From IMG/VR virus record IMGVR_UViG_3300045988_120991, positions 101,979 through 165,978 of that record: 64,000 nucleotides of DNA; one strand, given 5' to 3'. The notes below the pieces were generated by a model. The model was not told the origin of the DNA and did not search any database. It worked only from the letters and a program-made list of their open reading frames with translations. The position numbers and the translations under genes are program-made. Positions 1 through 64,000 of this stretch are shown piece by piece. Each line of letters opens with the position of its first letter. Within the stretch, counting starts at the first letter, position 1. The stretch is from a virus.

Positions 1-575
1 TATGAGTAATCGTTCCATCTACTGTCACCAGTGTGTTGATAGCTTTTATCAAGTCGATAATATCTTTCGTATTGATAATTACTGTCTTTGACTATATATC
101 TTATACAATTAATCCATGTTTCCTGTGGTTCATACCAATAATCTGGCTGAAAGCATGTGCATTTCTTACTTATAGTTGTACCATCAGGCCAAGTCAAAAC
201 CCAGTTTCTATTTTCATCACATTTATCGCACTTAGGCTTTTCATGTGGTTTATTATCTGCAAACCAGAGCTGAGATTTTTCAAGCGCGTCCTTAAAGATA
301 TCGTCAATAGCAGTCTTATAAAATTCTTTTTCTACTTCTCTGCGAAGATTTTGTGCTTTATATTCCAAGTCAATTTCTTTGCTCGATACTTCTCGTGCCT
401 TGTCCTCAAGCTCTTTATTGCGCTTCTCAAGATATTCATTACGACTTTTAAGTGATTCCATGTCGTTCTTCAAAGAAGCTTTTGCTGCATCAACAAGTTT
501 TGATTTCATTTCGTCAAAAAGTTCATCTGCTTCTGACGGCTCCCATATAGGTTCTTCATAATCCCAATAACTCAT
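1..575 (-). CDS. hypothetical coiled-coil protein with Cys-containing C-terminal part; 3' end lies beyond window start
   Basis: Not in the ORF track because it runs off the edge. ATG at 575-573, then an open frame to base 1 when translated by hand (MSYWDYEEPIWEPSEADELF...KCDKCDENRNW...). ATGA overlap with the upstream mini-ORF. Confidence 0.55.
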   Translation of the reverse strand, partial: MSYWDYEEPIWEPSEADELFDEMKSKLVDAAKASLKNDMESLKSRNEYLEKRNKELEDKAREVSSKEIDLEYKAQNLRREVEKEFYKTAIDDIFKDALEKSQLWFADNKPHEKPKCDKCDENRNWVLTWPDGTTISKKCTCFQPDYWYEPQETWINCIRYIVKDSNYQYERYYRLDKSYQHTGDSRWNDYS

Positions 576-685
576 TTTATCCCTCTTTTCTTTGCAATTG
601 TTCTCATTGCATATCTGGCTCCGTATTTGCCATACTTCTTTCTACAACTCCAATAAATCATCCAATATAAGTTAGAATGTTTCAT
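572..685 (-). CDS. small basic protein (37 aa), hypothetical
   Basis: Hand-translated MKHSNLYWMIYWSCRKKYGKYGARYAMRTIAKKRGIK. ATGA start/stop overlaps with both neighbours. Confidence 0.3.
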   Translation of the reverse strand: MKHSNLYWMIYWSCRKKYGKYGARYAMRTIAKKRGIK

Positions 686-954
686 ACGCCACTAATCCTC
701 TTATCGTGCAAAGGCTCCGTTGGAATAAAGTCTTTATAATTATTTGAATGTCTGCAATCCTTATGTTCACAATCTTGTTCACAACCATACGCATAATATG
801 AATTGTTGCAATAATCACAAACATTTCCACAATTAAGCATAATCAAACATTTAATTCTATCTACTGGAGCCATATGAGATACTTCACACATTCTACATTC
901 TTTAGAGCTTTTAAATTCCCGTCCACAAGTATCACATTTATAAATAGTAGTCAT
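682..954 (-). CDS. Cys-rich small protein (multiple CxxC), hypothetical zinc-binding
   Basis: ORF track, 90 aa. Contains CDTCG...CRMCE...CDYC motifs and sits in the same-strand gene train. Confidence 0.6.
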   Translation of the reverse strand: MTTIYKCDTCGREFKSSKECRMCEVSHMAPVDRIKCLIMLNCGNVCDYCNNSYYAYGCEQDCEHKDCRHSNNYKDFIPTEPLHDKRISGV

Positions 955-962
955 AAGTCACC

Positions 963-1796
963 TCAAATTAGTTTCTCGACATAGTTTCTGTCTTGAGTAA
1001 AGATAGGAATTTCATTATCAATTACCCACTTACTTCTCTTGATATAACCACAAATATTTCCTACTTCATCATACTCGGTAAGACTATCATCAGCCTTAAT
1101 GCAGCAGCTACCACGCTTTAGAGTTGTAGAATAATCATTCCAGTTGATGCCCTTCTGTAGCATAAGCATATCCTGAATGTTGTTGCAAGACTTACCGTGA
1201 AGTTCCTTCTGACTGAAGTTTGCCTGACCTACAGACTGGATAGAGTTGCGAGTGGCATCTTGCTGTCGCCAGATTAGCGCATTGCAAACTTCCTCCTTGG
1301 GAATTGTAAAGACACGAGAATCAAACATAGCACCTTTATTTCTTGCGTTAATGAGAATTTTTGTATATTCGGTTAAATCCTTTGTAATACCACAATCGGC
1401 ATCAAGATTGTTGTCAATATACTTTACAATATTGTCGTTAAATGCTTTATTAAATGCTAGCGTTGCCATACTTGCAGATACACTACACATCTTCTGTAAA
1501 TTGTTGCCGAACCAAGCGTCAGTTGTAAGCTCTGCATAGTCAGTAAGCACAAGAGAAATTTCGTCGCTCTGTGTATAGCCAAGGACACAACCTTGGATGT
1601 TCTCACAGAGATACTTCATAGTATCTTGCATAGTCTTTACAAAAATATCATCAAAAGGTTTTTTCATGCCCTTAGTAAAAGTATGACCAGCTTTCATATC
1701 CATTCTAATAATAATCGGCATTCTACGAGTTAAATAATACCGACTGATATTCTCGTAGTTATTTTTCATACGGTCGCCCAGCGTAGTCTTATCCAT
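963..1796 (-). CDS. tRNA(His) guanylyltransferase-like protein (Thg1/TLP family 3'-5' nucleotidyltransferase)
   Basis: 277 aa. N-terminal GDRMKxYE, IIRMDMKAGHTFTKG (compare RxDGxxFHxFT) and YTQSDEISLVL (compare SDEYSF) are Thg1 family signatures as I remember them. Confidence 0.8.
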   Translation of the reverse strand: MDKTTLGDRMKNNYENISRYYLTRRMPIIIRMDMKAGHTFTKGMKKPFDDIFVKTMQDTMKYLCENIQGCVLGYTQSDEISLVLTDYAELTTDAWFGNNLQKMCSVSASMATLAFNKAFNDNIVKYIDNNLDADCGITKDLTEYTKILINARNKGAMFDSRVFTIPKEEVCNALIWRQQDATRNSIQSVGQANFSQKELHGKSCNNIQDMLMLQKGINWNDYSTTLKRGSCCIKADDSLTEYDEVGNICGYIKRSKWVIDNEIPIFTQDRNYVEKLI

Positions 1797-1798
1797 CT

Positions 1799-2098
1799 TT
1801 AATCCTCCTTAACGATTTCTTCTAGGCTATTGGTTTGTACATTATAAACGTATGGCATTCCGTTTGGTGCATAATAAGGAGACATATAACCGTAACCAGA
1901 ATTTCCAGCACATTCATTAAAAAGTATATATACGATTTTTGTATTCGTATCATAATATAAATCTTGCATCATTGTAGGCTGTAGCCTACCATTGGTGCGT
2001 GTTGTATAACCTTTAGAACCAGCAAATGTGGCACTACACCCAGCTAGACAAAAAACAAGAAATACAGTTAGAATCAACGCAATAATTTTATTTCGCAT
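1799..2098 (-). CDS. putative lipoprotein
   Basis: Start moved to MRNKIIALILTVFLVFCLAGC, which has AAGGAG upstream. Signal peptide plus a lipobox-like LAGC. Confidence 0.6.
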   Translation of the reverse strand: MRNKIIALILTVFLVFCLAGCSATFAGSKGYTTRTNGRLQPTMMQDLYYDTNTKIVYILFNECAGNSGYGYMSPYYAPNGMPYVYNVQTNSLEEIVKED

Positions 2099-2636
2099 TA
2101 GTCTTGCTCCTTTCAATAATTTCATCAAGTGTTCTTGGCCAATATTCCATCCAAGGCATCATGCAACCAACATTGATAATATTGCCGCAGTTATCACTAT
2201 TTGTTTGTTTGCTATCCTTTAGCTCCTTCGTCCACTTTTCAACAAAATCCTGCTCTCTTGTTACATGAGTGTGTCCATGCAGCATATAGCAGTTCGGATT
2301 ATAAGATGCTTTATAACACATAATTGGATAGTGACACATAATAACATGTCGCCCACAGTCTGTAATTTCTTTATAATCAACCGCTTCTACGATATATTTC
2401 TTAACGTCATATGGATAATCCTTCAAATCATGATTGCCTTTGATGATATGAATATTGCCGTTTAGCAGCTTTAGATACTTAATCCAATCATCCTTCTTTC
2501 CCCAGCAAAAATCTCCAAGATGATACACATGGTCTGCATTACTTATAACTGAATTCCAGTTGTTGACTAGTGCTTCGTTCATCTCATCAATTGTTCCAAA
2601 CGGTCTGTTATCAAATCTGATAACATTTTTATGCAT
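2088..2636 (-). CDS. metallophosphoesterase (calcineurin-like phosphoesterase)
   Basis: 182 aa with HLGD, GNHD and HGHTH metal-binding motifs in the canonical order. Confidence 0.8.
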   Translation of the reverse strand: MHKNVIRFDNRPFGTIDEMNEALVNNWNSVISNADHVYHLGDFCWGKKDDWIKYLKLLNGNIHIIKGNHDLKDYPYDVKKYIVEAVDYKEITDCGRHVIMCHYPIMCYKASYNPNCYMLHGHTHVTREQDFVEKWTKELKDSKQTNSDNCGNIINVGCMMPWMEYWPRTLDEIIERSKTNAK

Positions 2637-2693
2637 TAAGCGCCTTCAACTAATGAAGGTCAGAAATATAGAAAATCTGACTCATAGATAATA

Positions 2694-2924
2694 TCACGCT
2701 CCTTTCTTTGGTCTTCCACGCTTTTTCTTTTCTGGTTTATCTTCAATTTCTTCAACTTCAAATTTTGGAGCCTCTGGCATTTGCATCCAATATACAACTT
2801 GAAGGTATGTGTTAAACTTCGCATTACCCATATGTAGGGCTGATTTTACGATGCCTTCGTTTGTACATATAATTACGTCCTGATACTTCTCAGGCCATTT
2901 ATCATTGATATTAATCCAATCCAT
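2694..2924 (-). CDS. DUF551-like small protein with C-terminal AT-hook-like KKRGRPKKG
   Basis: 76 aa. The WININDKWPE...WMQMPEAP pattern resembles phage DUF551. Basic GRP tail. Confidence 0.5.
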   Translation of the reverse strand: MDWININDKWPEKYQDVIICTNEGIVKSALHMGNAKFNTYLQVVYWMQMPEAPKFEVEEIEDKPEKKKRGRPKKGA

Positions 2925-3849
2925 TTCTACCTCTCAAAAAGTTAAACATATCCTTGATGTCATCCATGATAGGATAACGGTCTACTGCACAAGAGTTACG
3001 AGCAAATTCACGTTTTACGAGGTCTACATACATACTTGCCGAAGTCATCTCACCATCCAAGCCATCATCTCCCATATACATCTCATCCCATGCTTCCTTA
3101 GACATAATACGCTGAGGATTGAGCTGCTTAATGGCAAGATTATCAAAGCTAACGACATCAAACCAACCATGTTCTACAATCTCAGGAAGATAGTTGTATA
3201 GGTCTTGTTTAAGACCATCAATATGCTCTCTTGCATCAGCATTCTCATAAAGCTTTTCACCACGGCGAAATTCCTTGTAACCAAGAATTAGAATCTTAAG
3301 TCCATAATAGCGAAGCTGCTCCAAATTCTGCATAGTTACAATACCATTGATGACATGAATAACTGCATTAGGAAATTCCTTCACGGCATCAATGAAGCCA
3401 TCCTGCCAAGGATTAGAGAGGGAAATACCAAGACCATAAATAAGCCCCTCGTCACGAAGCTTACGAATAAAGTCAAGGTTCTGCATAAAGTGTTCCTGAC
3501 GAATAGTAGTGTTGCAAATAAGCTTGAGATTCTTGCACTTAACAAGGAAGTCATAGAAATCAGGATGCTCAAGAACATTACCGCCACCGAGAGCCAGTTC
3601 AGTATAAGGATGGAGTTTATCAATAAAGCTCTCAGACATAATGTCTCCATGAGCACCATCACACTTAGAGTCTTCGTGGCACATCGGACAATTCATATTG
3701 CAACGATTTGTGATCTTGATATCCATAGACTCAGGGAAAGCAGCATCAAAAAAGTCTAGGTCATTCTCTCTGATTTTAGTTCCCGTGTCCAAATCAATGC
3801 TTACAGTATAATTACCATTTTGATAACTTACCCAATTACTATTCATCAT
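2911..3849 (-). CDS. radical SAM domain protein
   Basis: 312 aa. CNMNCPMC (CxxxCxxC) lies near the N-terminus within ITNRCNMNCPMCHE. Confidence 0.75.
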   Translation of the reverse strand: MMNSNWVSYQNGNYTVSIDLDTGTKIRENDLDFFDAAFPESMDIKITNRCNMNCPMCHEDSKCDGAHGDIMSESFIDKLHPYTELALGGGNVLEHPDFYDFLVKCKNLKLICNTTIRQEHFMQNLDFIRKLRDEGLIYGLGISLSNPWQDGFIDAVKEFPNAVIHVINGIVTMQNLEQLRYYGLKILILGYKEFRRGEKLYENADAREHIDGLKQDLYNYLPEIVEHGWFDVVSFDNLAIKQLNPQRIMSKEAWDEMYMGDDGLDGEMTSASMYVDLVKREFARNSCAVDRYPIMDDIKDMFNFLRGRNGLD

Positions 3850-4012
3850 AATAGCTCCTTTTCGGTGTTAATATATCAATAATTTTTTCTTTCTGCTCAT
3901 CTGTTAGGGTACAGTAGTCTAGTGTAAAATTTTCACATCCATGCTCAGGATATGCAAGACCATCGTCACAATCCCAAGAATAGCGACTTTTGCAATATTC
4001 GCAAAGGCTCAT
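3839..4012 (-). CDS. small Cys-rich protein (57 aa), hypothetical
   Basis: Below the track cutoff. Hand-translated MSLCEYCKSRYSWDCDDG...; AAGGAGG lies 5 nt upstream of the ATG. The stop overlaps the next start. Confidence 0.45.
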   Translation of the reverse strand: MSLCEYCKSRYSWDCDDGLAYPEHGCENFTLDYCTLTDEQKEKIIDILTPKRSYYDE

Positions 4013-4021
4013 AGATCCTCC

Positions 4022-4444
4022 TTAACCATCGTAGCCGTAATATCCAAAAGCAACAATCTTATCTCCACTATTAGTTGTGTAATACTCTGAGAATGTCTCT
4101 GTACCACTATTATGACGAACGAGCCACTCATTGTGTGTTAAGTACTCATCATGGCTCTTCTTCTTTTTATTTATTAGAACATACTCTGTAGTATAATCCT
4201 TTCGATCTTCTGCACTTAGTTCATCCCAACTCTTGTAATATTTACCCTTGCTAGATTCGTACTTAGCCTTAGCCTCCTCATAATCATAAGAAGTTAGTTC
4301 TTCTGCTTCAAGAAAGTCTTTATTCCAATCTCCAAACAAAATCCTACCATCACACCACTTTTCATAAGTTTCCTGTGGACAAATAGTAATTGAGTGAGTA
4401 GAAGAACTGTTTGTTTCAAATGTCATTCGTCTTACCTGTCTCAT
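4022..4444 (-). CDS. hypothetical protein, FETNSSSTHS-motif family (paralog B)
   Basis: Start moved to MRQVRRMTFETNSSSTHSI. It shares its N-terminal motif, at the same offset, with the gene immediately upstream. Confidence 0.6.
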   Translation of the reverse strand: MRQVRRMTFETNSSSTHSITICPQETYEKWCDGRILFGDWNKDFLEAEELTSYDYEEAKAKYESSKGKYYKSWDELSAEDRKDYTTEYVLINKKKKSHDEYLTHNEWLVRHNSGTETFSEYYTTNSGDKIVAFGYYGYDG

Positions 4445-4446
4445 AG

Positions 4447-5022
4447 TTAATTCCCCTTCCAATACCAATCATAGTCATTGCGATCTGTCATATAATACGG
4501 ATTTTTAATCTTAGATTCCGTTTTGGTTTGCCAGTTATAATCATCGAGATACTCCTGATCTCTTTCAATAAAACAACGCTCTTCGGCATCAGAATTGTCA
4601 TTACCAGTAAATACTAGTCCTCTACTCAGAAAACGTACAAGTTTGTCTCCATCGTTTAGTAGCTCATTTACAAAATCCGTCAATTTACTGCCATGGTCAA
4701 TATAACCATCATCAAGATATAGATAATAGTTATTGCCATAAGAAGAAATGTGAGTTTTTACATCTTCAAAATAATATTCAATGTTATGAGAATCTAGAAT
4801 ATCCTTTAAGGTTTGAATCTTCTCTTCAACTTCGTTCTCTGTATTAGACGTTTCATAAATTGCCGTGTAAAAATAATCCGCTGGATCTACTTCTTCCCAG
4901 CCCCAACCAAAATCACCTACATGAAATGAAATGAAATTAGTTGCTTTACAATTCTTTGGAATAGCAATACTGTGAGTGCTAGATGAGTTCGTCTCAAATA
5001 CGTTACTTCGAATAGTCTTCAT
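4447..5022 (-). CDS. hypothetical protein, FETNSSSTHS-motif family (paralog A)
   Basis: 191 aa, MKTIRSNVFETNSSSTHSIAIP..., with a later GYIDHGS. Tandem paralog of 4022-4444. Confidence 0.65.
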   Translation of the reverse strand: MKTIRSNVFETNSSSTHSIAIPKNCKATNFISFHVGDFGWGWEEVDPADYFYTAIYETSNTENEVEEKIQTLKDILDSHNIEYYFEDVKTHISSYGNNYYLYLDDGYIDHGSKLTDFVNELLNDGDKLVRFLSRGLVFTGNDNSDAEERCFIERDQEYLDDYNWQTKTESKIKNPYYMTDRNDYDWYWKGN

Positions 5023-5024
5023 AT

Positions 5025-5321
5025 TTATTCTCCTTCATTATTCATAATTTCATATTCATGATTAATTGCCTCTCGCATTGTAGAAAACATCTTCTCATCA
5101 GAAGTCATATATTCTGCATGAAGAATCTGAATCCTCTTTGCAGCCTTATTGCGACTAGTTTCAGATGGATCAATAGGATATAGCTTTGTAACATTGGTTG
5201 TATACCAATTCTCTCCGTCATAATATGTGGCAATAGAAGTAGTTCCATTTACTCCTACAGAAATGTTATATACGGAAACTACTTTATTATTTTTCTTTAG
5301 CTTCATCTGGATAGGGTACAT
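5025..5321 (-). CDS. hypothetical protein
   Basis: ORF track, 98 aa. First gene behind a consensus promoter plus GGAGG. Confidence 0.6.
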   Translation of the reverse strand: MYPIQMKLKKNNKVVSVYNISVGVNGTTSIATYYDGENWYTTNVTKLYPIDPSETSRNKAAKRIQILHAEYMTSDEKMFSTMREAINHEYEIMNNEGE

Positions 5322-5335
5322 ATTTGTTCCTCCTT

Positions 5336-5378
5336 TAATTTTGTACTGTAATTATATCATATACTACTCATTTGTCAA
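5336..5378 (-). promoter_or_regulatory. sigma-70-type promoter plus conserved leader
   Basis: Minus strand reads TTGACA-N16-TATAAT-t-ACAGTACAAAATTAA-AGGAGG-ATG. Confidence 0.7.
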
Positions 5379-5391
5379 GTTGGCATATTGC

Positions 5392-5419
5392 ACAAAAGGT
5401 ACGGCAAAAATGCCGTACC
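5392..5419 (-). terminator. rho-independent terminator after the kinase-HD gene
   Basis: Minus strand reads GGTACGGCA-TTTTT-GCCGTACC followed by TTTTGTG. 9-bp GC-rich stem. Confidence 0.7.
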
Positions 5420-5426
5420 TAATTGG

Positions 5427-6302
5427 TTAATGTGCTGCAAGGTCTGCTTCGTGAAGCAAATCCACAGAATTTTTAAGATATGCTGGAAGATTTTTATAAC
5501 ACTTTTCATTTAGAAATGGTGCCATATGAGTGCTTACAAGCCAAGCAACATCTATTCTGATTTCATCTGCAACAAGACCATATATCATATATGCTCCAAC
5601 GCATTGATGCTGATAGAAGTGTGCAGTATCGCTCGGTTCACCTTTTGCATTAACGAATGCTTTGACATATGGTTTACCAACATCGTGAAATGATGCTGCA
5701 AGTGCCATAATGTTATCACACATATCGTTATTTACAATATACTTATATGCCGACTCACAATGATTGTAAATATCTAAAGTATGATGTGGGTTATCATGTA
5801 GAATTCGCATGGCCTCTGTAGAATCATCTATGTATTTTTGCATATCAAATCCATCTGGAAAAATGACTCTAATTTTATCAATGCCTTCATCATAATAAGG
5901 AGCTTGAAAACGCTTAAGCATTCTGTCAATAACTTCTTTACCAACAGTACGTTCTCTTGCGGCATCACGTTCAATGCAAGTTTCAATAGGTGCCCAAATA
6001 ATATGGCATTCAATTTGTGCAAACCTTGGGCACTTTGTAATGATGCTAGCTCTATCTTTTCTTGTGATATTTGTAGCATCATAGATGACATCAAAACCAT
6101 TATTCAATAACATAATTGCTCTATCCTGCATCAATGCAAATACATCTGAAGGATTTCCCTGTATATTTTCATCTCCATATAGTTCTTTTCTGATAGCATC
6201 AGAAGACAGATGATATGTATAGCTATTTTTCATTTTTTCTGCATAAGTGGTTTTCCCAGAACCAGGAATTCCACAAAGAAGTATTAGTACAGGTCTAGTC
6301 AT
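5427..6302 (-). CDS. bifunctional P-loop polynucleotide-kinase-like / HD phosphohydrolase protein
   Basis: N-terminal LLCGIPGSGKTTYA (Walker A) and DATNITRKDR. The C-terminal half has H..HD..H spacing (HHTLDIYNH, FHDVGKP, HFYQHQ, STHMAPF). Confidence 0.75.
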   Translation of the reverse strand: MTRPVLILLCGIPGSGKTTYAEKMKNSYTYHLSSDAIRKELYGDENIQGNPSDVFALMQDRAIMLLNNGFDVIYDATNITRKDRASIITKCPRFAQIECHIIWAPIETCIERDAARERTVGKEVIDRMLKRFQAPYYDEGIDKIRVIFPDGFDMQKYIDDSTEAMRILHDNPHHTLDIYNHCESAYKYIVNNDMCDNIMALAASFHDVGKPYVKAFVNAKGEPSDTAHFYQHQCVGAYMIYGLVADEIRIDVAWLVSTHMAPFLNEKCYKNLPAYLKNSVDLLHEADLAAH

Positions 6303-6549
6303 TCTTATTCTCCATTTCCATCATAAAGTTCTTTTTAAGAACATTCACAAGTACATCATTCATAACCTTCTCTGCAACTTTATTTATAATTGGTTTGTGA
6401 GTATCCATATACTTCTGCTTAACATCTTTTACAATTTCAACAATATTATCTGCAATTTCTACTGCTTCATCTTTGGAATAGATATACGAAGCCTTTACTT
6501 CAATTAAATCTTTAATTGCTCCAGCTACAGCTCCAACGTTATCTTTCAT
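6295..6549 (-). CDS. hypothetical protein
   Basis: Start moved to MKDNVGAVAG, with GAGGAGG upstream. Overlaps its neighbours by a few nt. Confidence 0.5.
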   Translation of the reverse strand: MKDNVGAVAGAIKDLIEVKASYIYSKDEAVEIADNIVEIVKDVKQKYMDTHKPIINKVAEKVMNDVLVNVLKKNFMMEMENKND

Positions 6550-6550
6550 A

Positions 6551-8029
6551 TTAATTCTCCTCCTCATTAATCTCTTCTTGTGCTTCTTCCATATCAGGAG
6601 TAGTTGCCTCAGCCTTTACTAGACCCTCAAGACACTTAAATGCAAAGTTCTTATGTTTATATGCGCAGAATTTAGGCTTATTCACAATACGAACTACTAC
6701 ACCCTCGCGTACATGAATCTTGCCAATAGGATCGGGGCCATCATAATATTGCTCTGCAATATTTTTAATCCATTCACCAGGGGTCCCTTCACGACAGACT
6801 CTCCAAGTGCCATGCTCGCCATAACAATCATAACCTTCTTCAAGACCCTCATCAGCGGGGATAAAACCTCTCCACAACATCGGGACACATTTACAACCCA
6901 TTTGCTCACAACGATAACGCATGAAGTCAGGAGAATACTCTACTACATCTCCGTCTTCATTTGTCATAGTCATACGATAAACATAAAAGTCAGACTGAGG
7001 AACTTCTCTTTCAGTGATACCAATACCTTCTTTGCCGTCTGGATTACAGCCATAAGAGAAAGTCGTAGTCTTACCATACTGCTTCACAAATTCCTTATCA
7101 TTGAGCTTCTTATTATCAGCGGTTGCCATAATAGGAGTGCTAGTATGGGTGAACCCAACTACCTCATAGTAGACCTCTTCACCCTTATGTAGTTTGCCCT
7201 CAAAGAACTTGGAGTGCTGTTCGCGGAACTCATTAGAGCCATAGTAGCCGCCATCAAAATTCTCAAGAACGGTACGACGAGTACCAGACACATAGCCCCA
7301 ATTATAAATAGGAGTTGCAGAAGAAAGTCCAAGATTCGCGAACTTCTGAGTTATAGCACCAACTTTATCACCAGACATTACCGCATCGAGAGCAGCTTGA
7401 TAGATACGGTTTGTACATCTGTAACCCTTAAATACAGGTAAATAGCCGGTGCGCTGAGAAGTACCATGCATCTTTAGAGTGATTTCAATCTGGTCTCCCG
7501 CCTGAAAAGCTCCAAGATTATAGGCTAGCTGTTCAGTATCAGCATGTTCAGTAAACAGAGGTGCGATAGGAACCTTCTTCTTACGAGTATGATTACCATT
7601 TGTAGCATGACCACTACGGGTATTTCTGCGAGGAATGTACTTAGCGCAAATCTCATGTCCATTGAATGTAGTAATAACATCTCCAACTTTTAGATTGGAT
7701 ACGTCACCAAAAGATTCTAAGCAAGCCAATGGTAGAAATAGACCATCTGACTTTTCACCACGAAGCCTAATAGAAGTTACATTGCGCTTGTCTGGGTCCA
7801 TATAACCGCCAATGTTATTACCATCTACATCCTTCTTACGAAGCAAATTATTAGTATCTGCAAACTCAACAGAAAGTTGACCATCCGTAGGGAAATATAC
7901 ACCAATCTGACCGTCTGTATATTCCATACTTACACAAACCGTATTGCCAAAACACTCACCAAGCTGTAATCTGTCTGCGTTAGGATGCTTACGCAGATTT
8001 TTAATTGTTGTTACATACGCATTATACAT
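6551..8029 (-). CDS. ATP-dependent RNA ligase with N-terminal tRNA-binding-type OB domain
   Basis: N-terminal KHPNADRLQLGE resembles the Trbp111/EMAP tRNA-binding OB fold. Nucleotidyltransferase motif I is LKMHGTS (compare KIHGTN of T4 Rnl2), motif IV is REGVVVRI and motif V is AYKHKNFAFK. Confidence 0.75.
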   Translation of the reverse strand: MYNAYVTTIKNLRKHPNADRLQLGECFGNTVCVSMEYTDGQIGVYFPTDGQLSVEFADTNNLLRKKDVDGNNIGGYMDPDKRNVTSIRLRGEKSDGLFLPLACLESFGDVSNLKVGDVITTFNGHEICAKYIPRRNTRSGHATNGNHTRKKKVPIAPLFTEHADTEQLAYNLGAFQAGDQIEITLKMHGTSQRTGYLPVFKGYRCTNRIYQAALDAVMSGDKVGAITQKFANLGLSSATPIYNWGYVSGTRRTVLENFDGGYYGSNEFREQHSKFFEGKLHKGEEVYYEVVGFTHTSTPIMATADNKKLNDKEFVKQYGKTTTFSYGCNPDGKEGIGITEREVPQSDFYVYRMTMTNEDGDVVEYSPDFMRYRCEQMGCKCVPMLWRGFIPADEGLEEGYDCYGEHGTWRVCREGTPGEWIKNIAEQYYDGPDPIGKIHVREGVVVRIVNKPKFCAYKHKNFAFKCLEGLVKAEATTPDMEEAQEEINEEEN

Positions 8030-8058
8030 TTTGTTCTCCTCTCATTAATTTTGTATCG

Positions 8059-8538
8059 TTAAGAAAAATATTGTATATCAAATTCATACCCTTGTGAATC
8101 AACAAAATAATTATTCACAAATTGATTAATGAACTTATAACTCTGCGGACTTCCTTGGATATGACTAATAGGATAATAATCTGGTATATTTTTATCATAT
8201 AATTGAGAATATTTATTTTGCTCAATCTTCTCTGGCTTCTTCGCCCCAACAACACCACCATTGTGCTTTAGTACTCTGTCGTCAAACGCATCCCAATTGT
8301 ACTCACAGCCATACTCATCATAAATACGGAATTCGCCCGTATCGTATGCGGCCTTATACTCTGCCACAGAACTAATTCCATCCTTGTGTGCTTGAAACAA
8401 AGGCAACCAGCCAACACTTGTCTTTGCAATATGAATTTTATAACCAAAGTGTGGCTCATCTGTAAGTTCATAAGAATATGGTGCATAGCGCTGTGCTTGT
8501 TCTTTATTCTTTGTAATCATATAAAAATTTGCGCCCAT
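8059..8538 (-). CDS. hypothetical protein
   Basis: ORF track, 159 aa, in the gene train. Confidence 0.6.
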   Translation of the reverse strand: MGANFYMITKNKEQAQRYAPYSYELTDEPHFGYKIHIAKTSVGWLPLFQAHKDGISSVAEYKAAYDTGEFRIYDEYGCEYNWDAFDDRVLKHNGGVVGAKKPEKIEQNKYSQLYDKNIPDYYPISHIQGSPQSYKFINQFVNNYFVDSQGYEFDIQYFS

Positions 8539-8541
8539 ATC

Positions 8542-8931
8542 TTAGCCCTCATAAAATCTGAATAGTTTACTTAGTGGCACCCCATTCGCCTTAGCAAGAC
8601 CCATAGCATAATCGCACACGTCATCATCGTCCGTCACACCAAGCTCATCACTCATGTAATCACTCAAGGTATCATAAGTATCATTATTGTTATTACTCCA
8701 GCCAATTAACATCTGCCCATTTACTGTAAAAATATCACAAGGTGAACCACCAGCACCATTTGAGAATTTACACCAAGCACCTTCGAGGACCGAGTTACTC
8801 AATGCTTTTGCATCTCTCTTGTCAACTTCAATTACTTTATACTTTTCACCAGAATACGTCTTATTGAAAGTAATGTCGTTGTCCTTTAGAATCTTCTCAA
8901 TATTGCCAGTCGTTAGCATTTCTACTTTCAT
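8542..8931 (-). CDS. hypothetical protein
   Basis: Start moved to MKVEMLTTGN, with AAGGAGG upstream. The longer track start would overlap the HD gene. Confidence 0.55.
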   Translation of the reverse strand: MKVEMLTTGNIEKILKDNDITFNKTYSGEKYKVIEVDKRDAKALSNSVLEGAWCKFSNGAGGSPCDIFTVNGQMLIGWSNNNNDTYDTLSDYMSDELGVTDDDDVCDYAMGLAKANGVPLSKLFRFYEG

Positions 8932-8941
8932 CTTGTCCTCC

Positions 8942-9718
8942 TTATAGTTCATCGTCTTCTTCTGCAAGCTTCTTCTTAATAGCTTTAATTGCAACTTGTA
9001 CATCTGGACGAGTAATGTTCTCCTCCATCCAGACCACATAATCGTCACCAGATTTGAATAGGTCAATCAGCTTCTCGCCCTTATGCTTACCAAATGTTAG
9101 CACATACTCTTCTGGCTTAGATTCTACTCTAGGAGTTTCAATGTTCTCAAAATCCATAGTAAGAGTTTTGCGAGATGCAAGGTAGTCTGCAAGATGTACT
9201 AGCTCTTGATATGTGTCTTCTGGTTTCGGCAAACATTCTCCGGTTTTTCTATCCACATTCCATTGGCCCATATGCGATTCAATACAATGAGCAATTAGTT
9301 CAATCTCATCGTGATTTAGATACTTGCCATCATAACTACGAATAACTGCTGCCATTTGTAGAGGGTGGTCGAATTTAGTATACTTACTTCTTTCATAATC
9401 TGATTGGGACCCACTCTTACGGCCATCATGAATCAGTCCTGCCACACGTAGCAAGTCTCTTTCTCTACTAGGAATTATTTTGTTGTATTGTTCAAGTTCA
9501 AGAAAGAAATTTAGGAATCTTACAACTGCAATCTGATGACACATCAATCCAAGTTCTCCAAGTGAATAGGCCGGATGGTACTTTCCAGTAGACGATGCTC
9601 CAACATGCCATATATATTCTGGAAGGTTGTCTAATAACACAATTGCAAAATCTTTAATATCATCATTTTCAAATGTATTTAGTACTGGTTGTACTATATT
9701 TAGTCTTTCAGGCGTCAT
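8942..9718 (-). CDS. HD-domain phosphohydrolase with C-terminal DUF3820-like tail
   Basis: 258 aa with KYHPAYS...CHQ...LIHDGRK...HCIESH (H..HD..H). The C-terminal FGKHKGEKLIDL...YVVWM motif is seen in phage/ExoX-like tails. Confidence 0.7.
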   Translation of the reverse strand: MTPERLNIVQPVLNTFENDDIKDFAIVLLDNLPEYIWHVGASSTGKYHPAYSLGELGLMCHQIAVVRFLNFFLELEQYNKIIPSRERDLLRVAGLIHDGRKSGSQSDYERSKYTKFDHPLQMAAVIRSYDGKYLNHDEIELIAHCIESHMGQWNVDRKTGECLPKPEDTYQELVHLADYLASRKTLTMDFENIETPRVESKPEEYVLTFGKHKGEKLIDLFKSGDDYVVWMEENITRPDVQVAIKAIKKKLAEEDDEL

Positions 9719-9719
9719 A

Positions 9720-9968
9720 TTAGTCCTCCGTAGTGTAATACTCTAGTTCATCAAACATATTCGATAGGGTGATGACAGCATCTCTGCTATGATTATGTAC
9801 CGCATTAGTTGGGTTTTCATCTTCATAGTTCTCTACAAACCACATGATATTACTTAGTACAGTCTTTGCAAAATCAATAACCTCTACCACATCGTCTGCC
9901 TGGACATTCATAATACCGTTTTCTGAAATGTTATTACACACATTGAATAGGTCATTAAAAGTCTTCAT
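9720..9968 (-). CDS. hypothetical protein
   Basis: ORF track, 82 aa. Confidence 0.5.
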   Translation of the reverse strand: MKTFNDLFNVCNNISENGIMNVQADDVVEVIDFAKTVLSNIMWFVENYEDENPTNAVHNHSRDAVITLSNMFDELEYYTTED

Positions 9969-10132
9969 TCGTCATCCTCCTTAATATCATCTACAAGCTT
10001 TTCAATCTTTCCACAACAGGCACATGCTTCCATATAAGGTGTAAACACAATTCTGTCAATATTCTTCTTTGATAATTTGTGTTTCTTTAGGAAACATTTC
10101 CGGCAATAAATTCCATAATCAGTCTCGTTCAT
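9965..10132 (-). CDS. small zinc-ribbon-like protein (55 aa)
   Basis: Hand-translated MNETDYGIYCRKCF...ACACCGK. ATGA overlap with the next gene. Confidence 0.4.
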   Translation of the reverse strand: MNETDYGIYCRKCFLKKHKLSKKNIDRIVFTPYMEACACCGKIEKLVDDIKEDDE

Positions 10133-10147
10133 TTCTTTAATCCTTTC

Positions 10148-10555
10148 TTAATCAAATGTCTCTTGAATATATCCATTATCCGTTGTATAGTTAATCTTTT
10201 TAATGCCAAGGCTCTTGATAAGTTTTTGACATCCAGGACATGGTTTGCTCAATGCTTTGGTGCCGTTTTTCCACTCTCTATATATGTAAATCTGTACATC
10301 TTTCCAGTTGATATCTTTTCGATTCATAAGTGGTAAAAGAGCAGACGTTTCTGCGTGAAGAAAATGATTTGTATCTCCGTCAAAACGTTCTTTATTAAGT
10401 TCTTTTTGAAGGGGGTGGCTTTTTTTGATGTTACAAGCACTTGAAATAACTCTGTGCTTATATATCACGGCGCAACCTATATGATGCTTTTCAAAGTCGC
10501 TTAATTCAGAAACGGCTTTTGCCACATTAAAATATGTTCTATCCTTTTTTGTCAT
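10148..10555 (-). CDS. deoxycytidylate (dCMP) deaminase
   Basis: 135 aa with HAETSAL and PCPGCQKLI (the HAE...PCxxC zinc site of the cytidine/dCMP deaminase fold). Confidence 0.8.
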   Translation of the reverse strand: MTKKDRTYFNVAKAVSELSDFEKHHIGCAVIYKHRVISSACNIKKSHPLQKELNKERFDGDTNHFLHAETSALLPLMNRKDINWKDVQIYIYREWKNGTKALSKPCPGCQKLIKSLGIKKINYTTDNGYIQETFD

Positions 10556-10572
10556 AAATTAATTTTGTACTG

Positions 10573-11079
10573 TTAATCCTTTTTAATAATTGCCCACACA
10601 TCATTATACGTAACACTTTTACTTAGTGCTTCATCGTGTGTCTTAACCAAAACATCAATATGATTGCCGTTTACGGCACCACCTCTATCTTGAGCCGTTC
10701 TATATCCAATTCCATCAATATAAACTTTTGTGCCATATGGGATTACACTTGGATCAACTGCAATTGTTGTTCCAACATCTGTAGGTACTCCAGATGCGGT
10801 TACTCCAGACCCTCCACAAATATGATCTCTTCTTTCATCACAATAGTACGTAATTTTATATGATCCGAGATACATAAATTCAACACCAGGAGATTTCAGG
10901 TCCTCAATTTCTTGCTTCAATCGAGAATTTTCATCATCCTTTACAGAAATCACTTCGTTCAATCCATCAATAGAACTACTCATCATAGAGATTTCGTTAT
11001 TTTTCAAATGGATTGTCATTACAAGCAAAACAATCACCGTAGCCAAAATAAGATAAGATATGTATTTCTTTCTAATCAT
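10573..11079 (-). CDS. 3D-domain protein with N-terminal membrane anchor (cell-wall associated, MltA/YabE-like)
   Basis: N-terminal TM segment and a coiled coil. C-terminal GVTASG...IAVDPSVIPYGTKVYIDG...DRGGAVNGNHIDV is typical of a 3D domain. Confidence 0.7.
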   Translation of the reverse strand: MIRKKYISYLILATVIVLLVMTIHLKNNEISMMSSSIDGLNEVISVKDDENSRLKQEIEDLKSPGVEFMYLGSYKITYYCDERRDHICGGSGVTASGVPTDVGTTIAVDPSVIPYGTKVYIDGIGYRTAQDRGGAVNGNHIDVLVKTHDEALSKSVTYNDVWAIIKKD

Positions 11080-11097
11080 TCTTAATGTCCTTCCTAA

Positions 11098-11142
11098 ATT
11101 AATTTTGTACTGTAATTATAACAGATATTTTCTATTTGTCAA
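11098..11142 (-). promoter_or_regulatory. sigma-70-type promoter plus conserved leader
   Basis: Minus strand reads TTGACA-N16-TATAAT-t-ACAGTACAAAATTAA. The -35 overlaps the stop codon of the upstream gene. Confidence 0.65.
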
Positions 11143-12263
11143 GATGTTCTTAACCTTTCAATAAGTTTTTTTAGAATTTTAGCAATGTCAGAAATATCAT
11201 GCTGATTCAATGTTTCGTCCAATGTAATACGAATCGTGCTTAAAGCTTCTGCATCTGTAAGTCCAATAGCTTTTAACGTGCTACTTGGCACAGTCTCCCC
11301 ACTACTACAAGCAGAACCCGCAGAGATATAAATCCCACACATACTTGCTAGAGTCACAAGGTCACTAGCTTTTACTCCATCAATACGAACAGAAATATTA
11401 TTGCACAGACGATTAGTATCAAGTTCTGGACCATTTAGATGTACTCCAGGAATTTCAAGAATTTTCTTTGCAAGTTCATCCCTATTAAATCTAGTACAAA
11501 TGTTTGTATAGTCGTGTAACGTTCCTCTATTAATCTCTAGTGCTTTACCCATAGCTGCTATTGCAGGAGTATTTTCAGTTCCTCCTCGTTTGTGTAATTC
11601 TTGACTTCCATAAATAATCGGTGATAAATCAATTGTATCTTTGCAGTATAAAAATCCTGCACCTCTTCCACCTCTAAACTTCTGTGCTGAAATACTCATC
11701 ATATCTATTCTAAGCTTATCAACATCAATTCTTGATTCAGGGAAATATTGAACGGCATCCACATGTAATATACAATTATATTTATGCGTAATATATGAAA
11801 TAGATTTAATATCTTGGAGTGTTCCAATTTCAGAGTTTGCATACTGAATACTAACAATAGAATTATTATGTTCTTTTATTGTATCTTCTAAAATATTTGC
11901 ATCAATATTTCCAAATTCATCTACTGGAATATAATGTACATTAGTAAATTTATGATGATTTAAAATTTCACTAATAGATTTATGCTCTAATTGTGTCGTT
12001 ATAATAGTGTCAAAATTTGTTCCACAAAGTGCTAAAGTGTTTGCCTCTACTCCACCACTTGTGAAAATTATTTCTTTAGGTTCACAATTAATGTCTGCTG
12101 CAATTTGATCTCTTACATTTTCAATTATATTTTTAGCATCTTGCCCCATCTCATGAGTCGAAGATGGGTTGCCATAATGATTATACATTACATCGGCAAC
12201 CACATCTACAACTTCTTTGTATGGTTGAGTAGTAGATGCGCAATCTAAAAAGTATTTCTTCAT
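11139..12263 (-). CDS. cysteine desulfurase / class V aminotransferase (NifS/IscS-like)
   Basis: 374 aa. PLP-lysine context is SAQKFRGGRGAGFLY (compare SGHKxxGPKGxGxLY). C-terminal active-site loop is SAGSACSSG. Confidence 0.8.
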   Translation of the reverse strand: MKKYFLDCASTTQPYKEVVDVVADVMYNHYGNPSSTHEMGQDAKNIIENVRDQIAADINCEPKEIIFTSGGVEANTLALCGTNFDTIITTQLEHKSISEILNHHKFTNVHYIPVDEFGNIDANILEDTIKEHNNSIVSIQYANSEIGTLQDIKSISYITHKYNCILHVDAVQYFPESRIDVDKLRIDMMSISAQKFRGGRGAGFLYCKDTIDLSPIIYGSQELHKRGGTENTPAIAAMGKALEINRGTLHDYTNICTRFNRDELAKKILEIPGVHLNGPELDTNRLCNNISVRIDGVKASDLVTLASMCGIYISAGSACSSGETVPSSTLKAIGLTDAEALSTIRITLDETLNQHDISDIAKILKKLIERLRTS

Positions 12264-12266
12264 TGT

Positions 12267-12710
12267 CTACTCCTCAAATTCAATTTTCTCCTGGTGCCCA
12301 TTACGAACCTCTGTGTACAGATACTTACTAGCAGCATAATCATTGTGAAAGTGCGCCCACTTATAAGCATCAAACATTGAATCGAAATCTACATCGTATC
12401 CGTAATAAATTGTATAGAAAGATGTGTCGTCTCTATATCTTCCAATCATTACAAGTACATTATCCTCGTTCTGCAAAACGTTTCCAAGATACTTATGTGG
12501 GATTTCATAGATATTGTTAAGAACATCCTCCACAATATCATAATCTACTGTAGTAACATTCTTTGTGATAAGAACTGTATTATTGTTACATTTGCAAACT
12601 GCATGGTAATACTTTAACCCCTTTATCTTATTCTCTGTGAACTCAGCAGATACTACCTCAAGCATTGCCCCTGAAACATCATATAATGTGCTCATGTCTA
12701 ACCTCCTCAA
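12267..12710 (-). CDS. hypothetical protein
   Basis: ORF track, 147 aa, directly behind a consensus promoter. Confidence 0.6.
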   Translation of the reverse strand: MRRLDMSTLYDVSGAMLEVVSAEFTENKIKGLKYYHAVCKCNNNTVLITKNVTTVDYDIVEDVLNNIYEIPHKYLGNVLQNEDNVLVMIGRYRDDTSFYTIYYGYDVDFDSMFDAYKWAHFHNDYAASKYLYTEVRNGHQEKIEFEE

Positions 12711-12754
12711 TTAATTTTGTATTATAATTATAACGCAAATTTCTCATTTGTCAA
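12711..12754 (-). promoter_or_regulatory. sigma-70-type promoter plus conserved leader variant
   Basis: Minus strand reads TTGACA-N16-TATAAT-TATAATACAAAATTAATTGAGGAGG. Confidence 0.6.
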
Positions 12755-12763
12755 GTGCATTTT

Positions 12764-12793
12764 AGAAAAATAGCCACCTTTTTACAGGCGGCT
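12764..12793 (-). terminator. rho-independent terminator after glyA
   Basis: Minus strand reads AGCCGCC-TGTAAAA-AGGTGGCT followed by ATTTTTCT. Confidence 0.65.
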
Positions 12794-12799
12794 TATTTT

Positions 12800-14038
12800 T
12801 TACATATAAATTGGATGTAGTTCGCATAGTTGACGAGCTATATCGGAGATATATTTCTTATTGCCATCGAAGTCTTTGATGGCCAACGAAATAAGTCCCG
12901 CCACATTTCTTGCGTCAAACTTATCAAAGCCACGTGTAGTAATTGCGGGAGTCCCAATACGAAGACCACTAGTTACAAATGTGGATAGAGGGTCGTTAGG
13001 AATTGAATTTTTATTCGTTGTAATGTTTACACTATCGAGCTTCTCCTGTAATTCTTTGCCAGTAATTCCTGTGTCTCTAAGGTCTAGAATCATTAGATGA
13101 TTATCTGTTCCACCAGAAATAAGCTTAATGCCGTTTGTTTTAAATACACTTGCCATAGCCTTTGCATTATTAATAACATTATTCTGATATTCTGCAAATT
13201 CTGTCTTCAGTGCTTCACCAAAACATACTGCCTTTGCTGCAATTATATGTTCTAGTGGACCGCCCTGAGTACCAGGAAATACTGCCGAATCAATCTTCTT
13301 TGCAAGTTTACTCTTGCACAAAATAACTGCACCACGAGGGCCTCTCATGGATTTATGAGTCGTAAATGTGCAAACATCAGCATAAGGGACAGGACTTGGA
13401 TGTACACCTCCTGCTACAAGTCCAGCAATATGCGCCATGTCTACAAAGAGATAAGCGCCTACTTCATCTGCAATTTCACGGAACTTTGCAAAATCAATGA
13501 TACGCGGATATGCAGAAGCTCCTGCCAAAATCATCTTAGGCTTGTTATTTAGTGCAAGGTCCCTCACATTATCATAGTCAATAAAGCCATTTTCGCCTAC
13601 TCCATAACGAACTACGTTAAAGTACTTGCCAGAAATGTTGAATGGTGCTCCGTGACTGAGATGCCCACCAGCAGAAAGATCCATGGACAGAACGGTATCA
13701 CCAGGGGATAATAGTGCATAAAATACTGCCAAATTTGCGCTTGCTCCTGAATGCGGCTGCACGTTTGCATGTTCTGCTCCAAATAGCTTTTTACAACGTT
13801 CAATTGCAAGAAGTTCTACTTCATCAATATACTGACATCCACCATAGTATCTCGCATGAGGCTTTCCTTCTGCGTATTTATTGGTTAGAACAGATGACAT
13901 TGCGTCAAGAACTGCTGGAGACACAATGTTTTCTGATGCAATAAGTTCGATTGTACCACGCTGCCTGTTAAGTTCTTTCAAACAAATATCGTATACTTCT
14001 ACATCTTGCTTTTTTAGGTTGTCTAGCATTATATTCAC
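12800..14038 (-). CDS. glyA: serine hydroxymethyltransferase
   Basis: 412 aa. Family-wide similarity is evident, including [11 protein letters not shown] (PLP lysine), [10 protein letters not shown] and [10 protein letters not shown]. Confidence 0.9.
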
Positions 14039-14045
14039 TCCTTAC

Positions 14046-14074
14046 TTAAAAATAGGGGAGACTTTCGTCTCCCC
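14046..14074 (-). terminator. rho-independent terminator closing the tRNA array
   Basis: Minus strand reads GGGGAGAC-GAAA-GTCTCCCC followed by TATTTTTAAG, which runs into the glyA RBS. Confidence 0.75.
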
Positions 14075-14077
14075 TTA

Positions 14078-14153
14078 TGGAGCACGTGACGAGGCTTGAA
14101 CTCGCAACAGCCAGATTGGAAATCTGGAACTCTACCAATTGAGCTACACGTGC
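14078..14153 (-). tRNA. tRNA-Gly(UCC)
   Basis: Hand-folded cloverleaf: GCACGTG/CACGTGC acceptor, loop TTTCCAA, T-loop TTCAAGC, CCA encoded. Confidence 0.85.
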
Positions 14154-14158
14154 ATTTG

Positions 14159-14235
14159 TGGTACACCTTGAAGGACTCAAACCTTCGACCTTCTGATCCG
14201 TAGTCAGACGTTCTATTCAACTGAACTAAAGGTGC
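14159..14235 (-). tRNA. tRNA-Arg(ACG)
   Basis: Cloverleaf with TCTGA-CTACGGA-TCAGA anticodon arm, T-loop TTTGAGT, CCA encoded. Confidence 0.85.
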
Positions 14236-14240
14236 ATATA

Positions 14241-14315
14241 TGGTGCCCGTGGAGAGATTCGAACTCTCGACTCACGGCTTAAAAGGCCGTTACTCTACCA
14301 CTGAGTTACACGAGC
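14241..14315 (-). tRNA. tRNA-Lys(UUU)
   Basis: ACGGC-CTTTTAA-GCCGT anticodon arm, GAGAG-TTCGAAT-CTCTC T arm, CCA encoded. Confidence 0.9.
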
Positions 14316-14318
14316 ATA

Positions 14319-14395
14319 TGGTCGGAGTGCAGGGGCTTGAACCCTGGGCCTCTAGATCCCAAATCTAGCGCTCTACCAAACTGAGCTACACCCCG
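14319..14395 (-). tRNA. tRNA-Pro(UGG)
   Basis: CTAGA-TTTGGGA-TCTAG anticodon arm, CAGGG-TTCAAGC-CCCTG T arm, CCA encoded. Confidence 0.9.
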
Positions 14396-14400
14396 AAATG

Positions 14401-14477
14401 TGGCACCCCGTGTTGGACTCAAACCAACGACACATGGCTTAGAAGGCCATTGCTCTGTTCAACTGAGCTAACGGGGC
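14401..14477 (-). tRNA. tRNA-Arg(UCU)
   Basis: ATGGC-CTTCTAA-GCCAT anticodon arm, GTTGG-TTTGAGT-CCAAC T arm, CCA encoded. Confidence 0.9.
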
Positions 14478-14482
14478 ATATA

Positions 14483-14577
14483 TGGCGCCGAGGGTGGGAT
14501 TCGAACCCACGGGCCGAATATAAATCGGCACACAAGATTTCAAGTCTAGGCGCTTATGACCACTTGCGCACCTCGGC
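14483..14577 (-). tRNA. tRNA-Ser(UGA), class II
   Basis: Loop CTTGAAA, long variable arm GCCGA...TCGGC, GTGGG-TTCGAAT-CCCAC T arm, CCA encoded. One mismatch in the anticodon stem. Confidence 0.8.
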
Positions 14578-14690
14578 ATATTAACTTTGTAATCCCAAAC
14601 TCCTCCACACAGATTACTGGGCACCCCTTACCTCGAATGCTAGTTAGTAGCAACAAACGTTTGTGCCGTTTCCACAAATAAAGATACACC

Positions 14691-14885
14691 TCACTGCGTA
14701 TTAACCTCTGTATATTCAGTACTAGATAAGGTAATCATTCTTTCGCATCCGTCCTGTGGACAAAAAATATTTGCAACCCCAAGATTATTTATTCCGTCAG
14801 ACGGATTAAATGCAAATTCACAACCACAATAAGGGCAGATTGCCTTATAGGTCTTAACTTTGCCTCCCTTGATAATATACTTCAT
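14691..14885 (-). CDS. small zinc-ribbon protein embedded in the tRNA array
   Basis: 64 aa with CPYCGC...CPQDGC. GAGGTG RBS. Confidence 0.5.
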   Translation of the reverse strand: MKYIIKGGKVKTYKAICPYCGCEFAFNPSDGINNLGVANIFCPQDGCERMITLSSTEYTEVNTQ

Positions 14886-14896
14886 AATAACACCTC

Positions 14897-15016
14897 TTAA
14901 TTAAACTTGTTCAACTGCCGCTTAACTTTACGGATAAGGCCCTCGTTCATAGTCTCGCCTCGTGCCAAAAGCTTTGCTAGACGATTTTCATAATGTTCCT
15001 TAGTGCGAAAGTTCAT
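14897..15016 (-). CDS. small basic helical protein (39 aa) embedded in the tRNA array
   Basis: Hand-translated MNFRTKEHYENRLAKLLARGETMNEGLIRKVKRQLNKFN. Strong AGGAGG upstream. Confidence 0.35.
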   Translation of the reverse strand: MNFRTKEHYENRLAKLLARGETMNEGLIRKVKRQLNKFN

Positions 15017-15042
15017 AATATGTACCTCCTAAAATTTTTGTA

Positions 15043-15165
15043 TGGCAGGGGTAGTAGGGTTCGAACCTACGATGCGGGAGTCTGGTCAAGGTAGTTGGTA
15101 CTGCCCCAACTAAATTCACTTGAATACCTTGAAAGTCCCGTGCCTTACCACTTGGCTATACCCCT
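15043..15165 (-). tRNA. tRNA-Gln-like gene interrupted by a 49-nt insertion in the anticodon loop (UUG if CTTT+GAC are joined; UUC is the alternative)
   Basis: AGGGGTA/TACCCCT acceptor, GCC-AAGTGGTAA-GGC D arm, CGGGA...TCCCG anticodon stem enclosing 56 nt, GTAGG-TTCGAAC-CCTAC T arm, G73, CCA. Insertion at 15083-15131. Confidence 0.65.
15094..15110 (-). repeat. conserved insertion hairpin, copy 1 (GTTGG-GGCAGTA-CCAAC)
   Basis: The same 5-bp stem and 7-nt GGCAGNA loop recur in the insertions at 16662-16678 and 17532-17548. Confidence 0.7.
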
Positions 15166-15168
15166 ATA

Positions 15169-15243
15169 TGGTGGATCTGACGTGACTCGAACACGCAACT
15201 TCTTCCTTGCAAGGGAAGCTTTCTCCCATTGAAATACAGACCC
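15169..15243 (-). tRNA. tRNA-Cys(GCA)
   Basis: CTTCC-CTTGCAA-GGAAG anticodon arm, GCGTG-TTCGAGT-CACGT T arm, CCA encoded. Confidence 0.85.
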
Positions 15244-15405
15244 AGATTTTATGAGATAGCTACACTATGTATACCTAATGTAGCTATTAGGTTTTCTAAC
15301 TCCTCACCTCAAACCATTTTTATCTGTCTCTCCTCTTAGCCAATCAGATTTGAGTGACTTGAACGGACCGCCGTCCTCACATTGATAAAATAGTAAAATC
15401 AACAA
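15244..15405 (-). other. 162-nt non-coding spacer with strong hairpin inside the tRNA array
   Basis: Minus strand contains ATAGCTACA-N14-TGTAGCTAT (9-bp stem) and GGTTT...AAACC. I found no tRNA fold and no ORF. Confidence 0.3.
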
Positions 15406-15496
15406 TGGCGCGATAGGAAGGCTTCGAACCTTCGCACGGCTTTCACCGCCTAGCAGATTAGCAATCTACCCTCTTCAACCACTTGAGTACTACCGC
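15406..15496 (-). tRNA. tRNA-Ser(GCU), class II
   Basis: GTAGA-TTGCTAA-TCTGC anticodon arm, long variable arm GGCGGTGAAAGCCGT, CCA encoded. Confidence 0.85.
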
Positions 15497-15499
15497 ATA

Positions 15500-15703
15500 T
15501 TAATCTAATGTTCTTCCAGTTGCTAATTCAAAAATTAAATTATCAACACAGGGAATGTGCATTGCCTCTATCTCATATTGAGTACGATGTTCAATGTCAT
15601 TAATATAGATAGGACAATCTTTACATTCTACATTTTCACAAAAACGAACAGCTTTTTCTACTATTTTAGAATTCGCAAATTTTATATATTCTTCCCAACG
15701 CAT
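15500..15703 (-). CDS. small Cys-containing protein embedded in the tRNA array
   Basis: Start moved to MRWEEYIKF, with GGAGG 5 nt upstream. 67 aa. Confidence 0.5.
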   Translation of the reverse strand: MRWEEYIKFANSKIVEKAVRFCENVECKDCPIYINDIEHRTQYEIEAMHIPCVDNLIFELATGRTLD

Positions 15704-15723
15704 AAAATCCTCCATAAAACGAG

Positions 15724-15752
15724 CAGTTTATACAGTGATACTCAGCACTATC
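15724..15752 (-). repeat. 29-nt direct repeat, copy A (contains hairpin ATAGTG-N8-CACTGT)
   Basis: 25 of 29 nt identical to 16117-16145. Both copies sit just downstream (minus sense) of a tRNA 3' end. Confidence 0.6.
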
Positions 15753-15775
15753 CCACGGTCCCAATCGAGCTTTTC

Positions 15776-15850
15776 TGGAGCTGATGGAGAATTTCGAAAT
15801 CTCGACCTAGTGATTACAAATCACTCGCTCTGCCTCTGAGCTACACCAGC
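15776..15850 (-). tRNA. tRNA-Thr(UGU)
   Basis: AGTGA-TTTGTAA-TCACT anticodon arm, CCA encoded. One T-stem mismatch. Confidence 0.8.
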
Positions 15851-15956
15851 AGATCTCCTCGTCTTTCCGAGGTGTCAATCGCACTTTTACATTAATAATC
15901 TTAAATTATTCTTTAATAGGAAGATGACGCCAATCTTGTGTGATTACCTTTTATGT

Positions 15957-16025
15957 GAGGTCTTAATTGGAATCGAACCAACACCTGCCCCACCACGGGG
16001 CCGATCTACCATTGAACTATAAGAC
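15957..16025 (-). tRNA. atypical tRNA-like gene with a shortened (15-nt) anticodon arm; identity undetermined
   Basis: GGTCTTA/TAAGACC acceptor and GTTGG-TTCGATT-CCAAT T arm. The anticodon region is GCCCC-GTGGT-GGGGC (5-nt loop, or 4-bp stem with loop CGTGGTG). No CCA encoded. Confidence 0.4.
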
Positions 16026-16027
16026 CT

Positions 16028-16105
16028 ATGGTGACGCTACCGGGGATCGAACCCGGACACTCCACGGTGAAAGCGTGGTAACTCTACCAATTCGTCCATA
16101 GCGCC
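16028..16105 (-). tRNA. tRNA-Glu(UUC)
   Basis: CCACG-CTTTCAC-CGTGG anticodon arm, CCGGG-TTCGATC-CCCGG T arm, CCA encoded. Confidence 0.8.
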
Positions 16106-16116
16106 ATATCTTTGGA

Positions 16117-16145
16117 CAGTTTATACAGTGATGTCCAGCACTGTC
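16117..16145 (-). repeat. 29-nt direct repeat, copy B (hairpin ACAGTG-N8-CACTGT)
   Basis: See 15724-15752. Confidence 0.6.
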
Positions 16146-16156
16146 ACTTTTGGGAG

Positions 16157-16241
16157 TGGTAGCGGTGGTGGGCTACGATCCCACACGTCATAAGACATTG
16201 GTTTTTGAGACCAACCTGTCTGCCTGTTCCAGCACACCGCC
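16157..16241 (-). tRNA. tRNA-Leu(CAA), class II, atypical T-loop
   Basis: TTGGT-CTCAAAA-ACCAA anticodon arm, long variable arm. The T arm is GTGGG-ATCGTAG-CCCAC, with A where T54 normally sits. CCA encoded. Confidence 0.75.
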
Positions 16242-16448
16242 ATATTAAGCACAACCTACATAGAGCTAGCCTCGCTCACACTTGCTTTCCCGAACACTTC
16301 CCACCCTCGGTTATGCTTTGTTATTGTTTATCCTATTTTCACAATAACATATGCCTCGTTCTCTTCTCGTTACTATGGGTTAGTAACTTAGTAGCTTTTC
16401 TCTTGTGGATAGCACTTATCAATACACCGAGAACCCCAATAGGCGGCA
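16242..16448 (-). ncRNA. 207-nt structured non-coding spacer (candidate ncRNA)
   Basis: No credible ORF. Minus strand contains CTCGGT...ACCGAG enclosing about 110 nt, GTTACTA-ACCCA-TAGTAAC and GTTATTGT-N13-ACAATAAC hairpins. Confidence 0.3.
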
Positions 16449-16524
16449 TGGTTGCGAAGTTCTGGAATCGAACCAGATTCTGATAGCTTATGAGACTACC
16501 TGAGATTCCTACCTCCCACTCGCA
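16449..16524 (-). tRNA. tRNA with CAU anticodon (Met, or Ile2 if lysidine-modified)
   Basis: GTAGT-CTCATAA-GCTAT anticodon arm, TCTGG-TTCGATT-CCAGA T arm, CCA encoded. The acceptor has one mismatch. Confidence 0.7.
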
Positions 16525-16608
16525 TTATCTAGCAGACTACAATGCCGTCTGCTAGGGCATTAGAAAGAGGTGATGCCTATAACCAAGGCTCTGAACTTGT
16601 CATTCAGA

Positions 16609-16758
16609 TGGTCCCCCACCGGTGGATTGAACACCGAACCTCCCGATTATTTGTCACTACAGTAAGTCCTGCCCTTACATTACTGATTATCCTTCAGTGG
16701 TGTTGCTTTTACACTATGTAGTGAAGTCGGGTGCTCTAGCCAGTTGAGCTAGCAGGGG
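16609..16758 (-). tRNA. class I tRNA interrupted by an approx. 73-nt insertion in the anticodon loop (Ile-UAU-like if CTT+ATAA are joined; Arg-UCU or UCA readings also possible)
   Basis: CCCCTGC/GTGGGGG acceptor, GCTC-AACTGGCTA-GAGC D arm, CCCGA...TCGGG stem enclosing 80 nt, AGGTT variable loop, CGGTG-TTCAATC-CACCG T arm, A73, CCA. Confidence 0.6.
16662..16678 (-). repeat. conserved insertion hairpin, copy 2 (GTAAG-GGCAGGA-CTTAC)
   Basis: Shares stem ends and the GGCAGNA loop with copies 1 and 3. Confidence 0.7.
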
Positions 16759-17056
16759 ACATATAATCCGGCTTTTACGGTACGCCCAATAAGATGGACA
16801 CGCTTGAATTTCACAATTGCCATCAAAGTGCCTGATGACTAACACCCAATATGAAGCCTTGATATCATTGCTTCTAAGTCGTTATTGGGAACAACAGATG
16901 GTAATGATAGCAAGCGAAGCCGCGCATGACTCCATTTCACAGTGCTTCATCAACTACTTTTGGCATTTCTAATTATTATCGGTGCAGGTAGCTAATCCTG
17001 TAACGGCTTATCCTCATTGATTATCTCCTATGAAATTTGCACTACTTACTATCATT
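16759..17056 (-). ncRNA. 298-nt non-coding spacer (candidate structured RNA)
   Basis: No ORF above about 22 codons and no tRNA fold found by eye. Several 5-6-bp hairpins (e.g. CATCA-N7-TGATG). Confidence 0.25.
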
Positions 17057-17141
17057 TGGTGGGCCAGGGTGGTGCCGACCCACCTACTCCCGAAGGAAAC
17101 GGATTTACAGTCCGCCGCAGTTGCCGATTTGCTACTGACCC
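17057..17141 (-). tRNA. tRNA-Tyr(GUA), class II, atypical T-loop
   Basis: GCGGA-CTGTAAA-TCCGT anticodon arm, variable arm TTCCTTCGGGAGTA. The T arm is GGTGG-GTCGGCA-CCACC (G54/G58). CCA encoded. Confidence 0.75.
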
Positions 17142-17468
17142 ATATAGCTATACTTTTTAACTTGGGCAAGAAGTATAGTGAAACTTGCCAGACGATCAAA
17201 CCTTCATCCACATGGGAGCCACACGCAGTTCGTCCGTAGTATGTGGTTTTAATGTTTGAGTTGGTTCGCTACACCAACTCCGACTGACTTGCAATCGCAC
17301 TATTTTCTCTACAATTGGCCTTTGCACTACATTCGCACCCTAGTGCATTAACCTTCCTATATAGTGAACTTCCCTTTCATTTTCTGCTTCGAGAACCAAT
17401 CGCTTGTTCTCTACTCCAAGACTTTGGACGGGAGATGGGGCGGTAGTTTAATGACTTGCCAAGGTCGA
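17142..17468 (-). ncRNA. 327-nt structured non-coding element closed by a terminal helix (candidate large ncRNA)
   Basis: Minus-strand 5' CTTGGCAAG can pair with 3' CTTGCCCAAG. Internal hairpins are GAGAAC-N9-GTTCTC, GCACTA-N11-TAGTGC and GAGTTGG-N9-CCAACTC. No ORF. Confidence 0.35.
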
Positions 17469-17601
17469 TGGTGCGGGTAGCGAGACTTGAACTCGCACGG
17501 ATATTTCACCGAGGGATTTTTGGTGAGTATTGTAGGTGCTGCCCCTACCAAAGCACTGGCTATACCCAAGTCCCTTGTGTCTGCCATTCCACCATACCCG
17601 C
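17469..17601 (-). tRNA. tRNA-Leu (class II) interrupted by a 47-nt insertion in the anticodon loop (UAA if CTT+AAAA are joined)
   Basis: GCGGGTA/TACCCGC acceptor, Leu-type D arm GTG-GAATGGCAGA-CAC, AGGGA...TCCCT stem enclosing 54 nt, long variable arm, GCGAG-TTCAAGT-CTCGC T arm, A73, CCA. Confidence 0.65.
17532..17548 (-). repeat. conserved insertion hairpin, copy 3 (GTAGG-GGCAGCA-CCTAC)
   Basis: Shares stem ends and the GGCAGNA loop with copies 1 and 2. Confidence 0.7.
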
Positions 17602-17649
17602 ATATCACAGGGCAGCTTTAAGGTGATGCCCAGCACCATACTTAACTCC

Positions 17650-19203
17650 TTAAGAGTTCTTCAATGCGGCTTCCACCGCATCATATCTATCACTCATAAG
17701 CGTCTCAACGAGGCACTCATAAGGATTGGTCTTACCACTCATAACCATCTTGCAGACATTAGTGGAGAATCCACTAACAAGAGCAACACCAAGGTCATTC
17801 TCCTTTATAGGAATAGTTCCAGTGCGAGAATTTACATTCCAGAAGACTAGTCTAGGCATCTGATACCCAGCATCCTCGAAACGCTTCTTGATTACCTTAA
17901 AAAGTTTTGCATTAGGTCTATTAAGACCATATCTAGCGGAACCGTCACAAGTTGCACAAGAGTCAAACTCCATATCTGAAATAATCAGTACGTTCTTAGG
18001 CATATCCTCTTGCTTCATATGACCATTCACCGCAGTAGTAAGAATCAAATCAAACACCTTTTCAATGTTTGTATTTGAACACTCGTCATGACCATATGCA
18101 ACACGTAACTTATCTCTCAGAGAATCGCACTGACTAAAATCAACCAACTGAGGTCTGCTAGAGAAAGTAATGTATTTATCCTTAAAGTCTCCAGAAGAAT
18201 GTTCTGCAAAGTAAATCGCAAGTGCATTTGCAACTTCAAGTGCAGTAACACGGCTACTTCCACCAACGTTGCAACACATAGAACCAGAGCCATCTGCAAC
18301 TACAATGGTGTTTCCACATTCATTTACTGTGTTAGGCAAAGCTTTCCAAAGAGATTCAAGAGTTGCATCGTATTTGCCGATACCGCCGTACCATCCAGTT
18401 GCACTAGAATACTTATGCACAATGTCGTGAGGGAACAAAGTTCCAGCATTAATCTTAGTTTCGCCCTTTTCAAGCTTACTCAGATACTCTCTGCGACGCT
18501 CCTCATCATTACGAAGGAAAGCTCCGTTATAAATGAGATTTGCACGAGAAGGAACTGTTTCGTACTTAATGTCTCCCCATTTCTTTGCAGACATCTTGCC
18601 CTCTACAATATCAATGTAAGAACGCAGAGAAGAAAGTGTCTTACGATACTCACGCTCAGTCATACCAAGATTCTTGCAAATGTATCTTGCATCCATCTTA
18701 GTTTTTGCAGAAGAAGCATTCACAGAAGGAAGCCACTTGGCAAGAAGAGATACGGGCTTATTATCAGCCATATTTGCAATATCATCAGTGAGCTGCTTTT
18801 TGATGATGTCAAAAATAATACCATCTACGTCTGTACCAAACAGACACCACAGGTCATCATAACGACCATACTCACTCACCAGAGGAGCAAGATGCTTAAC
18901 AATATCAACGTCATCCTTTGCCATATTCTTAATAATCGCTCTGAACAAACGTCTTTCACCAAGACCACCACGAACATCTCTGGCGAAGAACAGCCAACGT
19001 AGAGCCATCATTTTATCTTCAAAATAAGCCTTAGTAAACTTATTATAGATATTCTCCTCACTCATACCACGCATAGAAGAAACTGCAAAGTTTAGGTCAA
19101 CCAGTTCCTTACCAGAGGTACGATACCCAAGAGCGCCATTCTCAGTTACTGAATAGTTGAAATCCTCGTTCAGAGTATTCTTTACTGCATTCATAAAAGA
19201 CAT
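17650..19203 (-). CDS. Ro60/TROVE-like vWA protein (DUF2828-type architecture)
   Basis: Start moved to MSFMNAVKN, with GGAGG upstream. N-terminal VTENGALGYRTSGKELVDLNF. C-terminal vWA domain with MIDAS VADGSGSM, and a tail FWNVNSRTGTIPI...VSGFS that parallels the Ro60 C-terminus. Confidence 0.65.
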   Translation of the reverse strand: MSFMNAVKNTLNEDFNYSVTENGALGYRTSGKELVDLNFAVSSMRGMSEENIYNKFTKAYFEDKMMALRWLFFARDVRGGLGERRLFRAIIKNMAKDDVDIVKHLAPLVSEYGRYDDLWCLFGTDVDGIIFDIIKKQLTDDIANMADNKPVSLLAKWLPSVNASSAKTKMDARYICKNLGMTEREYRKTLSSLRSYIDIVEGKMSAKKWGDIKYETVPSRANLIYNGAFLRNDEERRREYLSKLEKGETKINAGTLFPHDIVHKYSSATGWYGGIGKYDATLESLWKALPNTVNECGNTIVVADGSGSMCCNVGGSSRVTALEVANALAIYFAEHSSGDFKDKYITFSSRPQLVDFSQCDSLRDKLRVAYGHDECSNTNIEKVFDLILTTAVNGHMKQEDMPKNVLIISDMEFDSCATCDGSARYGLNRPNAKLFKVIKKRFEDAGYQMPRLVFWNVNSRTGTIPIKENDLGVALVSGFSTNVCKMVMSGKTNPYECLVETLMSDRYDAVEAALKNS

Positions 19204-19239
19204 TTTCTTTCCTCCATTTTTTTGATTTATTTCTAAATC

Positions 19240-19442
19240 CCAAGACACATTATTATGTACAATCTCCACATTAAAAATTTGCTGTTAGTGTCTTTGGAGT
19301 TTATTCAACGAGACGCCAAAATAAAACCATTAGTAAAAATATCATTTTCATCTTTTTAAATTGCTGTAAGCGTCTCTATGTAAGGCAAGGCACCATCAAT
19401 ATAAATCCATATCATATTATGTAAAGTTGCTGTTAGTGCCTT
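19240..19442 (-). repeat. three tandem imperfect hairpin units, each carrying a CTAACAGCAA-N-TTT box, in the leader of the Ro-like gene
   Basis: Minus-strand stems are AAGGCAC/GTGCCTT, GAGACGC/GCGTCTC and CCAAAGACAC/GTGTCTTGG. Each is followed on its 5' arm by (C)T(A/T)ACAGCAA-N-TTT. A fourth box lies inside the tRNA-Asn insertion. Confidence 0.6.
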
Positions 19443-19448
19443 TTTAAA

Positions 19449-19567
19449 GTCTCCTGACAGGACTTGAACCTGCGACCTCTGGTTTAACAGACCAATTAGA
19501 AACTTGCTGTTTAAGGCTTTTACAAGTCTCGTTATTAAGCGCTCTATCCGACTGAGCTACAGGAGAC
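19449..19567 (-). tRNA. tRNA-Asn(GUU)-like gene with a 44-nt insertion at the top of the anticodon stem; encoded G-1 opposite C73; no CCA
   Basis: Removing 19495-19538 gives TCTCCTG-TA-GCTC-AGTCGGATA-GAGC-G-CTGGT-CTGTTAA-ACCAG-AGGTC-GCAGG-TTCAAGT-CCTGT-CAGGAGA-C, a canonical cloverleaf. Confidence 0.6.
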
Positions 19568-19604
19568 ATATTTATGAGCAGTTTAACGAGGTGCTCGGCT
19601 CACT

Positions 19605-19649
19605 TTAATTTTGTACTGTGATTATACCACAGATTACTTATTTTGTCAA
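19605..19649 (-). promoter_or_regulatory. sigma-70-type promoter plus conserved leader, driving the tRNA-Asn-like / Ro-like unit
   Basis: Minus strand reads TTGACA-N17-TATAAT-c-ACAGTACAAAATTAA, with a TGTGG extended -10 context. Confidence 0.7.
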
Positions 19650-19763
19650 GTACTTTTTTACTTTTTATTCCAGAGAAGCCATCCACAAGCAACTCCGAAC
19701 AAGAAACATACAATTTCCTTCATCTTTACTTCTTCCTTATTATACCATATTCGGCATCATTTG

Positions 19764-20114
19764 TCAAGCATTTTCTCGATTTTTTCTTGTGCAATTTACT
19801 CGATTGCAGAACTCAAACATTGCTGCATTAAGATCCTCTGCAAACTCATCACACTTGGTATCCAGTGCTGCATAGTACCGATCCAGAAGCTTCGCCTTTG
19901 CCATCTTCATACCAATAGCAGGATCATACTCATCATCAGGATGACACACGACAACCGCACGATAAGAACTACTCATCAGGTACTTACTAGGATCGAAGCA
20001 CAGAGATTTGGTCTGTCCCATAATCTTTGCAATCTTATGGATAGCATCATACTTCGTGTTCTCAAGAACCGCAATGGTCTTGTTCTGCTCCGGCACATGT
20101 ACAAACTTAATCAT
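19764..20114 (-). CDS. hypothetical protein
   Basis: ORF track, 116 aa, behind two tandem consensus promoters. Confidence 0.6.
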   Translation of the reverse strand: MIKFVHVPEQNKTIAVLENTKYDAIHKIAKIMGQTKSLCFDPSKYLMSSSYRAVVVCHPDDEYDPAIGMKMAKAKLLDRYYAALDTKCDEFAEDLNAAMFEFCNRVNCTRKNRENA

Positions 20115-20134
20115 TTTTGTTATCCTTTCTTGTT

Positions 20135-20179
20135 TTAATTTTGTATTGTGATTATAACATGCTTTCTTGAACTTGTCAA
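20135..20179 (-). promoter_or_regulatory. sigma-70-type promoter plus conserved leader
   Basis: Minus strand reads TTGACA-N17-TATAAT-c-ACAATACAAAATTAA. Confidence 0.65.
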
Positions 20180-20228
20180 GCCCTTTTTAACCATCCCGGT
20201 AAAGGTTCTTGCCTCATTCATTGTTTGT

Positions 20229-20257
20229 ATTATAGCGCATTAATTTTGTTTTGTCAA
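20229..20257 (-). promoter_or_regulatory. second, upstream sigma-70-type promoter
   Basis: Minus strand reads TTGACA-N17-TATAAT. The -35 overlaps the stop codon of the preceding gene. Confidence 0.55.
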
Positions 20258-21402
20258 GTATCTTTTTTAAATAATTTTCTAGTTTCTTCATAAGACAGGT
20301 ACTTAATATTAATGCCCGTCAAATTCAGCAGTTTTTCATTTTTAAACTCGTTAACATGAGTTACTGCAAGAGATACCTCATAGGCAATATCCCCAATGTC
20401 TTCCTTAATTCTTTGCATAAGCTCACCAACATCAAGATGCCCATACCGAATGGACCCCTGATACTGGTTTGTAATATTGGTCTTGTCATCAATGTTAATG
20501 TTAATCTCCGACTTATCACATTCACATTCAAAGTCACCAGCACCATGCTTCGTCATATATGTTCTAGTAACATAGCACACTTCAACGTTTGCATTAGGTA
20601 AATACTTTTCAATGATTATATGAGGATTTGCAATGCCAGTATTGCTAGGAGTCGTATTATCATAATACTGAACATGACGCTGATCCAACAGCAATCCTTG
20701 CCCATTTTCAAATACGACATTATCAAACTTTTGCAAAATCCTACTATAATCAAATACTACATGAGAATGCATAAACTGCGCATCGTCAATAAAGTTATAA
20801 ATCAAATTGTCGGATGCCAAAATATCTTCCCATTCCTGCAAAACTTCAGGACTAGCCTTTAGCAGCCTCTTAGACGTATATTCATCCCTGACACGCTTAA
20901 GAAATGCGACCTGCTCGTCCTTAGTCATATTATAGAACTGCTGGAAAGACGGGCTTGTAGTATTCCTATATCTAAGAACAGTTTCCCAAATACCCATACC
21001 ACAAGAGCCATACCGATTTTTGCCACGACTATCCTCAAGGATTTGATTTGTAATCATATCATATGGAGTAGACCATCTGCAATTCCAATGACTATAAACA
21101 CGAGGTGCATAGCCTAATGCCTTCAATTCCTCGTACTCTTTTCTAAAAGTCATAGGGTTTAGAATATACTCTTCCCCAAAATAAGTATCTGCTCCCGCAA
21201 AGGTTCCTGAACCAAAATGGTGGAACACATGTCTAATGCCATCTGGAGTAACTACAGTATGTCCTCTTTGTGCGCCGCCATTGCATAGAGCAACGATACA
21301 AGATTCATTCCGCTTACTTGCTTCGGCACAAAAGTAATCGGTCATCAGACCTTTTCCCTCGTCGCCAAAGTTGCTACCAATTACTACCTTAACATTAGAC
21401 AT
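20254..21402 (-). CDS. adenylosuccinate synthetase family protein (short form; PurA/PurZ-like)
   Basis: Start moved to MSNVKVVIGSNFGDEGKGLMTDYF (AdSS P-loop GDEGKG). Also NGGAQRGHTV (compare GGHNAGHT), FENGQGLLLD and TRTYMTKHGAGDF (compare TRVGxGPF). Confidence 0.7.
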   Translation of the reverse strand: MSNVKVVIGSNFGDEGKGLMTDYFCAEASKRNESCIVALCNGGAQRGHTVVTPDGIRHVFHHFGSGTFAGADTYFGEEYILNPMTFRKEYEELKALGYAPRVYSHWNCRWSTPYDMITNQILEDSRGKNRYGSCGMGIWETVLRYRNTTSPSFQQFYNMTKDEQVAFLKRVRDEYTSKRLLKASPEVLQEWEDILASDNLIYNFIDDAQFMHSHVVFDYSRILQKFDNVVFENGQGLLLDQRHVQYYDNTTPSNTGIANPHIIIEKYLPNANVEVCYVTRTYMTKHGAGDFECECDKSEININIDDKTNITNQYQGSIRYGHLDVGELMQRIKEDIGDIAYEVSLAVTHVNEFKNEKLLNLTGINIKYLSYEETRKLFKKDT

Positions 21403-21416
21403 GTGTTTATCCTTTC

Positions 21417-22271
21417 TTACCAAGAAATACCTTCACTAGATGTTGCTACATTGCCACCAGAAAACGCATTGGTGACAATATCAATGATGTCATCTGCAAT
21501 CTTATCAATAGACGTATCCTTCAGATGGTTCTCGTCCAGAAGCAGCCCAAAAGTCCTATGAACGGCCTCATGATAACGACCATAACCATGCTTAACATAC
21601 AGATGATAAATGTCAAACTTCTCAGACGCATTAGCGTAAAGCTGTGCCGTTTCAACATCGCTCTGTAGATTATCACCAGTTACTGCGGATAGAGCCTTCT
21701 TCGGCAGATATGGATTCATAGGCTCGTCACCCATAGTGATAATGACACCCTTCTGTCCACGATTCCAGCAATCTAGCTTCGTGTGATTAAGACCGAAATA
21801 CCATGCGGCGCTATAAGACTCATAATCATTGCCTCCACCACCGCCCTCAAAATAAATCTTATCAAGCTGTTCTGCGATGCGGATATCAGACTCAAACTGT
21901 GATGCCTGAATAGGAGCGCAATCGTAAGCAAGATCCCCAATGCCCATAACCATGAACTCTACGTCTGCGATATTCTCGTATAGCTTAGTCATTACTACAT
22001 TGATCTGCTTTGCAACTTCCATAGCCGCCTTGCCCATGCTACCAGTTACATCGAGTGCCAGAATAACAGGCTTGGTATTAGGATGTTCCACAGAGTCAAC
22101 ACACTCACGCATTACATTCTTAGGATTAAGGTCTGCTACTAGCATTTTAGATTTAAAATTGTCCTGCACATTAGAGGACATTCCAGTGACTACACCATCC
22201 ATTGATACGCTGTACCCCTTGGTAGTCGCATAAGTGGTAAAAGCATTTTTAGTCCAACTGCCACCGCCCAT
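21417..22271 (-). CDS. von Willebrand factor A (vWA) domain protein
   Basis: 284 aa. MIDAS-like ILALDVTGSMG, followed by MVMGIGD and IITMGDE motifs. Confidence 0.7.
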   Translation of the reverse strand: MGGGSWTKNAFTTYATTKGYSVSMDGVVTGMSSNVQDNFKSKMLVADLNPKNVMRECVDSVEHPNTKPVILALDVTGSMGKAAMEVAKQINVVMTKLYENIADVEFMVMGIGDLAYDCAPIQASQFESDIRIAEQLDKIYFEGGGGGNDYESYSAAWYFGLNHTKLDCWNRGQKGVIITMGDEPMNPYLPKKALSAVTGDNLQSDVETAQLYANASEKFDIYHLYVKHGYGRYHEAVHRTFGLLLDENHLKDTSIDKIADDIIDIVTNAFSGGNVATSSEGISW

Positions 22272-22273
22272 TT

Positions 22274-22849
22274 TTACTCAGCCTCACTTTCATCATCAAT
22301 ATCAAAATCAAACATGCCACTAAACATGTCGGATACATTGTTACCGTTCATAAGCATCATCATAGGAAGCATAGAACCCATACCATTGCTGGAAGTATTG
22401 CTACCCTTCATCATCTCGGACATTACCATATAAGACATCATCTTATCCATACCCTTCTTGCCCTTCATAAAGTTGTTGCCGAACATGGAAACAATCTTGC
22501 CGTAGAAATAGGTATTGCCCATAAAGACATGACGCTCAGGAAGAATGGTTTCTACAGTAGAATCCTCGTAGTTAATTACCGTGATGGTATCCTTGTCAGA
22601 CTTAACAACACACTTGGGCTTACCAGATACCAGAATGATGTCTCCAACCTCAACCTTGTTTGTAGGAATAACGAAGAAGAACTCCTCACCAATGTCGAAG
22701 ACGAAGCTATCACAGTTCGTTAGACGACCATTCTTCACATTGTAGCTCTTATAGCCGGTAGTCGTCTTAACTGCAATGCCACCACTCATAGAAAGTCTGC
22801 ACATACCAGGGGCAATCTTGCCGAACATACCATTGAATACATTTGTCAT
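22274..22849 (-). CDS. hypothetical protein with Met-rich, acidic C-terminal tail
   Basis: 191 aa. C-terminal MMSYMVMSEMMKG...MLPMMMLMNG...DIDDESEAE. First gene of the 3-gene operon. Confidence 0.6.
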   Translation of the reverse strand: MTNVFNGMFGKIAPGMCRLSMSGGIAVKTTTGYKSYNVKNGRLTNCDSFVFDIGEEFFFVIPTNKVEVGDIILVSGKPKCVVKSDKDTITVINYEDSTVETILPERHVFMGNTYFYGKIVSMFGNNFMKGKKGMDKMMSYMVMSEMMKGSNTSSNGMGSMLPMMMLMNGNNVSDMFSGMFDFDIDDESEAE

Positions 22850-22870
22850 AACACTTCTCCTTTTTGAACT

Positions 22871-22930
22871 TTAATTTTGTATTGTGTTTTTTGATAATTG
22901 AATAATACCACGCCATTTTCGTTTTGTCAA
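22871..22930 (-). promoter_or_regulatory. sigma-70-type promoter plus conserved leader
   Basis: Minus strand reads TTGACA-N17-TATTAT ... ACAATACAAAATTAA ... AAGGAG. Confidence 0.55.
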
Positions 22931-22977
22931 GAGGTAATTCGGTGGCAGTATGCGTAAGTTTTTGACTGAATTACCTC
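22931..22977. promoter_or_regulatory. 10-bp perfect inverted repeat between tandem promoters
   Basis: GAGGTAATTC-N27-GAATTACCTC, abutting the -35 of the downstream promoter. Confidence 0.4.
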
Positions 22978-22992
22978 TCAACTGTATTTTGG

Positions 22993-23021
22993 ATTATAGC
23001 ACTATATATTTCATTTGTCAA
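22993..23021 (-). promoter_or_regulatory. sigma-70-type promoter
   Basis: Minus strand reads TTGACA-N17-TATAAT. Confidence 0.55.
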
Positions 23022-23187
23022 GTGCTTTTTCATATTTTTCGCAATCTAATTGTAGTCTTGCCTGAGAGTATATATCTTTGTTGTTGCTTATATGCCTCTG
23101 ACAATTGATGTGAGTGCAGTCTTTGCCATCACATACGGTAAAGCACATAGGATTTGTGTGCTCATCATATTCAATAAAATAATTCAT
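23011..23187 (-). CDS. small Cys/His-rich protein (58 aa)
   Basis: Hand-translated MNYFIEYDEHTNPMCFTVCDGKDCTHINCQRH.... AAGGTGA RBS. Confidence 0.4.
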   Translation of the reverse strand: MNYFIEYDEHTNPMCFTVCDGKDCTHINCQRHISNNKDIYSQARLQLDCEKYEKALDK

Positions 23188-23196
23188 AATATCACC

Positions 23197-26100
23197 TTAT
23201 ATAATTATATTTACAAGATAATTCGTCAACCAAGGTTCTTGCTCTGGGAGTTTAACCCATTGACCATTCTCGTCCTTACGGCTCTTATTTCTCATTTCAG
23301 AATGGAACTGTAATATACAATCTTTATTAAAAGGATTCTTCTCATAAGCCTTTTTCTGTACCTTATAGACTACAGTTTGCCCATCCCAAAGTTGATAAAC
23401 CGTAATACGAGGACTCCAATTTGTATTCAAATCCATAACATAACCAATATTCTTTTTATCTGGAATTACCAATGAACAGAATCCAAAAAGGTCACATTGC
23501 CATTTTATTTTAGACTGAATAGGAACTTCTACTTGTGGAATCATAGAACATAATTCTTTAAGTAGTCCATCTGGATCGGTAATTCTATATTGTTTCTCTG
23601 TAGCCGTTGTGTATTTGTCAAGAAGTTCTTGTGGAAGTCTACATTTGTCCTTCTTCAAAATTTTCTTTCCAGCAAACTGGTCATATACTTCTACAAGGTG
23701 CAAAAGAGTTCCCGAAGGTCCAAAGTCAGAAAAATAGTCAATCTTAATCAATGTATCAATCTTTGCAGAGTTTAAACTAGGAATCTTTTTCATAGCAGTA
23801 AGTAACTCAATGAAACTATCAAACTTCTGTTTCTGTGAAAGTTCATACAAATCATCCGCACAAGCTTGGCTTAGTCCTTTAATTGACAATAGAGACGGGT
23901 TAATTACATGCTTCTCCTTGTCTGCAACAAACTTTCTGTTATCAACACCAAATTTATACTCACCCTCTTTAATGCCAAAAGCTACTTGCATCTCCTGTTT
24001 AAGAGCTTGAACTTTATCCTTCTTGCCCTTATCAGAAAACACTTGTAGAAGGACTTCATAAAATTCATATTGATAATGAGCCTTTAACCATGCACAATAC
24101 AGACTATCAAGAGCCATACAATAAGCATGAGCACTATTGAAGCCATATCCGCAGGAATCATCAATAATCTGCCATACCTTTGCACTCATTTCTTCCGCTT
24201 CTGCATCTGGAATATGGTCATCCTCCATAATACGCTTCTTGAATCCTTCAATGAATCTAGATTTCAAAGGACGAACCTTTTCTGGATGCTTCTTTGCAAT
24301 AGCTTTAATAATTCCATAGCATTCATCAAGGGGGAATCCAGCATAGTTTAATGTATTCATACTCTGCTCTTGATAAAGAATATAAGAATATGGGAATTGT
24401 GGTGTTTGAAGAATCTTATCAAAAGCCTTAATTCCATACTCAAAATGCTCACGTGATTCAAACTTAGAATACATAGACTTAAAAGCAGGACGAATTGCAG
24501 CAATCCAAGCGGCTAACTCTGAAATATTCTGAGGCTTATACTTTTTGAGCTTTCTCATTGCAGATTCTTTCTCACACTGATTAACTCCAATAGTATATCC
24601 ATTGGCATAAATATCCCATACTTTCTTGTCACCATCAACAAGGTCACTAATCTCGCTAGCCGTATGTACTGGAATACCAATACGCTTATAAATCATATCA
24701 ATGAGCAAAACAACATCTACTTTAAGCAAGTCATTTTTAAGGAACTTGTACTTTTCTGCAATTGCTCCATCAATAACTGTAGTAATATATTCACGCTTTG
24801 TGCTTTCACTCTTGCACTTGATAAGACCAATTTCTTCTCTGATGCTACCCTGGTACAATAAGTAGGCACAAGGGGCCTTGTTTTTGTGGTCAATTACTCC
24901 CCAATATTTCTTGCTCTTATCAATATATGGTTTATACTGCTCATCAATAAAGTCATAAATATTAATATCATCCTTGTCGTCATCGTCGGCATATTTTACT
25001 GCTTCTTCATACTTATCAATCTGCTTAGAAATTTCATTTGCAATATCATAATCTAAGTTAGCTGCTCTTGCGTACAACTTGAATGCTGACTTCTTCTTTA
25101 GTGTACCAAAAGCAACCATAGGATATGCATGATCTTCTCCAAGAATTTCTTTCTGAGCTTCTGCAAAAGGTTCTACCGTGCCAAGGTTCATATCCAAATC
25201 TGGTAATGACTTGGTTTCCAAAATTCTCGTCTTACTAATAAAACGCTCTGGATACAGTTTAATTGGAGATGTAAATCTATCAACCTTAGAAAATCCACAT
25301 AGGGTATTGGTAAAATAACCAACGGCACTACCTCTGCCAGTAGTTGTGATAAGCCCACCCTTTTCAATGCCACGCTTAATAATAGCATAATCCATCAAAG
25401 GATAGTCCACCATACCAGTTTCTTTATATACTGATACTTCTTGTTTAACTCCATCAAAGTATTCTTTATATTTATCCTTTGGAACATGTTTCACATAGTC
25501 TTTAAAAAGCCTAGAAATAAGCTTACTATATATTTTATTTCGTTCCTCCTGTGTTTTATCTGGATACAATGTAGGTAACTTAATGTCTGTAGTAAATACT
25601 GGCACATTGTCATAATCATCAAAAGTTAGCAGAATATCAGTATTGTCCATAGCTTTTTGCACAGTTTCTGCATCAAACACACCTTGCTCTACAAATCTTT
25701 GACGAACAGTATCATCGTCTGGATAATCCATATACCAACCAACTTCATTGTCATCAAACTGAATATTTCGCCCAGCTAGGATATCATCTCTTTCTACCGA
25801 TTGCTCTGGATAAATATAATGGCTATCAAGTCCAACTATCATTGGAATGTTATACTTCTCAGACAATTCTTTAATATGCTTGTTTAGAATAATTTGTCTT
25901 GAAGTATTGTGATTTTGAATTTCTAACATGAAGTTGTCTTTAAAATAATCATGTAGATGTTTTACAATTTCGTCACTGTCTTCATATTTCCAAAAGGCAA
26001 TACATGCAGTTGTGATAAAAACATCATCAGCAGGAAGTGAAAAAATTAAATCAAGGTCAATTCTTGGTTTATAATAATATCCTGTTTCGTTAGCATCAGA

Positions 26101-26463
26101 TAGAATACGATTTATGGCACGTCTTCCGTTTTCGTTCTTAGCAAGAATAATTATATGATTGTTGGATTTATCTTTATTGGTACGAATTATTCCATCTTTA
26201 TTCTTTTTAACTTCACCAGTTTCTTTATCGTATTCTTCATATTCTTTCTGGCGATCTTTAACCCAATATGCTTCCGTACCAAAAATGAACTTTAAATTAT
26301 ATTCTTTTGCCAACTCAAATGCTTTATGATAATAGCCTTGCCATCCATGTTCAACAGAGCTAATAACCTTATGCCCAAGTTCTACTGCTCTTTTTGCATA
26401 TTCCTCTGGCATTGCTGCACTATCACCTTCGCTATAGCTTGTATGACGATGGTAATTTTGCAT
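23197..26463 (-). CDS. dnaE: DNA polymerase III alpha subunit (DnaE-type, N-terminal PHP domain)
   Basis: 1088 aa. N-terminal HRHTSYSEGDS...SVEHG PHP motifs. Size and overall layout are typical of C-family replicases. Confidence 0.85.
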   Translation of the reverse strand: MQNYHRHTSYSEGDSAAMPEEYAKRAVELGHKVISSVEHGWQGYYHKAFELAKEYNLKFIFGTEAYWVKDRQKEYEEYDKETGEVKKNKDGIIRTNKDKSNNHIIILAKNENGRRAINRILSDANETGYYYKPRIDLDLIFSLPADDVFITTACIAFWKYEDSDEIVKHLHDYFKDNFMLEIQNHNTSRQIILNKHIKELSEKYNIPMIVGLDSHYIYPEQSVERDDILAGRNIQFDDNEVGWYMDYPDDDTVRQRFVEQGVFDAETVQKAMDNTDILLTFDDYDNVPVFTTDIKLPTLYPDKTQEERNKIYSKLISRLFKDYVKHVPKDKYKEYFDGVKQEVSVYKETGMVDYPLMDYAIIKRGIEKGGLITTTGRGSAVGYFTNTLCGFSKVDRFTSPIKLYPERFISKTRILETKSLPDLDMNLGTVEPFAEAQKEILGEDHAYPMVAFGTLKKKSAFKLYARAANLDYDIANEISKQIDKYEEAVKYADDDDKDDINIYDFIDEQYKPYIDKSKKYWGVIDHKNKAPCAYLLYQGSIREEIGLIKCKSESTKREYITTVIDGAIAEKYKFLKNDLLKVDVVLLIDMIYKRIGIPVHTASEISDLVDGDKKVWDIYANGYTIGVNQCEKESAMRKLKKYKPQNISELAAWIAAIRPAFKSMYSKFESREHFEYGIKAFDKILQTPQFPYSYILYQEQSMNTLNYAGFPLDECYGIIKAIAKKHPEKVRPLKSRFIEGFKKRIMEDDHIPDAEAEEMSAKVWQIIDDSCGYGFNSAHAYCMALDSLYCAWLKAHYQYEFYEVLLQVFSDKGKKDKVQALKQEMQVAFGIKEGEYKFGVDNRKFVADKEKHVINPSLLSIKGLSQACADDLYELSQKQKFDSFIELLTAMKKIPSLNSAKIDTLIKIDYFSDFGPSGTLLHLVEVYDQFAGKKILKKDKCRLPQELLDKYTTATEKQYRITDPDGLLKELCSMIPQVEVPIQSKIKWQCDLFGFCSLVIPDKKNIGYVMDLNTNWSPRITVYQLWDGQTVVYKVQKKAYEKNPFNKDCILQFHSEMRNKSRKDENGQWVKLPEQEPWLTNYLVNIII

Positions 26464-26479
26464 TATGTCACCTCCTACT

Positions 26480-26521
26480 TTAATTTTGTACTGTTATATC
26501 ATAATTCTTCTTCTTTGTCAA
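26480..26521 (-). promoter_or_regulatory. sigma-70-type promoter plus conserved leader inside the 3' end of the RecJ-like gene
   Basis: Minus strand reads TTGACA-N17-TATAAC-AGTACAAAATTAA-AGTAGGAGG. Confidence 0.6.
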
Positions 26522-28235
26522 CCACTTCATAATCATTAATAATCATTTGGGCAATTCTTTTTCCCCCATAATCATTAATGCTACATTCTCCAACAACATT
26601 AAGTTTAATATTTTCTCCTATTGCCTCATTTGCCAACTGTAGCAACTCATCATCTTGTGGAAGCTTGAACTTGCAATATTTTACACCATCGGCAAAAAAC
26701 GATATGGAATTCTTGTCTTTGCCCATAATTGCAATTTCATCTGTAGAAACCTCAACCCCTTCTACTGCAACCAAAGGCTCAGAAACTCCATGTCCCCAAA
26801 CCCATTGATTTTTATCAAGCGTCTGAAAGAAATCTGCGTCTAAATCATACGGGCTAAAAATAAAATCTACATATATAGTATCATCATATTCAATATGATT
26901 CAAAGCTTCATTAAGTGCTTTTTTTGCATCTTCAAGTTTATCCTTATCAATATCACAGCCAAATGCACCTGAATGACCTTGTGCGAAATTAAATAAACCA
27001 ACAGAATTTACTAATTCCTTAAAATCTTTCACTGGGGAACCATCGTAATTTCTTGCAGAACCACCTAATGCACCGTCTTTATATTCTTGAAGAACAATAG
27101 TAGGTTTGCTTGCAAAGTCGCATAGTTTCATACATGATAGACCTACAATGCCACTATCGGCACCATTCACTACAAGCACAACGACCTTATCGTCTGGATT
27201 AATTTCATCTTTAAGCTCATTATATAAAGCATCTCTCATTTTGTCTTGCTTGGCTTTAATATTTTTACAGAGTCTTGCTGCTCTTGTATAAATATCTTCA
27301 TCAACCTCGATATCACTTCCACGTTTCTTATATGGAAATCTTTCATCAGTTTCAATAAATGCTCTAAATACAAGATCTCTATCTTCCATACTTCCAATAC
27401 GTATCATACTATTTAAAATTGGGGTCCAATACCATGAAATTGTATGAATGTTTATAATCCCCTTTGTACTAAATTCTTGTGCTTTTGCTAGAGCTAGTAA
27501 GAATTTATTTTTGATGTTCTTAATGCCTTCTTCAATATAATATCTTGTTTGTGAATTGCGTATATCCATAACATCGCTAATGTTTGCAAAGGCACATAGG
27601 TCTAAAAACTTATCAGCATAATCACAAATGTAATAATCATCAAGCGCTCTAAGAAACTCCATTGCAATTCCTGCACCTGAAAAATCTTTATCTGTGTAAT
27701 TTTTGCTCATTTGATTATTGACAATAATAGCTTTATTTGATTTTGCTATATCTTCGGCTTCGTGATGGTCTAAAACAATACAATCAATACCACTATCAAT
27801 AAGCTTATTAAATTGCTCTGCATCATTTGTTCCTGCATCTGGTACTATAAATAATTTTGTACCATCTGGAATACAAAAATCTCCATCTTCCATCTTCACA
27901 AGACCATGTGTTTTGTTATTATTATGTAAAATATATCTAACTGGATAATCCTCTTCTAGCATTTTGATATAACTATATAACATTGCCGCACTTGAAAATC
28001 CGTCAGGATCACTATCGACGAGAATGGAAATACAGTCATTGTTTTCAAAATGCTTCGCGAAGCAGTCAACAGCTTCTTCCATATTGTCAAGGTTATCATA
28101 GTCATTTATGCAACTCGAATCCAGAGAAAGGTATTCCTCTGGATTCTCAATGCCACGATTTAAAAGCACTGTTTCTATTAATTTGTCTTTATCATTTAAA
28201 TTATTTTTAAAAAGTTTATAATTCAAATAAATCAT
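26499..28235 (-). CDS. DHH-family ssDNA exonuclease (RecJ-like)
   Basis: ILVDSDPDGFSSA, VPDAGTND and IVLDHHE are DHH motifs I-III. Start chosen at MIYLNYK to avoid a 52-nt overlap, so the start is uncertain (track start is 28292). Confidence 0.75.
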   Translation of the reverse strand: MIYLNYKLFKNNLNDKDKLIETVLLNRGIENPEEYLSLDSSCINDYDNLDNMEEAVDCFAKHFENNDCISILVDSDPDGFSSAAMLYSYIKMLEEDYPVRYILHNNNKTHGLVKMEDGDFCIPDGTKLFIVPDAGTNDAEQFNKLIDSGIDCIVLDHHEAEDIAKSNKAIIVNNQMSKNYTDKDFSGAGIAMEFLRALDDYYICDYADKFLDLCAFANISDVMDIRNSQTRYYIEEGIKNIKNKFLLALAKAQEFSTKGIINIHTISWYWTPILNSMIRIGSMEDRDLVFRAFIETDERFPYKKRGSDIEVDEDIYTRAARLCKNIKAKQDKMRDALYNELKDEINPDDKVVVLVVNGADSGIVGLSCMKLCDFASKPTIVLQEYKDGALGGSARNYDGSPVKDFKELVNSVGLFNFAQGHSGAFGCDIDKDKLEDAKKALNEALNHIEYDDTIYVDFIFSPYDLDADFFQTLDKNQWVWGHGVSEPLVAVEGVEVSTDEIAIMGKDKNSISFFADGVKYCKFKLPQDDELLQLANEAIGENIKLNVVGECSINDYGGKRIAQMIINDYEVVDKEEEL

Positions 28236-28239
28236 TCCT

Positions 28240-29529
28240 TTATTCTGTTTTCCACCTAAATACAAACCCTTTTGTTTTTTCTTGTACACCATGACAGCAT
28301 TCTAAAATTCTTGTTTTACTTGCATTCGTATTTTTTACGGCATCCGCAACATTTTTATATTCTGCTATAAAATTTCCATCTAAATCATACTGTAATACTG
28401 GAAGTCTAACTGGGCTTTTATGATAATTTGTAGATTTAATTTTATCTAAATCATAATCTCCGTCGGCATATTTCCATACAAATCCACCAGCCATAGAGCC
28501 ATCTTTAGCTAAACATCTCGATATGGTAGAATTGTTAATTCCAGTTATCCTTGATGCCTCAACAATACTTTCATAAGTTGCAATAATATTTCCATTTGTG
28601 TCTATTTGCACAACTTCTTTATATACTGGATTTTTATATACATATGTTTTTGACGGGTCATATTCTTCTTTGTATATCCAGATATATTCGCCAGCGTGGT
28701 TATAATTGCCTTTGCAGCACATAGTTATACTTGAATCATAAATATTTGTGTTTATACTTGCGTCTTTTATAGTACTATATTCTGCTATAAAATTACCCAA
28801 TTTATCCAATTGTACAACCGGCCTTAATGTATTATTATCATATGTTATATCATTATGAGGATCATAATCTTTTTTATAAACCCAAAGAAACTTTCCGCCA
28901 GATTTAGAATGTAATTTACCAAGGCAGCACTTGTTAATAGTTGTTTCATCAACACCAGTTATTTCACTGGCTTCTCTACCACTTTTAAATTCTGCTATAT
29001 ATTTTCCATCTAAGCCTAATTGAATAACTGGTACACTTTGTATTTTGCTTATAACATTTTTTGTTTCATCCGAATGATGTTTACCATAAAATGGGTTACA
29101 TTCTCCAGAAAATTTCTTGCTCCACTTTTCTTTTAACTCGTCTGTCCATCTATTTCTTTGAGCTTCACTCATTTTGTTTTTAGTATCATCAGATACTATT
29201 AATCCACTTACTCCGCCTCCACCATAACAAAGATTGTACCAATTTTTATCTTCTACAACATTAAGAAAAACACTTAAATCATATTCAGATTTATTTAATT
29301 CTTCTAATGAATCACAAAAACATATAATATTTCTAGAAAAATTTTCTTTGCCATATTTTCTTACTGCACTTTTAAATGCACTACCGCTTCCTAAATAATT
29401 CTTCCATTTATAATTATCATCAAAAGATTTTTGTCCAAGGTATCTTTTGCCGTTAACCATATTTGTAGTAATATATATAAATCCATATGGTTCTTTAATT
29501 ATTTTTTTTACTTCTTCCACAACTCTCAA
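28240..29529 (-). CDS. GIY-YIG homing endonuclease with four tandem NUMOD/IENR-like DNA-binding repeats
   Basis: N-terminal GFIYITTNMVNGKRYLGQ (GIY...YxG). Repeated units of the form xVxQxDxxGNxIAxYxSxxEAxxxTG....I..C......GGFxWxY. Non-ATG (TTG/GTG) start. Confidence 0.8.
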   Translation of the reverse strand: MRVVEEVKKIIKEPYGFIYITTNMVNGKRYLGQKSFDDNYKWKNYLGSGSAFKSAVRKYGKENFSRNIICFCDSLEELNKSEYDLSVFLNVVEDKNWYNLCYGGGGVSGLIVSDDTKNKMSEAQRNRWTDELKEKWSKKFSGECNPFYGKHHSDETKNVISKIQSVPVIQLGLDGKYIAEFKSGREASEITGVDETTINKCCLGKLHSKSGGKFLWVYKKDYDPHNDITYDNNTLRPVVQLDKLGNFIAEYSTIKDASINTNIYDSSITMCCKGNYNHAGEYIWIYKEEYDPSKTYVYKNPVYKEVVQIDTNGNIIATYESIVEASRITGINNSTISRCLAKDGSMAGGFVWKYADGDYDLDKIKSTNYHKSPVRLPVLQYDLDGNFIAEYKNVADAVKNTNASKTRILECCHGVQEKTKGFVFRWKTE

Positions 29530-29561
29530 TCATAAGAGTTTTTATCGCATCTTTTGTTCTC

Positions 29562-29735
29562 TTAATTACTCCTTTCTTGATTAATTTGCAATGCATCTAC
29601 AATATCTAAATAATCATCAATAATATCCAAAATCATTTCTCTGTCGTTATCATCCCTAAAAACGCACTCTCCACGACTTCTTGCTTCTTTTTGTCTCGCG
29701 ATAAATTCTTCTTCTGTTTCGTAAGAATACTTCAT
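29562..29735 (-). CDS. small acidic protein (57 aa)
   Basis: Hand-translated MKYSYETEEEFIARQKEARSRGEC.... Fills the gap between neighbours. Confidence 0.35.
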   Translation of the reverse strand: MKYSYETEEEFIARQKEARSRGECVFRDDNDREMILDIIDDYLDIVDALQINQERSN

Positions 29736-29749
29736 TTACATCACCAACA

Positions 29750-30031
29750 TTAATTTTTCGCAGTTATTGTAATACATTTTGTGCCAACATAAGGAACAGT
29801 TTTTCGAGCATAGCATTTTCTACACATATAATCCGTTCCTCCTGTGGACATTCCAATACATTCCCACTCATGGTCGGATTCTGATTGGCACGTTTTATTA
29901 GCGGCAGCATCATCAATAGGATTACACTTTGCTCTTTGTCCACGCTCTGGTGTCTTTTTATCACACTTCTTATCCCACTTTGAGCACCATCCACAAGGGG
30001 TTTCATACACACAATTTATTGTTCCCATCAT
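29750..30031 (-). CDS. Cys-rich small protein
   Basis: Start moved to MMGTINCVYETPCGWC, with GAGGTG upstream. More than 10 Cys residues. Confidence 0.5.
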   Translation of the reverse strand: MMGTINCVYETPCGWCSKWDKKCDKKTPERGQRAKCNPIDDAAANKTCQSESDHEWECIGMSTGGTDYMCRKCYARKTVPYVGTKCITITAKN

Positions 30032-30036
30032 AATTT

Positions 30037-30204
30037 TCACCTCATATTCACCGTAGCATAAATTTCATAATCCTTATGCTCTCCAATTCCGTACCCACTA
30101 TATACTTTGCTAATTGAAACAATCACCTGTTCTTCTTTAACATCAAACTCTTTTGCAATTAGCCGCTTAATATCTTTTGCATCTAATTCAATTGTTTGTT
30201 TCAT
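30037..30204 (-). CDS. small protein (55 aa)
   Basis: Hand-translated MKQTIELDAKDIKRLIAKEFDV.... GAGGTG RBS. Confidence 0.4.
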   Translation of the reverse strand: MKQTIELDAKDIKRLIAKEFDVKEEQVIVSISKVYSGYGIGEHKDYEIYATVNMR

Positions 30205-30212
30205 GCTTCACC

Positions 30213-30566
30213 TCAATAAACAATATTCTGTCCCAAGGTGCAGAAACAAATGCCATCTCCACCATTCTTCGGGTTGCTAGGACAATTTTCACAGGCCTTC
30301 GCACCAAATGCAGTAATAGCACTTGAAGTTGCTAGATTTGTACTATCCCAACCTGTTGATGTTCCATTCCAACTTAGTGGAATACTATCCTTATTAATAA
30401 GAGTATCTTTATTACCACCGAACGGTACTCTGGTAATCTTCTCTGGCTTCCCTGTCCAGCTCCATCCGCAATTCCAACACACCTTACGAGGAATAGGTGG
30501 ATATGTGCAAATCACTGTATTCTGTAAATCGTGCCCACACTTTGGGCAAGTTTCAATAACAATCAT
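30213..30566 (-). CDS. zinc-ribbon protein, hypothetical
   Basis: 117 aa. CPKCGH...CWNCGW at the N-terminus. Confidence 0.55.
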   Translation of the reverse strand: MIVIETCPKCGHDLQNTVICTYPPIPRKVCWNCGWSWTGKPEKITRVPFGGNKDTLINKDSIPLSWNGTSTGWDSTNLATSSAITAFGAKACENCPSNPKNGGDGICFCTLGQNIVY

Positions 30567-30760
30567 CTCTTATCCTCCTTAAACTTAACCTCATATTTCA
30601 TACCATCATCAAAGTTAACAAATAGCCGTCTATATTCTTCAGGACAATCATTATCGAATATATAATCAAAGCAGCTTGTGTCCCACCACTCATAAAAGTC
30701 TTCGTCATAACATCCATCTTTGTCATAAAAGGCAACTTGAAAATTTTCAATCTTCTTCAT
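30563..30760 (-). CDS. hypothetical protein
   Basis: ORF track, 65 aa. 4-nt overlap coupling. Confidence 0.5.
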   Translation of the reverse strand: MKKIENFQVAFYDKDGCYDEDFYEWWDTSCFDYIFDNDCPEEYRRLFVNFDDGMKYEVKFKEDKR

Positions 30761-30995
30761 TATTCATTCTCCACCAATCTTTCATATCCCACCGATAACT
30801 TTCTTGAGCTTCCTTATGCATTCTCCTCAGCGAGTCCTTCAAGAATGCTTTAGTTTGTTCGTCCCAACCAATGCACTCTAACTGCATACGAGCATTATCA
30901 TCACATTTACTTAGAGCATGGTCTAAATTCCCAAGAAAAGAGATTGCCTTATTATATGCTGGATAAAAATGTTTATTATAATCAGATGTAGTCAT
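30747..30995 (-). CDS. hypothetical protein
   Basis: ORF track, 82 aa. Confidence 0.5.
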   Translation of the reverse strand: MTTSDYNKHFYPAYNKAISFLGNLDHALSKCDDNARMQLECIGWDEQTKAFLKDSLRRMHKEAQESYRWDMKDWWRMNNEED

Positions 30996-31004
30996 TCTAC
31001 TACC

Positions 31005-31223
31005 TCACAATCCAAGATAATATTCTGGCTCGTTACTGCCGCCATTATAAGCCTGAACTTCATATCCAAAGAGAATGTGAGTCATGTCATTATAAACAAG
31101 AATTTCCGATTGACAAAGCCTAAAGGCAGGATAATTCAAGAAAATCTTTTTAGGCTCTAAATTATCAAATTTAAGCATCATAATGGAACAATAAATACTA
31201 TTCAAAAAATCTTCTTTATTCAT
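31005..31223 (-). CDS. hypothetical protein
   Basis: ORF track, 72 aa. GAGGAGG upstream. Confidence 0.5.
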   Translation of the reverse strand: MNKEDFLNSIYCSIMMLKFDNLEPKKIFLNYPAFRLCQSEILVYNDMTHILFGYEVQAYNGGSNEPEYYLGL

Positions 31224-31226
31224 AAT

Positions 31227-31385
31227 TCAATCCTCCTCTGAAATAGCTTCAATGGCATCAATAAGCTCCTGCCAAAAATCAAAAGCCTCTATATCGTCGG
31301 CTTTGTTCCTACTATACAGACCTATTGGGTAAGTTTCCTTCTGTCTATTTTCTAAAATTGAAATGACTGATTCCTTATAAATCAT
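31227..31385 (-). CDS. small acidic protein (52 aa)
   Basis: Hand-translated MIYKESVISILENRQKETYPIG.... First ORF behind the promoter at 31400-31443. Confidence 0.4.
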   Translation of the reverse strand: MIYKESVISILENRQKETYPIGLYSRNKADDIEAFDFWQELIDAIEAISEED

Positions 31386-31399
31386 TGTAATTTACTCCA

Positions 31400-31443
31400 T
31401 TAATTTTGTACTGTCATTATATCACATGATTTCTATTTGTTAA
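31400..31443 (-). promoter_or_regulatory. sigma-70-type promoter plus conserved leader
   Basis: Minus strand reads TTAACA-N16-TATAAT-g-ACAGTACAAAATTAA-TGGAG. Confidence 0.55.
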
Positions 31444-31625
31444 ATAGAACTTCTTGGGTATTTAGTAGTATTAGAGATTATAATCAACGCTCTTACTGCC
31501 GTATTACAAATACAATCTCCATCTTGCCACCACATACATTTCTCCTTTTCACACATCAATGTCCCTGGAGACAGTGCAGTATCAGCAAGGCAATAACACA
31601 GTGGACAAAATTTTCTATCTTCCAT
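31440..31625 (-). CDS. Cys-rich small protein
   Basis: ORF track, 61 aa. CPLCYC...CEKEKC...CIC. Confidence 0.45.
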   Translation of the reverse strand: MEDRKFCPLCYCLADTALSPGTLMCEKEKCMWWQDGDCICNTAVRALIIISNTTKYPRSSI

Positions 31626-31636
31626 AATAATCCTCC

Positions 31637-32065
31637 TTAATAGCTATCATAAAAATACGCCGTGTCTTCTGGGTGTTTCTTCAACCAACACTTTAGCCTA
31701 TATAGCCCAACAAGATTTCTTGCCTGATTGTGTCGAGTATATTTGTCCCAATCCCAGATGGTGTTTCCTTCATATACCCAAGTATCCTTGTGGAGAAAAT
31801 GCTTGAATGCTTTAATGACATCATCAATATTATCAAGCGTCACAGGATACTCATACTCATTTGTTACTGTCGGGTCTACCGCTCGTAAGATAGCATTCCT
31901 AATTCCCCAGCACTTCCTCCAGTAGCAAACGGAACATTCACCTGGTTCATACCACTCTTCGTGACTAAATAGTTTATATGCCTTTTTATAATTCTCTATA
32001 TTCTTTACATGTAGGTCAATACCATTATCAAGTCCCAAATCAATTACCTCCCAAAATACAGCCAA
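31637..32065 (-). CDS. hypothetical protein
   Basis: ORF track, 142 aa. Confidence 0.6.
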   Translation of the reverse strand: MAVFWEVIDLGLDNGIDLHVKNIENYKKAYKLFSHEEWYEPGECSVCYWRKCWGIRNAILRAVDPTVTNEYEYPVTLDNIDDVIKAFKHFLHKDTWVYEGNTIWDWDKYTRHNQARNLVGLYRLKCWLKKHPEDTAYFYDSY

Positions 32066-32478
32066 AATCTATTTTTAGACAAGTTAATCTGATCCTCTTT
32101 TAGTTCCTTAATTTTATTGTTGTTATCTACATAAATCTCAAGCTGCTTTGTAGCAAGTTCATTGCTCTGTAGTTCAGGATATGCAGAAGCAAATAGAACT
32201 GCATTCTCAGGTTTCAAAGAGCTATATGTATCAGACTCGTGCTTATAATAATCTTTTACAAGTACATCAAGGCTCTGCTCAATCCTCAAATTCTCTTCTT
32301 CATACATTTCAATCTTGTCATCGAAAGTTCTCCCATGAATAAGAATACCAATATTGATAAAAATGCCTAATAAAGCTATTCCTATAATAATAACTCCGAA
32401 TTCACCAAGGCCATCTTCTGTTGTATGTACATATAATATGATAAGAACAACTCCAATAAGAAAGAATAAAATAAACAT
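32044..32478 (-). CDS. membrane protein, hypothetical
   Basis: Start moved to MFILFFLIGVVLII, with GGAGGT upstream. Two N-terminal TM segments. Confidence 0.55.
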   Translation of the reverse strand: MFILFFLIGVVLIILYVHTTEDGLGEFGVIIIGIALLGIFINIGILIHGRTFDDKIEMYEEENLRIEQSLDVLVKDYYKHESDTYSSLKPENAVLFASAYPELQSNELATKQLEIYVDNNNKIKELKEDQINLSKNRFWLYFGR

Positions 32479-32480
32479 AG

Positions 32481-32882
32481 TTACCTCCAAAACTTCTTCA
32501 TATTAAGCCCACGAAATTGTTCTTGTCCCTTATAAATCTCTCCTTTATACGGAGCTGATTTCCATGTATGACCTTCTGAGTATTTTTTGATGTAATAATT
32601 ACTCTCACCTTCATGATATAGCTTCTCAGCTTCTCTATCTGTCATATAAACCTGAGAGAACACACTGACTCCGTTGCAATAAAGAATATAACCATTTAAG
32701 TTGTTCTTGCACCACGCAAAATAAAGCTCCTTATAACACCAACCGATAATGTTCAAGATAAAAACAGGTACACAAAGAACGAAAACAAAGACATCATCGT
32801 TCTCACCACTTGCCTCATAAATAATAATACCAATAATCTGCCACACTAGAATCCCGATAAGCCCAGCGATAATATAATTCAT
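32481..32882 (-). CDS. membrane protein, hypothetical
   Basis: 133 aa with two hydrophobic N-terminal segments. Confidence 0.55.
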   Translation of the reverse strand: MNYIIAGLIGILVWQIIGIIIYEASGENDDVFVFVLCVPVFILNIIGWCYKELYFAWCKNNLNGYILYCNGVSVFSQVYMTDREAEKLYHEGESNYYIKKYSEGHTWKSAPYKGEIYKGQEQFRGLNMKKFWR

Positions 32883-33073
32883 CTGCTACCACCCCTTCTT
32901 TCAAAGTCAATCAGTGCAGTAATATCTGCAATACTTAGCCCATAATCTTCTGCTACTTGCTTGATTTTATCAATACTAATCTCAAAGTCGTCTTTACACG
33001 ACCATGCCGTGCATCCATCAAAGGAATCGTAGCATTTACAACAATAACATTTCATGTTTTTAATATCACTCAT
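32879..33073 (-). CDS. small Cys-rich protein
   Basis: ORF track, 64 aa. CYCCKCYDSFDGC. Confidence 0.5.
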   Translation of the reverse strand: MSDIKNMKCYCCKCYDSFDGCTAWSCKDDFEISIDKIKQVAEDYGLSIADITALIDFERRGGSR

Positions 33074-33393
33074 TATTTTTCTCCTTTTGCAAACGGATCA
33101 TATTCTGACGGGTCTGCTTTATTTGCCCACTCAACCCATCGTACCGCCTTATCTCTCAGTTCATCATCGAGTAGAAATGGCTCTTGCACAAGAATAAGAC
33201 TTGGATTCTTCTTCATAATATCAGCGTTATCTACGATTTCCTCATAATCAATTGGGAATTGTAACATTTTCGAGTAAACTCGGTCTCCGCGTGAACTAAT
33301 TCTACGAGTAAATGTCTCTTCTCTGAACTTAAACTTCTCTGTTAAGTGTGGATTAAGTGTTAAATCATATTTTACGATATAGCCAATTTTCAT
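33073..33393 (-). CDS. hypothetical protein
   Basis: Start moved to MKIGYIVKYD (TAATG overlap; GGGAGG upstream). Confidence 0.5.
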   Translation of the reverse strand: MKIGYIVKYDLTLNPHLTEKFKFREETFTRRISSRGDRVYSKMLQFPIDYEEIVDNADIMKKNPSLILVQEPFLLDDELRDKAVRWVEWANKADPSEYDPFAKGEK

Positions 33394-33662
33394 TAAATTT
33401 TCCTCCCTAGACAATCAACTTCAATAATGTCGTTGTCAAGTACATCTGTTTCGTAAAGCATCTTTTCCAATGCATGAAGTTCATTGAAATAACGCTCAAG
33501 TTCTTTCTTGAGATTCTTTACTGCTTCTTCTTTTGTCTCTCCATATCCACGGATGTTTGTTATATCAAATTCATGATAATCATCAGCATCATTAAATAAA
33601 TAACAGGTATGTGATTCCCGTTTTTCTTTACCATCATTGTGGTGTGCAATCTTCATTAACAT
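33393..33662 (-). CDS. hypothetical protein
   Basis: ORF track, 89 aa. Confidence 0.5.
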   Translation of the reverse strand: MLMKIAHHNDGKEKRESHTCYLFNDADDYHEFDITNIRGYGETKEEAVKNLKKELERYFNELHALEKMLYETDVLDNDIIEVDCLGRKI

Positions 33663-33683
33663 AATTCATTCTCCTTGGCGATA

Positions 33684-33947
33684 TTATCTATAATACCCTC
33701 CATCCGACGCATCTCTCTTATAACGCTTACAACCTACTGGGTTGCCATGGCATCCAACTTCGTATACACACTTGCTGCAATCTCTTGTGAATGGAACTTT
33801 GTCTCCAAGTGCAACGTCTTTAACGTCCACAAATTGCTCTGCATGTTTACACGTGGCTTTTTCTATAACTTCTGGATGTTCGTGTATATATTCATCAAAC
33901 TTCTTAACGGCATCTACAAATGCCTGATATTGTTCTGGTGTCAGCAT
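33684..33947 (-). CDS. hypothetical Cys-containing protein
   Basis: ORF track, 87 aa. Confidence 0.5.
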   Translation of the reverse strand: MLTPEQYQAFVDAVKKFDEYIHEHPEVIEKATCKHAEQFVDVKDVALGDKVPFTRDCSKCVYEVGCHGNPVGCKRYKRDASDGGYYR

Positions 33948-33952
33948 AATTA

Positions 33953-34111
33953 CTACACTACCCTCTTTCTAAACAAGTCAAATTTTCGGAAGAACTTTCC
34001 CCATGGTAAGCAACACCAATATGTTACTCTATACCTACCATTTGAAGTAGTCTCGTAATAATGCCAAAAGCCGAAAAACGAATAAATCTTTTGCCATAGT
34101 GTCTTTTTCAT
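33953..34111 (-). CDS. small aromatic/basic protein (52 aa)
   Basis: Hand-translated MKKTLWQKIYSFFGFWHYYE.... GAGGAG RBS. Confidence 0.35.
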   Translation of the reverse strand: MKKTLWQKIYSFFGFWHYYETTSNGRYRVTYWCCLPWGKFFRKFDLFRKRVV

Positions 34112-34116
34112 CTTAT

Positions 34117-34362
34117 TTACTCCTCGCCTTCCTCATCTTCCTTTGCTGGTTTTCCATGAATCCCAAATAGCTTACCATCCCACAGACAATCTCGTGCTTG
34201 ATTAGCCATTTCAACCAATTCAGCAACAAGATTTTTCAAATCCTCAACAGAACGACACCCATCATAATCACAACCAATTGCCCAAATATCAAATAACAAC
34301 TCGTCCACACAGTCTGGAGAACACATCTTACAATTAGTTTGTTTATCAATCCAATACTTCAA
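34117..34362 (-). CDS. hypothetical protein
   Basis: ORF track, 81 aa. Confidence 0.5.
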   Translation of the reverse strand: MKYWIDKQTNCKMCSPDCVDELLFDIWAIGCDYDGCRSVEDLKNLVAELVEMANQARDCLWDGKLFGIHGKPAKEDEEGEE

Positions 34363-34540
34363 AATTTATTCTCCTTTTATCACAAATAATAAAATTCGGC
34401 TTAGCTTTGGGAGTATAATGAAATGCTAACTGTGCCAGACTCAAATCTAACTCACAAAATGTACCTTGCCAATGAGGACAATCTGTATCAGGAGCAGTAC
34501 AGTATCCATGTCCGTGGTCACAAAAAGGAATATTAATCAA
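34346..34540 (-). CDS. hypothetical Cys/His-rich protein
   Basis: ORF track, 64 aa. Confidence 0.45.
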   Translation of the reverse strand: MINIPFCDHGHGYCTAPDTDCPHWQGTFCELDLSLAQLAFHYTPKAKPNFIICDKRRINFEVLD

Positions 34541-34743
34541 AATACCGCCTCCTCATAATTCATACACCAAAAGTCCTCACAATAGCTACATCCTCTCACT
34601 AATTGTGTGTGCTCTTTATCCAAGTGTAATTTACAAAAAATAGGGCTACCTATAACTTTACCACTTTCAAATTCAATCACTTCATGAACTACATAGTTAC
34701 AATAATCGCAACAAGGGATACATTCTTCACTACATTTCCTCAT
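34537..34743 (-). CDS. Cys-rich small protein
   Basis: ORF track, 68 aa. CSEECIPCCDYCNY...CKLH...CSYCEDFWC. Confidence 0.5.
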   Translation of the reverse strand: MRKCSEECIPCCDYCNYVVHEVIEFESGKVIGSPIFCKLHLDKEHTQLVRGCSYCEDFWCMNYEEAVF

Positions 34744-35231
34744 AGTCTCCTCCCAATTTCATTCGTAATTCTTTCGGCCTCTCTAATTTCTTTCTCTGCT
34801 TGCTTACGGATACTGTCGATGTCCTTCTGAACAAGTTCAAGCATCCCTCTCATATCTTCGTTGTGCTTATACTTCTTCTTTACCTTTTGTTTATGTTTAT
34901 CCCAATAATAAAATCTGATATATGAGAATAATTTAAATTTGATTTTATATTTGTTTCTAAACTGTACACCATATTGACAATACATATTATATTCATTATA
35001 TTCTTCTTTAATATTTAAAGAACATGGTTCTCCATTATTGTATTCTATTTCATATCTGTCTGGATTTAAATTATAAAAATCTATAAAATCTTTGAAGGAT
35101 AAAAATATTTCACTTTTGCCATCGCCATAACCACTCTGATTGAAATAGTTTTGCTTTATAACAAGCATCAATACAAAAATAGCAATACCAATAATTGTGA
35201 AAAATATTAAACAAAAAATAGGAAATGTCAT
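34740..35231 (-). CDS. membrane-anchored hypothetical protein
   Basis: 163 aa with an N-terminal TM segment. Confidence 0.55.
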   Translation of the reverse strand: MTFPIFCLIFFTIIGIAIFVLMLVIKQNYFNQSGYGDGKSEIFLSFKDFIDFYNLNPDRYEIEYNNGEPCSLNIKEEYNEYNMYCQYGVQFRNKYKIKFKLFSYIRFYYWDKHKQKVKKKYKHNEDMRGMLELVQKDIDSIRKQAEKEIREAERITNEIGRRL

Positions 35232-35845
35232 AACTCCTCCTCTAACTCCGTTTCGTTTTTTATGTTTTCTGCTAATATATTTTCAAAAACCTCCTTGCCC
35301 TCGTCAGAGGGATTTATATTATATTTTTCAAAAAGATGGAGCTGAGGAGCAAACTCTCCGTAGTATTTTGCTTCTGCTTTAAGACGAGTAATAATTGCAT
35401 CCTCTTTATTTATGAAACACCCCAATTGAACCTGATTTTTATTAATTGAAATGTATACGCGCCAATAGTTTTGCTTCTTGTCATAACAGACACCAACAAC
35501 ACCAGAATTATTTCTATTTGTTTTCTTTCTATTTTGACTTTGTTGCTCTTGTGTAGCTTTTCTTAAATTGCTTTTTCTATTATTCATAGGGTCCCTATCC
35601 TTATGGTCGTATTCTTTCCCCACAATTAACCAATGCATCCATATCATTTGTTCTAAATTAGAATCCCATGCTCTTAATTCATGATAACCATTTCTCCATC
35701 TATCACTCCATGTATAATCTTTTATTTTATCATAATCCTCTGGATCAAAATAAAACGGATTTCCAGTATTTCTACAATATCCTACACCTGGAATATTTTC
35801 GTCATATTTATTTCCTTGTTTTTTCTTTATTTGTTTATCTTCCAT
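35228..35845 (-). CDS. HNH homing endonuclease with AP2 DNA-binding domain
   Basis: WMHWLIVGKEYDHKDRDPMNNRKSNLR (HNH) followed by SGVVGVCYDKKQNYWRVYISINKNQVQLGCF...AEAKYYGEFA (AP2-like). Confidence 0.7.
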   Translation of the reverse strand: MEDKQIKKKQGNKYDENIPGVGYCRNTGNPFYFDPEDYDKIKDYTWSDRWRNGYHELRAWDSNLEQMIWMHWLIVGKEYDHKDRDPMNNRKSNLRKATQEQQSQNRKKTNRNNSGVVGVCYDKKQNYWRVYISINKNQVQLGCFINKEDAIITRLKAEAKYYGEFAPQLHLFEKYNINPSDEGKEVFENILAENIKNETELEEEL

Positions 35846-35907
35846 AATCCATTATTGAGTAAGAATTCTTTTATGGTATTTTTTAATTTCCTACATTCTC
35901 CTTTTCA

Positions 35908-36960
35908 TTAAATTTCATCTTCTGCTAATTCTTCCTCTAATTCGTTGATATCTTGAATTTCATTATTTAATATATAATAAAAATTATCTTTTCCTCCGTC
36001 TGTTGGAGATTCCTTTTCACCTATTGACAAAGAATTCCTCCAGTCAAACCAAGTAATTTTAAATTTCCTCATAGTTGCTAACGATTTTAATGTTTGTGCA
36101 TTTTTATATGTAATTTCTGGATCAAGTCCTTCATCGAGCATAAAACAATACTCTTTTGCATTTAAACTTAATAATTCTTTAGCTTGGTTTTCGCTTAATA
36201 TGTTGCCCATAATACTTACAGCATTTTGATAACCATAAGAATCTGCTGCAATTACACTTTTTTCTGCTTCAAATATAAATATTTTATCTGAACCATATAG
36301 CCAAGGATAGTTCTGATAAGCACCATAAAGTATTAAGCTTTTTTGACATGGATATTCAAAAATATATTTTGGATCATCTTCATTATCCGTATCATAATTT
36401 CTCCTGCACTTTGTCCCACACAAATCACCAAATGTATTCCTAATAGGTATGACTATTCTATCTGTTTCAACATTATACATAATTTCAAAACGACGTTGAC
36501 TTTCTAACGATAAATGGTCTTTTAGAAATCTTGTGTTGCCTACTTTTAGATAATTATTTAAAATTGATTCGTTATACACTTTTGGTTGAGGTTTTGTCTT
36601 ATTAATTATTCTAGAGAATACACCTCCAAATATTTCTCTTTTATTACTTTGTGGCCTCCAATCGTCTGACAAATGAAGAATCTTCTTGATAGCTGTAAGT
36701 ACAGTTCTAAAGTCTGTATGCTTTTCTTTAATAATATATGAAACAATATCACAATGCTCAGACCTTGCGTAGTCTGTTACATTGAGATAGTCATTATTCT
36801 CAAGCCTTATACGAATGTTCTGTCCGCCTTCACTGTTTCTAGCAAAGCGAATTTCATTTCTTTTAAGTGTGATATGCTCAAACTCGAACTCTTCAAGGAG
36901 GGCGTGAATGCTTTCTGGATTTTCTAATAGTTGTTTTTTTAGTTCTTGAATCACATTCAC
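35908..36960 (-). CDS. DNA primase (Toprim-type), putative
   Basis: 350 aa directly upstream of the DnaB-like helicase. IFIFEAEKSVIAADSYG resembles the Toprim E-motif and LDEGLD the DxD. This call rests partly on gene context. Confidence 0.55.
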   Translation of the reverse strand: MNVIQELKKQLLENPESIHALLEEFEFEHITLKRNEIRFARNSEGGQNIRIRLENNDYLNVTDYARSEHCDIVSYIIKEKHTDFRTVLTAIKKILHLSDDWRPQSNKREIFGGVFSRIINKTKPQPKVYNESILNNYLKVGNTRFLKDHLSLESQRRFEIMYNVETDRIVIPIRNTFGDLCGTKCRRNYDTDNEDDPKYIFEYPCQKSLILYGAYQNYPWLYGSDKIFIFEAEKSVIAADSYGYQNAVSIMGNILSENQAKELLSLNAKEYCFMLDEGLDPEITYKNAQTLKSLATMRKFKITWFDWRNSLSIGEKESPTDGGKDNFYYILNNEIQDINELEEELAEDEI

Positions 36961-36973
36961 ACCACTCCTTTCG

Positions 36974-37017
36974 TTAATTTTGTATTGTAATTATATCATA
37001 AAATTTGGATTTGTCAA
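36974..37017 (-). promoter_or_regulatory. sigma-70-type promoter plus conserved leader
   Basis: Minus strand reads TTGACA-N16-TATAAT-t-ACAATACAAAATTAA-CGAAAGGAG. Confidence 0.65.
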
Positions 37018-37059
37018 GAGGAAGATGCTTATTTATATTTTATTTATTCACTAGGTCTA

Positions 37060-38628
37060 TTAATTTGAGCCAATAAACCCATGCTTCGGTTTGCCCCAGC
37101 AACATTCACTAAATGTAGCATATCTACCGTTAAACCTAAACATCAATGCAGAACCAGAAGATGTAGAGTTTTCTGAATTTCTACTTTTTGCCAAGAAGCA
37201 GAATTTCCATGGATACTTTGGGTCGCACAAATAATCTTTTGTTACAGAATTTCCGTTTTCGTCTCTTACAATTTGATATGGATGACAAAAATATTTTGAA
37301 GATTGGTCAAGCTCATCCTTATATACATCTCTAATACAGAGTAATGTATCAAGTTGTTCTACCATTCCTTTTGCGCCTGATAACATATTAGAGTCTAGGA
37401 ATAAGGCTCCCTTTTGGCTTTGTGCTAACTGGACAGAAGCGCACATAATCAGGTTAAATTTCTTTGCCAGGATGTCAAGATCGCGGCTATACTGTACAAG
37501 TTCTTCCCATGCTGCTAAATTACCATCTCTCTTATTGCTATCAGAAATCTTTAGTGTGTCGAAAATAACCATAGAATACCCATACTGCAATGCATAGAAT
37601 CTGATCTTTGACTTTACTACGTCAAATGAATTTTCAGAGAGTTGAATAAAATGCATTCTTCCTTTATAATGCTCGTTGAAATAATCCTTTGCCTTTTGAA
37701 GCATCCTTTTATTTTCGTCTGTTAATTTACCAGCCATAAGACTCGACTTTGTGATACCATACTCTTTAAAATGTTTGTATAGAATGAACAGTATCATGTT
37801 GATCTTCCAAACTTTTGATGATTGCTCATTACACAAAATCAATATCTTTTCTTGAAGTGCCATAGACATGGCAATTGAACACCACATTGCAGTTTTACCA
37901 CTTGACGAAAACCCAGCAATATAGTGTGACGCTTGTCGAGTGAATCCCAATGTCAAAGAGGAAAGATAAGGAAAGACGTTCATGTTGTCCCCATTTATAT
38001 CTTTTCCTGCGTATGCGTATGGAGTTCCGTACTCTTCTGCATTTTCCAACGACTCTAGAAATTCATCCGTAATTTCAATATCTACATCTTCAAGCAACTT
38101 TACATCGTAACCGCCAACATACATTTTGTTAAGCTGCGTTTCATACCACTCCACAAGTTCTGTTGATGTAAGATTTTTAGAAAATTCGAGTGGTGTCATT
38201 TCTTTTTTACCAATTTGAATCTTCTTTGTAAGATTAAATCCAGCATCATATAGGCGTAAAATTGTATTATATCTATAAAGTTCATCTAGAATGCTATCTT
38301 TATTCTTCAATGAAACAACGCTTGCCATATTATCAATTGCCTTATACCCTCCACGTTCATTGAACTTTTCTAGTGCTTCTTCAGATAAATTACTAATTAC
38401 TGCAACTTCATCAAACTCGTTCAAATTTTTCGAACGAAGATGTTTTTCTACACCGAAATAAAAGCGCCCATCTTTACTGAAAAAGTCTGCCGATGATAAT
38501 GAAATTTCATCTAGAATAAGTGGGTCTTGCCACAGGACACCAATTACAGATGCTTCTGCATTGATACGTCCTTCTAGTAGTTCTTTTGGATATTTGTCTT
38601 CTACACCTCTTAACCAAACATCATTCAT
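37060..38628 (-). CDS. dnaB: replicative DNA helicase (DnaB-like)
   Basis: 522 aa. N-terminal EASVIGVLWQDPLIL is typical of DnaB. Walker A is GFSSSGKTAM. RecA-like C-terminal domain. Confidence 0.75.
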   Translation of the reverse strand: MNDVWLRGVEDKYPKELLEGRINAEASVIGVLWQDPLILDEISLSSADFFSKDGRFYFGVEKHLRSKNLNEFDEVAVISNLSEEALEKFNERGGYKAIDNMASVVSLKNKDSILDELYRYNTILRLYDAGFNLTKKIQIGKKEMTPLEFSKNLTSTELVEWYETQLNKMYVGGYDVKLLEDVDIEITDEFLESLENAEEYGTPYAYAGKDINGDNMNVFPYLSSLTLGFTRQASHYIAGFSSSGKTAMWCSIAMSMALQEKILILCNEQSSKVWKINMILFILYKHFKEYGITKSSLMAGKLTDENKRMLQKAKDYFNEHYKGRMHFIQLSENSFDVVKSKIRFYALQYGYSMVIFDTLKISDSNKRDGNLAAWEELVQYSRDLDILAKKFNLIMCASVQLAQSQKGALFLDSNMLSGAKGMVEQLDTLLCIRDVYKDELDQSSKYFCHPYQIVRDENGNSVTKDYLCDPKYPWKFCFLAKSRNSENSTSSGSALMFRFNGRYATFSECCWGKPKHGFIGSN

Positions 38629-39185
38629 AGATCATCCTCCAATTCCGCAAATGATTTTCGTACCTTTTTATTCTCCCTTACTGGCTCGAATAATACAAAA
38701 GAAGATTCCTTTGGTATAGCATTGTCAACAACTGGAGGCTGTCCTCTATAATCATGTAGCTTCGATGACACAATAACACTATAATAGCGCACACGATTAA
38801 AGTCATTTGAAAATTCCTTTCGTGCTAATATGGAAGATAAGAAATCTTCATTCTCTTTGAGATAGCTTAAAATCTTCTTTCTGTCCGCAAGCTTCTCCCA
38901 ATTCTTTACTTCTCTTTTCAGTATTCCATAGCCTTGAAACTCATACCCGAAGATAGTTTTTGTTTCTTCAAAAATTTCATCGTACTCTGCCTTTTCTTTC
39001 ACATATTCTTCCCTCTCTTGCTTATTTGCAAGTCTCTCAATCTCTTTCACTTTCTTTTCTGCGTTTGCTTTGTCATAGCATTCTTGATTACAATAATATG
39101 TATTATATTTCTCTCCTGGAATTTGAAGAGCATCTTTCTTTTCTATTTTAGACTTACAGTATCTGCAAGTTACTCTCATTCCCAT
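38625..39185 (-). CDS. hypothetical protein with N-terminal zinc ribbon
   Basis: 186 aa. CRYCKS...CNQEC. Confidence 0.55.
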   Translation of the reverse strand: MGMRVTCRYCKSKIEKKDALQIPGEKYNTYYCNQECYDKANAEKKVKEIERLANKQEREEYVKEKAEYDEIFEETKTIFGYEFQGYGILKREVKNWEKLADRKKILSYLKENEDFLSSILARKEFSNDFNRVRYYSVIVSSKLHDYRGQPPVVDNAIPKESSFVLFEPVRENKKVRKSFAELEDDL

Positions 39186-39232
39186 AGTCTACCTCCAAAA
39201 AAATAAGGGGAAGGTTGCCCTCCCCCTGTTTG

Positions 39233-40435
39233 TTAAGCTAGGGCTTCTAGAATTGCCTTTAGAGTCTTCTCATCATGTACGTCTGCAAGCTTTGCACCAT
39301 TTAGAATTCCCTTAATAATCTTCTTGGTTTCTGCATCTGCTACCTTGAATGCAGGTCTGATAGTTGCTTTGGCTGCGTCCTCATCAAAAGTCTCTGTATC
39401 GCCTTCGTTATCTTCATCGAAAAGATCCGTGTCATCATCGTCCCAAGGAGCAGCTTCTGCTTCATCTGACTGAACTGGAGTAGCATCAATCTCTTCGTCT
39501 TCCTCAACGACAGGCTCCTCAACCTTTGCCTTCTTGGTAATCTTCTTAGCAGTCTTCTTGACTAAAACCTCTACATCACCAGAAGAAGCGTTGCAAGTCT
39601 TACTCTTTTCCATACCATCCTCGATAACCTTGATAAAATCCTTTGCCATATTTGGCTTGTCAAATACTAGATACTCAGGCACTGCACCAAAAGCAAATCT
39701 GCCACCAGCATCAATTTCAGGGGTGCCGCGGAAATAAAGCTTACGAATAGAATCAGTTGCATATCTCTTAGCATCGCTTCCCTCTCCAACAGTCTCAATA
39801 TTACGGTCAATCATACCAGTAACAACGACATCAAAGATGTCGCCTAGAGCCGCTTCATATGCGGCAGATAGATTGCTTGTTAGCTGCATATAGCCCTCGC
39901 TGTCTACATTTGCCTTATCCTTAATATTCTTATACTTCGAATGGCCTAGAACCCAAACCTGAATACCCGCCTTGCGAATCTTATCAAAATAGTTCTTCAT
40001 AAGAGTGGCGGAATACTGTTCTCCTGCAGTATAGCCCCCCATAGCCGCCTTCACAGATTTTACCGTCTTCTGAGGATTCTCAATATTGTGCTGACGGATA
40101 GTTTCCTTATCAAACAGGGGAACAAGTTCATCGGCAACATCGAAACCAACAATTTCAATGTGATGCTCAGTTCCCTTGCCCTCAATCAGCCACTTTTGGA
40201 ACTCAATAAGATCCTTGTAAGTATCTAGATGAAGAGTGTTTAGGTTATCTAGCAGCTCATCACCGTGCTCCATGCCAATTTCTGCAAGGCATCCATAGGT
40301 TGGGTCTCCATACTTCTCCATAATTACGTCTCTAAATAGAGTGGACTTTCCGAATTTCTTTACTGAACGAATATAAATACTTACATTCTTTAGATCTGGT
40401 TTAATAGTCTTTACAGTAGGTTTTACAAATGCCAT
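39233..40435 (-). CDS. RecA-like P-loop ATPase (AAA_24 / Sak4-like) with acidic C-terminal extension
   Basis: Start moved to MAFVKPTVKT, with AAGGAG upstream. P-loop-like KKFGKSTL. Long Asp/Glu-rich tail. Confidence 0.6.
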   Translation of the reverse strand: MAFVKPTVKTIKPDLKNVSIYIRSVKKFGKSTLFRDVIMEKYGDPTYGCLAEIGMEHGDELLDNLNTLHLDTYKDLIEFQKWLIEGKGTEHHIEIVGFDVADELVPLFDKETIRQHNIENPQKTVKSVKAAMGGYTAGEQYSATLMKNYFDKIRKAGIQVWVLGHSKYKNIKDKANVDSEGYMQLTSNLSAAYEAALGDIFDVVVTGMIDRNIETVGEGSDAKRYATDSIRKLYFRGTPEIDAGGRFAFGAVPEYLVFDKPNMAKDFIKVIEDGMEKSKTCNASSGDVEVLVKKTAKKITKKAKVEEPVVEEDEEIDATPVQSDEAEAAPWDDDDTDLFDEDNEGDTETFDEDAAKATIRPAFKVADAETKKIIKGILNGAKLADVHDEKTLKAILEALA

Positions 40436-40436
40436 A

Positions 40437-40814
40437 TTAATTATCTCCTTCATTAATTAAAATTTTTTCATAATTTTCTTTATACATGAAAATATATCCA
40501 TGAGAATATTTATGACGACCAGAACAACATTCACCAATACTAGATTTAGAAAATCCAGTTTGATTTGAAGCTTCTGATATGCTTGAATACTCCTTAATAT
40601 ATTTATTATCTTTTGTTAATTGCACAACTAATCTTTCTCTATGTGATTTATATTTATATACAATAGATGGATCGTATTCGTCTTCGTATAACCACATAAA
40701 ACCACCGGATGATATTTTTATATGTCTCACACAGGCACTAATTTGCTGATATCTAACTCCGGTACACTTTTCTGCTTCTTTTAATGAATTATATGTTTGT
40801 AAATATTCTCCATT
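40437..40814 (-). pseudogene. remnant of a homing-endonuclease DNA-binding region (two NUMOD/IENR-like repeats, no catalytic domain, no in-frame ATG)
   Basis: The frame reads NGEYLQTYNSLKEAEKCTGVRYQQISACV...GGFMWLYEDEYD...VVQLTKDNKYIKEYSSISEASNQTGFSKSSIGEC...GYIFMYKE, matching the repeats of 28240-29529. The only nearby ATG is out of frame and stops after 10 codons. Confidence 0.5.
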
Positions 40815-40856
40815 TTATTATCTCTAAATTCACCTCCATTAATTTTGTATTATAAA

Positions 40857-40874
40857 GGGAGAAATTAATCTCCC
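40857..40874 (-). terminator. hairpin directly after the SSB-like gene (terminator-like)
   Basis: Minus strand reads GGGAGA-TTAATT-TCTCCC followed by TTTATAAT. Confidence 0.4.
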
Positions 40875-42050
40875 TTATAGATCATCATCAAACAAATCCA
40901 CATCTTCTGTATCTTCTTTGACATCGGCTCTAGCAGGATGCATATCGTCTGTAGTATAACTTGTATCTTCAACATTCTTTTTTCTTGCATTTAGACCCTT
41001 GAAACGAATCTCGGAAATTCTTTCTCCTGCCTTTTGTCCACCCATTGCTGCCGCTAACTCTTCTACTGTCACTAGCCCACAGTCCACATCCTCTTTATCT
41101 TCATCACTCAAATCTTCATAAGTAATTGCAGACATACTCGCACCTTGAATTACTTCTCCTACAAGACCAATGTTCTTAATTTCATCGTCATCTGCAACGA
41201 GCTTCTTCTTCATCACTTTTAGCTTCTTTTCATCACGAACAACAAATGTAATAGGTGTAAAGCCGTTTTTCTTCATCATACCATCCCAATATGTGGTATA
41301 CCCATTGATAAATCCCTTGCCAGTTTCATCAAAGTCTGAATCATCTACTGCGTTAGCTCCAAAATAAAAATCTACAGAAAGATCTGTGGCTTCATCAATA
41401 CCATCTTTTGCAATATCAACACGGTTCACATGATAATTTACATAGAAACGACCCTTTTCTGCATTATACTGCACCTCCTGATAGCCAGAAATACGGAACA
41501 CAGTATCCTTAATTTTAGGGGAAGAAACTACCTTAGTCATAAACTCGGCAAAATCCCACTCACTCAAGAACACATGGCGTCTCTTGTTACTCTTATCAAG
41601 AGCTTCCTTTACCTCTTCAAGATTATTACATCCTGTCTTGGCAATTAATTCATCAGTAATCTCATCATTTTCAAATGCCTTTACTGCATCTTGTAGTGCA
41701 TAACGCATCTGAGCATCCCCAAGATCTACAACAAATTTACGATAGCCCGCAACTTTTTCGATTTCCTTTTCATCAAATCTCTTTGACCAGGGAATGTCAA
41801 TCTTTTCTCCCTTGGTAACAGAACCGTCCTCATTAGTTACAGTTTTTGCAATTGTCTTTACAACATTTTTTTTGTCATCATTCCATTTTCCACCTTGTGC
41901 TACACACATCACACGATTAGTTCTAGAAATGCAGTTAAATCTAACTGTAGTCATAGACCAGCCTGAATCAAAAGTCTTTTTCTCTACTGGATGAAATGAG
42001 TTCGAATCCTTAATGCTTTGAATTTTCCCGATAAATGTAAATTGATTCAT
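40875..42050 (-). CDS. single-stranded DNA-binding protein-like (OB-fold N-terminus, acidic tail)
   Basis: 391 aa. The N-terminal FTFIGKIQSIKD...TTVRFN pattern and the C-terminal DVDLFDDDL tail are typical of SSB. Sits in the replication module. Confidence 0.5.
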   Translation of the reverse strand: MNQFTFIGKIQSIKDSNSFHPVEKKTFDSGWSMTTVRFNCISRTNRVMCVAQGGKWNDDKKNVVKTIAKTVTNEDGSVTKGEKIDIPWSKRFDEKEIEKVAGYRKFVVDLGDAQMRYALQDAVKAFENDEITDELIAKTGCNNLEEVKEALDKSNKRRHVFLSEWDFAEFMTKVVSSPKIKDTVFRISGYQEVQYNAEKGRFYVNYHVNRVDIAKDGIDEATDLSVDFYFGANAVDDSDFDETGKGFINGYTTYWDGMMKKNGFTPITFVVRDEKKLKVMKKKLVADDDEIKNIGLVGEVIQGASMSAITYEDLSDEDKEDVDCGLVTVEELAAAMGGQKAGERISEIRFKGLNARKKNVEDTSYTTDDMHPARADVKEDTEDVDLFDDDL

Positions 42051-42087
42051 TATTATATTTCCTTTCTTTCATTAATTTTGTACTGTA

Positions 42088-42291
42088 TTAATATAAAAAA
42101 TATCTTGGATCGTTATTTATATCCCAATATAAATACTTATCATCCAAGTTGTCGCCTATCCATAACTGTAATGTTTCGTCTTCACATTCTTCACAAAACA
42201 TTTCATAATATAGTTCTTCTGTCTTATATGGATATTTTATGTAATGCACTGCACCACAACTGCAGCATTGGTAGTATCCTCCTACTTTCAT
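42088..42291 (-). CDS. Cys-rich small protein
   Basis: ORF track, 67 aa. CCSCG...CEECE. Confidence 0.45.
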   Translation of the reverse strand: MKVGGYYQCCSCGAVHYIKYPYKTEELYYEMFCEECEDETLQLWIGDNLDDKYLYWDINNDPRYFLY

Positions 42292-42370
42292 ACACTCGCC
42301 CTAATGTCAACCCGACATTTTGCTGCCTCCTTTCCTCATGTGGTATAACCACTTTTCTACTTATGTTGTG

Positions 42371-42399
42371 ATTATACCACATAATGTAAGTTTTGTCAA
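42371..42399 (-). promoter_or_regulatory. sigma-70-type promoter (extended -10 TGTGGTATAAT)
   Basis: Minus strand reads TTGACA-N17-TATAAT. The -35 overlaps the upstream stop codon. Confidence 0.6.
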
Positions 42400-42647
42400 T
42401 AGTTTAAAATAATTTTTATTGTCATCCTATTTCCGTTGATTACGATCCTTCCATCATCAACCTCATACGAAACAACATCATCTTTATCAATACATATTGC
42501 CTGTCCATACACACGGAACCCCCATCCCGCTTCTGTCTCTGGTACAAACTTCATCTGAATATGTTGCTTGTCAAAGAGCTTATGCTCAGTATAAATATCT
42601 ACATTTTTCCCCTTTATTTCTTTTAATGCATCAATTAATTGTCTCAT
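42396..42647 (-). CDS. hypothetical protein
   Basis: ORF track, 83 aa. Preceded by a promoter carrying the LexA-like box. Confidence 0.5.
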   Translation of the reverse strand: MRQLIDALKEIKGKNVDIYTEHKLFDKQHIQMKFVPETEAGWGFRVYGQAICIDKDDVVSYEVDDGRIVINGNRMTIKIILNY

Positions 42648-42683
42648 GTTTTTCTCCCCTTTTCGTCTAAAGTTTGTACGGAT

Positions 42684-42712
42684 ATTTTAGCATATTTGAC
42701 CATAAATTACAA
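42684..42712 (-). promoter_or_regulatory. sigma-70-type promoter (TTGTAA-N17-TGcTAAAAT)
   Basis: Read on the minus strand upstream of 42396-42647. Confidence 0.45.
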
Positions 42713-42725
42713 GAACAAATGTTCT
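42712..42725. promoter_or_regulatory. Cheo-box-like palindrome AGAACAAATGTTCT (GAAC-N4-GTTC), candidate LexA operator
   Basis: Perfect dyad abutting the -35 of the 42684-42712 promoter. It matches the core of the Gram-positive LexA consensus CGAACRNRYGTTYC. Confidence 0.45.
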
Positions 42726-42783
42726 CCTTCTATAAATTACTAATTAATTTTGTGCTGTAAGCAGTATATAATAAGCAATATGC

Positions 42784-43689
42784 TTATACATACTGCTCGT
42801 ATTTCTGACAAATGTTGTCTACATAATAATCACCAAACCCATATTGCTTTGCCAATATTTCTCCCTTGTTTGTCTTCAAGAACTCTCTAAGGTCCAATCC
42901 CGTTTCCTTCATACCATGTTGAAGATAATGCCATAAACCAGACGCTGCAATATTCTTCATTGTTAGACCAGGTATATCTAAATAGTCCCTAAATATTTGA
43001 ATTTTACGATAAAAGTAGCGAAAATGCACATCATCAGAGTCTACGCCTCTTGTATTTGGTCTTTCTTTATAAATACGCCCTCTACCGATTACTTGTGAGA
43101 TCCTCATTGTGTTTCCATATGCCATAGATTCTGTTTCAGAAAACGCTTTCGGTAAAAATTCTTTTAGTCTTCTTGTCATAGTAAACTCTTTACCGTTTAC
43201 ACATAACTTATCTCCTTGCACACAGTCTTCTGTAACTGAATATATATCATTCATATTCTTACCAGCGACACCTTCCCAAAGCAATTCTACGATTGCCTTG
43301 TCTACCCAGTTAAGAAGCTGCACTTCAACATCATCAAGTTCCTCCCTTGTAAGCAAGATATTTGCATCTTTGTCTACCATATCGGCAACATCTGCTTTTC
43401 CAATTGACTCATACGCATTTGTACCAACTTCTCCGAATACGAATCTAGAATAATGCTTTAAAACTATGGTGTAATTCAACAAAGAGTTGATTGACTTTGC
43501 CTTAAATTTTGCAAGCATATCTAGAATCTCATCCCTAGTAAACTTTGACACATCCTTATTAAGTTTCTCTTCAAAATCCTCTGTCTTTTTAAAAACTGCA
43601 TAAAGGCTAGTTTCTGCAACCACCTTACTCCTCAAGTACTTTTTTATAAACGTCTCTTTTTGCGCTTCGTTAAACATCTCCTTCTTCAC
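42784..43689 (-). CDS. hypothetical protein adjacent to integrase (possible recombinase-fold regulator; unassigned)
   Basis: 301 aa with its own consensus promoter. No catalytic R-H-R-Y motif that I could place. Confidence 0.5.
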   Translation of the reverse strand: MKKEMFNEAQKETFIKKYLRSKVVAETSLYAVFKKTEDFEEKLNKDVSKFTRDEILDMLAKFKAKSINSLLNYTIVLKHYSRFVFGEVGTNAYESIGKADVADMVDKDANILLTREELDDVEVQLLNWVDKAIVELLWEGVAGKNMNDIYSVTEDCVQGDKLCVNGKEFTMTRRLKEFLPKAFSETESMAYGNTMRISQVIGRGRIYKERPNTRGVDSDDVHFRYFYRKIQIFRDYLDIPGLTMKNIAASGLWHYLQHGMKETGLDLREFLKTNKGEILAKQYGFGDYYVDNICQKYEQYV

Positions 43690-43702
43690 TCCTTATAACT
43701 GT

Positions 43703-43731
43703 ATTATACAGTACAATATTAATTTTGTCAA
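43703..43731 (-). promoter_or_regulatory. sigma-70-type promoter
   Basis: Minus strand reads TTGACA-N17-TATAAT, followed by AAGGAG. Confidence 0.6.
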
Positions 43732-43734
43732 GTT

Positions 43735-44712
43735 TTAAATAATGCTATCAAGAATATTAACAGCTTCCTGCTTCTGCTTATCGAGTGCAGCGACATATCT
43801 CATAGTCGTATTGACATTATTATGCCCCAAAATTTCCTTTATTACTTGCACTGGTACATCGTGTGCTCCCATTTGTGTTGCTGCAGTTGCTCTAAGCTTA
43901 TGAGGTGTAATATGCTTATCTGTAACACCCTCAATATATTTCTTCAATAGCAATTCTATATTCTTTGGTGACATTCTATTATTCCATTGTGATACAAACA
44001 AAGGACCTCTTTCATCTACATCAAAATAATCCCTTCTGTCCTGAAGCCAATTTAATAACAATTGTTTCATATTTTCACCAAATCCAATAGTTCTTTCTTT
44101 TCTTCCCTTTTCAATAACTGTGATTGTATTTGTCTTGAAATTCACATCTTCTACATTTATTTGCACCAATGCAGACTTTCTTAATCCGGTAGAAATGAAA
44201 AGTGAGAAGATACACAAATCTCTATTAAACAATCTTTCTGTAGACTTTTCTTTTATGTTTGCAAACAGCTTACTAATCTCGTCCTCCTCCAAGAATGTTA
44301 CTTCACTTTTTGCTTTTACTTTTGGTCTCTTTGCCCCTTCTACCGGATTATTATCTGTAAAACCAAGATCATTCAAGAATACGAATAATTTTTTAATTGC
44401 CGACCATTTTGTTGCAAGAATACTATCGCCCGTTCTTACAATCTCTCCTTCTTTTTCCTTTGTTCTCTGAGAAGAAATAAACTGCCTTACATTGGATTGA
44501 GTTACATTCTTATAATACTCATCGTCCTTTTTTCCTCCTGTAATATATTCCATGAATTCAACATTATAATCAATATAATGCTCTATCGTATTATAAGATC
44601 TATCATCTTCTTCCATATAACTATAAAATTCTGTAAAGATAGGCGGAAGCTTTTTCAATTTTGCCTTAATAACTTTTTGCTTATTCAATTCAGATTCCAA
44701 ACGTCCGTTCAT
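43735..44712 (-). CDS. tyrosine recombinase / phage integrase (XerC/D-like)
   Basis: 325 aa. GLRKSALVQI (Arg I), HKLRATAAT (HxxR) and LGHNNVNTTMRYV (H...Y) in canonical order. Confidence 0.8.
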   Translation of the reverse strand: MNGRLESELNKQKVIKAKLKKLPPIFTEFYSYMEEDDRSYNTIEHYIDYNVEFMEYITGGKKDDEYYKNVTQSNVRQFISSQRTKEKEGEIVRTGDSILATKWSAIKKLFVFLNDLGFTDNNPVEGAKRPKVKAKSEVTFLEEDEISKLFANIKEKSTERLFNRDLCIFSLFISTGLRKSALVQINVEDVNFKTNTITVIEKGRKERTIGFGENMKQLLLNWLQDRRDYFDVDERGPLFVSQWNNRMSPKNIELLLKKYIEGVTDKHITPHKLRATAATQMGAHDVPVQVIKEILGHNNVNTTMRYVAALDKQKQEAVNILDSII

Positions 44713-44726
44713 AATAATATCCTCCT

Positions 44727-45170
44727 TTAATTATACTTTGAAGATTTCCAAATAAGATAGAATATTGTTGCACCAATCCAACCGATAATTCTATCATTAA
44801 AGATTGTCAGAAGCAACATGACGACTACATACAACAAAGTTCCGTTGAATGTGTCTACTGATTGCTTCTTATTTTTACCATCAAGATATAATGGTCCACT
44901 CTTTTTCCATTTTTCTGGCTCACTAGCATAATACACTTCTTGAAGAATATTCAGAATGTCACGACGAGCTGCAACAACACCCATTTCGTTTTCGTCAATA
45001 CAGTTATAAATTTCATTCCCGTGACTGTCGTACAAATAATAATCTCCTTTAATATAATGCATTTGATTGTCTACCATACATTTTATATACCCCTCTAAAC
45101 GCAGTTTTGTCTTATACTTGCCTTTTCTTTGCATATCGTTTAGCCACTTATCAAATCCCGGTTTTGCCAT
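44727..45170 (-). CDS. hypothetical protein with C-terminal TM segments
   Basis: Start moved to MAKPGFDKWL (TAATG overlap; GAAGGTGGA upstream). Confidence 0.5.
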   Translation of the reverse strand: MAKPGFDKWLNDMQRKGKYKTKLRLEGYIKCMVDNQMHYIKGDYYLYDSHGNEIYNCIDENEMGVVAARRDILNILQEVYYASEPEKWKKSGPLYLDGKNKKQSVDTFNGTLLYVVVMLLLTIFNDRIIGWIGATIFYLIWKSSKYN

Positions 45171-45595
45171 TAATCCACCTTCTTTCCAACATACTCCCAA
45201 TAATTGCCCACAACTCCATCCGTACAATCCCAAATGTCATACCAGCTATGGTCACACAGATAGCTCATATGGTGAGTACCCACATGAGCAAGACATCTTC
45301 CGTTATAAATCTTTGCAAACTCATAACCTCTATATTTCTGTCTATTGCTCTTCACAGGTTGCTTCATTTTCTTCCAACCATTCTCCTCAAAATACAAGGT
45401 ATAATTTTCTACTGCCGTTACCATATATCCAGTTCTAATTGAATATTCTACGAGTTTTCTTAAAACATCTTCCCATGTTTTTCCTTCTGCCGCTGCAATT
45501 GCACGAATTACACAATCATCAGTTCTTTTACCTTTAGGATTTGCGTTGTAATAAACATATGCAGGTTCCCCATTGTACTTTGTCTTCTTAAACAT
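45170..45595 (-). CDS. hypothetical protein (possible Cys-His peptidase-like)
   Basis: Start moved to MFKKTKYNGE, with GGAGG upstream. TDDCVIRAIAAA ... HVGTHH suggests a Cys/His pair. Weak call. Confidence 0.45.
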   Translation of the reverse strand: MFKKTKYNGEPAYVYYNANPKGKRTDDCVIRAIAAAEGKTWEDVLRKLVEYSIRTGYMVTAVENYTLYFEENGWKKMKQPVKSNRQKYRGYEFAKIYNGRCLAHVGTHHMSYLCDHSWYDIWDCTDGVVGNYWEYVGKKVD

Positions 45596-45821
45596 TTTCA
45601 ATACCTCCACAAAGTCTTTCTTTTCTTTCAATTCTCTTTCGTTTTGCTGCAGCTCTTTGTTGCCACCAATTATGGGTTTCATTCTTCTCTAGGTGCCAAC
45701 ATTGCTTTTGCAAGCAATTCTTTTGTCTGATTTGTTTTACCGTTAAATAACAAGAATGATGATGACAATAGGCGGCGCAGTTCTTAGATTCACACCTATT
45801 CAATGTTTTCATCAACATCAA
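45588..45821 (-). CDS. Cys/His-rich small protein
   Basis: ORF track, 77 aa. Confidence 0.45.
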   Translation of the reverse strand: MMLMKTLNRCESKNCAAYCHHHSCYLTVKQIRQKNCLQKQCWHLEKNETHNWWQQRAAAKRKRIERKERLCGGIENV

Positions 45822-45883
45822 CCTTCCTTTCTTTTATAATAACGCCTTAATTTCGTATTGTCAATAATTTTGAGAATATTTTG

Positions 45884-46423
45884 TCAACTTGCCATCCTCT
45901 TTTCAAACGCTGTTTTGTATCTTGCGTAAGCTGCAACTTCATCATATCCATTTTTCTTCAAAATCTCCCGCCTTTCCTTTTCGTCCAACACCCTCATAAC
46001 ACGAATTGCACTTGTAATAATCCACGTTCCACGAGAACCTTCCTTAAACCAGTAGAATCCATTCTCTGGGACTTTGTCTTTCATACACTTTCCTGGGAGC
46101 TTCAATACCTCCTCTCTATAATCATTTGTTGCATCGTATTCACACAAGCACCATACTCGTTTCCATCCTTTATTCCTTCCCTTATAAGGTCCAAGGTCAG
46201 AACCGTCATATCCACGAAGCCAAGGAGCATCAGGGATATCCATACCAAGGTGCCATCCTGGTCTGAGCGAAAACCCCTTTGTCGGCAAATTCTCTGCAGG
46301 AATCCATTCTCCAATCTTAGTTTCCTTATTTTTGCCAATAAAAAGAGGATACAACTTGCCAGTAGTATCCATTTCAAACAGTTTGTAACCATATCCAGTT
46401 TTCATTTTAAAATCTCCTTTCAA
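45884..46423 (-). CDS. hypothetical protein
   Basis: ORF track, 179 aa. Confidence 0.55.
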   Translation of the reverse strand: MKGDFKMKTGYGYKLFEMDTTGKLYPLFIGKNKETKIGEWIPAENLPTKGFSLRPGWHLGMDIPDAPWLRGYDGSDLGPYKGRNKGWKRVWCLCEYDATNDYREEVLKLPGKCMKDKVPENGFYWFKEGSRGTWIITSAIRVMRVLDEKERREILKKNGYDEVAAYARYKTAFEKRMAS

Positions 46424-46665
46424 ACATTACAAGCAACGACTTCCGTCATAATAATATGACCTCCAGTACAATGAAAGTCATATCTGTGATATAATGCACC
46501 GGGCATCACATCATACTCCTCTCTTACACCAAACAAATCACACTTCTCTTCAAAACTCATCTCCTCAAAATCCAAAACTTCTTCATCATTCTCAAGCTCG
46601 TACACATAAACACGGTCTGCCGATTCGTCCCAACCACAAAGAGGTGAAGTATAAATGTGTTTCAT
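46420..46665 (-). CDS. hypothetical protein
   Basis: ORF track, 81 aa. 4-nt overlap. Confidence 0.5.
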   Translation of the reverse strand: MKHIYTSPLCGWDESADRVYVYELENDEEVLDFEEMSFEEKCDLFGVREEYDVMPGALYHRYDFHCTGGHIIMTEVVACNV

Positions 46666-46678
46666 AATTAATTTCCTT

Positions 46679-47035
46679 TCAATATTCCATAGTTGTTACT
46701 TTACCGACAACATTACAGTGACTAACATATAGCCACAAACACTTTCCGTTTTCTATATTTTCCATTAGGTCTTTTACTTCGTTTTCCTTGTACTTTGACC
46801 CGTGTACGTTTTTATAGTTTCTACTTTTAACTGCGACTCTTATCGCTCCATAGGCATTATTACTGGCTTCGGCTCGGTAATTCCCATCATCATCCTTATA
46901 AATCTCATAAATGAAATTGCAAACTCCATCTGGCATTCGTCTACTTCCAATAAATCCTGTATAATACGGTTCCCAATCAATTTTTTCGTGCGTCCGACAA
47001 GGCTGCGTATAATGAATAGGTCTATTAATTTTCAT
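46679..47035 (-). CDS. hypothetical protein
   Basis: ORF track, 118 aa. Confidence 0.5.
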   Translation of the reverse strand: MKINRPIHYTQPCRTHEKIDWEPYYTGFIGSRRMPDGVCNFIYEIYKDDDGNYRAEASNNAYGAIRVAVKSRNYKNVHGSKYKENEVKDLMENIENGKCLWLYVSHCNVVGKVTTMEY

Positions 47036-47047
47036 AATTAATCTCCT

Positions 47048-47320
47048 TTACATTTTCAAGATTTCCTCCAACAGAGCTTCTGCTTTTTTATCTTCTGTGT
47101 CATGATATAGAGTACCATCATAATAAAGATACCTTCTATCAAGATAACCAAGATCAAAAAGTTTTTCGGCACATCTCCAATCTATCTCAAATTCGCTTAC
47201 CCATGAATTAAATATATTAACTATGTTATCCAGAGTCTCCAATAATTCATTTCCATCAAATTTCACTCCATCTACAATATAATACGTAGTTGGAATCATC
47301 TTAGTAATTTTAGTAATCAT
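47048..47320 (-). CDS. hypothetical protein
   Basis: Start moved to MITKITKMIP, with GGAGG upstream. Confidence 0.5.
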   Translation of the reverse strand: MITKITKMIPTTYYIVDGVKFDGNELLETLDNIVNIFNSWVSEFEIDWRCAEKLFDLGYLDRRYLYYDGTLYHDTEDKKAEALLEEILKM

Positions 47321-47321
47321 T

Positions 47322-48038
47322 TTAATCCTCCAAGAAGTTATCTTCCAACACAAGTACATTTACCTTGTGTGTCCAAGCAGTGCAGGCATCCAAACCAATG
47401 CATCCATCGTGCTCAATAATATCAAAGCAAGCATCTTCATCGAACTCACTACCAATTCCCTTTCTGTGCCAACCGTAGCTATTATGAAAATGTCCATGTA
47501 CAATCGTCTTGCCAGTTTTATTTCCAATTACTGACGCAATATCAAAAGGATTGCCCCAAAACGCCTTGTTCCATTTGCTTTGTGAAGCATATCTCCAGTC
47601 TTTGCCGCCAGGAATCCAGCTATGTACAAAAACATAGTGTTCTGTCTCAAAGTAATTCACCAACAAGCTCATATACTTTTGATATTCTGGATCATCTCTC
47701 AGTTCTCCAAGAATCTGAGCGTGGCTCATGAGCCCAGCATTTTCCTTTGTGCAAAAATCATATGCAGTATTTGCTGTACCATTATGGAAATCATGCATTA
47801 GAAAACATCTTCTTTGAATTGCGTCTTGCATGAGTTGTTCATGATTTCCTTTAACCAATACTTTATTTGGTAGTCCATTGAGAAACTCAATTACTTCCCT
47901 AGGTTGTTTGCCTCTATCCATTGCATCTCCGCAACTTATAAATAAATCTGTTTCAGGATTAAAGTTTACTTTATCCAATGCATCCATTAATTTATCGTAA
48001 AATCCGTGAATATCACTGCAAACTACAAGTCTCTGCAT
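47322..48038 (-). CDS. metallophosphoesterase (Ser/Thr phosphatase / ApaH-like)
   Basis: 238 aa. VCSDIHG, GDAMDRG, GNHE and HGHFH motifs. Confidence 0.75.
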   Translation of the reverse strand: MQRLVVCSDIHGFYDKLMDALDKVNFNPETDLFISCGDAMDRGKQPREVIEFLNGLPNKVLVKGNHEQLMQDAIQRRCFLMHDFHNGTANTAYDFCTKENAGLMSHAQILGELRDDPEYQKYMSLLVNYFETEHYVFVHSWIPGGKDWRYASQSKWNKAFWGNPFDIASVIGNKTGKTIVHGHFHNSYGWHRKGIGSEFDEDACFDIIEHDGCIGLDACTAWTHKVNVLVLEDNFLED

Positions 48039-48052
48039 CTTTTATTCCTCCA

Positions 48053-48472
48053 TTACAGGTTATTTCCTTGGTCAAAACTTGATACTCTATCTTCTTTAGC
48101 AAACCTAAACATATCCATACAAGAAATTCTCTTAGCCGCTTCTTCTTTCTCTTCTTCTGTGCCAATGTACACTTCATAAAGTGTATCCTCTCTGCCAACA
48201 ATATCTCTTACAAATTTCACTTTTCTTTGATGCTTCTCATAGTAGTCAATGATTTTGTCTACATATTTTACTGTATCATCATCATCCATATCTCCGTAGA
48301 AGTATGTGATTAACTTGTCGTATACAAGAACATTTGTATCAAACAACTCCCAAACATCACCAAATTCATCAATAATTACATTGTACTCTGTTGTGATTTG
48401 CCCAATTGTATATTCGTGTCCTCCATCAGAAGTGTAAATCAACGCTCCGTATTTCTTTTCTAATTTACTCAT
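48053..48472 (-). CDS. hypothetical protein
   Basis: ORF track, 139 aa. Confidence 0.55.
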   Translation of the reverse strand: MSKLEKKYGALIYTSDGGHEYTIGQITTEYNVIIDEFGDVWELFDTNVLVYDKLITYFYGDMDDDDTVKYVDKIIDYYEKHQRKVKFVRDIVGREDTLYEVYIGTEEEKEEAAKRISCMDMFRFAKEDRVSSFDQGNNL

Positions 48473-48485
48473 TTTTTATTCCTCC

Positions 48486-48713
48486 TTAAATCTTCTTGCG
48501 ACGAAAAGTTTTATTATCAATCAGGACAATGTGTCCTTTCTCAATTTTTCGCATGAAGCTATTAAACTTTTTCTCATCAGTTTCTGTTGTGTTGATTCCA
48601 ATGTCACCAATGTATTCAGTACGAATTATCTTATAGCACTTATTTTTGAGTTCTACCATCATTTCCTTTCTTGTTACTGGTTTGCCGTTTACATAATATT
48701 GATATTTGTTCAT
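48486..48713 (-). CDS. hypothetical protein
   Basis: ORF track, 75 aa. Confidence 0.5.
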   Translation of the reverse strand: MNKYQYYVNGKPVTRKEMMVELKNKCYKIIRTEYIGDIGINTTETDEKKFNSFMRKIEKGHIVLIDNKTFRRKKI

Positions 48714-48725
48714 TAATATTCCTCC

Positions 48726-49340
48726 TTAATTAAACCATTTAATTTTCGGTTCTCCATTGAACCCTTTTTGCCAGATATACCAGCAATAAGCAACTGCTGA
48801 ATCAGCCTTCAGATTTCCATTTTTATCCTTCTTAAATTCACCGTTCTTTGCACAACCAATACGAGAAGTAGAAACATAAACCGTCTTAGGTGGATACTTT
48901 TTAAACAATTCTCTTCTGCTTTGCCCCTCAAGAAATGTCAACTTAAGAAACATTGCAACCTTATGCCCGTCTGTTACAACTTCCATTGCATGTTCTACAA
49001 ATTCTTTTGCCATACTATAGGGAGGATTTGTAACAATATCTACATCCATTGGTTTGTTCATGCAGAAAAAGTCTACTCCTCCAATACCATACCCTCTGTC
49101 AATAAGATCTGTTGCCAAAACCCTATGCCCATGAGCTTTAAGAACCTCCGCAATATGTCCCTCTCCACAAGCCGGTTCCATAATTATTTCGCTGAAACCC
49201 TCAAGCCCAAGCAACATCTCTACTGCACTAGGAGGAGTCGCATAATAATCATTTGCTTCTCGTTCAGTATCACTGTGATTACTTGCTCCGTGACAAGAAT
49301 AAATTGCCTTACTATTACCGGTCCAATCACTAGTTGTCAT
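48726..49340 (-). CDS. DNA methyltransferase (amino-MTase, NPPY type; N6-adenine likely)
   Basis: 204 aa. EPACGEGH (SAM motif I) and TNPPYS (motif IV). Confidence 0.7.
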   Translation of the reverse strand: MTTSDWTGNSKAIYSCHGASNHSDTEREANDYYATPPSAVEMLLGLEGFSEIIMEPACGEGHIAEVLKAHGHRVLATDLIDRGYGIGGVDFFCMNKPMDVDIVTNPPYSMAKEFVEHAMEVVTDGHKVAMFLKLTFLEGQSRRELFKKYPPKTVYVSTSRIGCAKNGEFKKDKNGNLKADSAVAYCWYIWQKGFNGEPKIKWFN

Positions 49341-49358
49341 TATGTCATTTCCTTTCTG

Positions 49359-49532
49359 TTATTCATTAACCAAAACTACAGTTTCGCCGTCTTCAAATTC
49401 TTTTCCACATATATCACAATAACGTCCATGTGGGTCGTCGAAATCTTCTGTTGCATCAAACCATTGCCAGTAATCAAACTCAGCTTCTTTGTATGTTTCA
49501 TCTCCTTTAAAGCATTGTTTGCAAATAATCAT
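49359..49532 (-). CDS. small zinc-ribbon protein (57 aa)
   Basis: Start moved to MIICKQCF...CDICGK, with AAGGAGGTG upstream. Confidence 0.45.
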   Translation of the reverse strand: MIICKQCFKGDETYKEAEFDYWQWFDATEDFDDPHGRYCDICGKEFEDGETVVLVNE

Positions 49533-49563
49533 TAAATCACCTCCTTGCGTTAATTTTGTATTG

Positions 49564-50259
49564 TTAATGTTGGTCAAATTTAATAGATTGGATTTTCTTA
49601 TTGAAGCACTTCCTACAAATACTACAAGTGATTGTTTTATCCTTTTGGTTAGGACAACCAGTCGTTCCATTCGGAAACTCAGGATTCAAAGTTTTGTCTT
49701 TAAAGTCTACATAGGCAATAGGTAAGCTGTGAGGATTTTCTACCTTCCAACCAATATGCCATGCAGAGAATCTTACTGTGAAGTTATCTGGCAAATCTCC
49801 ATTCTTATCAATCCATTCGTTAACAATCCAATATTTCTTTGTGTATGCAAGGAACTTAATGTCGGGAAATGTGTTTGCCAAGTCTACCATACCAACAAAG
49901 AAATCTGCATCTGGAATGTCGCCGCTATCAGTCCAACGAAACAAAGGATAGGGACGGTGTTTAATCTTAAATTTCACTTGCTCCCAGAAGTCTACAGGAT
50001 TTGTATTATACAATCTCAAGTTTCTTGCATATGCAGCCTGTACAACTGCTAATTGCTGTCTGCCCTTGTTGCAATAACAGCCTCCCTCTCTGCACGGTGC
50101 ATCCTCACGGCATGTACAAATAGGAAATGCTAGGTCATTACACAAGGGTCCAGTCTTACTATTTCTGTCGCTGATATGCACCTCATTACTTTGTGCTGCG
50201 AGATAATTAATATAGTCTTCTCTTTCCATCCATACTTTGCTTTCATTTTTCTTTTTCAT
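49564..50259 (-). CDS. Cys-rich hypothetical protein (GP88-like by memory; unverified)
   Basis: Start moved to MKKKNESKVW, with GGAGGT upstream. N-terminal CNDLAFPICTCREDAPCREGGCYC cluster. Confidence 0.5.
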   Translation of the reverse strand: MKKKNESKVWMEREDYINYLAAQSNEVHISDRNSKTGPLCNDLAFPICTCREDAPCREGGCYCNKGRQQLAVVQAAYARNLRLYNTNPVDFWEQVKFKIKHRPYPLFRWTDSGDIPDADFFVGMVDLANTFPDIKFLAYTKKYWIVNEWIDKNGDLPDNFTVRFSAWHIGWKVENPHSLPIAYVDFKDKTLNPEFPNGTTGCPNQKDKTITCSICRKCFNKKIQSIKFDQH

Positions 50260-50272
50260 AATTTGTACCTCC

Positions 50273-50301
50273 ATTATACATTAATTTTGTATCCTTGTCA
50301 A
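50273..50301 (-). promoter_or_regulatory. sigma-70-type promoter
   Basis: Minus strand reads TTGACA-N17-TATAAT-GGAGG. Here the ACAAAATTAA box lies in the spacer. Confidence 0.6.
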
Positions 50302-50302
50302 G

Positions 50303-50325
50303 TAAAAAGGAGCCTTTCGGCTCCT
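50303..50325 (-). terminator. rho-independent terminator
   Basis: Minus strand reads AGGAGCC-GAAA-GGCTCCT followed by TTTTTAC. Confidence 0.7.
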
Positions 50326-50486
50326 TACATTTCCCAAAATCCAACTTTATTCCCGTTAATGTCTATAATTGCGCCGTGGTCATATCCTCGCCTTACCTTA
50401 TGCACAATTTCCTCAAGGATACGAGCTACCTCAGTACCACCATATTCATCAAAAGCCGCATTACTTGTATTGAATTCAATTTTCAT
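50325..50486 (-). CDS. small protein (53 aa)
   Basis: Hand-translated MKIEFNTSNAAFDEYGGTEVARILEEI.... GGGAGA RBS. Followed by a terminator. Confidence 0.45.
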   Translation of the reverse strand: MKIEFNTSNAAFDEYGGTEVARILEEIVHKVRRGYDHGAIIDINGNKVGFWEM

Positions 50487-50499
50487 TTTTAATTCTCCC

Positions 50500-50880
50500 T
50501 TAAAACTTCAAAGTGTTTTTTGCAATCTCCGAAAGCATATGCGTAAAGTCTTCAACAACTTTACTTAACAGATATACATCTGCCCAATCGCCATCAGATG
50601 TTGTTGTCATATACCATCCGTTGCCTGAGTACTCTTCAATTCCGTAAATGTCGCTATAGTTATACTTTAGATATGTCATAAACATATTGAACTCATTTTC
50701 TGAAGTAATTTTGTAAGCGACGTGAGTATAAAGGCCGTCGTCTCCATAAGGAATTTGTACGTCAAACTTCTGCAAATTGACATCTTTAAATGCATTTGCT
50801 TCATACTCCACGCAATCGCTACGGCTCACAAATTCCTTTCCATCAAATGCCTTGTAAACTGTGCTTGTAATTTCTTTCAT
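50500..50880 (-). CDS. hypothetical protein
   Basis: Start moved to MKEITSTVYK, with GGGGAGG upstream. The longer track ORF overlaps the upstream gene. Confidence 0.5.
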   Translation of the reverse strand: MKEITSTVYKAFDGKEFVSRSDCVEYEANAFKDVNLQKFDVQIPYGDDGLYTHVAYKITSENEFNMFMTYLKYNYSDIYGIEEYSGNGWYMTTTSDGDWADVYLLSKVVEDFTHMLSEIAKNTLKF

Positions 50881-50881
50881 T

Positions 50882-51106
50882 TTAATATTCCTCCCCATCA
50901 ATCTGATTTCCATTGTACCATTCACGAAGATAATCTTCGTCAAAGCAATCGACTTCCCAAGAACCATCCATAAATGTCCCATCATCTGGAATAGGAATAA
51001 CACCTGCATCATCTTTTGCAATTTCAATTGCTTCTGCAAGAGTATTTGCTTCAACCTTTACAGTTCCCATCATTGCCCAACACACAGGAATTTTCCAAGT
51101 TTTCAT
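50882..51106 (-). CDS. hypothetical protein
   Basis: ORF track, 74 aa. Confidence 0.5.
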   Translation of the reverse strand: MKTWKIPVCWAMMGTVKVEANTLAEAIEIAKDDAGVIPIPDDGTFMDGSWEVDCFDEDYLREWYNGNQIDGEEY

Positions 51107-51253
51107 TTAATTTTCCTTCCTTTCATAAATCATAGAATGAATCGCATCATTTACAACATCAAGGTCTTCCCAATATTCTTCTGGGATATTAAGAAGCCTT
51201 AATTCTTCTTCATCAAGTGTAACATATGTTTGAACATACTTATTATTTTCCAT
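51107..51253 (-). CDS. small acidic protein (48 aa)
   Basis: Hand-translated MENNKYVQTYVTLDEEELRLL.... GGAGGAGG upstream. TAAATG junction. Confidence 0.35.
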   Translation of the reverse strand: MENNKYVQTYVTLDEEELRLLNIPEEYWEDLDVVNDAIHSMIYERKEN

Positions 51254-51724
51254 TTAGCCTTCCTCCTCCAAAATCCAATCATATCCGAACCATTTAATTT
51301 CGTCATCCGAAAATCCTATGGCGTCCAAATCTCTTCGTACAATCGCAAGCTCTACGTTTCCGTTATTTGTACAACATTTAATTGCATTGTCAAGCAATTC
51401 AAGTGCCCTTCTGTATGTAATATATCCAGAATTATGTGTCTTGTCTGGTGAAATTTCATTTCCATTTTCGTCTTCGTCGCCTTCAACCCACCAAGATGAC
51501 CACATATTGTAAGTTTCACTTAACCTTTCTACCATAAACTCTTCGCAACAAGAATCTTCGACATATGCTCTATAATCAGGATCTTCAATTTCTTCTGTGC
51601 TATGCCATTCAGAATAATATTCGTCAAGCATATCAAGAATTTCCCTTTCAAGATGTTTGTACGCATCATCCCATTCGATACATAATTCTCTTTCAAAACA
51701 ATTTACCCAATATTTTGTTATCAT
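51254..51724 (-). CDS. hypothetical acidic protein
   Basis: ORF track, 156 aa. Confidence 0.55.
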   Translation of the reverse strand: MITKYWVNCFERELCIEWDDAYKHLEREILDMLDEYYSEWHSTEEIEDPDYRAYVEDSCCEEFMVERLSETYNMWSSWWVEGDEDENGNEISPDKTHNSGYITYRRALELLDNAIKCCTNNGNVELAIVRRDLDAIGFSDDEIKWFGYDWILEEEG

Positions 51725-51991
51725 TTATTCCTCCTCCTCATGAATATTAATTTTAAATTCATTGGTATAGTCTTCATTGTTTGCATCTGCATATACTAAA
51801 ACATTAATTCCTTTGTCTTGTATAATTTCATAATCCTCATTATAATGATACTTTTGTCCCACTACTGCAATGTCTTGTAGCCACACTCCATTTTTATCTT
51901 CAAGAGAAACAATCACTTCTCTATAATCCTTGTCTGCTCCTCTTTCAGCAACTAATGTTGCAAATCCAAGGTCGATTTTAATTTTATCCAT
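51725..51991 (-). CDS. hypothetical protein
   Basis: ORF track, 88 aa. Confidence 0.5.
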   Translation of the reverse strand: MDKIKIDLGFATLVAERGADKDYREVIVSLEDKNGVWLQDIAVVGQKYHYNEDYEIIQDKGINVLVYADANNEDYTNEFKINIHEEEE

Positions 51992-52213
51992 TTACATTTC
52001 CTCCTCATCAATCTCTATATTAAACTCAATATGGATACTCTTTCTTTTCTCATCATAGAAAATATCCATACCTCCAATTTCGTAATCCTCCCACTCAGAA
52101 TGCCTCAGATCTTCTTCTGAAATATCAAATGCTCTTTCGCTATTACAATCAAATATCGAAAATTCTACACCATCAATAGTACAGCAAGTATTAATAAAAT
52201 CATAAATTGTCAT
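51992..52213 (-). CDS. hypothetical protein
   Basis: ORF track, 73 aa. Confidence 0.5.
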   Translation of the reverse strand: MTIYDFINTCCTIDGVEFSIFDCNSERAFDISEEDLRHSEWEDYEIGGMDIFYDEKRKSIHIEFNIEIDEEEM

Positions 52214-52332
52214 TTACTCGTCCTCCTATTCTCTTCATAGTACCCGCCGATGTAATAAGCAATGCAGTCTGCCTCAATTTCGTTCCACACAGTTTCGTAA
52301 GGAATCCCCTTTGAATCGTACACAGTATACAT
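52210..52332 (-). CDS. small protein (40 aa)
   Basis: Hand-translated MYTVYDSKGIPYETVWNEIEADC.... GGAAGGAA upstream. ATGA overlap. Confidence 0.3.
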   Translation of the reverse strand: MYTVYDSKGIPYETVWNEIEADCIAYYIGGYYEENRRTSK

Positions 52333-52369
52333 TTTAATTTCCTTCCTTTCCATATAGCTAGCCTTATTT

Positions 52370-52756
52370 TTACCAGCTACTTACATAATAGACCATTTCC
52401 TTTTCAAAGTCCGTTGTTTCAAGCACTCGTGTCAGAATATCAATCGTATCCTCAACACCTCTCATATACCAATTGTCATACTCAGTTCCTCCAAAGAAGA
52501 ATCCTCCCTGAGTAGGAAGAAGTGCTGCAATTTCATCGGCATTTACAACGACCTCTCCGTCCTCATAACAATTCTTCCACTTTCCGTTTATAAGTGTCTG
52601 TCCATTTATAACCTTTCCTGGTTTCAATACTGCAATCTGCTTCACTTTCTCACAAGTATCAAGCAATTCCTCAAGAATTTCCTTTGTACACTCATTGTGG
52701 TAACGGCAGTCGTCAATTCCATCCTGAACATGGTCAACAAACCATTGATGAATCAT
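52370..52756 (-). CDS. hypothetical protein
   Basis: ORF track, 128 aa. Confidence 0.55.
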   Translation of the reverse strand: MIHQWFVDHVQDGIDDCRYHNECTKEILEELLDTCEKVKQIAVLKPGKVINGQTLINGKWKNCYEDGEVVVNADEIAALLPTQGGFFFGGTEYDNWYMRGVEDTIDILTRVLETTDFEKEMVYYVSSW

Positions 52757-52768
52757 ATTCTCTTTTCG

Positions 52769-53050
52769 TCAGTAACCAACCTGTTTCATAATGGAATTAT
52801 GTCCATAGTTGTGCTCAGTATCCCAAGCACAATACTTTGTGTTATAGAATTGCTTATAATAACTAATGATGTCATTATCAAGCAATATATTTTCATCTGC
52901 TCCACAATACTCTTGCCATGTACAATTTGCATACTCACTCCCTTCCTTTTTTGCTTTCTGCCAATCAAGATAGCCCTCAACTGCGTTTATTACACTTGCG
53001 GTAGCCTTCTTGTAACGAGGCATTCTGTAAAGCATCATATCAAGTCCCAT
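52769..53050 (-). CDS. hypothetical protein
   Basis: ORF track, 93 aa. Confidence 0.5.
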   Translation of the reverse strand: MGLDMMLYRMPRYKKATASVINAVEGYLDWQKAKKEGSEYANCTWQEYCGADENILLDNDIISYYKQFYNTKYCAWDTEHNYGHNSIMKQVGY

Positions 53051-53051
53051 A

Positions 53052-53480
53052 TTAAAATCCTCCTTTATTAATCATCTCTTTAATTTTATTTGCACCAAGC
53101 TGTTCTCTTGTTGGCTGTGCATCATCAATGTCGCAAAGCATTCCATACAAGTCGTAATTATACTGCTCGTTTTCATTAAAATATTCTCTGTCTACAATGT
53201 CCCACCCGTCAATGATATAAGTTCCGTTATCGTAGTTATCATAGTCAAGATGACTACACGTATCAATCCCAATAGAAAGTCCCCCGCCAAAGAAGTTTCC
53301 AATCACCTGGCAGAGTCTTGCCCACCCATAATTATCACTTGTCGGCTCTCTATATCCTTTCATTTTGCAATAGGTTAAGAATGCTTGTACACTATCTCGG
53401 CCTCCGTTCCAGTGTAGGTATACACCTACTCCATCGTTATTAAAGTTCTCCCTCGTAGTGATTACAGCTCTGTTACCCAT
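53052..53480 (-). CDS. hypothetical protein
   Basis: ORF track, 142 aa. Confidence 0.55.
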   Translation of the reverse strand: MGNRAVITTRENFNNDGVGVYLHWNGGRDSVQAFLTYCKMKGYREPTSDNYGWARLCQVIGNFFGGGLSIGIDTCSHLDYDNYDNGTYIIDGWDIVDREYFNENEQYNYDLYGMLCDIDDAQPTREQLGANKIKEMINKGGF

Positions 53481-53494
53481 TTTTAAATCCTCCT

Positions 53495-53704
53495 TTAATA
53501 TTTTGTTTCTCTTTCATTCATCAGCCAGCCAACGCCTTTGCTGTGGTTTTCATCAAACCAATGCCAAATCTCCTCTCTGTGAGTTCCTTTGCTCCAACCT
53601 TTCCAATCAACATCAAGGCATTCATTTTCGTCAATAGGTACATCTTCAAGCTCGTCCCACATAGATTCAAGAAGTTCATCATCGTATTTCTGATAAACAC
53701 TCAT
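53495..53704 (-). CDS. hypothetical protein
   Basis: ORF track, 69 aa. Confidence 0.5.
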   Translation of the reverse strand: MSVYQKYDDELLESMWDELEDVPIDENECLDVDWKGWSKGTHREEIWHWFDENHSKGVGWLMNERETKY

Positions 53705-54358
53705 TTACATTTCCTCCTCGTCGTCTTCTGTAATATACTCTACTCTAATCGCAACAATTTTCCCTTCCTCATTATGCGCAGTCCAACAACAATAACTGCC
53801 ATCTCCATATCCAGAAGAAGAAGCAAAGCCAAGACCATCAATAGTATTTCCATCATTAATTTGAATCGTTTGCCAACTTACCTTTGTGTTGTTGCTCCAT
53901 TCTCTGTACTTTTTTAACTGTTCAGCCATATCTTCTGCATTATAATCAAAAACGAATGCTACATAATTTGGATTTTTCTTAGTCGTTGTTGTAAGTTCAC
54001 ATACCCTCCAATACCAATCGTCATTTACGTGTTCGGTTTCATTATCATCACTATGATATTTCTTATAATATTCATAATCAAAAATACCAGCCTGACCACT
54101 ATCAACGCCGACCACGAAGCTTTCCTTACTGTATTCAAGGAACTTATTCATATAATCTGCATGTACAACCTGAATTGCGGAAACTCGTCTACCCCATGCG
54201 TCTTCATCAGAAGTTTCCACCGTACACTTATAGTTGCCTTTGAGCACATTATTAATCGCGCCTTGACACCAAGTATTCATTCCATAACATGGATCGGAAA
54301 CCATCACCTTATCATCAAGAGTTATAAAACCCTTATCATTAATTTCAATATTATTCAT
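53705..54358 (-). CDS. hypothetical protein (DUF4241-like SGYGDGSY motif; unverified)
   Basis: 217 aa. MVSDPCY ... SSSGYGDGSY. Confidence 0.5.
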   Translation of the reverse strand: MNNIEINDKGFITLDDKVMVSDPCYGMNTWCQGAINNVLKGNYKCTVETSDEDAWGRRVSAIQVVHADYMNKFLEYSKESFVVGVDSGQAGIFDYEYYKKYHSDDNETEHVNDDWYWRVCELTTTTKKNPNYVAFVFDYNAEDMAEQLKKYREWSNNTKVSWQTIQINDGNTIDGLGFASSSGYGDGSYCCWTAHNEEGKIVAIRVEYITEDDEEEM

Positions 54359-54569
54359 TCCTCATCTTCCTTTCATATTCATCAATTTGTTCCATACTCA
54401 ACCATACAGGCTTCTCTTCAAGTTCATTCCAAATTCGTCTCATGGCTTCAATGTGTTTTTCAACACTCTTTCCCCATAGATATTTTGTACTTCTGTTTCC
54501 AAAATCAAGATAATAGTCGCAATCTGACCTCATACGGTCAAGCATTTTGTATTGAAATTCACTATTCAT
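54351..54569 (-). CDS. hypothetical protein
   Basis: Start moved to MNSEFQYKML to avoid overlap with the upstream gene. Confidence 0.45.
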   Translation of the reverse strand: MNSEFQYKMLDRMRSDCDYYLDFGNRSTKYLWGKSVEKHIEAMRRIWNELEEKPVWLSMEQIDEYERKMRNE

Positions 54570-54570
54570 A

Positions 54571-54795
54571 TTAATCATCAACCTCACATTCAAAGAAGTT
54601 CTCATCACATTCTGAACATACATAATCGTATTGTTCTAAATCACTTAGAAGAAGCGGTCTTCCACAATGTGGACATCTCTTTTCTGTAATGAGCATATCA
54701 ATCAACGCCTTTACCTTAAAAATTGTGTACGTATCAAGCTCAATATTTTTCAATTCTTTTCTAATGGTTAGTCTTTTCTCGTAGTTCTTAGACAT
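54571..54795 (-). CDS. zinc-ribbon small protein
   Basis: 74 aa. CPHCG...CSECD. Confidence 0.5.
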   Translation of the reverse strand: MSKNYEKRLTIRKELKNIELDTYTIFKVKALIDMLITEKRCPHCGRPLLLSDLEQYDYVCSECDENFFECEVDD

Positions 54796-54809
54796 TTAAT
54801 TATCCTCCT

Positions 54810-55121
54810 TTAATTTTCTTCGGAACAAATATCCATGATTGTATCAACCAAATTCTGCAAAGAATCCACTCCATACCCATGTAGCGGAATCATTAACTCT
54901 CCAGTTTCCTTATCTCTCAGTTCGCAATAATGTGTCCATCCATCTTCCTCAAGATAATCGAAAGAAATGTCAAGTTCGTTTCCGTTAATAGAATTAATGT
55001 CATAAGTCACAATCCTTGTGTCAAAAGATTTCGGTCTTCTTCCTTCCCCATTCCAATTAGTAGGATTCATTTTCTCCAAAAAATCATCTGCAATTTTTTC
55101 TGCCTTTTCTCTGTTGAACAT
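54810..55121 (-). CDS. hypothetical protein
   Basis: ORF track, 103 aa. Leader box TTAATTTTGTATCGT lies upstream. Confidence 0.5.
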   Translation of the reverse strand: MFNREKAEKIADDFLEKMNPTNWNGEGRRPKSFDTRIVTYDINSINGNELDISFDYLEEDGWTHYCELRDKETGELMIPLHGYGVDSLQNLVDTIMDICSEEN

Positions 55122-55151
55122 AATTAAATCCTCCTTTAATTTTGTATCGTC

Positions 55152-55514
55152 TTAAATGCATCCACCGCAACATCCCCATGGAACGTTGTCATTAAATACT
55201 CTATCAATCTCTGCTGCATATTTTCGGAATTCTTCAGGAATCTCATCTGCGTCGATTTCCCATTCGCCTTGATATACATCAAAGTTCCAGTCTTCATCTG
55301 CCCGAATATTTCCTCCGCTATGCCAGAACGGTTCGCAGTTATGATCTCTAAATTTATTTGTATTAAAATCATAACTTCCAACTTCATGCCCAAAGCCATA
55401 TGCGAGTCCATCAATTCTCAACACGAGAACGCCACTACAAAGATTTGGATATCTGCCACTATAAGAAACAAACTCGACATGATTAGTTTCATTGTTGTTA
55501 TGATTAATCAACAT
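55152..55514 (-). CDS. hypothetical protein
   Basis: ORF track, 120 aa. Preferred over the overlapping 55136-55414 frame. Confidence 0.5.
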   Translation of the reverse strand: MLINHNNNETNHVEFVSYSGRYPNLCSGVLVLRIDGLAYGFGHEVGSYDFNTNKFRDHNCEPFWHSGGNIRADEDWNFDVYQGEWEIDADEIPEEFRKYAAEIDRVFNDNVPWGCCGGCI

Positions 55515-55515
55515 T

Positions 55516-55698
55516 TTATTCTCCTTTCAACATCTGCTCAATCAGTTCCATTGCCTTATCGCCTTCCAGATAGAAGCCATCACTTCCAATCTGTGTTTGA
55601 AGATTACATACCAACTGCATAAATCTCCAATCGGGAAACATGTGCCAGTATGCCTTGAGCATCTCACAAAATTTATCAATTCTCTTGGGGTCTCTCAT
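55516..55698 (-). CDS. hypothetical protein
   Basis: ORF track, 60 aa. Confidence 0.45.
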   Translation of the reverse strand: MRDPKRIDKFCEMLKAYWHMFPDWRFMQLVCNLQTQIGSDGFYLEGDKAMELIEQMLKGE

Positions 55699-55765
55699 TT
55701 TTGAATCTCCTTTAAATCAAATTCCATATCCAGCATGTTGTATGACATTTATTCTTCCTCCTTAT

Positions 55766-56101
55766 TTACTGCAAATGACCAGTTCTTCTTTCATCTTCAT
55801 ATGTCCACATAAAATTAGAAGTAACGAGTGGTTTATCTGCATCGTAAGTGAACAAATGGGCATCAATGGTAGCTGTAGCAAAACGAATGAAATGTTTTGT
55901 ATCGTGCGAAAGAAACGTGTATTGGACAGAAAAACTATCAGATTTCACTTCAAAAATTTCTGCCTCATCAGCATACTTTTGAATATAGTCAAAAGCATCT
56001 CCAAATGTTTGAAACATTCTTTTACGGCTTCTGATATAATCCACAATAGTAACAGTAAACAAACAAAACTGACCTGCGGGAATTGTACGTCTAAATTCCA
56101 T
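55766..56101 (-). CDS. hypothetical protein
   Basis: Start moved to MEFRRTIPAG, with AAGGAG upstream. Confidence 0.5.
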   Translation of the reverse strand: MEFRRTIPAGQFCLFTVTIVDYIRSRKRMFQTFGDAFDYIQKYADEAEIFEVKSDSFSVQYTFLSHDTKHFIRFATATIDAHLFTYDADKPLVTSNFMWTYEDERRTGHLQ

Positions 56102-56114
56102 GTTATATCTCCTT

Positions 56115-57674
56115 TCAAGCCAAACAAAAACAATGACTAATTCTACCATTCTCTGTGATGGGTTTACCACAGTTGGCGCAGATTCCAGAATGCCCAATGC
56201 TAATTACATTGTCACGGCTCTCGCTTCTTTCTCTTGGATAAGAAACGTTACAATCTTCAAAAGTTGTATAGTCACGATAGTGTACTCCGTAGGAATCTAC
56301 ATTATTGATTACATCACCATTTTCTTTCTTTTTCCAGACAGTATCCGTAAGACCAAGAATAGTGGCGAGTACATTTTGTACATAGTTGCGGAATACTTTA
56401 TACAAATCCGTTCTACCATCATTCCCCTGTGGATACACTCTGCCCTGTACAAGAATGTTATTTCCATAATGAAACATACACCTATAAATCTTTCCGTCCT
56501 CCCAATTGGTCGGAACATGATTATGCACAAAGGTAACAATCGAAGTGCTATCCAGCATATAACTCACAGTCCCTCCGCAGTACATACCAGAATAGGCGTT
56601 ATCCATACCTCTACGGTTCTCTTTGTCAATTGTATGGCAAGAAGCCCAGTTTACACCGAAGCTCATAGTTAAATAATCAATAGGATTGACGCTAATAAAG
56701 AACTTTAGCTTTCTCTTGAGTCCACTTACCATGTCGGCATACTTTGCAAATAGCTTATTATACTTAGGTAATTTATCTATTCCATAGAATCCGCACACTC
56801 GATTGAAAGCACGGCTGGTTTTCATGCCTTCCCTTACTTTATATTTTGCATCCATGCTTTCAGAAAATTCTTTATCAATAGTAGAAAGTCTGAACATCTT
56901 AAATTTACGCATTGCGCTATAGCACTCATTTTCGATTGCATGAGAAGCAAGCGTTGCTTTATCATCTGCAAACTTATTGCGTGCATCTGTTACATTTTTT
57001 AACTTTGCAACCACTTCTGGCTTCATCAAATCTTTTGCCGTAATGCACTCTACTCCAGTTCTGATGTAATCATCAATTTTCTTACCATACTCATCTTCGT
57101 ACTTCAGAATCAACCTGCTTGCGTCAACATTATTATAGAAGTTTTCGCAAAATGAATAAATATCATCTGCATTATTTTCTCTTTCGAGTTCAATGTCAAT
57201 CATGATTCGCATGTCGCCCATGTAATAAGCAGACTTTTGAAACAGTTCAATCAAATCCTTTTTGTTGGTGAAATATTCATTCAGCATCGTACATACGCCG
57301 TGCTCAGTATTTCTATGCCCATATTTGGTAAGCAGAGCCATCACATCATCGACGAGCTTGTCCGTGTCACAATACTGACCCCACGCTTCCTTGATATCTG
57401 CCTTTGTAAGAATGGTGCTTGGCTGTGCTGTAGGAACCGTCCCATCCTCAAAACCAGCAAAGTCAGCGCTGCCCCAAGAAAATTTCCCATCATCTTCTTC
57501 GAGGAAGTATTCAGTATCTTCTTCGATACCGTTATGTTCAACAACTCTTTCGATTGTTACAGCACGTCCATTAAAACGCTCCATTCCCCATCCGTACCCA
57601 TAACGATAATTTCTACTAATGACACCAAGATTTTCCCTTACAACAACACGATCCCCAACATTGTAGAGTGCCAT
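56115..57674 (-). CDS. large hypothetical protein, WASCH-motif family (paralog 1)
   Basis: Start moved to MALYNVGDRV. Shares SVNPxDYLTMSFGxxWASCHTIDKENRRGM...GTVSYMLDS...QGRxYPQxNDG with 62537-64000. Confidence 0.6.
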   Translation of the reverse strand: MALYNVGDRVVVRENLGVISRNYRYGYGWGMERFNGRAVTIERVVEHNGIEEDTEYFLEEDDGKFSWGSADFAGFEDGTVPTAQPSTILTKADIKEAWGQYCDTDKLVDDVMALLTKYGHRNTEHGVCTMLNEYFTNKKDLIELFQKSAYYMGDMRIMIDIELERENNADDIYSFCENFYNNVDASRLILKYEDEYGKKIDDYIRTGVECITAKDLMKPEVVAKLKNVTDARNKFADDKATLASHAIENECYSAMRKFKMFRLSTIDKEFSESMDAKYKVREGMKTSRAFNRVCGFYGIDKLPKYNKLFAKYADMVSGLKRKLKFFISVNPIDYLTMSFGVNWASCHTIDKENRRGMDNAYSGMYCGGTVSYMLDSTSIVTFVHNHVPTNWEDGKIYRCMFHYGNNILVQGRVYPQGNDGRTDLYKVFRNYVQNVLATILGLTDTVWKKKENGDVINNVDSYGVHYRDYTTFEDCNVSYPRERSESRDNVISIGHSGICANCGKPITENGRISHCFCLA

Positions 57675-57688
57675 AATTATATCTCCTT

Positions 57689-58483
57689 TCAATTATACAG
57701 GCTTGCAATTTTTTCCTTAATGCTTTTAAGGGTTTTGTCAGGAATGGATTCGGAACTATTGTATTCATTATACCAGCAACCATTAATAAGAAACAGCTTG
57801 TTGTACTTTTTAGAATACACAACATCAAACGACTGACTTCTGTAACAAATTACAAAACGGTCAACAATGTTTAACTTGTTGACTATTGCAGTAATATGAT
57901 TCTTCCCTTTCAGTTTATAGTAGGTAACGCCACTGTGTTTATATTCAATCTTTTCTGTGAACCCGTTTTCAAGAATTCTATCCACAGTAATTATGTCATC
58001 AAATAGGCCAGGATAATTTGTAAATATATCCTCAATGGGCTGCATTTCCGCCGTGGCACAACCTTTGAACCTACAGACTTCCCTTGCTTCTTGAGAATTA
58101 ATATCCTGGAACCTAAACGATGCTCTGCAATACAATTTAACGCTCTTTTTTGTATTTACCACGTAGCTCCCATCCTCTTGCAGAGTATATTTTGCAGATA
58201 ACTGCTTACCATCTCCTTCTCTCATGTACTGGCAACCAAAACAAGATGCAGAAGTTGAAGCCCTATCGGTATGTTCCTTAATTGCTTCCGGTGTATTTCT
58301 GATAAGTGCTCCGCAGAAAGAACACTTTACAAATTTCTTTCTGTTATCTCTTGAAATAGAAACAATGCCTGCTTGATACACGCAAGTTCCATCCTCTAAA
58401 GCAAATGTTCTTGCATCTTTCATTTCTGCCTTCTTCCATACATACCGATCTCCGTTTGGGCAGCTTCTGAGCAGCACTCTCAT
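57689..58483 (-). CDS. hypothetical Cys-containing protein
   Basis: ORF track, 264 aa. Confidence 0.55.
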   Translation of the reverse strand: MRVLLRSCPNGDRYVWKKAEMKDARTFALEDGTCVYQAGIVSISRDNRKKFVKCSFCGALIRNTPEAIKEHTDRASTSASCFGCQYMREGDGKQLSAKYTLQEDGSYVVNTKKSVKLYCRASFRFQDINSQEAREVCRFKGCATAEMQPIEDIFTNYPGLFDDIITVDRILENGFTEKIEYKHSGVTYYKLKGKNHITAIVNKLNIVDRFVICYRSQSFDVVYSKKYNKLFLINGCWYNEYNSSESIPDKTLKSIKEKIASLYN

Positions 58484-58515
58484 AAAATTACCTCCATTAA
58501 TTTTGTGTTGTGTAA

Positions 58516-58537
58516 GGGGTGGGGAAAATGCCCCTCC
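58516..58537 (-). terminator. weak hairpin after a small CDS (terminator-like)
   Basis: Minus strand reads GGAGGGGC-ATTTT-CCCCACCCC, with one internal mismatch and only a short T run. Confidence 0.3.
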
Positions 58538-58539
58538 GC

Positions 58540-58671
58540 TTACTTTGACTTTGTTTCAAACTTGTCAAACCACTCGTCTATTTCGTCGAACTTCTTGTTG
58601 AATCTCTCCTCCATTTCAAGCAATGCCTGAAGTATCACATCAACCACTTCTTGTAACTCTTTGTTTTCCAT
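58540..58671 (-). CDS. small acidic helical protein (43 aa)
   Basis: Hand-translated MENKELQEVVDVILQALLEMEERFNKKFDEIDEWF.... AAGGAG RBS. Confidence 0.4.
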   Translation of the reverse strand: MENKELQEVVDVILQALLEMEERFNKKFDEIDEWFDKFETKSK

Positions 58672-58744
58672 TTACACCAACTCCTTTTGCCTTTATTATA
58701 TCACCTCCCCTCTGAAATTCAATAAACAATTTTCACAAATTTTC

Positions 58745-59170
58745 TTAGCCGATTCTCACGAGTCCGCCAAACATTCCTTTTACGGCAATACTGCCGAATT
58801 CACTAAAATAGTCAATGGTTTTGTTCCATACATAAGCAAATACATAGCCTTCCTTAATATCGGCATTGTCCGTCTCCCATTCTTCCTGATAGTCAGACAC
58901 ATACAAGAAATTGTACATATCCATCACTTCTCCATCAAGCTTCATAAGAGTATGGATTACATGATACACAAGTGCATTGTTTTTCCTTTCAAACTCCTGC
59001 ACCTTTGCAGTAAGCTCCCTGTTGCTGCTAAATTCGTACAAGCCTCCAGTCAGCTCAGAAAGCTGTACTTCATCTCTGCTCTTAAATGCCTTGATGCAAG
59101 GAGCAAATAGCCCAAGCTCCTTCATGCGGTTAATTGCCTCTGCCTTCTTGATTTCTCTTGATACTTCCAT
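58745..59170 (-). CDS. hypothetical protein
   Basis: Start moved to MEVSREIKKA, with GGGAGG upstream. Confidence 0.5.
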   Translation of the reverse strand: MEVSREIKKAEAINRMKELGLFAPCIKAFKSRDEVQLSELTGGLYEFSSNRELTAKVQEFERKNNALVYHVIHTLMKLDGEVMDMYNFLYVSDYQEEWETDNADIKEGYVFAYVWNKTIDYFSEFGSIAVKGMFGGLVRIG

Positions 59171-59249
59171 GTTTATTCCTCCCTTTAATTTCGTACTGTA
59201 TTCTCGTTTTGTATTAGTTTGCCCCATTATAGGACAAACTATTTGTTTA

Positions 59250-59393
59250 GTCTAAAAGCCCACATGCATTTGTAATCATTGCAATAATTGCAAAAATTAT
59301 GATTGTTCCAATGAGAGCAATAATCCCGTCTTTTGTTTCGTCCTTTCCGAATAGTAGTACACAAGCAATGATGATAAGCAAAATAGTAATCAT
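59250..59393 (-). CDS. small two-TM membrane peptide (47 aa)
   Basis: Hand-translated MITILLIIIACVLLFGKDETKDGIIALIGTIIIFAIIAMITNACGLLD. GGGAGG RBS and its own promoter. Confidence 0.45.
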
Positions 59394-59426
59394 TTGTTTA
59401 CCTCCCTTTATACATTATTCGTAATT

Positions 59427-59455
59427 ATTTTACCCCTATTATGCTACTGCGTCAA
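59427..59455 (-). promoter_or_regulatory. sigma-70-type promoter
   Basis: Minus strand reads TTGACG-N17-TAAAAT. Confidence 0.45.
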
Positions 59456-59473
59456 CTTACTCTTACCTCCTTT

Positions 59474-59686
59474 TTATTCTCCCTTCAAACTCCTAAATAC
59501 GTTGTCATACTGCTTCTTGGTCATAAAGATTACATGTGGATGATACTCATCTCCCTCTCGAATTAGCTTGTTAACTTCTTCTTCGGAAATATCTCTGTCA
59601 TCAAATAATGCAACATTGTCTTGCTCAGCCCAGAAATCATATTTCTCTGTGTATTCAATCATTTTTACATGATGATTTGCGTTCAT
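59474..59686 (-). CDS. hypothetical protein
   Basis: ORF track, 70 aa. Confidence 0.5.
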   Translation of the reverse strand: MNANHHVKMIEYTEKYDFWAEQDNVALFDDRDISEEEVNKLIREGDEYHPHVIFMTKKQYDNVFRSLKGE

Positions 59687-59688
59687 AT

Positions 59689-59892
59689 TTATTCCACCTC
59701 AACTTTCTTTTTTAATTCTTCAAGTACATCAAGGTACTCTCTCATATCCACTTCATTTTGAATAAATATACGCTCTTCTTCCTCGTCTGCTGCACCCAAA
59801 ATACATAAATGATTGTTTGATATAGTTCCTTTGATTTCTTCAATTTCTCTTTCGTACAAATCCGTCAGCCAGAATTTAATCATTTCATTCAT
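59689..59892 (-). CDS. hypothetical protein
   Basis: ORF track, 67 aa. Confidence 0.5.
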   Translation of the reverse strand: MNEMIKFWLTDLYEREIEEIKGTISNNHLCILGAADEEEERIFIQNEVDMREYLDVLEELKKKVEVE

Positions 59893-59893
59893 G

Positions 59894-60049
59894 TTAATTT
59901 TCCCCCTTCAAGCAAATCAATGTTTCTTCAATAAGTGTGCAGTATTCGTTGTAGGTTTCAACGTCCCAAGTAGGATCTTCGGGAAATACTTTTGTCAGAA
60001 CTTTGTAAATGATATCCTCTACGTCTACGGCCTGTGCTGCAATTTTCAT
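59894..60049 (-). CDS. small protein (51 aa)
   Basis: Hand-translated MKIAAQAVDVEDIIYKVLTKVFPEDPTW.... AAGGAGG RBS. Confidence 0.4.
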   Translation of the reverse strand: MKIAAQAVDVEDIIYKVLTKVFPEDPTWDVETYNEYCTLIEETLICLKGEN

Positions 60050-60078
60050 TTTACTTTACCTCCTTTAAAATTATCATT

Positions 60079-60225
60079 TTAGAGTTCTTCTCCAGTTTCT
60101 GCATCGAATACGGAGAGATTGTTTACACAATCAAATCCAGTATGTTTAAGTTCGTCATTCACGGTGAACCAAGGAGTATAATCTGTCGGATAGATTTCGC
60201 ATTCAAATACTACTTTAACTTTCAT
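60079..60225 (-). CDS. small protein (48 aa)
   Basis: Hand-translated MKVKVVFECEIYPTDYTPWFTVNDELKH.... GGGAGG RBS. Confidence 0.4.
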   Translation of the reverse strand: MKVKVVFECEIYPTDYTPWFTVNDELKHTGFDCVNNLSVFDAETGEEL

Positions 60226-60226
60226 T

Positions 60227-60427
60227 TTATTTTACCTCCCTAACTGTCTTACCATACTCCGAAAACTCTGTTTCATATATCGGGCAATTGGGCGCCCGAT
60301 GAAGAAAACCGTTATAGACATAACCAATAACTTTTTCTTTTACCCATTCTTCAAGTCCAGTCCATCTTGGAGCATACCACTCAATTTCTAAACCAAGTTT
60401 ACACCAATCAGGAATATTGATTACCAT
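60227..60427 (-). CDS. hypothetical protein
   Basis: ORF track, 66 aa. Confidence 0.5.
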   Translation of the reverse strand: MVINIPDWCKLGLEIEWYAPRWTGLEEWVKEKVIGYVYNGFLHRAPNCPIYETEFSEYGKTVREVK

Positions 60428-60440
60428 TTATTTTGCCTCC

Positions 60441-60533
60441 TTATTTTTTATATATATCCACAAATATAGCTACAAATGCTCCAGACATTCCTCCAATCAT
60501 TGCAGATAAGATAACGATTGTGGCAATTGTCAT
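60441..60533 (-). CDS. single-TM micro-protein (30 aa)
   Basis: Hand-translated MTIATIVILSAMIGGMSGAFVAIFVDIYKK. GAGGAGG RBS. Confidence 0.35.
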   Translation of the reverse strand: MTIATIVILSAMIGGMSGAFVAIFVDIYKK

Positions 60534-60546
60534 TTACTTTACCTCC

Positions 60547-60744
60547 TCATAATTCAATCATCCTATTGTCAACTTCAATCACGTCAATTAAAAGTTTGTC
60601 TTGTACAATGTCAAGCATATCTTCAAACCCATTTGCTTCAAGCAGCGTTTTTGCCTTTTGTGCTTTCTCAAAAGTGGTACATCTTGCAAAAACCATTCCA
60701 TCTAAATCGTCAATGCCAATTACGTTAAATAGCTTTTCGGGCAT
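60547..60744 (-). CDS. hypothetical protein
   Basis: ORF track, 65 aa. Confidence 0.5.
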   Translation of the reverse strand: MPEKLFNVIGIDDLDGMVFARCTTFEKAQKAKTLLEANGFEDMLDIVQDKLLIDVIEVDNRMIEL

Positions 60745-61002
60745 TTACTTTTCCTCCTTATCCAAATACCGCTCAACTGCATTATTCCACGCTTCATTCA
60801 CGGAGATTTTTTCGTTTGTCCAATCTCCTTCAAAATCACAGAAAGAGCACTTCCTTTTTGTACCAACGCCTCTTTGACCATACCATACACTCGTACCCCT
60901 CTTGCCGCATACTGGGCAGGGTTTAATGGGAATATACGGTTTCTTTTTGATTAGACTATAACCGAGCTTGCTTGCTTCGGTTTTCAGTTCTTCAAGTGTC
61001 AT
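60745..61002 (-). CDS. zinc-ribbon small protein
   Basis: 85 aa. CPVCG...CSFCD. Confidence 0.5.
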   Translation of the reverse strand: MTLEELKTEASKLGYSLIKKKPYIPIKPCPVCGKRGTSVWYGQRGVGTKRKCSFCDFEGDWTNEKISVNEAWNNAVERYLDKEEK

Positions 61003-61184
61003 TTACTTTGTCTCCTTTTACTATACGCATTCACAACTACGTCTCTTTTATATCTTTCATATTCTTTGTCGGCCCTCATCTTCTCTCTTATGTTGTCTAC
61101 GCCGTTGCGAAAACTTATGTAATTTTCACAATTTGAGTGACACCCAACTGTTCTTTTTGTGCAGTTTTGACAAGGAGATTTCAT
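60999..61184 (-). CDS. Cys-rich small protein
   Basis: 61 aa. CQNCTKRTVGCHSNCE. Confidence 0.45.
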   Translation of the reverse strand: MKSPCQNCTKRTVGCHSNCENYISFRNGVDNIREKMRADKEYERYKRDVVVNAYSKRRQSK

Positions 61185-61549
61185 TCACCGTCCTCCTTAA
61201 TATTCTTGAACTTGCCCATTTCGGCGCACAGCTTCGCTTTCTTTCGCTCAATCTCTGCCAACTGAAGCTTCATTACATCATACTCCATCTTTGCCTTTGC
61301 ATAGATACGATCCTGAATCGCATCCGCATAATAGCTCATGTCTGCCACATAGCAGTACAGATGACCATCGACGGCAGGCTTTCCATCACGAAGCTTCACA
61401 TGGAAGTTTGCATAAGGCATATGCTTCAAATCAGCACATTCCTTTGCAGAAGTAAACACCTCACCGGTGTCCAGATTCATAACTGCCTTACCCTTACGAC
61501 GGTCGCTCTCCACAATATATTTGGCCTTGACGATTTTGATGTTTTTCAT
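61181..61549 (-). CDS. hypothetical protein
   Basis: ORF track, 122 aa. Confidence 0.5.
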   Translation of the reverse strand: MKNIKIVKAKYIVESDRRKGKAVMNLDTGEVFTSAKECADLKHMPYANFHVKLRDGKPAVDGHLYCYVADMSYYADAIQDRIYAKAKMEYDVMKLQLAEIERKKAKLCAEMGKFKNIKEDGE

Positions 61550-61583
61550 GATGTCAATTTCCTTTCTGCCAGTTTGGCGTTAA

Positions 61584-62528
61584 TTAATAATACAAATCCT
61601 GAGAGCACACGTCAACAACGTTGTCGTATGTCATATCAGTTTTGTCCATAACGAAGTGACCGATTGCTTCTGCTTTGGAACGAGCATAAGTGTCATAATA
61701 TTCAGTCGTGCCATACACATTCACATACTCGATAATATAATACTTCTGCGCATAGTAACTTTCCATTGTGCCGGTGTAGCTGTAGTTTGAGTATCCGCCG
61801 CTGTAACTATAGTTGTTACCATAATAGACAGAACTCATATCTTCCACATACTCAAACTTATCACTTTCCGTTGTCCTTTCGAGGATTGCACACGACGCCT
61901 CAATGCTTGCTTCCATTTCGGAAAACACCACATATTCACTTGTTGTGTGTGCATTGTGGTATCCACAAGACAGATTCACTGCCGCACAACCAAGAGCGGG
62001 AGCCACTTCGCAGATGTCAGAATAACTTCCATAGTTTGTTTTGTAGAAATCCTGCGTGATAAATTCCTCAAATTCATCATTTGCACAGGAATAAAACACA
62101 GCATCATTTGAGTTAGCTCGGTCAAACTCGATAATATAGTTAAAATCAAGTTCTTCAAGTAAGTCGCTTTTTGCAAACTTACCTGCACCAATTCCTCCCA
62201 CCTCCTCATCTTCCGTGAAAAGCACGGAGCAGTTAAATCTCTTGAGGATTTCAAAAATCATATACACGCCGCAACGATCATCTCCTCCAATCCCTTGCGG
62301 AGAAGAAATAATGTCTCCAGTGTCATCGTACACAATCAGGTTCGGAAGATTCTTGTGTACAGTATCCATATGAGCCACCAGCAGCACAGGAAATTTCCCT
62401 TGTGCATATACAAAACCATCTTCAACAATGGCCTTCCCATGAGTTACCTGCAACTTTTGCTTCACATGATTCTTCAAAGACTTCTGAGACATACGGCAAA
62501 TCTTTTCAAATTCTTTATTCATATACAT
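61584..62528 (-). CDS. Zn-metallopeptidase-like protein (M20/M28/M42-type motifs)
   Basis: 314 aa. VAHMDTVH, GGDDRCG and TEDEEVGGIGA match the H-x-D / D / EE metal-ligand pattern. Confidence 0.45.
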   Translation of the reverse strand: MYMNKEFEKICRMSQKSLKNHVKQKLQVTHGKAIVEDGFVYAQGKFPVLLVAHMDTVHKNLPNLIVYDDTGDIISSPQGIGGDDRCGVYMIFEILKRFNCSVLFTEDEEVGGIGAGKFAKSDLLEELDFNYIIEFDRANSNDAVFYSCANDEFEEFITQDFYKTNYGSYSDICEVAPALGCAAVNLSCGYHNAHTTSEYVVFSEMEASIEASCAILERTTESDKFEYVEDMSSVYYGNNYSYSGGYSNYSYTGTMESYYAQKYYIIEYVNVYGTTEYYDTYARSKAEAIGHFVMDKTDMTYDNVVDVCSQDLYY

Positions 62529-62536
62529 TACCTCCC

Positions 62537-64000
62537 TTAGACTTCAGTTTCGTTTTCGGCTTCCTCGGCACAGTTGGGGCAAAGCATACGACGAGCGACC
62601 TCCCTCATGTTTCTGTGTCTGTGCAGTTCGCCGCACTGTTCGCACGGCGCAAAGTTATCCTCGATGCAATCATCACAGAAGTATGCGCCCTCGCTTTCCA
62701 CATAAGTGGCATGTCTTTCGGTTACATATTCTCCACATTCATCGCAGTAATAGAAGTCGTCGAGGCAACTATCACATACAATTCCGAAACCTCTTACGCT
62801 GGTTCCCTCGCCAACATGATACTCCTCACACTGTTCACACCAGAAAGAACAGTCGCAGCAGTAAGGCTCATCGTCAATCCATCTGATGTCGCCATCATCA
62901 ATTTCACTTCCACAATGAGCACAGAAAACCTTCTTTGCACAGCAGGAAATATTGTCCTGTATGTCGTGTTCCTCGCCACAATTGATGCAGATAGGATCGT
63001 GGCCAATGATGATATTGTTCTCGTTCTCGCTTCCTTTCGGACGAGAAAGGGTGCAGTTGTCATAGCACTCATAGTCTTTGTAATGAGTTCCCTCAGAAAT
63101 CACATATTTTGCGGAAGCACCAGTCCCTCTGCCTACAGTCCACAGATTGGCAAACCCGAACAGTTCGGACATGATGCTTTGTACAATCTCCCTGTAAGGA
63201 GTGTATGCACCATTGTTACCGTCATTGTCCTGTGGATACAGTCTGCCTTGGATGAGCTTGTCCTCGCCCCAATGGAACATCTGACGGTTGATTTTAGGCT
63301 CATTCCAGAAATCGTTTCCTTTGTAGGAAGCATCCACAGTATAGAATACCATAGACGGAGAATCGAGCATATAACTTACAGTGCCAGAGGAATACATTCC
63401 CTCATAACTGTTGGGCATACCACGTCTGTTTTCCTTGTCGATGGTGTGGCAGCTTGCCCAGGAGTTACCGAAGGACATGGTGAGATAGTCCAGAGGATTC
63501 ACAGAAAGAACGGTATGCCTTGTAATTTGCAGAGGATTAAGCGCGTCGGCATATTTGGCAAAGGCACTGTTGTAGGCGGGCAGCTTGTCATATCCAATGT
63601 AGCTAAGGAGCTTATTAACCACACGGCTCATTTTCTGTCCCTTGTGGGCATGAATGCTGGGGCAGCTCCTGTTCAAATAATCGGTCATAACTTCATCAAT
63701 ATACTGTTCGGTACTATTAGGCAAGGAACTAATGAAATCGTAAAATTCCCTCGGAAGTTTCAGGCCATAGCAAATGACATGATCCCTCATATCTTCGGGC
63801 ATGAATTCTCTTACTGCCATAGCAGTATCATAACTAAGCAGCCACGTCCTAAACTTATCAATCTCATCCTTATCAACTTCGCGGTTGAAATTGTGGCTGA
63901 ACACAATCATAAACTTGCCTTCAAGATAATTCGGATGCCTCTTGAATGCGGTGATGAGGTCTGCCTTGTTGGTTGCCCAGGTGTCGATAATTTTGTTGAG
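62537..64000 (-). CDS. large hypothetical protein, WASCH-motif family (paralog 2) with CxxC-rich C-terminal tail; 5' end beyond window
   Basis: The frame stays open from 63910 to base 64000 (LNKIIDTWATNKADLITAFK...). That stretch aligns with NEYFTNKKDLIELFQK of paralog 1, so the true start is upstream of the window. The C-terminus has at least 8 CxxC pairs. Confidence 0.6.
   Translation of the reverse strand, partial: LNKIIDTWATNKADLITAFKRHPNYLEGKFMIVFSHNFNREVDKDEIDKFRTWLLSYDTAMAVREFMPEDMRDHVICYGLKLPREFYDFISSLPNSTEQYIDEVMTDYLNRSCPSIHAHKGQKMSRVVNKLLSYIGYDKLPAYNSAFAKYADALNPLQITRHTVLSVNPLDYLTMSFGNSWASCHTIDKENRRGMPNSYEGMYSSGTVSYMLDSPSMVFYTVDASYKGNDFWNEPKINRQMFHWGEDKLIQGRLYPQDNDGNNGAYTPYREIVQSIMSELFGFANLWTVGRGTGASAKYVISEGTHYKDYECYDNCTLSRPKGSENENNIIIGHDPICINCGEEHDIQDNISCCAKKVFCAHCGSEIDDGDIRWIDDEPYCCDCSFWCEQCEEYHVGEGTSVRGFGIVCDSCLDDFYYCDECGEYVTERHATYVESEGAYFCDDCIEDNFAPCEQCGELHRHRNMREVARRMLCPNCAEEAENETEV

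What the first reader, a model, noticed from the sequence alone, without database searches (positions are those of the whole stretch)
963..9718. Complete RNA end-healing, sealing and 5'-repair toolkit clustered next to the tRNA array
Within 9 kb lie a Thg1-like 3'-5' nucleotidyltransferase (tRNA 5'-end repair or G-1 addition), a metallophosphoesterase, a radical SAM enzyme, a P-loop kinase-HD fusion (5'-OH kinase plus 2',3'-phosphoesterase chemistry), an RNA ligase and another HD hydrolase. T4 Pnk/Rnl1 established that phages repair anticodon-nuclease damage. The added Thg1-like enzyme, the Ro-like protein and insertion-bearing tRNAs suggest something broader. One option is a multi-layer counter-defence against tRNA-targeting host nucleases. 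A more speculative option is the enzymology needed to excise and rejoin the tRNA insertions.
Basis: partly seen in the sequence, partly recalled or inferred. Interest (0 to 1): 0.75.

Follow-up and report, generated by a model that had tools for sequence, protein, structure and literature searches.

The report
Phage tRNA-repair gene cassette
A large phage carries, beside its tRNA genes, an already-described kind of RNA-mending kit (kinase-phosphoesterase, RNA ligase, 3'-5' polymerase, Ro-like protein), most likely used to repair tRNAs cut by bacterial defence nucleases.

Summary
All six genes exist at the stated coordinates, and profile searches support the family calls.

Three genes form a credible RNA-repair core:
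- a Thg1-like 3'-5' polymerase, closest to the Bacillus thuringiensis tRNA 5'-repair enzyme;
- a polynucleotide kinase fused to an HD phosphoesterase;
- an ATP-dependent RNA ligase with all nucleotidyltransferase motifs.

In more than 100 related phage contigs the ligase, kinase and phosphoesterase recur together with parts swapped: three ligase families, and HD or metallophosphoesterase as the phosphoesterase. A structurally Ro-like protein with tRNA-like RNAs flanks the tRNA array.

"Complete toolkit" is overstated:
- The metallophosphoesterase is interrupted by a conserved 13-nt element containing a stop codon.
- The RlaP nucleotidyltransferase found in most relatives is absent.
- The radical SAM enzyme and the second HD protein show no link to RNA.

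Comparative genomics has already described phage RNA-repair cassettes of this composition, so this is a new member of a known kind.

The splicing idea is not excluded. Three array tRNAs carry nested tRNA-like minihelix inserts ending in CCA inside the anticodon, and rejoining the halves would need a ligase.

The parts
963..1796 (-). Thg1-like protein (TLP), a 3'-5' nucleotidyltransferase of 277 aa. Catalytic carboxylates D33, D78 and E79 are present. It has a roughly 34-aa insertion relative to BtTLP.
   Evidence: PF04446 2.1e-26; phrog_4717 2e-90; PDB 4kgk (B. thuringiensis TLP) 1e-63, with RMD and QSDEIS aligned.
2088..2636 (-). Main ORF of the metallophosphoesterase (182 aa). It carries the GD, GNHD, H and GHTH motifs but lacks motif I (DxH).
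   Evidence: Metallophos_2 1.1e-8, starting at profile position 15; phrog_547 from profile position 41; motif positions. dN/dS is 0.08-0.13 against L002 and L256.
2640..2652 (-). 13-nt interruption TAGTTGAAGGCGC inside the metallophosphoesterase gene. It has a stop codon directly after the His codon of motif I and sits in the hairpin CCUUCA/UGAAGG.
   Evidence: The same element is in L002, L006 and L256. Homologues in L005, L007, L008 and L015 are uninterrupted.
2650..2685 (-). Upstream mini-ORF MSQIFYISDLH* that encodes motif I of the metallophosphoesterase.
   Evidence: Three-frame translation; conserved in 4 contigs with one synonymous change.
2911..3849 (-). Radical SAM-type Fe-S enzyme (312 aa). 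It lies in the interval but is not supported as part of the repair system.
   Evidence: CNMNCPMC at residue 50; PF04055 below cut-off; phrog_16999 3e-34; near the ligase in only 6 of 34 loci; homologues in Lak and Microcystis phages.
5351..5378 (-). Sigma-70-like promoter with a 12/12 consensus match and an extended -10. It lies between the kinase-HD gene and the downstream genes.
   Evidence: This is a consensus match only; it is the only 12/12 site in 500-10300.
5427..6302 (-). Pnk-HD (291 aa): an N-terminal polynucleotide 5'-kinase (P-loop G11-T18, D35, R38, DATN75-78, R116, R118) fused to a C-terminal HD phosphoesterase (H174, H181, H206-D207, H228, H232, H259, D287, H291).
6295..6567 (-). 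Small ORF (90 aa) overlapping both the ligase and the kinase genes. Function unknown.
   Evidence: conserved directly upstream of the kinase in L005, L014, L015, L030 and L042.
6551..8029 (-). ATP-dependent RNA ligase (492 aa): an N-terminal OB domain plus a nucleotidyltransferase domain. Motifs: I K186-M-H-G, III E289, IIIa Y349-R352, IV E442-G-V, V K458-x-K460.
8942..9718 (-). HD-domain protein (258 aa) with an ExoX-like C-terminal motif. It lies in the interval; its role is unresolved and is more likely in DNA or nucleotide metabolism.
14078..17601 (-). tRNA array: 14 standard tRNAs plus 3 insert-bearing ones. No tRNA-His.
15043..15165 (-). tRNA-Gln(UUG) with a 49-nt nested minihelix insert after nucleotide 35. 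The insert is a 7-bp stem, a hairpin with loop GGCAGTA, and a 3' ACCA tail.
   Evidence: The insert-free orthologue is at L056 9675-9748.
16609..16758 (-). tRNA best read as Ile(UAU), with a 73-nt nested insert after nucleotide 34. The insert ends in ACAA.
17469..17601 (-). tRNA-Leu(UAA) with a 47-nt nested minihelix insert after U34. The insert ends in ACCA.
   Evidence: The insert-free orthologue is at L056 7669-7754.
17650..19269 (-). Ro60/TROVE-like protein with a vWA domain (DUF2828 + DUF7788). The true start is probably M23, at about 19203.
   Evidence: phrog_850 'RNA-binding protein' 1e-139. AF2 model pLDDT 70.5. Foldseek hits: 9kop 9e-10, phage phiLo Ro60 9l5y 6e-8, 1yvp 5e-7, 2nvo 5e-6. 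Start inferred from 96% query coverage and from M23 being nearly invariant in the alignment of homologues.
19448..19567 (-). tRNA-like RNA without a CCA end. It carries a hairpin followed by an ACAGCAA insert and lies directly upstream of the Ro-like gene. Candidate Y-RNA analogue.
   Evidence: Such elements lie upstream of the gene in 46 of 65 related loci, and 113 of 118 elements carry the motif. Precedent: PMC4201824.

Best explanation
The functional unit is a phage RNA break-repair cassette aimed mainly at tRNA.

Proposed mechanism:
1. A host ribotoxin or anticodon nuclease cuts a tRNA, leaving 2',3'-cyclic phosphate and 5'-OH ends.
2. The HD domain of Pnk-HD opens and removes the 3' phosphate, and its kinase domain phosphorylates the 5'-OH.
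3. The ligase, adenylylated on K186, seals the 3'-OH/5'-P break.
4. The Thg1-like enzyme, transcribed separately, rebuilds 5'-truncated acceptor stems by templated 3'-5' addition, using 5'-monophosphate ends that the kinase can supply.
5. The Ro-like protein with its tRNA-like RNA acts beside this as an RNA quality-control or scaffold particle.

The phage's own tRNA array supplies replacements, so the locus as a whole protects translation during infection.

Shown here: the enzyme families, intact active-site motifs, and recurrent genomic association with swapped parts.
Inferred: the substrates (tRNA), the direction of the conflict (counter-defence), and every biochemical activity.

The radical SAM enzyme, the two FETNSSSTHS-motif paralogues and the 258-aa HD protein are neighbours, not demonstrated members.
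For: Families and catalytic residues:
- TLP: 4kgk 1e-63; D33, D78 and E79 present.
- Kinase: CthPnkp 1e-25, PSTK 4e-19, Pnkp1 1e-15, T4 Pnk 1e-11. Invariant P-loop, SSD35, R38, DATN, R116 and R118.
- HD: invariant H174, H206-D207, H232, H259 and D287. It resembles the HD region of class II CCA/A-adding enzymes (TIGR02692 1.8e-8; 3wfp 1.6e-6).
- Ligase: motifs I-V invariant; TIGR02306 1e-13.

Association:
- The ligase is directly followed by a Pnk-HD homologue in Bacillus phages such as PBC2.
- In 34 full-flank IMG/VR loci the kinase is present in 27. All 27 also have either a fused HD (13) or a metallophosphoesterase (14, of which 13 lie immediately downstream). RlaP is in 28, Thg1 in 13 and the Ro-like gene in 20.
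- In close relatives the same slot holds three non-orthologous ligases, including a T4 Rnl1-type ligase (PF09511), which is the tRNA anticodon-loop repair enzyme family.

Ro-like module: fold match, and tRNA-like RNAs upstream of the gene in 46 of 65 loci.

Literature:
- Thg1-PNK-RNA ligase neighbourhoods (PMC2904730).
- Phage RNA-repair repertoires with tRNA arrays, ligases, PNK, HD or calcineurin phosphatases, RlaP, Thg1 and TROVE (PMC7824862).
- Runella HD-Pnk with an adjacent ligase (PMC6097658).
Against: - No activity has been tested.
- The host and its nucleases are unknown. There is no nucleotide match in 50,697 phage records.
- The ligase is of the OB-N-terminal type (weak similarity to Naegleria Rnl). 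Characterised members of that type seal nicks in duplexes rather than anticodon-loop breaks (my own knowledge).
- The HD and ligase domain hits are below Pfam's curated cut-offs.
- Thg1 lies behind a separate strong promoter-like site and is within 10 kb of the ligase in only 13 of 34 loci.
- The metallophosphoesterase is interrupted, and RlaP is absent.
- Runella HD-Pnk heals DNA as well as RNA ends, according to the title of the paper cited, so DNA substrates are not excluded.
Confidence: 0.6

Rival explanations
1. Maturation of the phage's own interrupted tRNAs. The nested tRNA-like inserts in tRNA-Gln, tRNA-Ile and tRNA-Leu are cut out, with RNase P at the 5' junction and a tRNA 3'-end nuclease after the insert's CCA. 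The phage ligase then rejoins the anticodon loop. Pnk-HD, and RlaP in relatives, trim or heal imperfect ends.
For: - In 35 unique insert-bearing tRNAs in the window and related loci, removing a [7-bp stem ... N-CCA/CAA] element restores a canonical 7-nt anticodon loop with U33 and a purine at position 37. The tails are ACCA 21, TCCA 6, GCCA 5 and ACAA 3.
- The inserts are present or absent between near-identical phages.
- The stems show compensatory changes.
- The nucleotide before the insert is U in most cases.
- Every insert-bearing genome examined carries one of three ligase types in the same slot.
Against: - All genomes of this family examined have a ligase, so there is no contrast between genomes with and without inserts.
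- Ligase plus Pnk-HD pairs occur widely in phages, for example in Bacillus phages.
- RNase P-type cuts give 3'-OH and 5'-P ends that need no kinase or phosphoesterase.
- No endonuclease that cuts right after the CCA was identified.
- No RNA data exist.
- No published precedent was found.
Confidence: 0.15
2. There is no coordinated pathway beyond the ligase/Pnk-HD pair. The interval is an accessory-gene island in which unrelated auxiliary genes lie side by side: Thg1-like for ordinary tRNA maturation, a phosphoesterase, radical SAM, and an HD nucleotide hydrolase tied to DNA modification.
For: - A separate promoter-like site splits the interval.
- Radical SAM, unkA/unkB and HD258 co-occur with the ligase only in the nearest clade.
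- HD258 is syntenic with dCMP deaminase and a class-V aminotransferase, and its SPO1 homologue lies among replication genes.
- A PurZ-like gene nearby points to DNA base modification.
Against: - Thg1, the Ro-like gene and RlaP recur near the ligase in different orders across divergent contigs.
- Thg1-PNK linkage is documented in bacteria (PMC2904730).
- There is no tRNA-His in the window that would need G-1 addition.
Confidence: 0.18
3. DNA end repair. Pnk-HD and the ligase heal and seal nicks in phage DNA, for example after host nuclease attack or during replication of a modified genome, rather than repairing RNA.
For: - Runella HD-Pnk is described as a DNA/RNA end-healing enzyme (reference title).
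- The cassette lies in a region rich in DNA metabolism genes: dCMP deaminase, SHMT, a PurZ-like gene, Pol III alpha and RecJ.
Against: - The ligase belongs to RNA ligase families (phrog_968, TIGR02306, PF09414/PF21189).
- In relatives it is replaced by a T4 Rnl1-type RNA ligase.
- Its partners are RlaP, Thg1 and a Ro-like protein, and it is adjacent to the tRNA array.
- In Bacillus phage PBC2 a separate DNA ligase is annotated 2 kb away from the pair.
Confidence: 0.07

Closest known systems
Phage T4 Pnkp + Rnl1 repair of PrrC-cleaved tRNA-Lys
   Same: Same logic: a phage-encoded 5'-kinase and 3'-phosphoesterase heal the ends and an ATP-dependent RNA ligase seals them. The kinase domain is homologous (T4 Pnk 1e-11 with the family profile). 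Relatives of this phage carry an Rnl1-type ligase in the same slot.
   Different: The phosphoesterase here is an HD domain, not the DxD acid phosphatase of T4 Pnkp. The ligase in the window is an OB-N-terminal type, not Rnl1. A Thg1-like enzyme and a Ro-like protein are present in addition.
Runella slithyformis HD-Pnk with its adjacent ATP-dependent ligase (Munir and Shuman 2017; summarised in PMC6097658)
   Same: A bifunctional HD phosphoesterase plus polynucleotide kinase, encoded next to (downstream of) a ligase gene with overlapping ORFs. HD and kinase signature residues are conserved.
   Different: The domain order is reversed here: kinase at the N-terminus, HD at the C-terminus. phrog_6931 matches in two stretches, with the kinase at the profile's C-terminus. 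This is a phage rather than a Bacteroidetes chromosome. No Tpt1 or MTase-HIT genes were seen.
Clostridium thermocellum Pnkp (kinase + metallophosphoesterase + ligase) / Hen1, and the Capnocytophaga Pnkp1-Rnl-Hen1 complex (PMC4411300)
   Same: These have the closest solved kinase domains (4gp7 1e-25; 4xrp 1e-15). Relatives of this phage use a stand-alone kinase followed directly by a metallophosphoesterase, which is the same healing chemistry.
   Different: No Hen1 methyltransferase was found. In the window the metallophosphoesterase is interrupted and an HD domain is fused to the kinase instead.
Bacterial Thg1-like proteins (B. thuringiensis TLP, PDB 4kgk) and Thg1-PNK-ligase neighbourhoods (PMC2904730)
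   Same: 1e-63 to BtTLP, with catalytic carboxylates conserved. The genomic association with a polynucleotide kinase and RNA ligase matches what was reported for bacteria.
   Different: It is phage-encoded, has a roughly 34-residue insertion (query 122-155), and lies about 3.6 kb from the kinase behind a separate promoter-like site.
Ro60-Y RNA modules, including YrlA tRNA mimics next to rsr and Thermus phage phiLo Ro60 (PMC4201824; PMC12135203)
   Same: A TROVE + vWA fold, with one or more tRNA-like RNAs encoded immediately upstream of the gene.
   Different: There is no sequence-level similarity to Ro60; the Pfam families are DUF2828/DUF7788. The RNAs do not match Rfam YrlA and carry their own conserved hairpin plus ACAGCAA motif.
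RNA-repair repertoires of jumbo phages (Iyer et al. 2021, PMC7824862)
   Same: The same parts list is described for phages: tRNA arrays, ATP-dependent ligases, PNK, HD or calcineurin phosphatases, RlaP, Thg1, and ROT/TROVE with a tRNA-like partner.
   Different: Related contigs here are about 150-200 kb, at or below the jumbo range. The cassette shows slot-wise replacement of ligase and phosphoesterase among near relatives.

Membership tests
Thg1/TLP 3'-5' nucleotidyltransferases | Match to the Thg1 catalytic domain above the curated threshold | tested here: met
   PF04446: 92.8 bits against a cut-off of 29.2.
Thg1/TLP 3'-5' nucleotidyltransferases | Metal-binding carboxylates of the palm domain (one Asp in strand 1 and the D-E pair) | tested here: met
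   D33 (RMD) and D78-E79 (QSDEIS) align with identical residues of BtTLP 4kgk.
Thg1/TLP 3'-5' nucleotidyltransferases | Templated 3'-5' addition to 5'-truncated tRNA, or G-1 addition to tRNA-His | not testable with these tools
   This needs enzymology. No tRNA-His gene is present in the window.
Polynucleotide 5'-kinase (Pnkp clade of P-loop kinases) | P-loop GxxGxGK(S/T), a catalytic Asp after strand 2, and lid arginines | tested here: met
   G11-T18, S33-S34-D35, R38, R116 and R118 are invariant in 12 homologues and aligned to CthPnkp.
Polynucleotide 5'-kinase (Pnkp clade of P-loop kinases) | Closest relatives are characterised polynucleotide or tRNA kinases rather than nucleotide kinases | tested here: met
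   Profile against PDB: CthPnkp 1e-25, PSTK 4e-19, Pnkp1 1e-15, T4 Pnk 1e-11. Adenylate kinases score only about 5e-4.
HD-Pnk (Runella type) | N-terminal HD domain followed by a C-terminal kinase domain | tested here: not met
   The order is kinase (1-150) then HD (170-291). It works like an HD-Pnk but is a permuted architecture.
HD-Pnk (Runella type) | HD metal-ligand signature H...HD...D | tested here: met
   H174, H206-D207 and D287, plus H232 and H259, are invariant. The Pfam HD score is 21.7 against a cut-off of 22.
HD-Pnk (Runella type) | Encoded next to an ATP-dependent ligase | tested here: met
   The ligase (6551-8029) is upstream and linked through the overlapping ORF 6295-6567. The same pairing occurs in Bacillus phages.
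ATP-dependent RNA ligases (covalent nucleotidyltransferases), OB-N-terminal (DraRnl/NgrRnl) type | Nucleotidyltransferase motifs I (KxxG), III, IIIa, IV and V | tested here: met
   K186-M-H-G, E289-V-V-G, Y349-V-Y-R, E442-G-V-V-V-R and K458-H-K are invariant in 9 homologues down to 42% identity.
ATP-dependent RNA ligases (covalent nucleotidyltransferases), OB-N-terminal (DraRnl/NgrRnl) type | N-terminal OB domain of the PHA02142/DRB0094 kind | tested here: inconclusive
   PF21189: 22.8 bits (cut-off 27). TIGR02306: 1e-13 but 50.5 bits (cut-off 151). NgrRnl: 2e-3. No structure model was made.
Calcineurin-like metallophosphoesterases | Motif I (DxH) in the same reading frame as motifs II-V | tested here: not met
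   DxH lies in an 11-codon upstream ORF that ends at a TAG. A 13-nt insertion separates it from the main ORF.
Calcineurin-like metallophosphoesterases | Motifs GD, GNH(D/E), H and GH(T)H | tested here: met
   GDF41, GNHD67, H at 102 and GHTH121; Metallophos_2 35.6 bits.
Radical SAM superfamily | CxxxCxxC cluster motif and a domain match | tested here: inconclusive
   CNMNCPMC at residue 50. PF04055 scores 21.3 bits against a cut-off of 29.5. No subfamily reached its cut-off in NCBIfam.
Ro60/TROVE ribonucleoprotein module | TROVE ring plus vWA fold | tested here: met
   Foldseek probability 1.00 to 9kop, 9l5y, 1yvp and 2nvo, E 9e-10 to 5e-6, TM 0.34-0.52, using a model with pLDDT 70.5.
Ro60/TROVE ribonucleoprotein module | Adjacent non-coding RNA with a tRNA-like domain (Y RNA) | tested here: met
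   19448-19567 scores 42.3 bits against Rfam tRNA. Equivalent elements lie upstream of the gene in 46 of 65 loci. They do not match Rfam YrlA.

The most novel reading that the evidence does not exclude
The phage ligase is the sealing enzyme of a previously undescribed, protein-dependent tRNA splicing route in bacteria; in relatives, RlaP and Pnk-HD would also take part.

Phage tRNAs for A-ending codons (Gln-UUG, Ile-UAU, Leu-UAA, Lys-UUU) carry, inside the anticodon, a nested tRNA minihelix or a whole tRNA-like element with its own 7-bp acceptor stem and CCA end. The ordinary tRNA end-processing enzymes would cut it out (RNase P at its 5' end, a 3'-end nuclease after the CCA), and the anticodon loop must then be religated.

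A possible second substrate is the 13-nt stop-containing element in the metallophosphoesterase mRNA. Its exact removal would restore the reading frame and the homologue sequence pattern.
Probability: 0.15. Interest if true: 0.85.

Novelty: new member of a known kind. Interest (0 to 1): 0.42.

Why it matters
As stated, the finding adds one more uncultured phage lineage to the list of phages that carry tRNA arrays together with healing, sealing and rebuilding enzymes. That supports the view that tRNA cleavage is a major bacterial defence and tRNA repair or replacement a common phage answer.

What the family offers beyond that:
- A natural "parts-swap" series. Three ligase families, and HD or metallophosphoesterase as the phosphoesterase, occupy one genomic slot. 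This shows which functions are indispensable and provides uncharacterised enzymes for biochemistry: the permuted Pnk-HD and the 492-aa ligase.
- Nested tRNA-like inserts. If these depend on the ligase, this would be a new splicing mechanism in bacteria and a new reason for phages to carry RNA ligases.

Tried and rejected
- Nucleotide search of the 9-kb interval against 50,697 phage records: no match. The insert-bearing tRNA-Leu also has no match there.
- DatZ-like dATPase hypothesis for the 258-aa HD protein, prompted by the PurZ-like gene. The single sequence found no PDB relative. A 10-sequence profile found only generic HD similarity (PDE10A, E about 0.1) and no DatZ. This is not supported by sequence, although a nucleotide-pool role is still possible.
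- The two paralogues at 4022-4468 and 4447-5022 (motif FETNSSSTHSI). There are 873 metagenomic homologues without Pfam domains and a confident model (pLDDT 86), but no PDB fold match (best E 0.38). Function unknown, and no RNA link was found.
- "Decaying pseudogene" reading of the interrupted metallophosphoesterase. I first favoured it because the gene is deleted in L003 and L004 and truncated in L006. I rejected it as the sole explanation after finding dN/dS of 0.08-0.13 at dS 0.25-0.40 among three carriers of the interruption.
- Small self-cleaving ribozymes or group I introns in the short tRNA inserts. Rfam found none at E <= 1. The inserts lack the terminal G of group I introns; a true group-I-like 762-nt intron with an HNH ORF occupies the same tRNA-Leu site in L057.
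- Archaeal bulge-helix-bulge introns. The inserts are not at position 37/38, and the junctions do not sit in 3-nt bulges 4 bp apart (by inspection).
- Testing whether insert-bearing genomes lack a ligase. Apparent absences of the window-type ligase turned out to be replacements by other ligase families, so the test could not discriminate.
- The Burroughs and Aravind 2016 review could not be retrieved. Four literature searches for tRNA-like or minihelix introns in phages found no precedent.

Full report
**1. Observation**

The window is a one-strand (minus) block of phage genes, about 36% G+C. It has no nucleotide match among 50,697 deposited phages.

Profile evidence:
- **Thg1 domain:** PF04446 2.1e-26; phrog_4717 2e-90.
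- **Metallophosphoesterase:** Metallophos_2 1.1e-8; phrog_547 1e-35.
- **Radical SAM:** PF04055 3e-4, below cut-off; phrog_16999 3e-34; CxxxCxxC at residue 50.
- **Kinase-HD:** AAA_33 1.7e-26 plus HD 2.6e-4.
- **RNA ligase:** PF21189 and PF09414 below cut-off; phrog_968 4e-62; TIGR02306 1e-13.
- **Second HD protein:** PF01966 8.8e-7.

The gene calls therefore do not fail in profile searches, although three rest on sub-threshold Pfam scores that other libraries rescue.

**2. The three core enzymes**

*Thg1-like protein.* Its nearest solved relative is the Bacillus thuringiensis TLP (4kgk, 1e-63), not a eukaryotic Thg1. D33 and D78-E79 align with identical residues. No tRNA-His gene is present in the window. 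5'-end rebuilding is therefore a better guess than G-1 addition.

*Kinase-HD.* A 12-sequence family profile hits polynucleotide and tRNA kinases far more strongly than nucleotide kinases:
- C. thermocellum Pnkp kinase domain, 1e-25
- PSTK, 4e-19
- Capnocytophaga Pnkp1, 1e-15
- T4 Pnk, 1e-11
- adenylate kinases, about 5e-4

The P-loop, SSD35, R38, DATN and two lid arginines are invariant. So are H174, H206-D207, H232, H259 and D287 of the HD domain. The HD part resembles the HD region of class II CCA/A-adding enzymes.

The characterised Runella HD-Pnk has the opposite domain order. This protein works like an HD-Pnk but is a permuted architecture.

*Ligase.* It keeps K186-x-H-G and motifs III, IIIa, IV and V in homologues down to 42% identity. 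It has an N-terminal OB region weakly similar to the Naegleria and Deinococcus ligases.

**3. Association across related genomes**

- Homologues are widespread in deposited phages: ligase in 390 records, Thg1 in 164, kinase in 220.
- In Bacillus phages of the PBC2 group, the ligase is directly followed by a Pnk-HD homologue.
- IMG/VR holds a large family of 100-200 kb contigs related to the window.

Counts within 10 kb of the ligase, in 34 loci with full flanks:

| Gene | Loci (of 34) |
|---|---|
| Kinase | 27 |
| RlaP-like nucleotidyltransferase | 28 |
| Metallophosphoesterase | 21 |
| Ro-like gene | 20 |
| Fused HD domain | 13 |
| Thg1 | 13 |
| 258-aa HD protein | 9 |
| Radical SAM | 6 |

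All 27 kinase-bearing loci have a phosphoesterase. It is a fused HD in 13, and a metallophosphoesterase in the other 14, of which 13 lie immediately downstream. HD and metallophosphoesterase thus behave as alternative healing modules.

In close relatives that seemed to lack the ligase, other ligases fill the same slot, between the u159/u174 genes and a small membrane protein-RlaP-kinase block:
- a canonical PHA02142-OB + PF09414 ligase (L256, L201, L207, L221);
- a T4 Rnl1-type ligase (L203, L212).

This slot-wise, non-orthologous replacement is the strongest argument that an RNA-sealing function is under selection here. It also suggests that the substrate resembles that of T4 Rnl1, namely broken tRNA anticodon loops.

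**4. What is not as described**

*(a) The metallophosphoesterase is interrupted.*
- Its motif I (…ISDLH) lies in an 11-codon ORF at 2650-2685.
- This is followed by a 13-nt insertion with an in-frame TAG (2640-2652), inside a hairpin.
- The 182-codon ORF resumes in another frame.
- Four contigs share the element.
- The downstream ORF is nevertheless under strong purifying selection: dN/dS 0.08-0.13 at dS 0.25-0.40.
- It is therefore not a simple pseudogene. How it is expressed is unexplained. The candidates are re-initiation, a CAU-to-CAU ribosome hop, or excision of the 13 nt, which would restore the homologue pattern DLHxxHxNV.

*(b) RlaP is absent.* It is present in the closest relatives but missing from all 64 kb of the window.

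*(c) The radical SAM gene, the two FETNSSSTHS paralogues and the 258-aa HD protein show no RNA connection.*
- Radical SAM homologues lie in Lak megaphages and Microcystis phages.
- The paralogues give a confident model with no PDB match.
- The HD protein's SPO1 homologue gp32.6 sits between the SSB gene and exonuclease/DNA ligase genes.
- The HD protein is syntenic with dCMP deaminase.
- It occurs without any repair gene within 7 kb in about 20 loci.

*(d) A separate promoter-like site.* A 12/12 sigma-70-like promoter at 5351-5378 separates the HD258-ligase-kinase genes from the genes running down to Thg1.

**5. Surroundings**

*Ro-like protein.* The DUF2828/DUF7788 protein at 17650-19269 has no sequence-level PDB relative. 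Its AlphaFold model (pLDDT 70.5) matches TROVE/Ro60 structures:
- 9kop, 9e-10
- Thermus phage phiLo Ro60, 6e-8
- Xenopus Ro, 5e-7
- Deinococcus Rsr, 5e-6

*Y-RNA-like element.* The "interrupted tRNA" at 19448-19567, directly upstream, is one of a family of 1-4 tandem tRNA-like RNAs. They mostly lack a CCA end and carry a hairpin plus ACAGCAA insert. They are found upstream of this gene in 46 of 65 related loci. This fits the known pattern of tRNA-mimicking Y RNAs next to Ro60 genes in bacteria and phages (PMC4201824).

*Three genuinely interrupted tRNAs.* The other three are true array tRNAs. Insert-free orthologues in a near-identical contig fix the boundaries:
- tRNA-Leu(UAA): CTT|47 nt|AAAA
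- tRNA-Gln(UUG): CTTT|49 nt|GAC

In 35 unique cases, removing an element that starts with a 7-bp stem and ends with N-CCA (CAA in 3) restores a canonical anticodon loop. The tRNAs affected are Gln(UUG), Ile(UAU), Leu(UAA), Lys(UUU) and Thr(UGU). The insert mostly follows U34.

Short inserts look like acceptor/T-arm minihelices, with loop GGCAGNA or GTCATCA. Inserts of 75-115 nt look like whole tRNA-like molecules with canonical T loops. The stems show compensatory changes.

**6. Mechanism and rivals**

*Best-supported reading (confidence about 0.6).* This is a tRNA/RNA break-repair cassette used as counter-defence:
- the HD domain removes 2',3'-cyclic or 3' phosphates;
- the kinase adds the 5' phosphate;
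- the ligase seals;
- the TLP rebuilds 5' ends;
- the Ro-like particle and the tRNA array act alongside.

Only the families, the motifs and the genomic association are shown. The substrates and the direction of the conflict are inferred.

- It gains a concrete form from the insert anatomy. A 7-bp stem followed by NCCA and preceded by U is what RNase P recognises (my own knowledge of RNase P substrates).
- Such cuts leave 3'-OH and 5'-P ends that need only a ligase.
- No nuclease for the 3' junction is known.
- Every genome of the family has a ligase, so no contrast is available.
- There is no RNA evidence.

*Other rivals.*
- A looser "accessory island" reading, about 0.18.
- A DNA-repair reading, about 0.07.

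**7. Comparison with what is known, and novelty**

- Thg1-PNK-RNA ligase neighbourhoods were reported in 2010 (PMC2904730).
- The full repertoire was laid out for jumbo phages in 2021 (PMC7824862): tRNA arrays, ATP-dependent ligases, PNK, HAD, calcineurin or HD phosphatases, RlaP, CCA enzyme, Thg1, and ROT/TROVE with a tRNA-like partner.
- Bacterial HD-Pnk/ligase, Pnkp/Hen1 and Pnkp1-Rnl-Hen1 systems are characterised.

The finding is therefore a new member of a known kind, with a permuted Pnk-HD and a divergent ligase as local variations.

The surprising material lies beside it: the nested tRNA-like inserts and the selected 13-nt interruption. I found no precedent for either in the searchable literature. 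Both deserve their own follow-up.

Noticed in passing
window 15043-15165, 16609-16758, 17469-17601 (minus strand); 35 unique cases in loci L002-L078: True array tRNAs (Gln-UUG, Ile-UAU, Leu-UAA; also Lys-UUU and Thr-UGU in relatives) carry an insert inside the anticodon, mostly after U34. The insert is itself a tRNA minihelix or a whole tRNA-like molecule: a 7-bp stem at its 5' end, a T-arm-like hairpin (loop GGCAGNA, GTCATCA or a canonical T loop), and N-CCA exactly at the 3' junction. Presence or absence varies between about 95%-identical phages, and the stems show compensatory changes. I found no precedent in the literature searched.
   Followed up: yes
window 19448-19567 (minus strand); upstream of the DUF2828 gene in 46 of 65 loci (L055-L119): One to four tandem tRNA-like RNAs lie immediately upstream of the Ro-like gene. 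They mostly lack a CCA end and carry a hairpin followed by a conserved ACAGCAA motif. They are likely Y-RNA analogues for a divergent TROVE protein. They do not match Rfam YrlA.
   Followed up: partly
window 2640-2652 (13-nt element) and 2650-2685 (mini-ORF), minus strand; also L002, L006, L256: The metallophosphoesterase gene is split by a conserved 13-nt element with an in-frame TAG inside a hairpin. Even so, the downstream ORF has dN/dS 0.08-0.13. Exact removal of the 13 nt would restore the homologue motif DLHxxHxNV. A CAU...CAU pair with a stop right after the first CAU resembles the T4 gene 60 bypass site.
   Followed up: partly
L003 11746-12555, and 28 of 34 ligase loci; absent from the window: An RlaP-like Pol-beta nucleotidyltransferase (PF10127, borderline score) sits between the ligase and the kinase in most relatives. 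It is preceded by a small conserved membrane protein. The window lacks it entirely.
   Followed up: yes
L256 8208-9371, L207 9369-10595, L221 9890-11065, L203 8376-9479, L212 8290-9405: Three non-orthologous RNA ligases fill the same genomic slot among close relatives: the window type of 470-492 aa, a canonical PHA02142-OB + PF09414 ligase, and a T4 Rnl1-type PF09511 ligase.
   Followed up: yes
L057 7609-8457: In one relative, tRNA-Leu(UAA) carries a 762-nt insertion in its anticodon loop, the loop where the window's 47-nt insert lies after U34. It has an HNH endonuclease ORF and ends in G, so it looks like a group I intron. This is the classic cyanobacterial tRNA-Leu intron position.
   Followed up: no
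window 20254-21423 (minus strand), with Pol III alpha at 23197-26463 and RecJ at 26499-28292: An adenylosuccinate-synthetase-like gene matches the PHROG family annotated as the PurZ-type enzyme (phrog_1211, 2e-62) but scores weakly against NCBIfam PurZ. The phage may replace adenine by 2-aminoadenine, or use a related purine pathway.
   Followed up: no
window 8942-14038 (minus strand): A run of genes: HD protein, dCMP deaminase (10148-10555), 3D-domain protein, class-V aminotransferase (11139-12263) and serine hydroxymethyltransferase (12800-14038). It looks like a nucleotide or DNA-modification block rather than RNA repair. The HD protein's SPO1 homologue is gp32.6, among replication genes.
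   Followed up: partly
window 4022-4468 and 4447-5022 (minus strand): Two adjacent paralogues share an N-terminal FETNSSSTHSI motif. There are 873 metagenomic homologues with no Pfam domain. The AlphaFold model is confident (pLDDT 86) but has no PDB fold match.
   Followed up: partly
window 5351-5378 (minus strand): The only perfect 12/12 sigma-70 consensus site (TTGACA-16-TATAAT with an extended -10 TG) in 500-10300. It lies in the 105-nt gap downstream of the kinase-HD gene.
   Followed up: no
window 28240-29529, 42784-44712, 47322-48038 (minus strand): A GIY-YIG/NUMOD homing endonuclease, two adjacent tyrosine recombinases (MrpR-like and phage integrase), and a second, uninterrupted metallophosphoesterase (PF00149, 7e-17).
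   Followed up: no
window 15957-16026 and 16449-16524 (minus strand): Two array tRNAs look aberrant in the ARAGORN drawings. One is a 70-nt tRNA-Pro(UGG) without a CCA end and with an odd anticodon loop. The other is a tRNA-Met(CAU) with a mismatched, extended acceptor stem.
   Followed up: no

Follow-up and report, generated by a model that had tools for sequence, protein, structure and literature searches.

To our knowledge, no intron type other than group I has so far been established for the tRNA genes of bacteria. The group I introns of cyanobacterial tRNA-Leu(UAA) and Azoarcus tRNA-Ile lie in the anticodon loop, occur as filled and empty alleles, exceed about 200 nt, contain a catalytic core and splice themselves. 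The protein-spliced introns of archaea and eukaryotes (EndA or TSEN with RtcB or Trl1) are short, non-self-splicing and also situated in the anticodon loop, at position 37/38 and marked by a bulge-helix-bulge (BHB); their removal needs endonuclease cuts followed by exon ligation. The BHB and the archaeal/eukaryal splicing endonuclease also serve the split and permuted tRNA genes of Nanoarchaeum, Caldivirga and Cyanidioschyzon, which are interrupted or non-collinear and need both cutting and joining. In MALAT1/mascRNA, mitochondrial tRNA punctuation, plant mitochondrial t-elements and minihelix substrates, a tRNA mimic marks the ends of the flanking RNA, while in bacteriophage T4 a kinase-phosphatase (Pnk) and an RNA ligase (Rnl1) rejoin tRNAs that host anticodon nucleases have broken in the anticodon loop.

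The interrupted phage tRNA genes described here come from a window of 64 kb (the whole stretch of DNA that was analysed) and from related viral contigs. They share with the group I introns the anticodon loop, the 34/35 site of tRNA-Leu(UAA) and the existence of filled and empty alleles, but their inserts are only 47-93 nt long and have a tRNA fold. They resemble the EndA/TSEN introns in being short and in needing cuts and ligation, and a heal-and-seal gene set is encoded near the insert; they differ in having no BHB, in using sites 32/33 to 36/37 instead of 37/38, in consisting of a tRNA-like minihelix with NCCA, and in their probably bacterial host. Some 50 ORFs of the window scanned with Pfam included no splicing endonuclease, and the predicted cutters are tRNA end-processing enzymes. 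Unlike the exons of split and permuted genes, the two phage halves are collinear, with a tRNA mimic between them; and unlike mascRNA-type signals, whose flanks are released or terminated and are not known to be rejoined, the mimic lies inside the anticodon loop of another tRNA. The break repaired in T4 is damage inflicted by the host, whereas at the phage insert it would be programmed maturation of the phage's own genes, and the T4 ligase is Rnl1 whereas that of the window is Rnl5-like. Phage RNA-repair gene sets in general, including T4 Pnk/Rnl1, have been treated elsewhere (PMC7824862). The full-text literature, most subscription journals excepted, yielded no account of phage or bacterial tRNAs whose introns resemble a tRNA or a minihelix.

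A preliminary description of the locus listed all arms of a class I tRNA, G73 and an encoded CCA on the minus strand, and each of these elements was located:

15043..15165, minus strand: interrupted tRNA-Gln(UUG) gene, 123 nt, or 74 nt without the insert
15132..15165, minus strand: 5' exon, comprising the acceptor 5' strand, D arm, anticodon-stem 5' strand and loop bases C32, U33, U34 and U35
15043..15082, minus strand: 3' exon, comprising G36, A37 and C38, the anticodon-stem 3' strand, variable loop, T arm, acceptor 3' strand, G73 and CCA
15165-15159 and 15053-15047, minus strand: acceptor stem AGGGGTA/TACCCCT of the outer tRNA-Gln
minus strand: D arm GCC-AAGTGGTAA-GGC of the outer tRNA-Gln
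15140-15136 and 15079-15075, minus strand: anticodon stem CGGGA/TCCCG, enclosing 56 nt
minus strand: T arm GTAGG-TTCGAAC-CCTAC of the outer tRNA-Gln
15046-15043, minus strand: G73 and CCA of the outer tRNA-Gln

The 56 nt within the anticodon stem, as first reported, are confirmed in the sequence, and the reading of the locus as a tRNA-Gln gene interrupted by 49 nt is supported. Against the Rfam tRNA model RF00005 the gene scores 56.9 bits (gathering score 29; whole-window E 1.3e-9), with 71 of 71 model positions aligned and a 51-nt insertion placed in the loop. Assignment to a known non-tRNA family had been named as an outcome that would speak against the gene; in the covariance-model search only tRNA matched at E<=1. 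ARAGORN makes no call here in default mode; with introns allowed it calls a tRNA gene at 15043-15165 with a 49-nt intron, and the sequence spliced in silico is classed by the same program as tRNA-Gln(ttg).

The exact boundaries of the insert and the UUG junction follow from syntenic sister phages that carry an uninterrupted gene with the loop CUUUGAC. In two of these (L002 and L007) the ortholog lies downstream of tRNA-Ala and upstream of the same small ORF, and reads GGGACTTT followed directly by GACTCCC. Alignment of the filled and empty alleles leaves a precise 49-nt gap with identical flanks, and the spliced sequence is identical to the uninterrupted ortholog at L002 11675-11748 at 70 of 74 positions. 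The predicted junction in the joined RNA is GGGACUUU followed directly by GACUCCC, in agreement with the CTTT+GAC junction proposed beforehand. A second junction proposed with it, giving the anticodon UUC and chosen by ARAGORN as tRNA-Glu, is ruled out by the same syntenic orthologs; a separate tRNA-Glu(UUC) gene is present at 16029-16105. We take 15043-15165 to be, probably, a functional tRNA-Gln(UUG) gene with a tRNA mimic nested in its anticodon loop.

The insert has the following parts:

15083..15131, minus strand: 49-nt insert, a tRNA-like minihelix, between positions 35 and 36 of tRNA-Gln
15131-15125 and 15093-15087, minus strand: acceptor-like stem CAAGGTA/TACCTTG, 7 bp, starting at insert base 1
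15124-15115, minus strand: mini D-like hairpin TTC-AAGT-GAA
15114-15111, minus strand: linker TTTA
15110-15094, minus strand: T-like arm GTTGG-GGCAGTA-CCAAC, 5 bp with a 7-nt loop
15086, minus strand: discriminator A
15085-15083, minus strand: CCA, the last bases of the insert

The T-like arm directly adjoins the 3' strand of the acceptor-like stem, so that the 7-bp stem is coaxial with the 5-bp/7-nt hairpin without a 3'-side spacer and forms a 12-bp stack ending in N73 and CCA; the A-CCA, which the preliminary description does not mention, falls exactly at the 3' junction. The minimum free energy (MFE) fold of the 123 nt contains both the outer cloverleaf and the inner minihelix (-41 kcal/mol, z -1.8). 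An acceptor/T-arm minihelix is the minimal substrate of RNase P, and a 12-bp acceptor/T-arm stack with NCCA is reportedly all that RNase P, RNase Z and the CCA-adding enzyme need for recognition. The GGCAGUA loop of the insert departs from a canonical T loop (U54, U55, C56, R57, A58); across the family only C56, A57 and the closing pair G53-C61 are conserved in the T-like loops, and the inserts of some relatives have TTCRANY loops. The insert of phage L005 differs from that of the window by one compensatory pair (CAGGGTA/TACCCTG). We interpret the insert as a true intervening sequence whose structural type, a nested tRNA mimic, would be new.

The pairing of anticodon-proximal bases with the 3' part of the insertion that had been noted at the outset (TCAAGGTA/TACCTTGA) is present, with the acceptor-like stem of the insert forming its inner 7 bp; the likeness to archaeal and eukaryal pre-tRNAs that had been read into it is not supported, as the helix is the acceptor stem of a minihelix, has no BHB and lies at site 35/36, not 37/38. 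A BHB intron was rejected on its geometry, with the 5' junction at the base of a bulge-free 7-bp helix and the 3' junction 4 nt beyond the helix. The argument that the insert is too short for a group I intron stands: it has 49 nt against a P1-P9 core of about 200 nt or more and finds no Intron_gpI match in Rfam. Hammerhead, twister, pistol, hatchet and HDV-like ribozymes gave no Rfam match in 14000-20000 (E<=1) or in 15000-15200.

The same architecture recurs in at least 38 unique inserts of 47-93 nt in the window and related viral contigs, ranging from full nested tRNAs down to minimal minihelices. A scanner for it returned 47 instances in 1.14 Mb (the window and related loci), none in reversed or shuffled sequence and none in 0.63 Mb of other viral loci, a recurrence beyond chance given the empty controls. 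All 38 unique inserts consist of a 5' strand of a 7-bp stem, a 5-bp/7-nt hairpin, a 7-nt 3' strand, one further base and a 3' trinucleotide, which is CCA in 35 and CAA in three; their interiors measure 12-58 nt. They occupy four sites in the anticodon loop (32/33, 34/35, 35/36 and 36/37), and in every case excision from +1 through the last A regenerates a 7-nt loop of the form C-U-N-N-N-A-N. Over the 12 stem pairs, 98.6% of cells are paired, a value partly built in because the scanner that chose the set requires pairing; the diversity of pair types is unaffected by this, and both-side changes occur in 11 of the 12 pairs. The stem covariation score is 1.109 compared with 0.255 for shuffles, and slid registers pair at 38-46%. 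The mini D-like hairpin covaries as well, and its tetraloop type is linked to that of the T-like loop (yAGU with GGCAGYA; CAGA or CAAA with GTYATCA). At all sites but 32/33 a U precedes the insert, just as one precedes the ordinary tRNAs of the cluster, and 37 of 38 inserts have G or C at position +1. U34 is present in every one of the interrupted tRNAs (Lys UUU, Gln UUG, Glu UUC, Leu UAA and others), and it is tRNAs with U34 that anticodon nucleases typically attack. ARAGORN's 121 unique intron calls divide into 31 of the minihelix type, 83 of a second, unrelated type and seven left over, two of which are mismatch variants of the minihelix. In the 1.14 Mb, degenerate minihelices that combine these loops with an NCCA tail turned up inside tRNA anticodon loops and nowhere else. 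Whole tRNA genes nested at the same position, of which relatives still have examples, are the probable ancestors of the minimal inserts. At L016 4024-4094 the insert, which lies within a tRNA-Lys, reaches 57 bits as a tRNA in its own right (Asn GUU), and other inserts carry the anticodon CUA.

The window itself holds two further interrupted genes:

16609..16758, minus strand: interrupted tRNA-Ile(UAU), from ARAGORN with introns allowed, re-parsed
16651-16723, minus strand: its 73-nt insert, full-size and tRNA-like, at site 34/35
17469..17601, minus strand: interrupted tRNA-Leu(UAA), 42.5 bits against the Rfam tRNA model
17521-17567, minus strand: its 47-nt minihelix insert, at site 34/35

The tRNA-Ile insert has a T-like loop GGCAGGA and ends in A-CAA, and the MFE fold of the region is a nested cloverleaf. 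The joined exons of tRNA-Leu(UAA) are identical at 86 of 86 positions to the syntenic empty allele in L005 and L007. Thus three of the 17 tRNAs of the cluster are interrupted, all of them missed by ARAGORN in default mode, and they are the cluster's sole genes for Gln-UUG, Ile-UAU and Leu-UAA. Their codons are in use in the phage, with shares of 56% for CAA among Gln codons, 17% for UUA among Leu codons and 13% for AUA among Ile codons. Class II tRNA-Tyr and tRNA-Leu genes and proteins like those of Bacillus phages indicate a bacterial host.

Beyond these contigs the inserts were sought by pattern. An initial collection pattern, AGTG...GGGGCAGNACC with 14 specified bases, gave real inserts at five of 120 loci among the matches listed, the remainder being mostly chance. 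A longer pattern gave 54 stretches in viral contigs, and 18 inserts in the loci newly added from these passed the scanner; in one genome per species for 185,579 prokaryotic species it gave 31 stretches, none of which passed the scanner, and two Oscillospirales matches proved on inspection to be coding or unrelated sequence. GenBank phages contained no near match to the tRNA cluster and none to the inserts, and the segments retrieved for FADO, PBC2 and Skywalker, phages of Bacillus, were without such an insert.

Genes for RNA repair lie on the same strand as the interrupted tRNA-Gln gene:

6551..8029, minus strand: ATP-dependent RNA ligase-like protein, N-terminal OB fold and nucleotidyltransferase, Rnl5/DraRnl-like
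5427..6302, minus strand: Pnkp-like P-loop kinase domain fused to an HD phosphohydrolase (Pfam AAA_33 and HD)
963..1796, minus strand: Thg1-like 3'-5' nucleotidyltransferase of the tRNA 5'-end repair family (Pfam Thg1, E 2.1e-26)

Two metallophosphoesterases are also encoded in the window, and the whole set lies 5-14 kb from the interrupted tRNA. The ligase-like protein matches PHA02142 OB and RNA_ligase in Pfam weakly, below cutoffs, and TIGR02306 RNA_lig_DRB0094 at E 1.3e-13 (50.5 bits, under the curated cutoff of 151); in the PDB its matches are Naegleria RNA ligase (NgrRnl, E 2e-3) and T4 Rnl2 (E 0.06), and its Bacillus phage homologs bear the annotation RNA ligase. The kinase-HD protein matches the Pnkp1 kinase in the PDB (E 2e-7) and TIGR04075 bacter_Pnkp (E 2e-15, below the curated cutoff), and its HD region is like that of CCA-adding enzymes (TIGR02692, E 1.8e-8, below the curated cutoff). 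From these similarities we infer a candidate exon-sealing enzyme in the 6551-8029 protein and a candidate end-healing enzyme in the 5427-6302 protein. It speaks against the sealing role that Rnl5 and Rnl2 enzymes favour nicks in duplex RNA, whereas T4 Rnl1 favours nicks in the anticodon loop. Related Bacillus phages have the ligase and a DUF2828 gene and no insert in the regions fetched, which indicates that the repair genes are not specific to the inserts; the DUF2828 protein showed no link to Ro60/TROVE, either as a single sequence or as a 13-sequence profile against the PDB. Among about 50 ORFs searched with Pfam in the 64 kb window, part of a genome of ~150-170 kb, there was no RNase Z, EndA, PIN or HARP-type nuclease.

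The tRNA shape of the insert suggests an undescribed kind of tRNA splicing that would use ordinary tRNA-trimming enzymes and a phage RNA ligase. In the reading that we favour, and hold to be slightly better than an even bet, the insert would be a tRNA-mimic intron whose ends are set by RNase P on the 5' side and by an endonuclease cutting after CCA on the other, with the phage repair set joining the exons. The precursor would fold as a tRNA within a tRNA. Host RNase P would cut at insert +1, fixing the 5' splice site and leaving a 3'-OH on the 5' exon, and a second endonuclease, measuring from the same minihelix, would cut right after CCA; this could be an RNase Z able to cut there, or some phage or host enzyme. 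A point against this scheme is that CCA inhibits most RNase Z enzymes (PMC3161902). Because the GGCAGYA and GTCATCA T-like loops are without the canonical U54 and A58, it is also uncertain whether RNase P would recognise a tRNA elbow here. The exon halves would stay base-paired as a nicked tRNA, which the 6551-8029 ligase of the repair set would seal, the kinase-HD protein first healing the ends if they carried a 5'-OH or cyclic phosphate.

With a kinase-phosphatase present, cleavage to 5'-OH and cyclic phosphate ends fits at least as well as RNase P/Z chemistry. Both cuts in a true intron might accordingly fall to a dedicated phage endonuclease that binds the minihelix, the kinase-HD protein healing, the ligase sealing and RNase P and Z taking no part, in the manner of yeast heal-and-seal splicing or T4 PNK/Rnl1 repair. 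We judge this unlikely, even though the Pnkp-like kinase-HD protein, the two metallophosphoesterases and the ligase amount to a complete healing and sealing set, healing is superfluous for RNase P/Z products, numerous ORFs flanking the tRNA cluster cannot be placed in a family, and the scanned ORFs contain no enzyme known to cut after CCA. The same ORFs contain no candidate for the dedicated nuclease; the conserved 7+5 bp stack, NCCA, U at -1 and G or C at +1 are signals of tRNA end processing, and inserts that are complete tRNAs need RNase P regardless.

A nested gene without rejoining is quite improbable. Here the inner RNA would be the useful product, in this locus perhaps a decoy or regulator, and the outer halves by-products or a non-covalent nicked tRNA. 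Some inner elements are indeed full tRNAs with normal anticodon loops, and the minihelix, with its CCA and elbow-like loop pairing, might have a function of its own. But the outer exons remain perfectly tRNA-like, a 7-nt loop is regenerated at four sites, the Leu exons match the intact gene of sister phages without a difference, and the cluster has no other genes for those anticodons. A tRNA nicked in the anticodon loop does not decode, which is how anticodon nucleases kill.

Very improbable is a selfish small insertion that leaves a dead tRNA pseudogene without splicing. Mobility is indicated by the presence/absence polymorphism among very close relatives and by tRNA species in which different insert subtypes occupy different places in the loop, both of which such an element would explain. 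It would not explain why inserts and exons are kept across phages whose DUF2828 proteins are only ~60-75% identical, why three helices are maintained by compensatory changes, or why the same insert is present in contigs from several different metagenomes; moreover, it would have struck three of 17 cluster tRNAs, each loss leaving an anticodon without a gene.

Membership of a known type (group I intron, archaeal-type BHB intron or small self-cleaving ribozyme) is hardly credible, since the anticodon-loop location, as for those introns, and the Leu(UAA) 34/35 site, which we take to be that of the cyanobacterial group I intron too, are outweighed by a length of 49 nt far below that of group I introns, the lack of any non-tRNA Rfam match at E<=1, the absence of a 3-4-3 bulge-helix-bulge, splice positions that vary and never use 37/38, no EndA-like protein among the scanned window ORFs, and class II tRNAs and Bacillus-phage-like proteins that point towards bacteria as hosts.

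Should the inserts be spliced as the tRNA-mimic intron reading proposes, tRNA introns of the bacterial world would not be confined to the self-splicing group I, and the pathway could be built from RNase P and a 3' tRNA endonuclease, enzymes present in all cells, together with a repair ligase, which bears on the origin of protein-dependent tRNA splicing. Phage RNA ligases and kinases, so far viewed as an answer to host anticodon nucleases, would gain a programmed substrate. Taken more broadly, phages may possess a third, previously unknown route of tRNA splicing, in which introns derived from nested tRNAs, able to move among tRNA genes and phages, have their ends set by RNase P and a ruler endonuclease and their exons joined by a repair ligase, some of them delivering a second tRNA; we regard the chances for and against this as evenly balanced. 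Bacterial-mode tRNA finders overlook the interrupted genes, which leaves gaps in phage tRNA repertoires, in arguments from codon usage and in inventories of suppressor tRNAs. The tRNA-within-tRNA design parallels engineered tRNA-flanked guide RNA arrays and might find use in RNA co-expression. Under the broader reading, the second tRNAs delivered from the same transcript would include a CUA suppressor-type tRNA.

The window holds three interrupted tRNA genes: the tRNA-Gln gene under study, within a cluster of 17 tRNA genes (14078-17601, minus strand), and two others recovered by ARAGORN with introns allowed and by a sensitive Rfam scan.

15165-15043, minus strand: target tRNA-Gln gene, AGGGGTA-TA-GCC-AAGTGGTAA-GGC-A-CGGGA-CTTT-[49 nt]-GAC-TCCCG-CATC-GTAGG-TTCGAAC-CCTAC-TACCCCT-G-CCA
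16609-16758, minus strand: second interrupted gene, tRNA-Ile(UAU), with a 73-nt insert at 16651-16723
17469-17601, minus strand: third interrupted gene, tRNA-Leu(UAA), with a class II Leu-type body and a 47-nt insert at 17521-17567

The target gene aligns end to end with the Rfam tRNA model at 56.9 bits (gathering score 29), with a 51-nt insertion placed in the anticodon loop, and the structure set out in the preliminary description is accurate in every detail on the minus-strand sequence. ARAGORN missed the gene in its default bacterial mode; the run with intron detection that had been proposed found it with a 49-nt intron, though at a junction giving the anticodon UUC. This junction had been offered as the alternative to CTTT+GAC, which gives tRNA-Gln(UUG). 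Insert-free (empty) alleles in two related viral contigs, L002 and L007, read GGGACTTT followed directly by GACTCCC; the mature product would therefore be tRNA-Gln(UUG), and the UUC reading is wrong.

CAAGGTA forms the 5' end of the insert, and the matching TACCTTG stands near its 3' end, followed by A and then CCA. The hairpin GTTGG-GGCAGTA-CCAAC adjoins TACCTTG with zero nucleotides between them; the core of the insert is a tRNA acceptor-stem/T-arm stack with discriminator and CCA. Of the remaining 14 nt, at least 12 belong to a short hairpin (TTC-AAGT-GAA) plus a linker (TTTA). Minimum free energy folding predicts this nested fold for both the 123-nt precursor and the isolated 49-nt insert, and a complete inner cloverleaf for the 73-nt insert. 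Each of the three inserts has a 5-bp hairpin whose loop is GGCAG-N-A, the stem varying by compensatory changes (GTTGG/CCAAC, GTAAG/CTTAC, GTAGG/CCTAC).

No close relative of the window was found among GenBank phages. The DUF2828/DUF7788 protein, whose gene (17650-19269) sits in the cluster, served to retrieve 65 related viral contigs with 8-kb flanks. These were scanned for a 7-nt strand pairing at 6/7 or more positions with the 7 nt preceding N-CCA or N-CAA, with a perfect 5-bp/7-nt hairpin immediately upstream of that 3' strand. A perfect 5-bp stem had to flank the insert and enclose 7 nucleotides besides it, the second being U, and ARAGORN had to call the insert-free sequence a tRNA of that anticodon. 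In the window and the 65 loci (1.14 Mb) this gave 47 occurrences from 23 sources, comprising 29 unique inserts; there were no matches in the same sequences reversed or shuffled, nor in 0.63 Mb of other viral loci. Further members, from other metagenomes, came from pattern scans of the viral collection and raised the number of unique inserts to at least 38, while a scan of prokaryotes (one genome for each of 185,579 species) returned chance matches only. Selection by ARAGORN intron calls, which is blind to insert structure, gave the same picture: 31 of 121 unique calls belong to the insert family, 83 to a different element of the type at 19448-19567, and of the other seven, two are mismatch variants of the family.

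The inserts range from 47 to 93 nt, with an interior of 12-58 nt and a final 28 nt of fixed geometry in all. Among the 38 unique inserts the tail is CCA in 35 and CAA in three, and the discriminator is A in 29. They interrupt tRNA-Gln(UUG), Leu(UAA), Ile(UAU), Lys(UUU), Thr(UGU) and Glu(UUC), all with U34, at positions 32/33, 34/35, 35/36 or 36/37, and removing everything from the first base to the final A restores a C-U-N-N-N-A-N loop in every case. The base preceding the insert is U, except at 32/33 sites; U also precedes the ordinary tRNAs of the cluster. Pairs were counted over the ungapped ends of 24 distinct insert sequences. Standard pairs fill 98.6% of cells; this percentage, unlike the variety of pair types, partly reflects the scanner's selection. 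Slid registers pair in 38-46%. Eleven of the 12 pairs vary on both sides, with a covariation score of 1.109 against 0.255 for shuffled sequences. Short inserts carry an additional covarying hairpin of 2-4 bp. The tetraloop yAGU accompanies the T-like loop GGCAGYA in 14/15 inserts, and CAGA/CAAA accompanies GTYATCA in 6/6, as would be expected if a contact like that of D-loop and T-loop were maintained. Five inserts are called as tRNAs in their own right and two have a CUA anticodon; the family thus spans complete nested tRNAs to minimal minihelices. Examples of complete tRNAs nested in another tRNA, each in its own contig's coordinates, are:

L016 3990-4141: tRNA-Asn(GUU) nested in tRNA-Lys(UUU), the insert (4024-4094), one of these five, scoring 57 bits
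L005 10133-10286: CUA-anticodon (amber-suppressor-type) tRNA nested in tRNA-Ile(UAU)
L189 3366-3442: 77-nt tRNA-like insert in tRNA-Glu(UUC)

Comparison of filled and empty alleles fixes the boundaries. The Gln site is filled in the window, L012 and L005; the empty alleles of L002 and L007 share its flanks, with tRNA-Ala upstream and the corresponding small ORF downstream, and lack exactly 49 nt. The empty Leu allele (L005, L007) matches the window gene's exons, once joined, at 86/86 positions, and neither site shows a target-site duplication. The Gln inserts of the window and L005 differ solely by one compensatory pair, A-T to G-C. We have little doubt that the insert is genuine, a tRNA-like intervening sequence with exact boundaries. 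Presence and absence differ between phages whose DUF2828 proteins are 94-97% identical to that of the window (Leu, L005/L007; Gln, L002/L007), and one and the same tRNA species may bear inserts of more than one subtype, each at another loop position, which together imply that the inserts are mobile.

Of the known kinds of intron, the likeness to archaeal/eukaryal pre-tRNAs suggested in the preliminary description is not borne out, as the bulge-helix-bulge is absent and the insertion sites vary and are never at 37/38. A group I intron, already set aside there, is excluded by the length of 49 nt, and an Rfam scan at E<=1 for a known non-tRNA family matched the region to tRNA only. Full-text searches, which covered subscription journals incompletely, turned up no account of tRNA-like introns, or of tRNAs nested within tRNA genes, in phages or bacteria; on present evidence, the insert fits none of the established kinds of tRNA intron.

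The insert is probably removed at the RNA level. The interrupted Gln-UUG, Ile-UAU and Leu-UAA genes are the sole genes for these species within the window's cluster, and the phage uses their codons. Beside the observed architecture, boundaries and conservation of the inserts, the window contains RNA-repair genes, all on one strand:

6551-8029, minus strand: RNA ligase-like protein, OB fold and nucleotidyltransferase (TIGR02306, E about 1e-13, below cutoff; NgrRnl and T4 Rnl2 in PDB)
5427-6302, minus strand: Pnkp-like kinase fused to an HD domain
2088-2636 and 47322-48038: metallophosphoesterases
963-1796, minus strand: Thg1-like enzyme

Large phages are known to carry such sets (PMC7824862). 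We lean towards a model in which RNase P would cleave at insert position +1, a second endonuclease would cleave after the third nucleotide past the discriminator, and the phage ligase would seal the nicked outer tRNA, after healing if required. The conserved core matches the minimal model substrate of RNase P. The ligase-like protein resembles a different family from the one known to seal anticodon loops. The 3' cut is the weakest step: no domain of the EndA, RNase Z, PIN or HARP type was detected among about 50 window proteins scanned. CCA inhibits most RNase Z enzymes, while the Thermotoga type cleaves after CCA (PMC3161902). The three CAA-tailed inserts indicate that the cut position is conserved rather than CCA as such.

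The cluster region also encodes a second tRNA-like element and its neighbor:

19448-19567, minus strand: second-family tRNA-like RNA
17650-19269, minus strand: DUF2828+DUF7788 protein, embedded in the tRNA cluster

The RNA occurs in 119 copies in 50/65 loci (1-4 in tandem per locus). Every copy shares its strand with the DUF2828/DUF7788 gene, and most closely precede that gene; in L001-L065 they lie mostly some 0.1-2 kb upstream of position 8001. The acceptor, D and T arms of the RNA covary, and a covarying 6-7-bp hairpin followed by near-invariant ACAGCAA replaces the anticodon arm. GenBank has 710 phage records in which the protein is conserved, some of them annotating it as an RNA-binding protein. 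A DxSxS motif (VVADGSGSM) in its C-terminal half resembles a vWA metal-binding site, which echoes the architecture of Ro60; neither single-sequence nor profile searches of PDB matched Ro60, and Rfam YrlA did not match the RNAs. The RNA looks like a tRNA-like partner of this protein, perhaps of Y-RNA type, rather than an interrupted tRNA.

Both the class II genes for tRNA-Tyr and tRNA-Leu and the nearest isolates, large Bacillus siphophages with 39-48% protein identity, indicate a bacterial host. Within the cluster, a second tRNA-Pro(UGG) copy (15957-16026, minus strand; 70 nt) has no encoded CCA, unlike the rest, and may be degenerate. Small ORFs of 39-71 aa lie between tRNA genes (14691-14885, 14897-15016 and 15500-15715, minus strand), two with paired-cysteine, zinc-ribbon-like motifs; that directly downstream of the target tRNA is kept in relatives. 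Elsewhere, an adenylosuccinate-synthetase-like gene that may be PurZ-like and a gene for an HD-domain protein lie close to a DNA polymerase of PolIII-alpha type (20254-21423, 8942-9718 and 23197-26463, all minus strand), as do SHMT and a class V aminotransferase; this hints at a modified-base genome, possibly with 2-aminoadenine. A GIY-YIG/NUMOD homing-endonuclease-like ORF (28240-29529, minus strand) overlaps the end of a RecJ-like gene (26499-28292), and an HNH/AP2-like ORF lies at 35228-35845. Two adjoining tyrosine-recombinase-like genes (42784-43689 and 43735-44712, minus strand; MrpR-like, phage integrase family) sit in what is otherwise a replication module.
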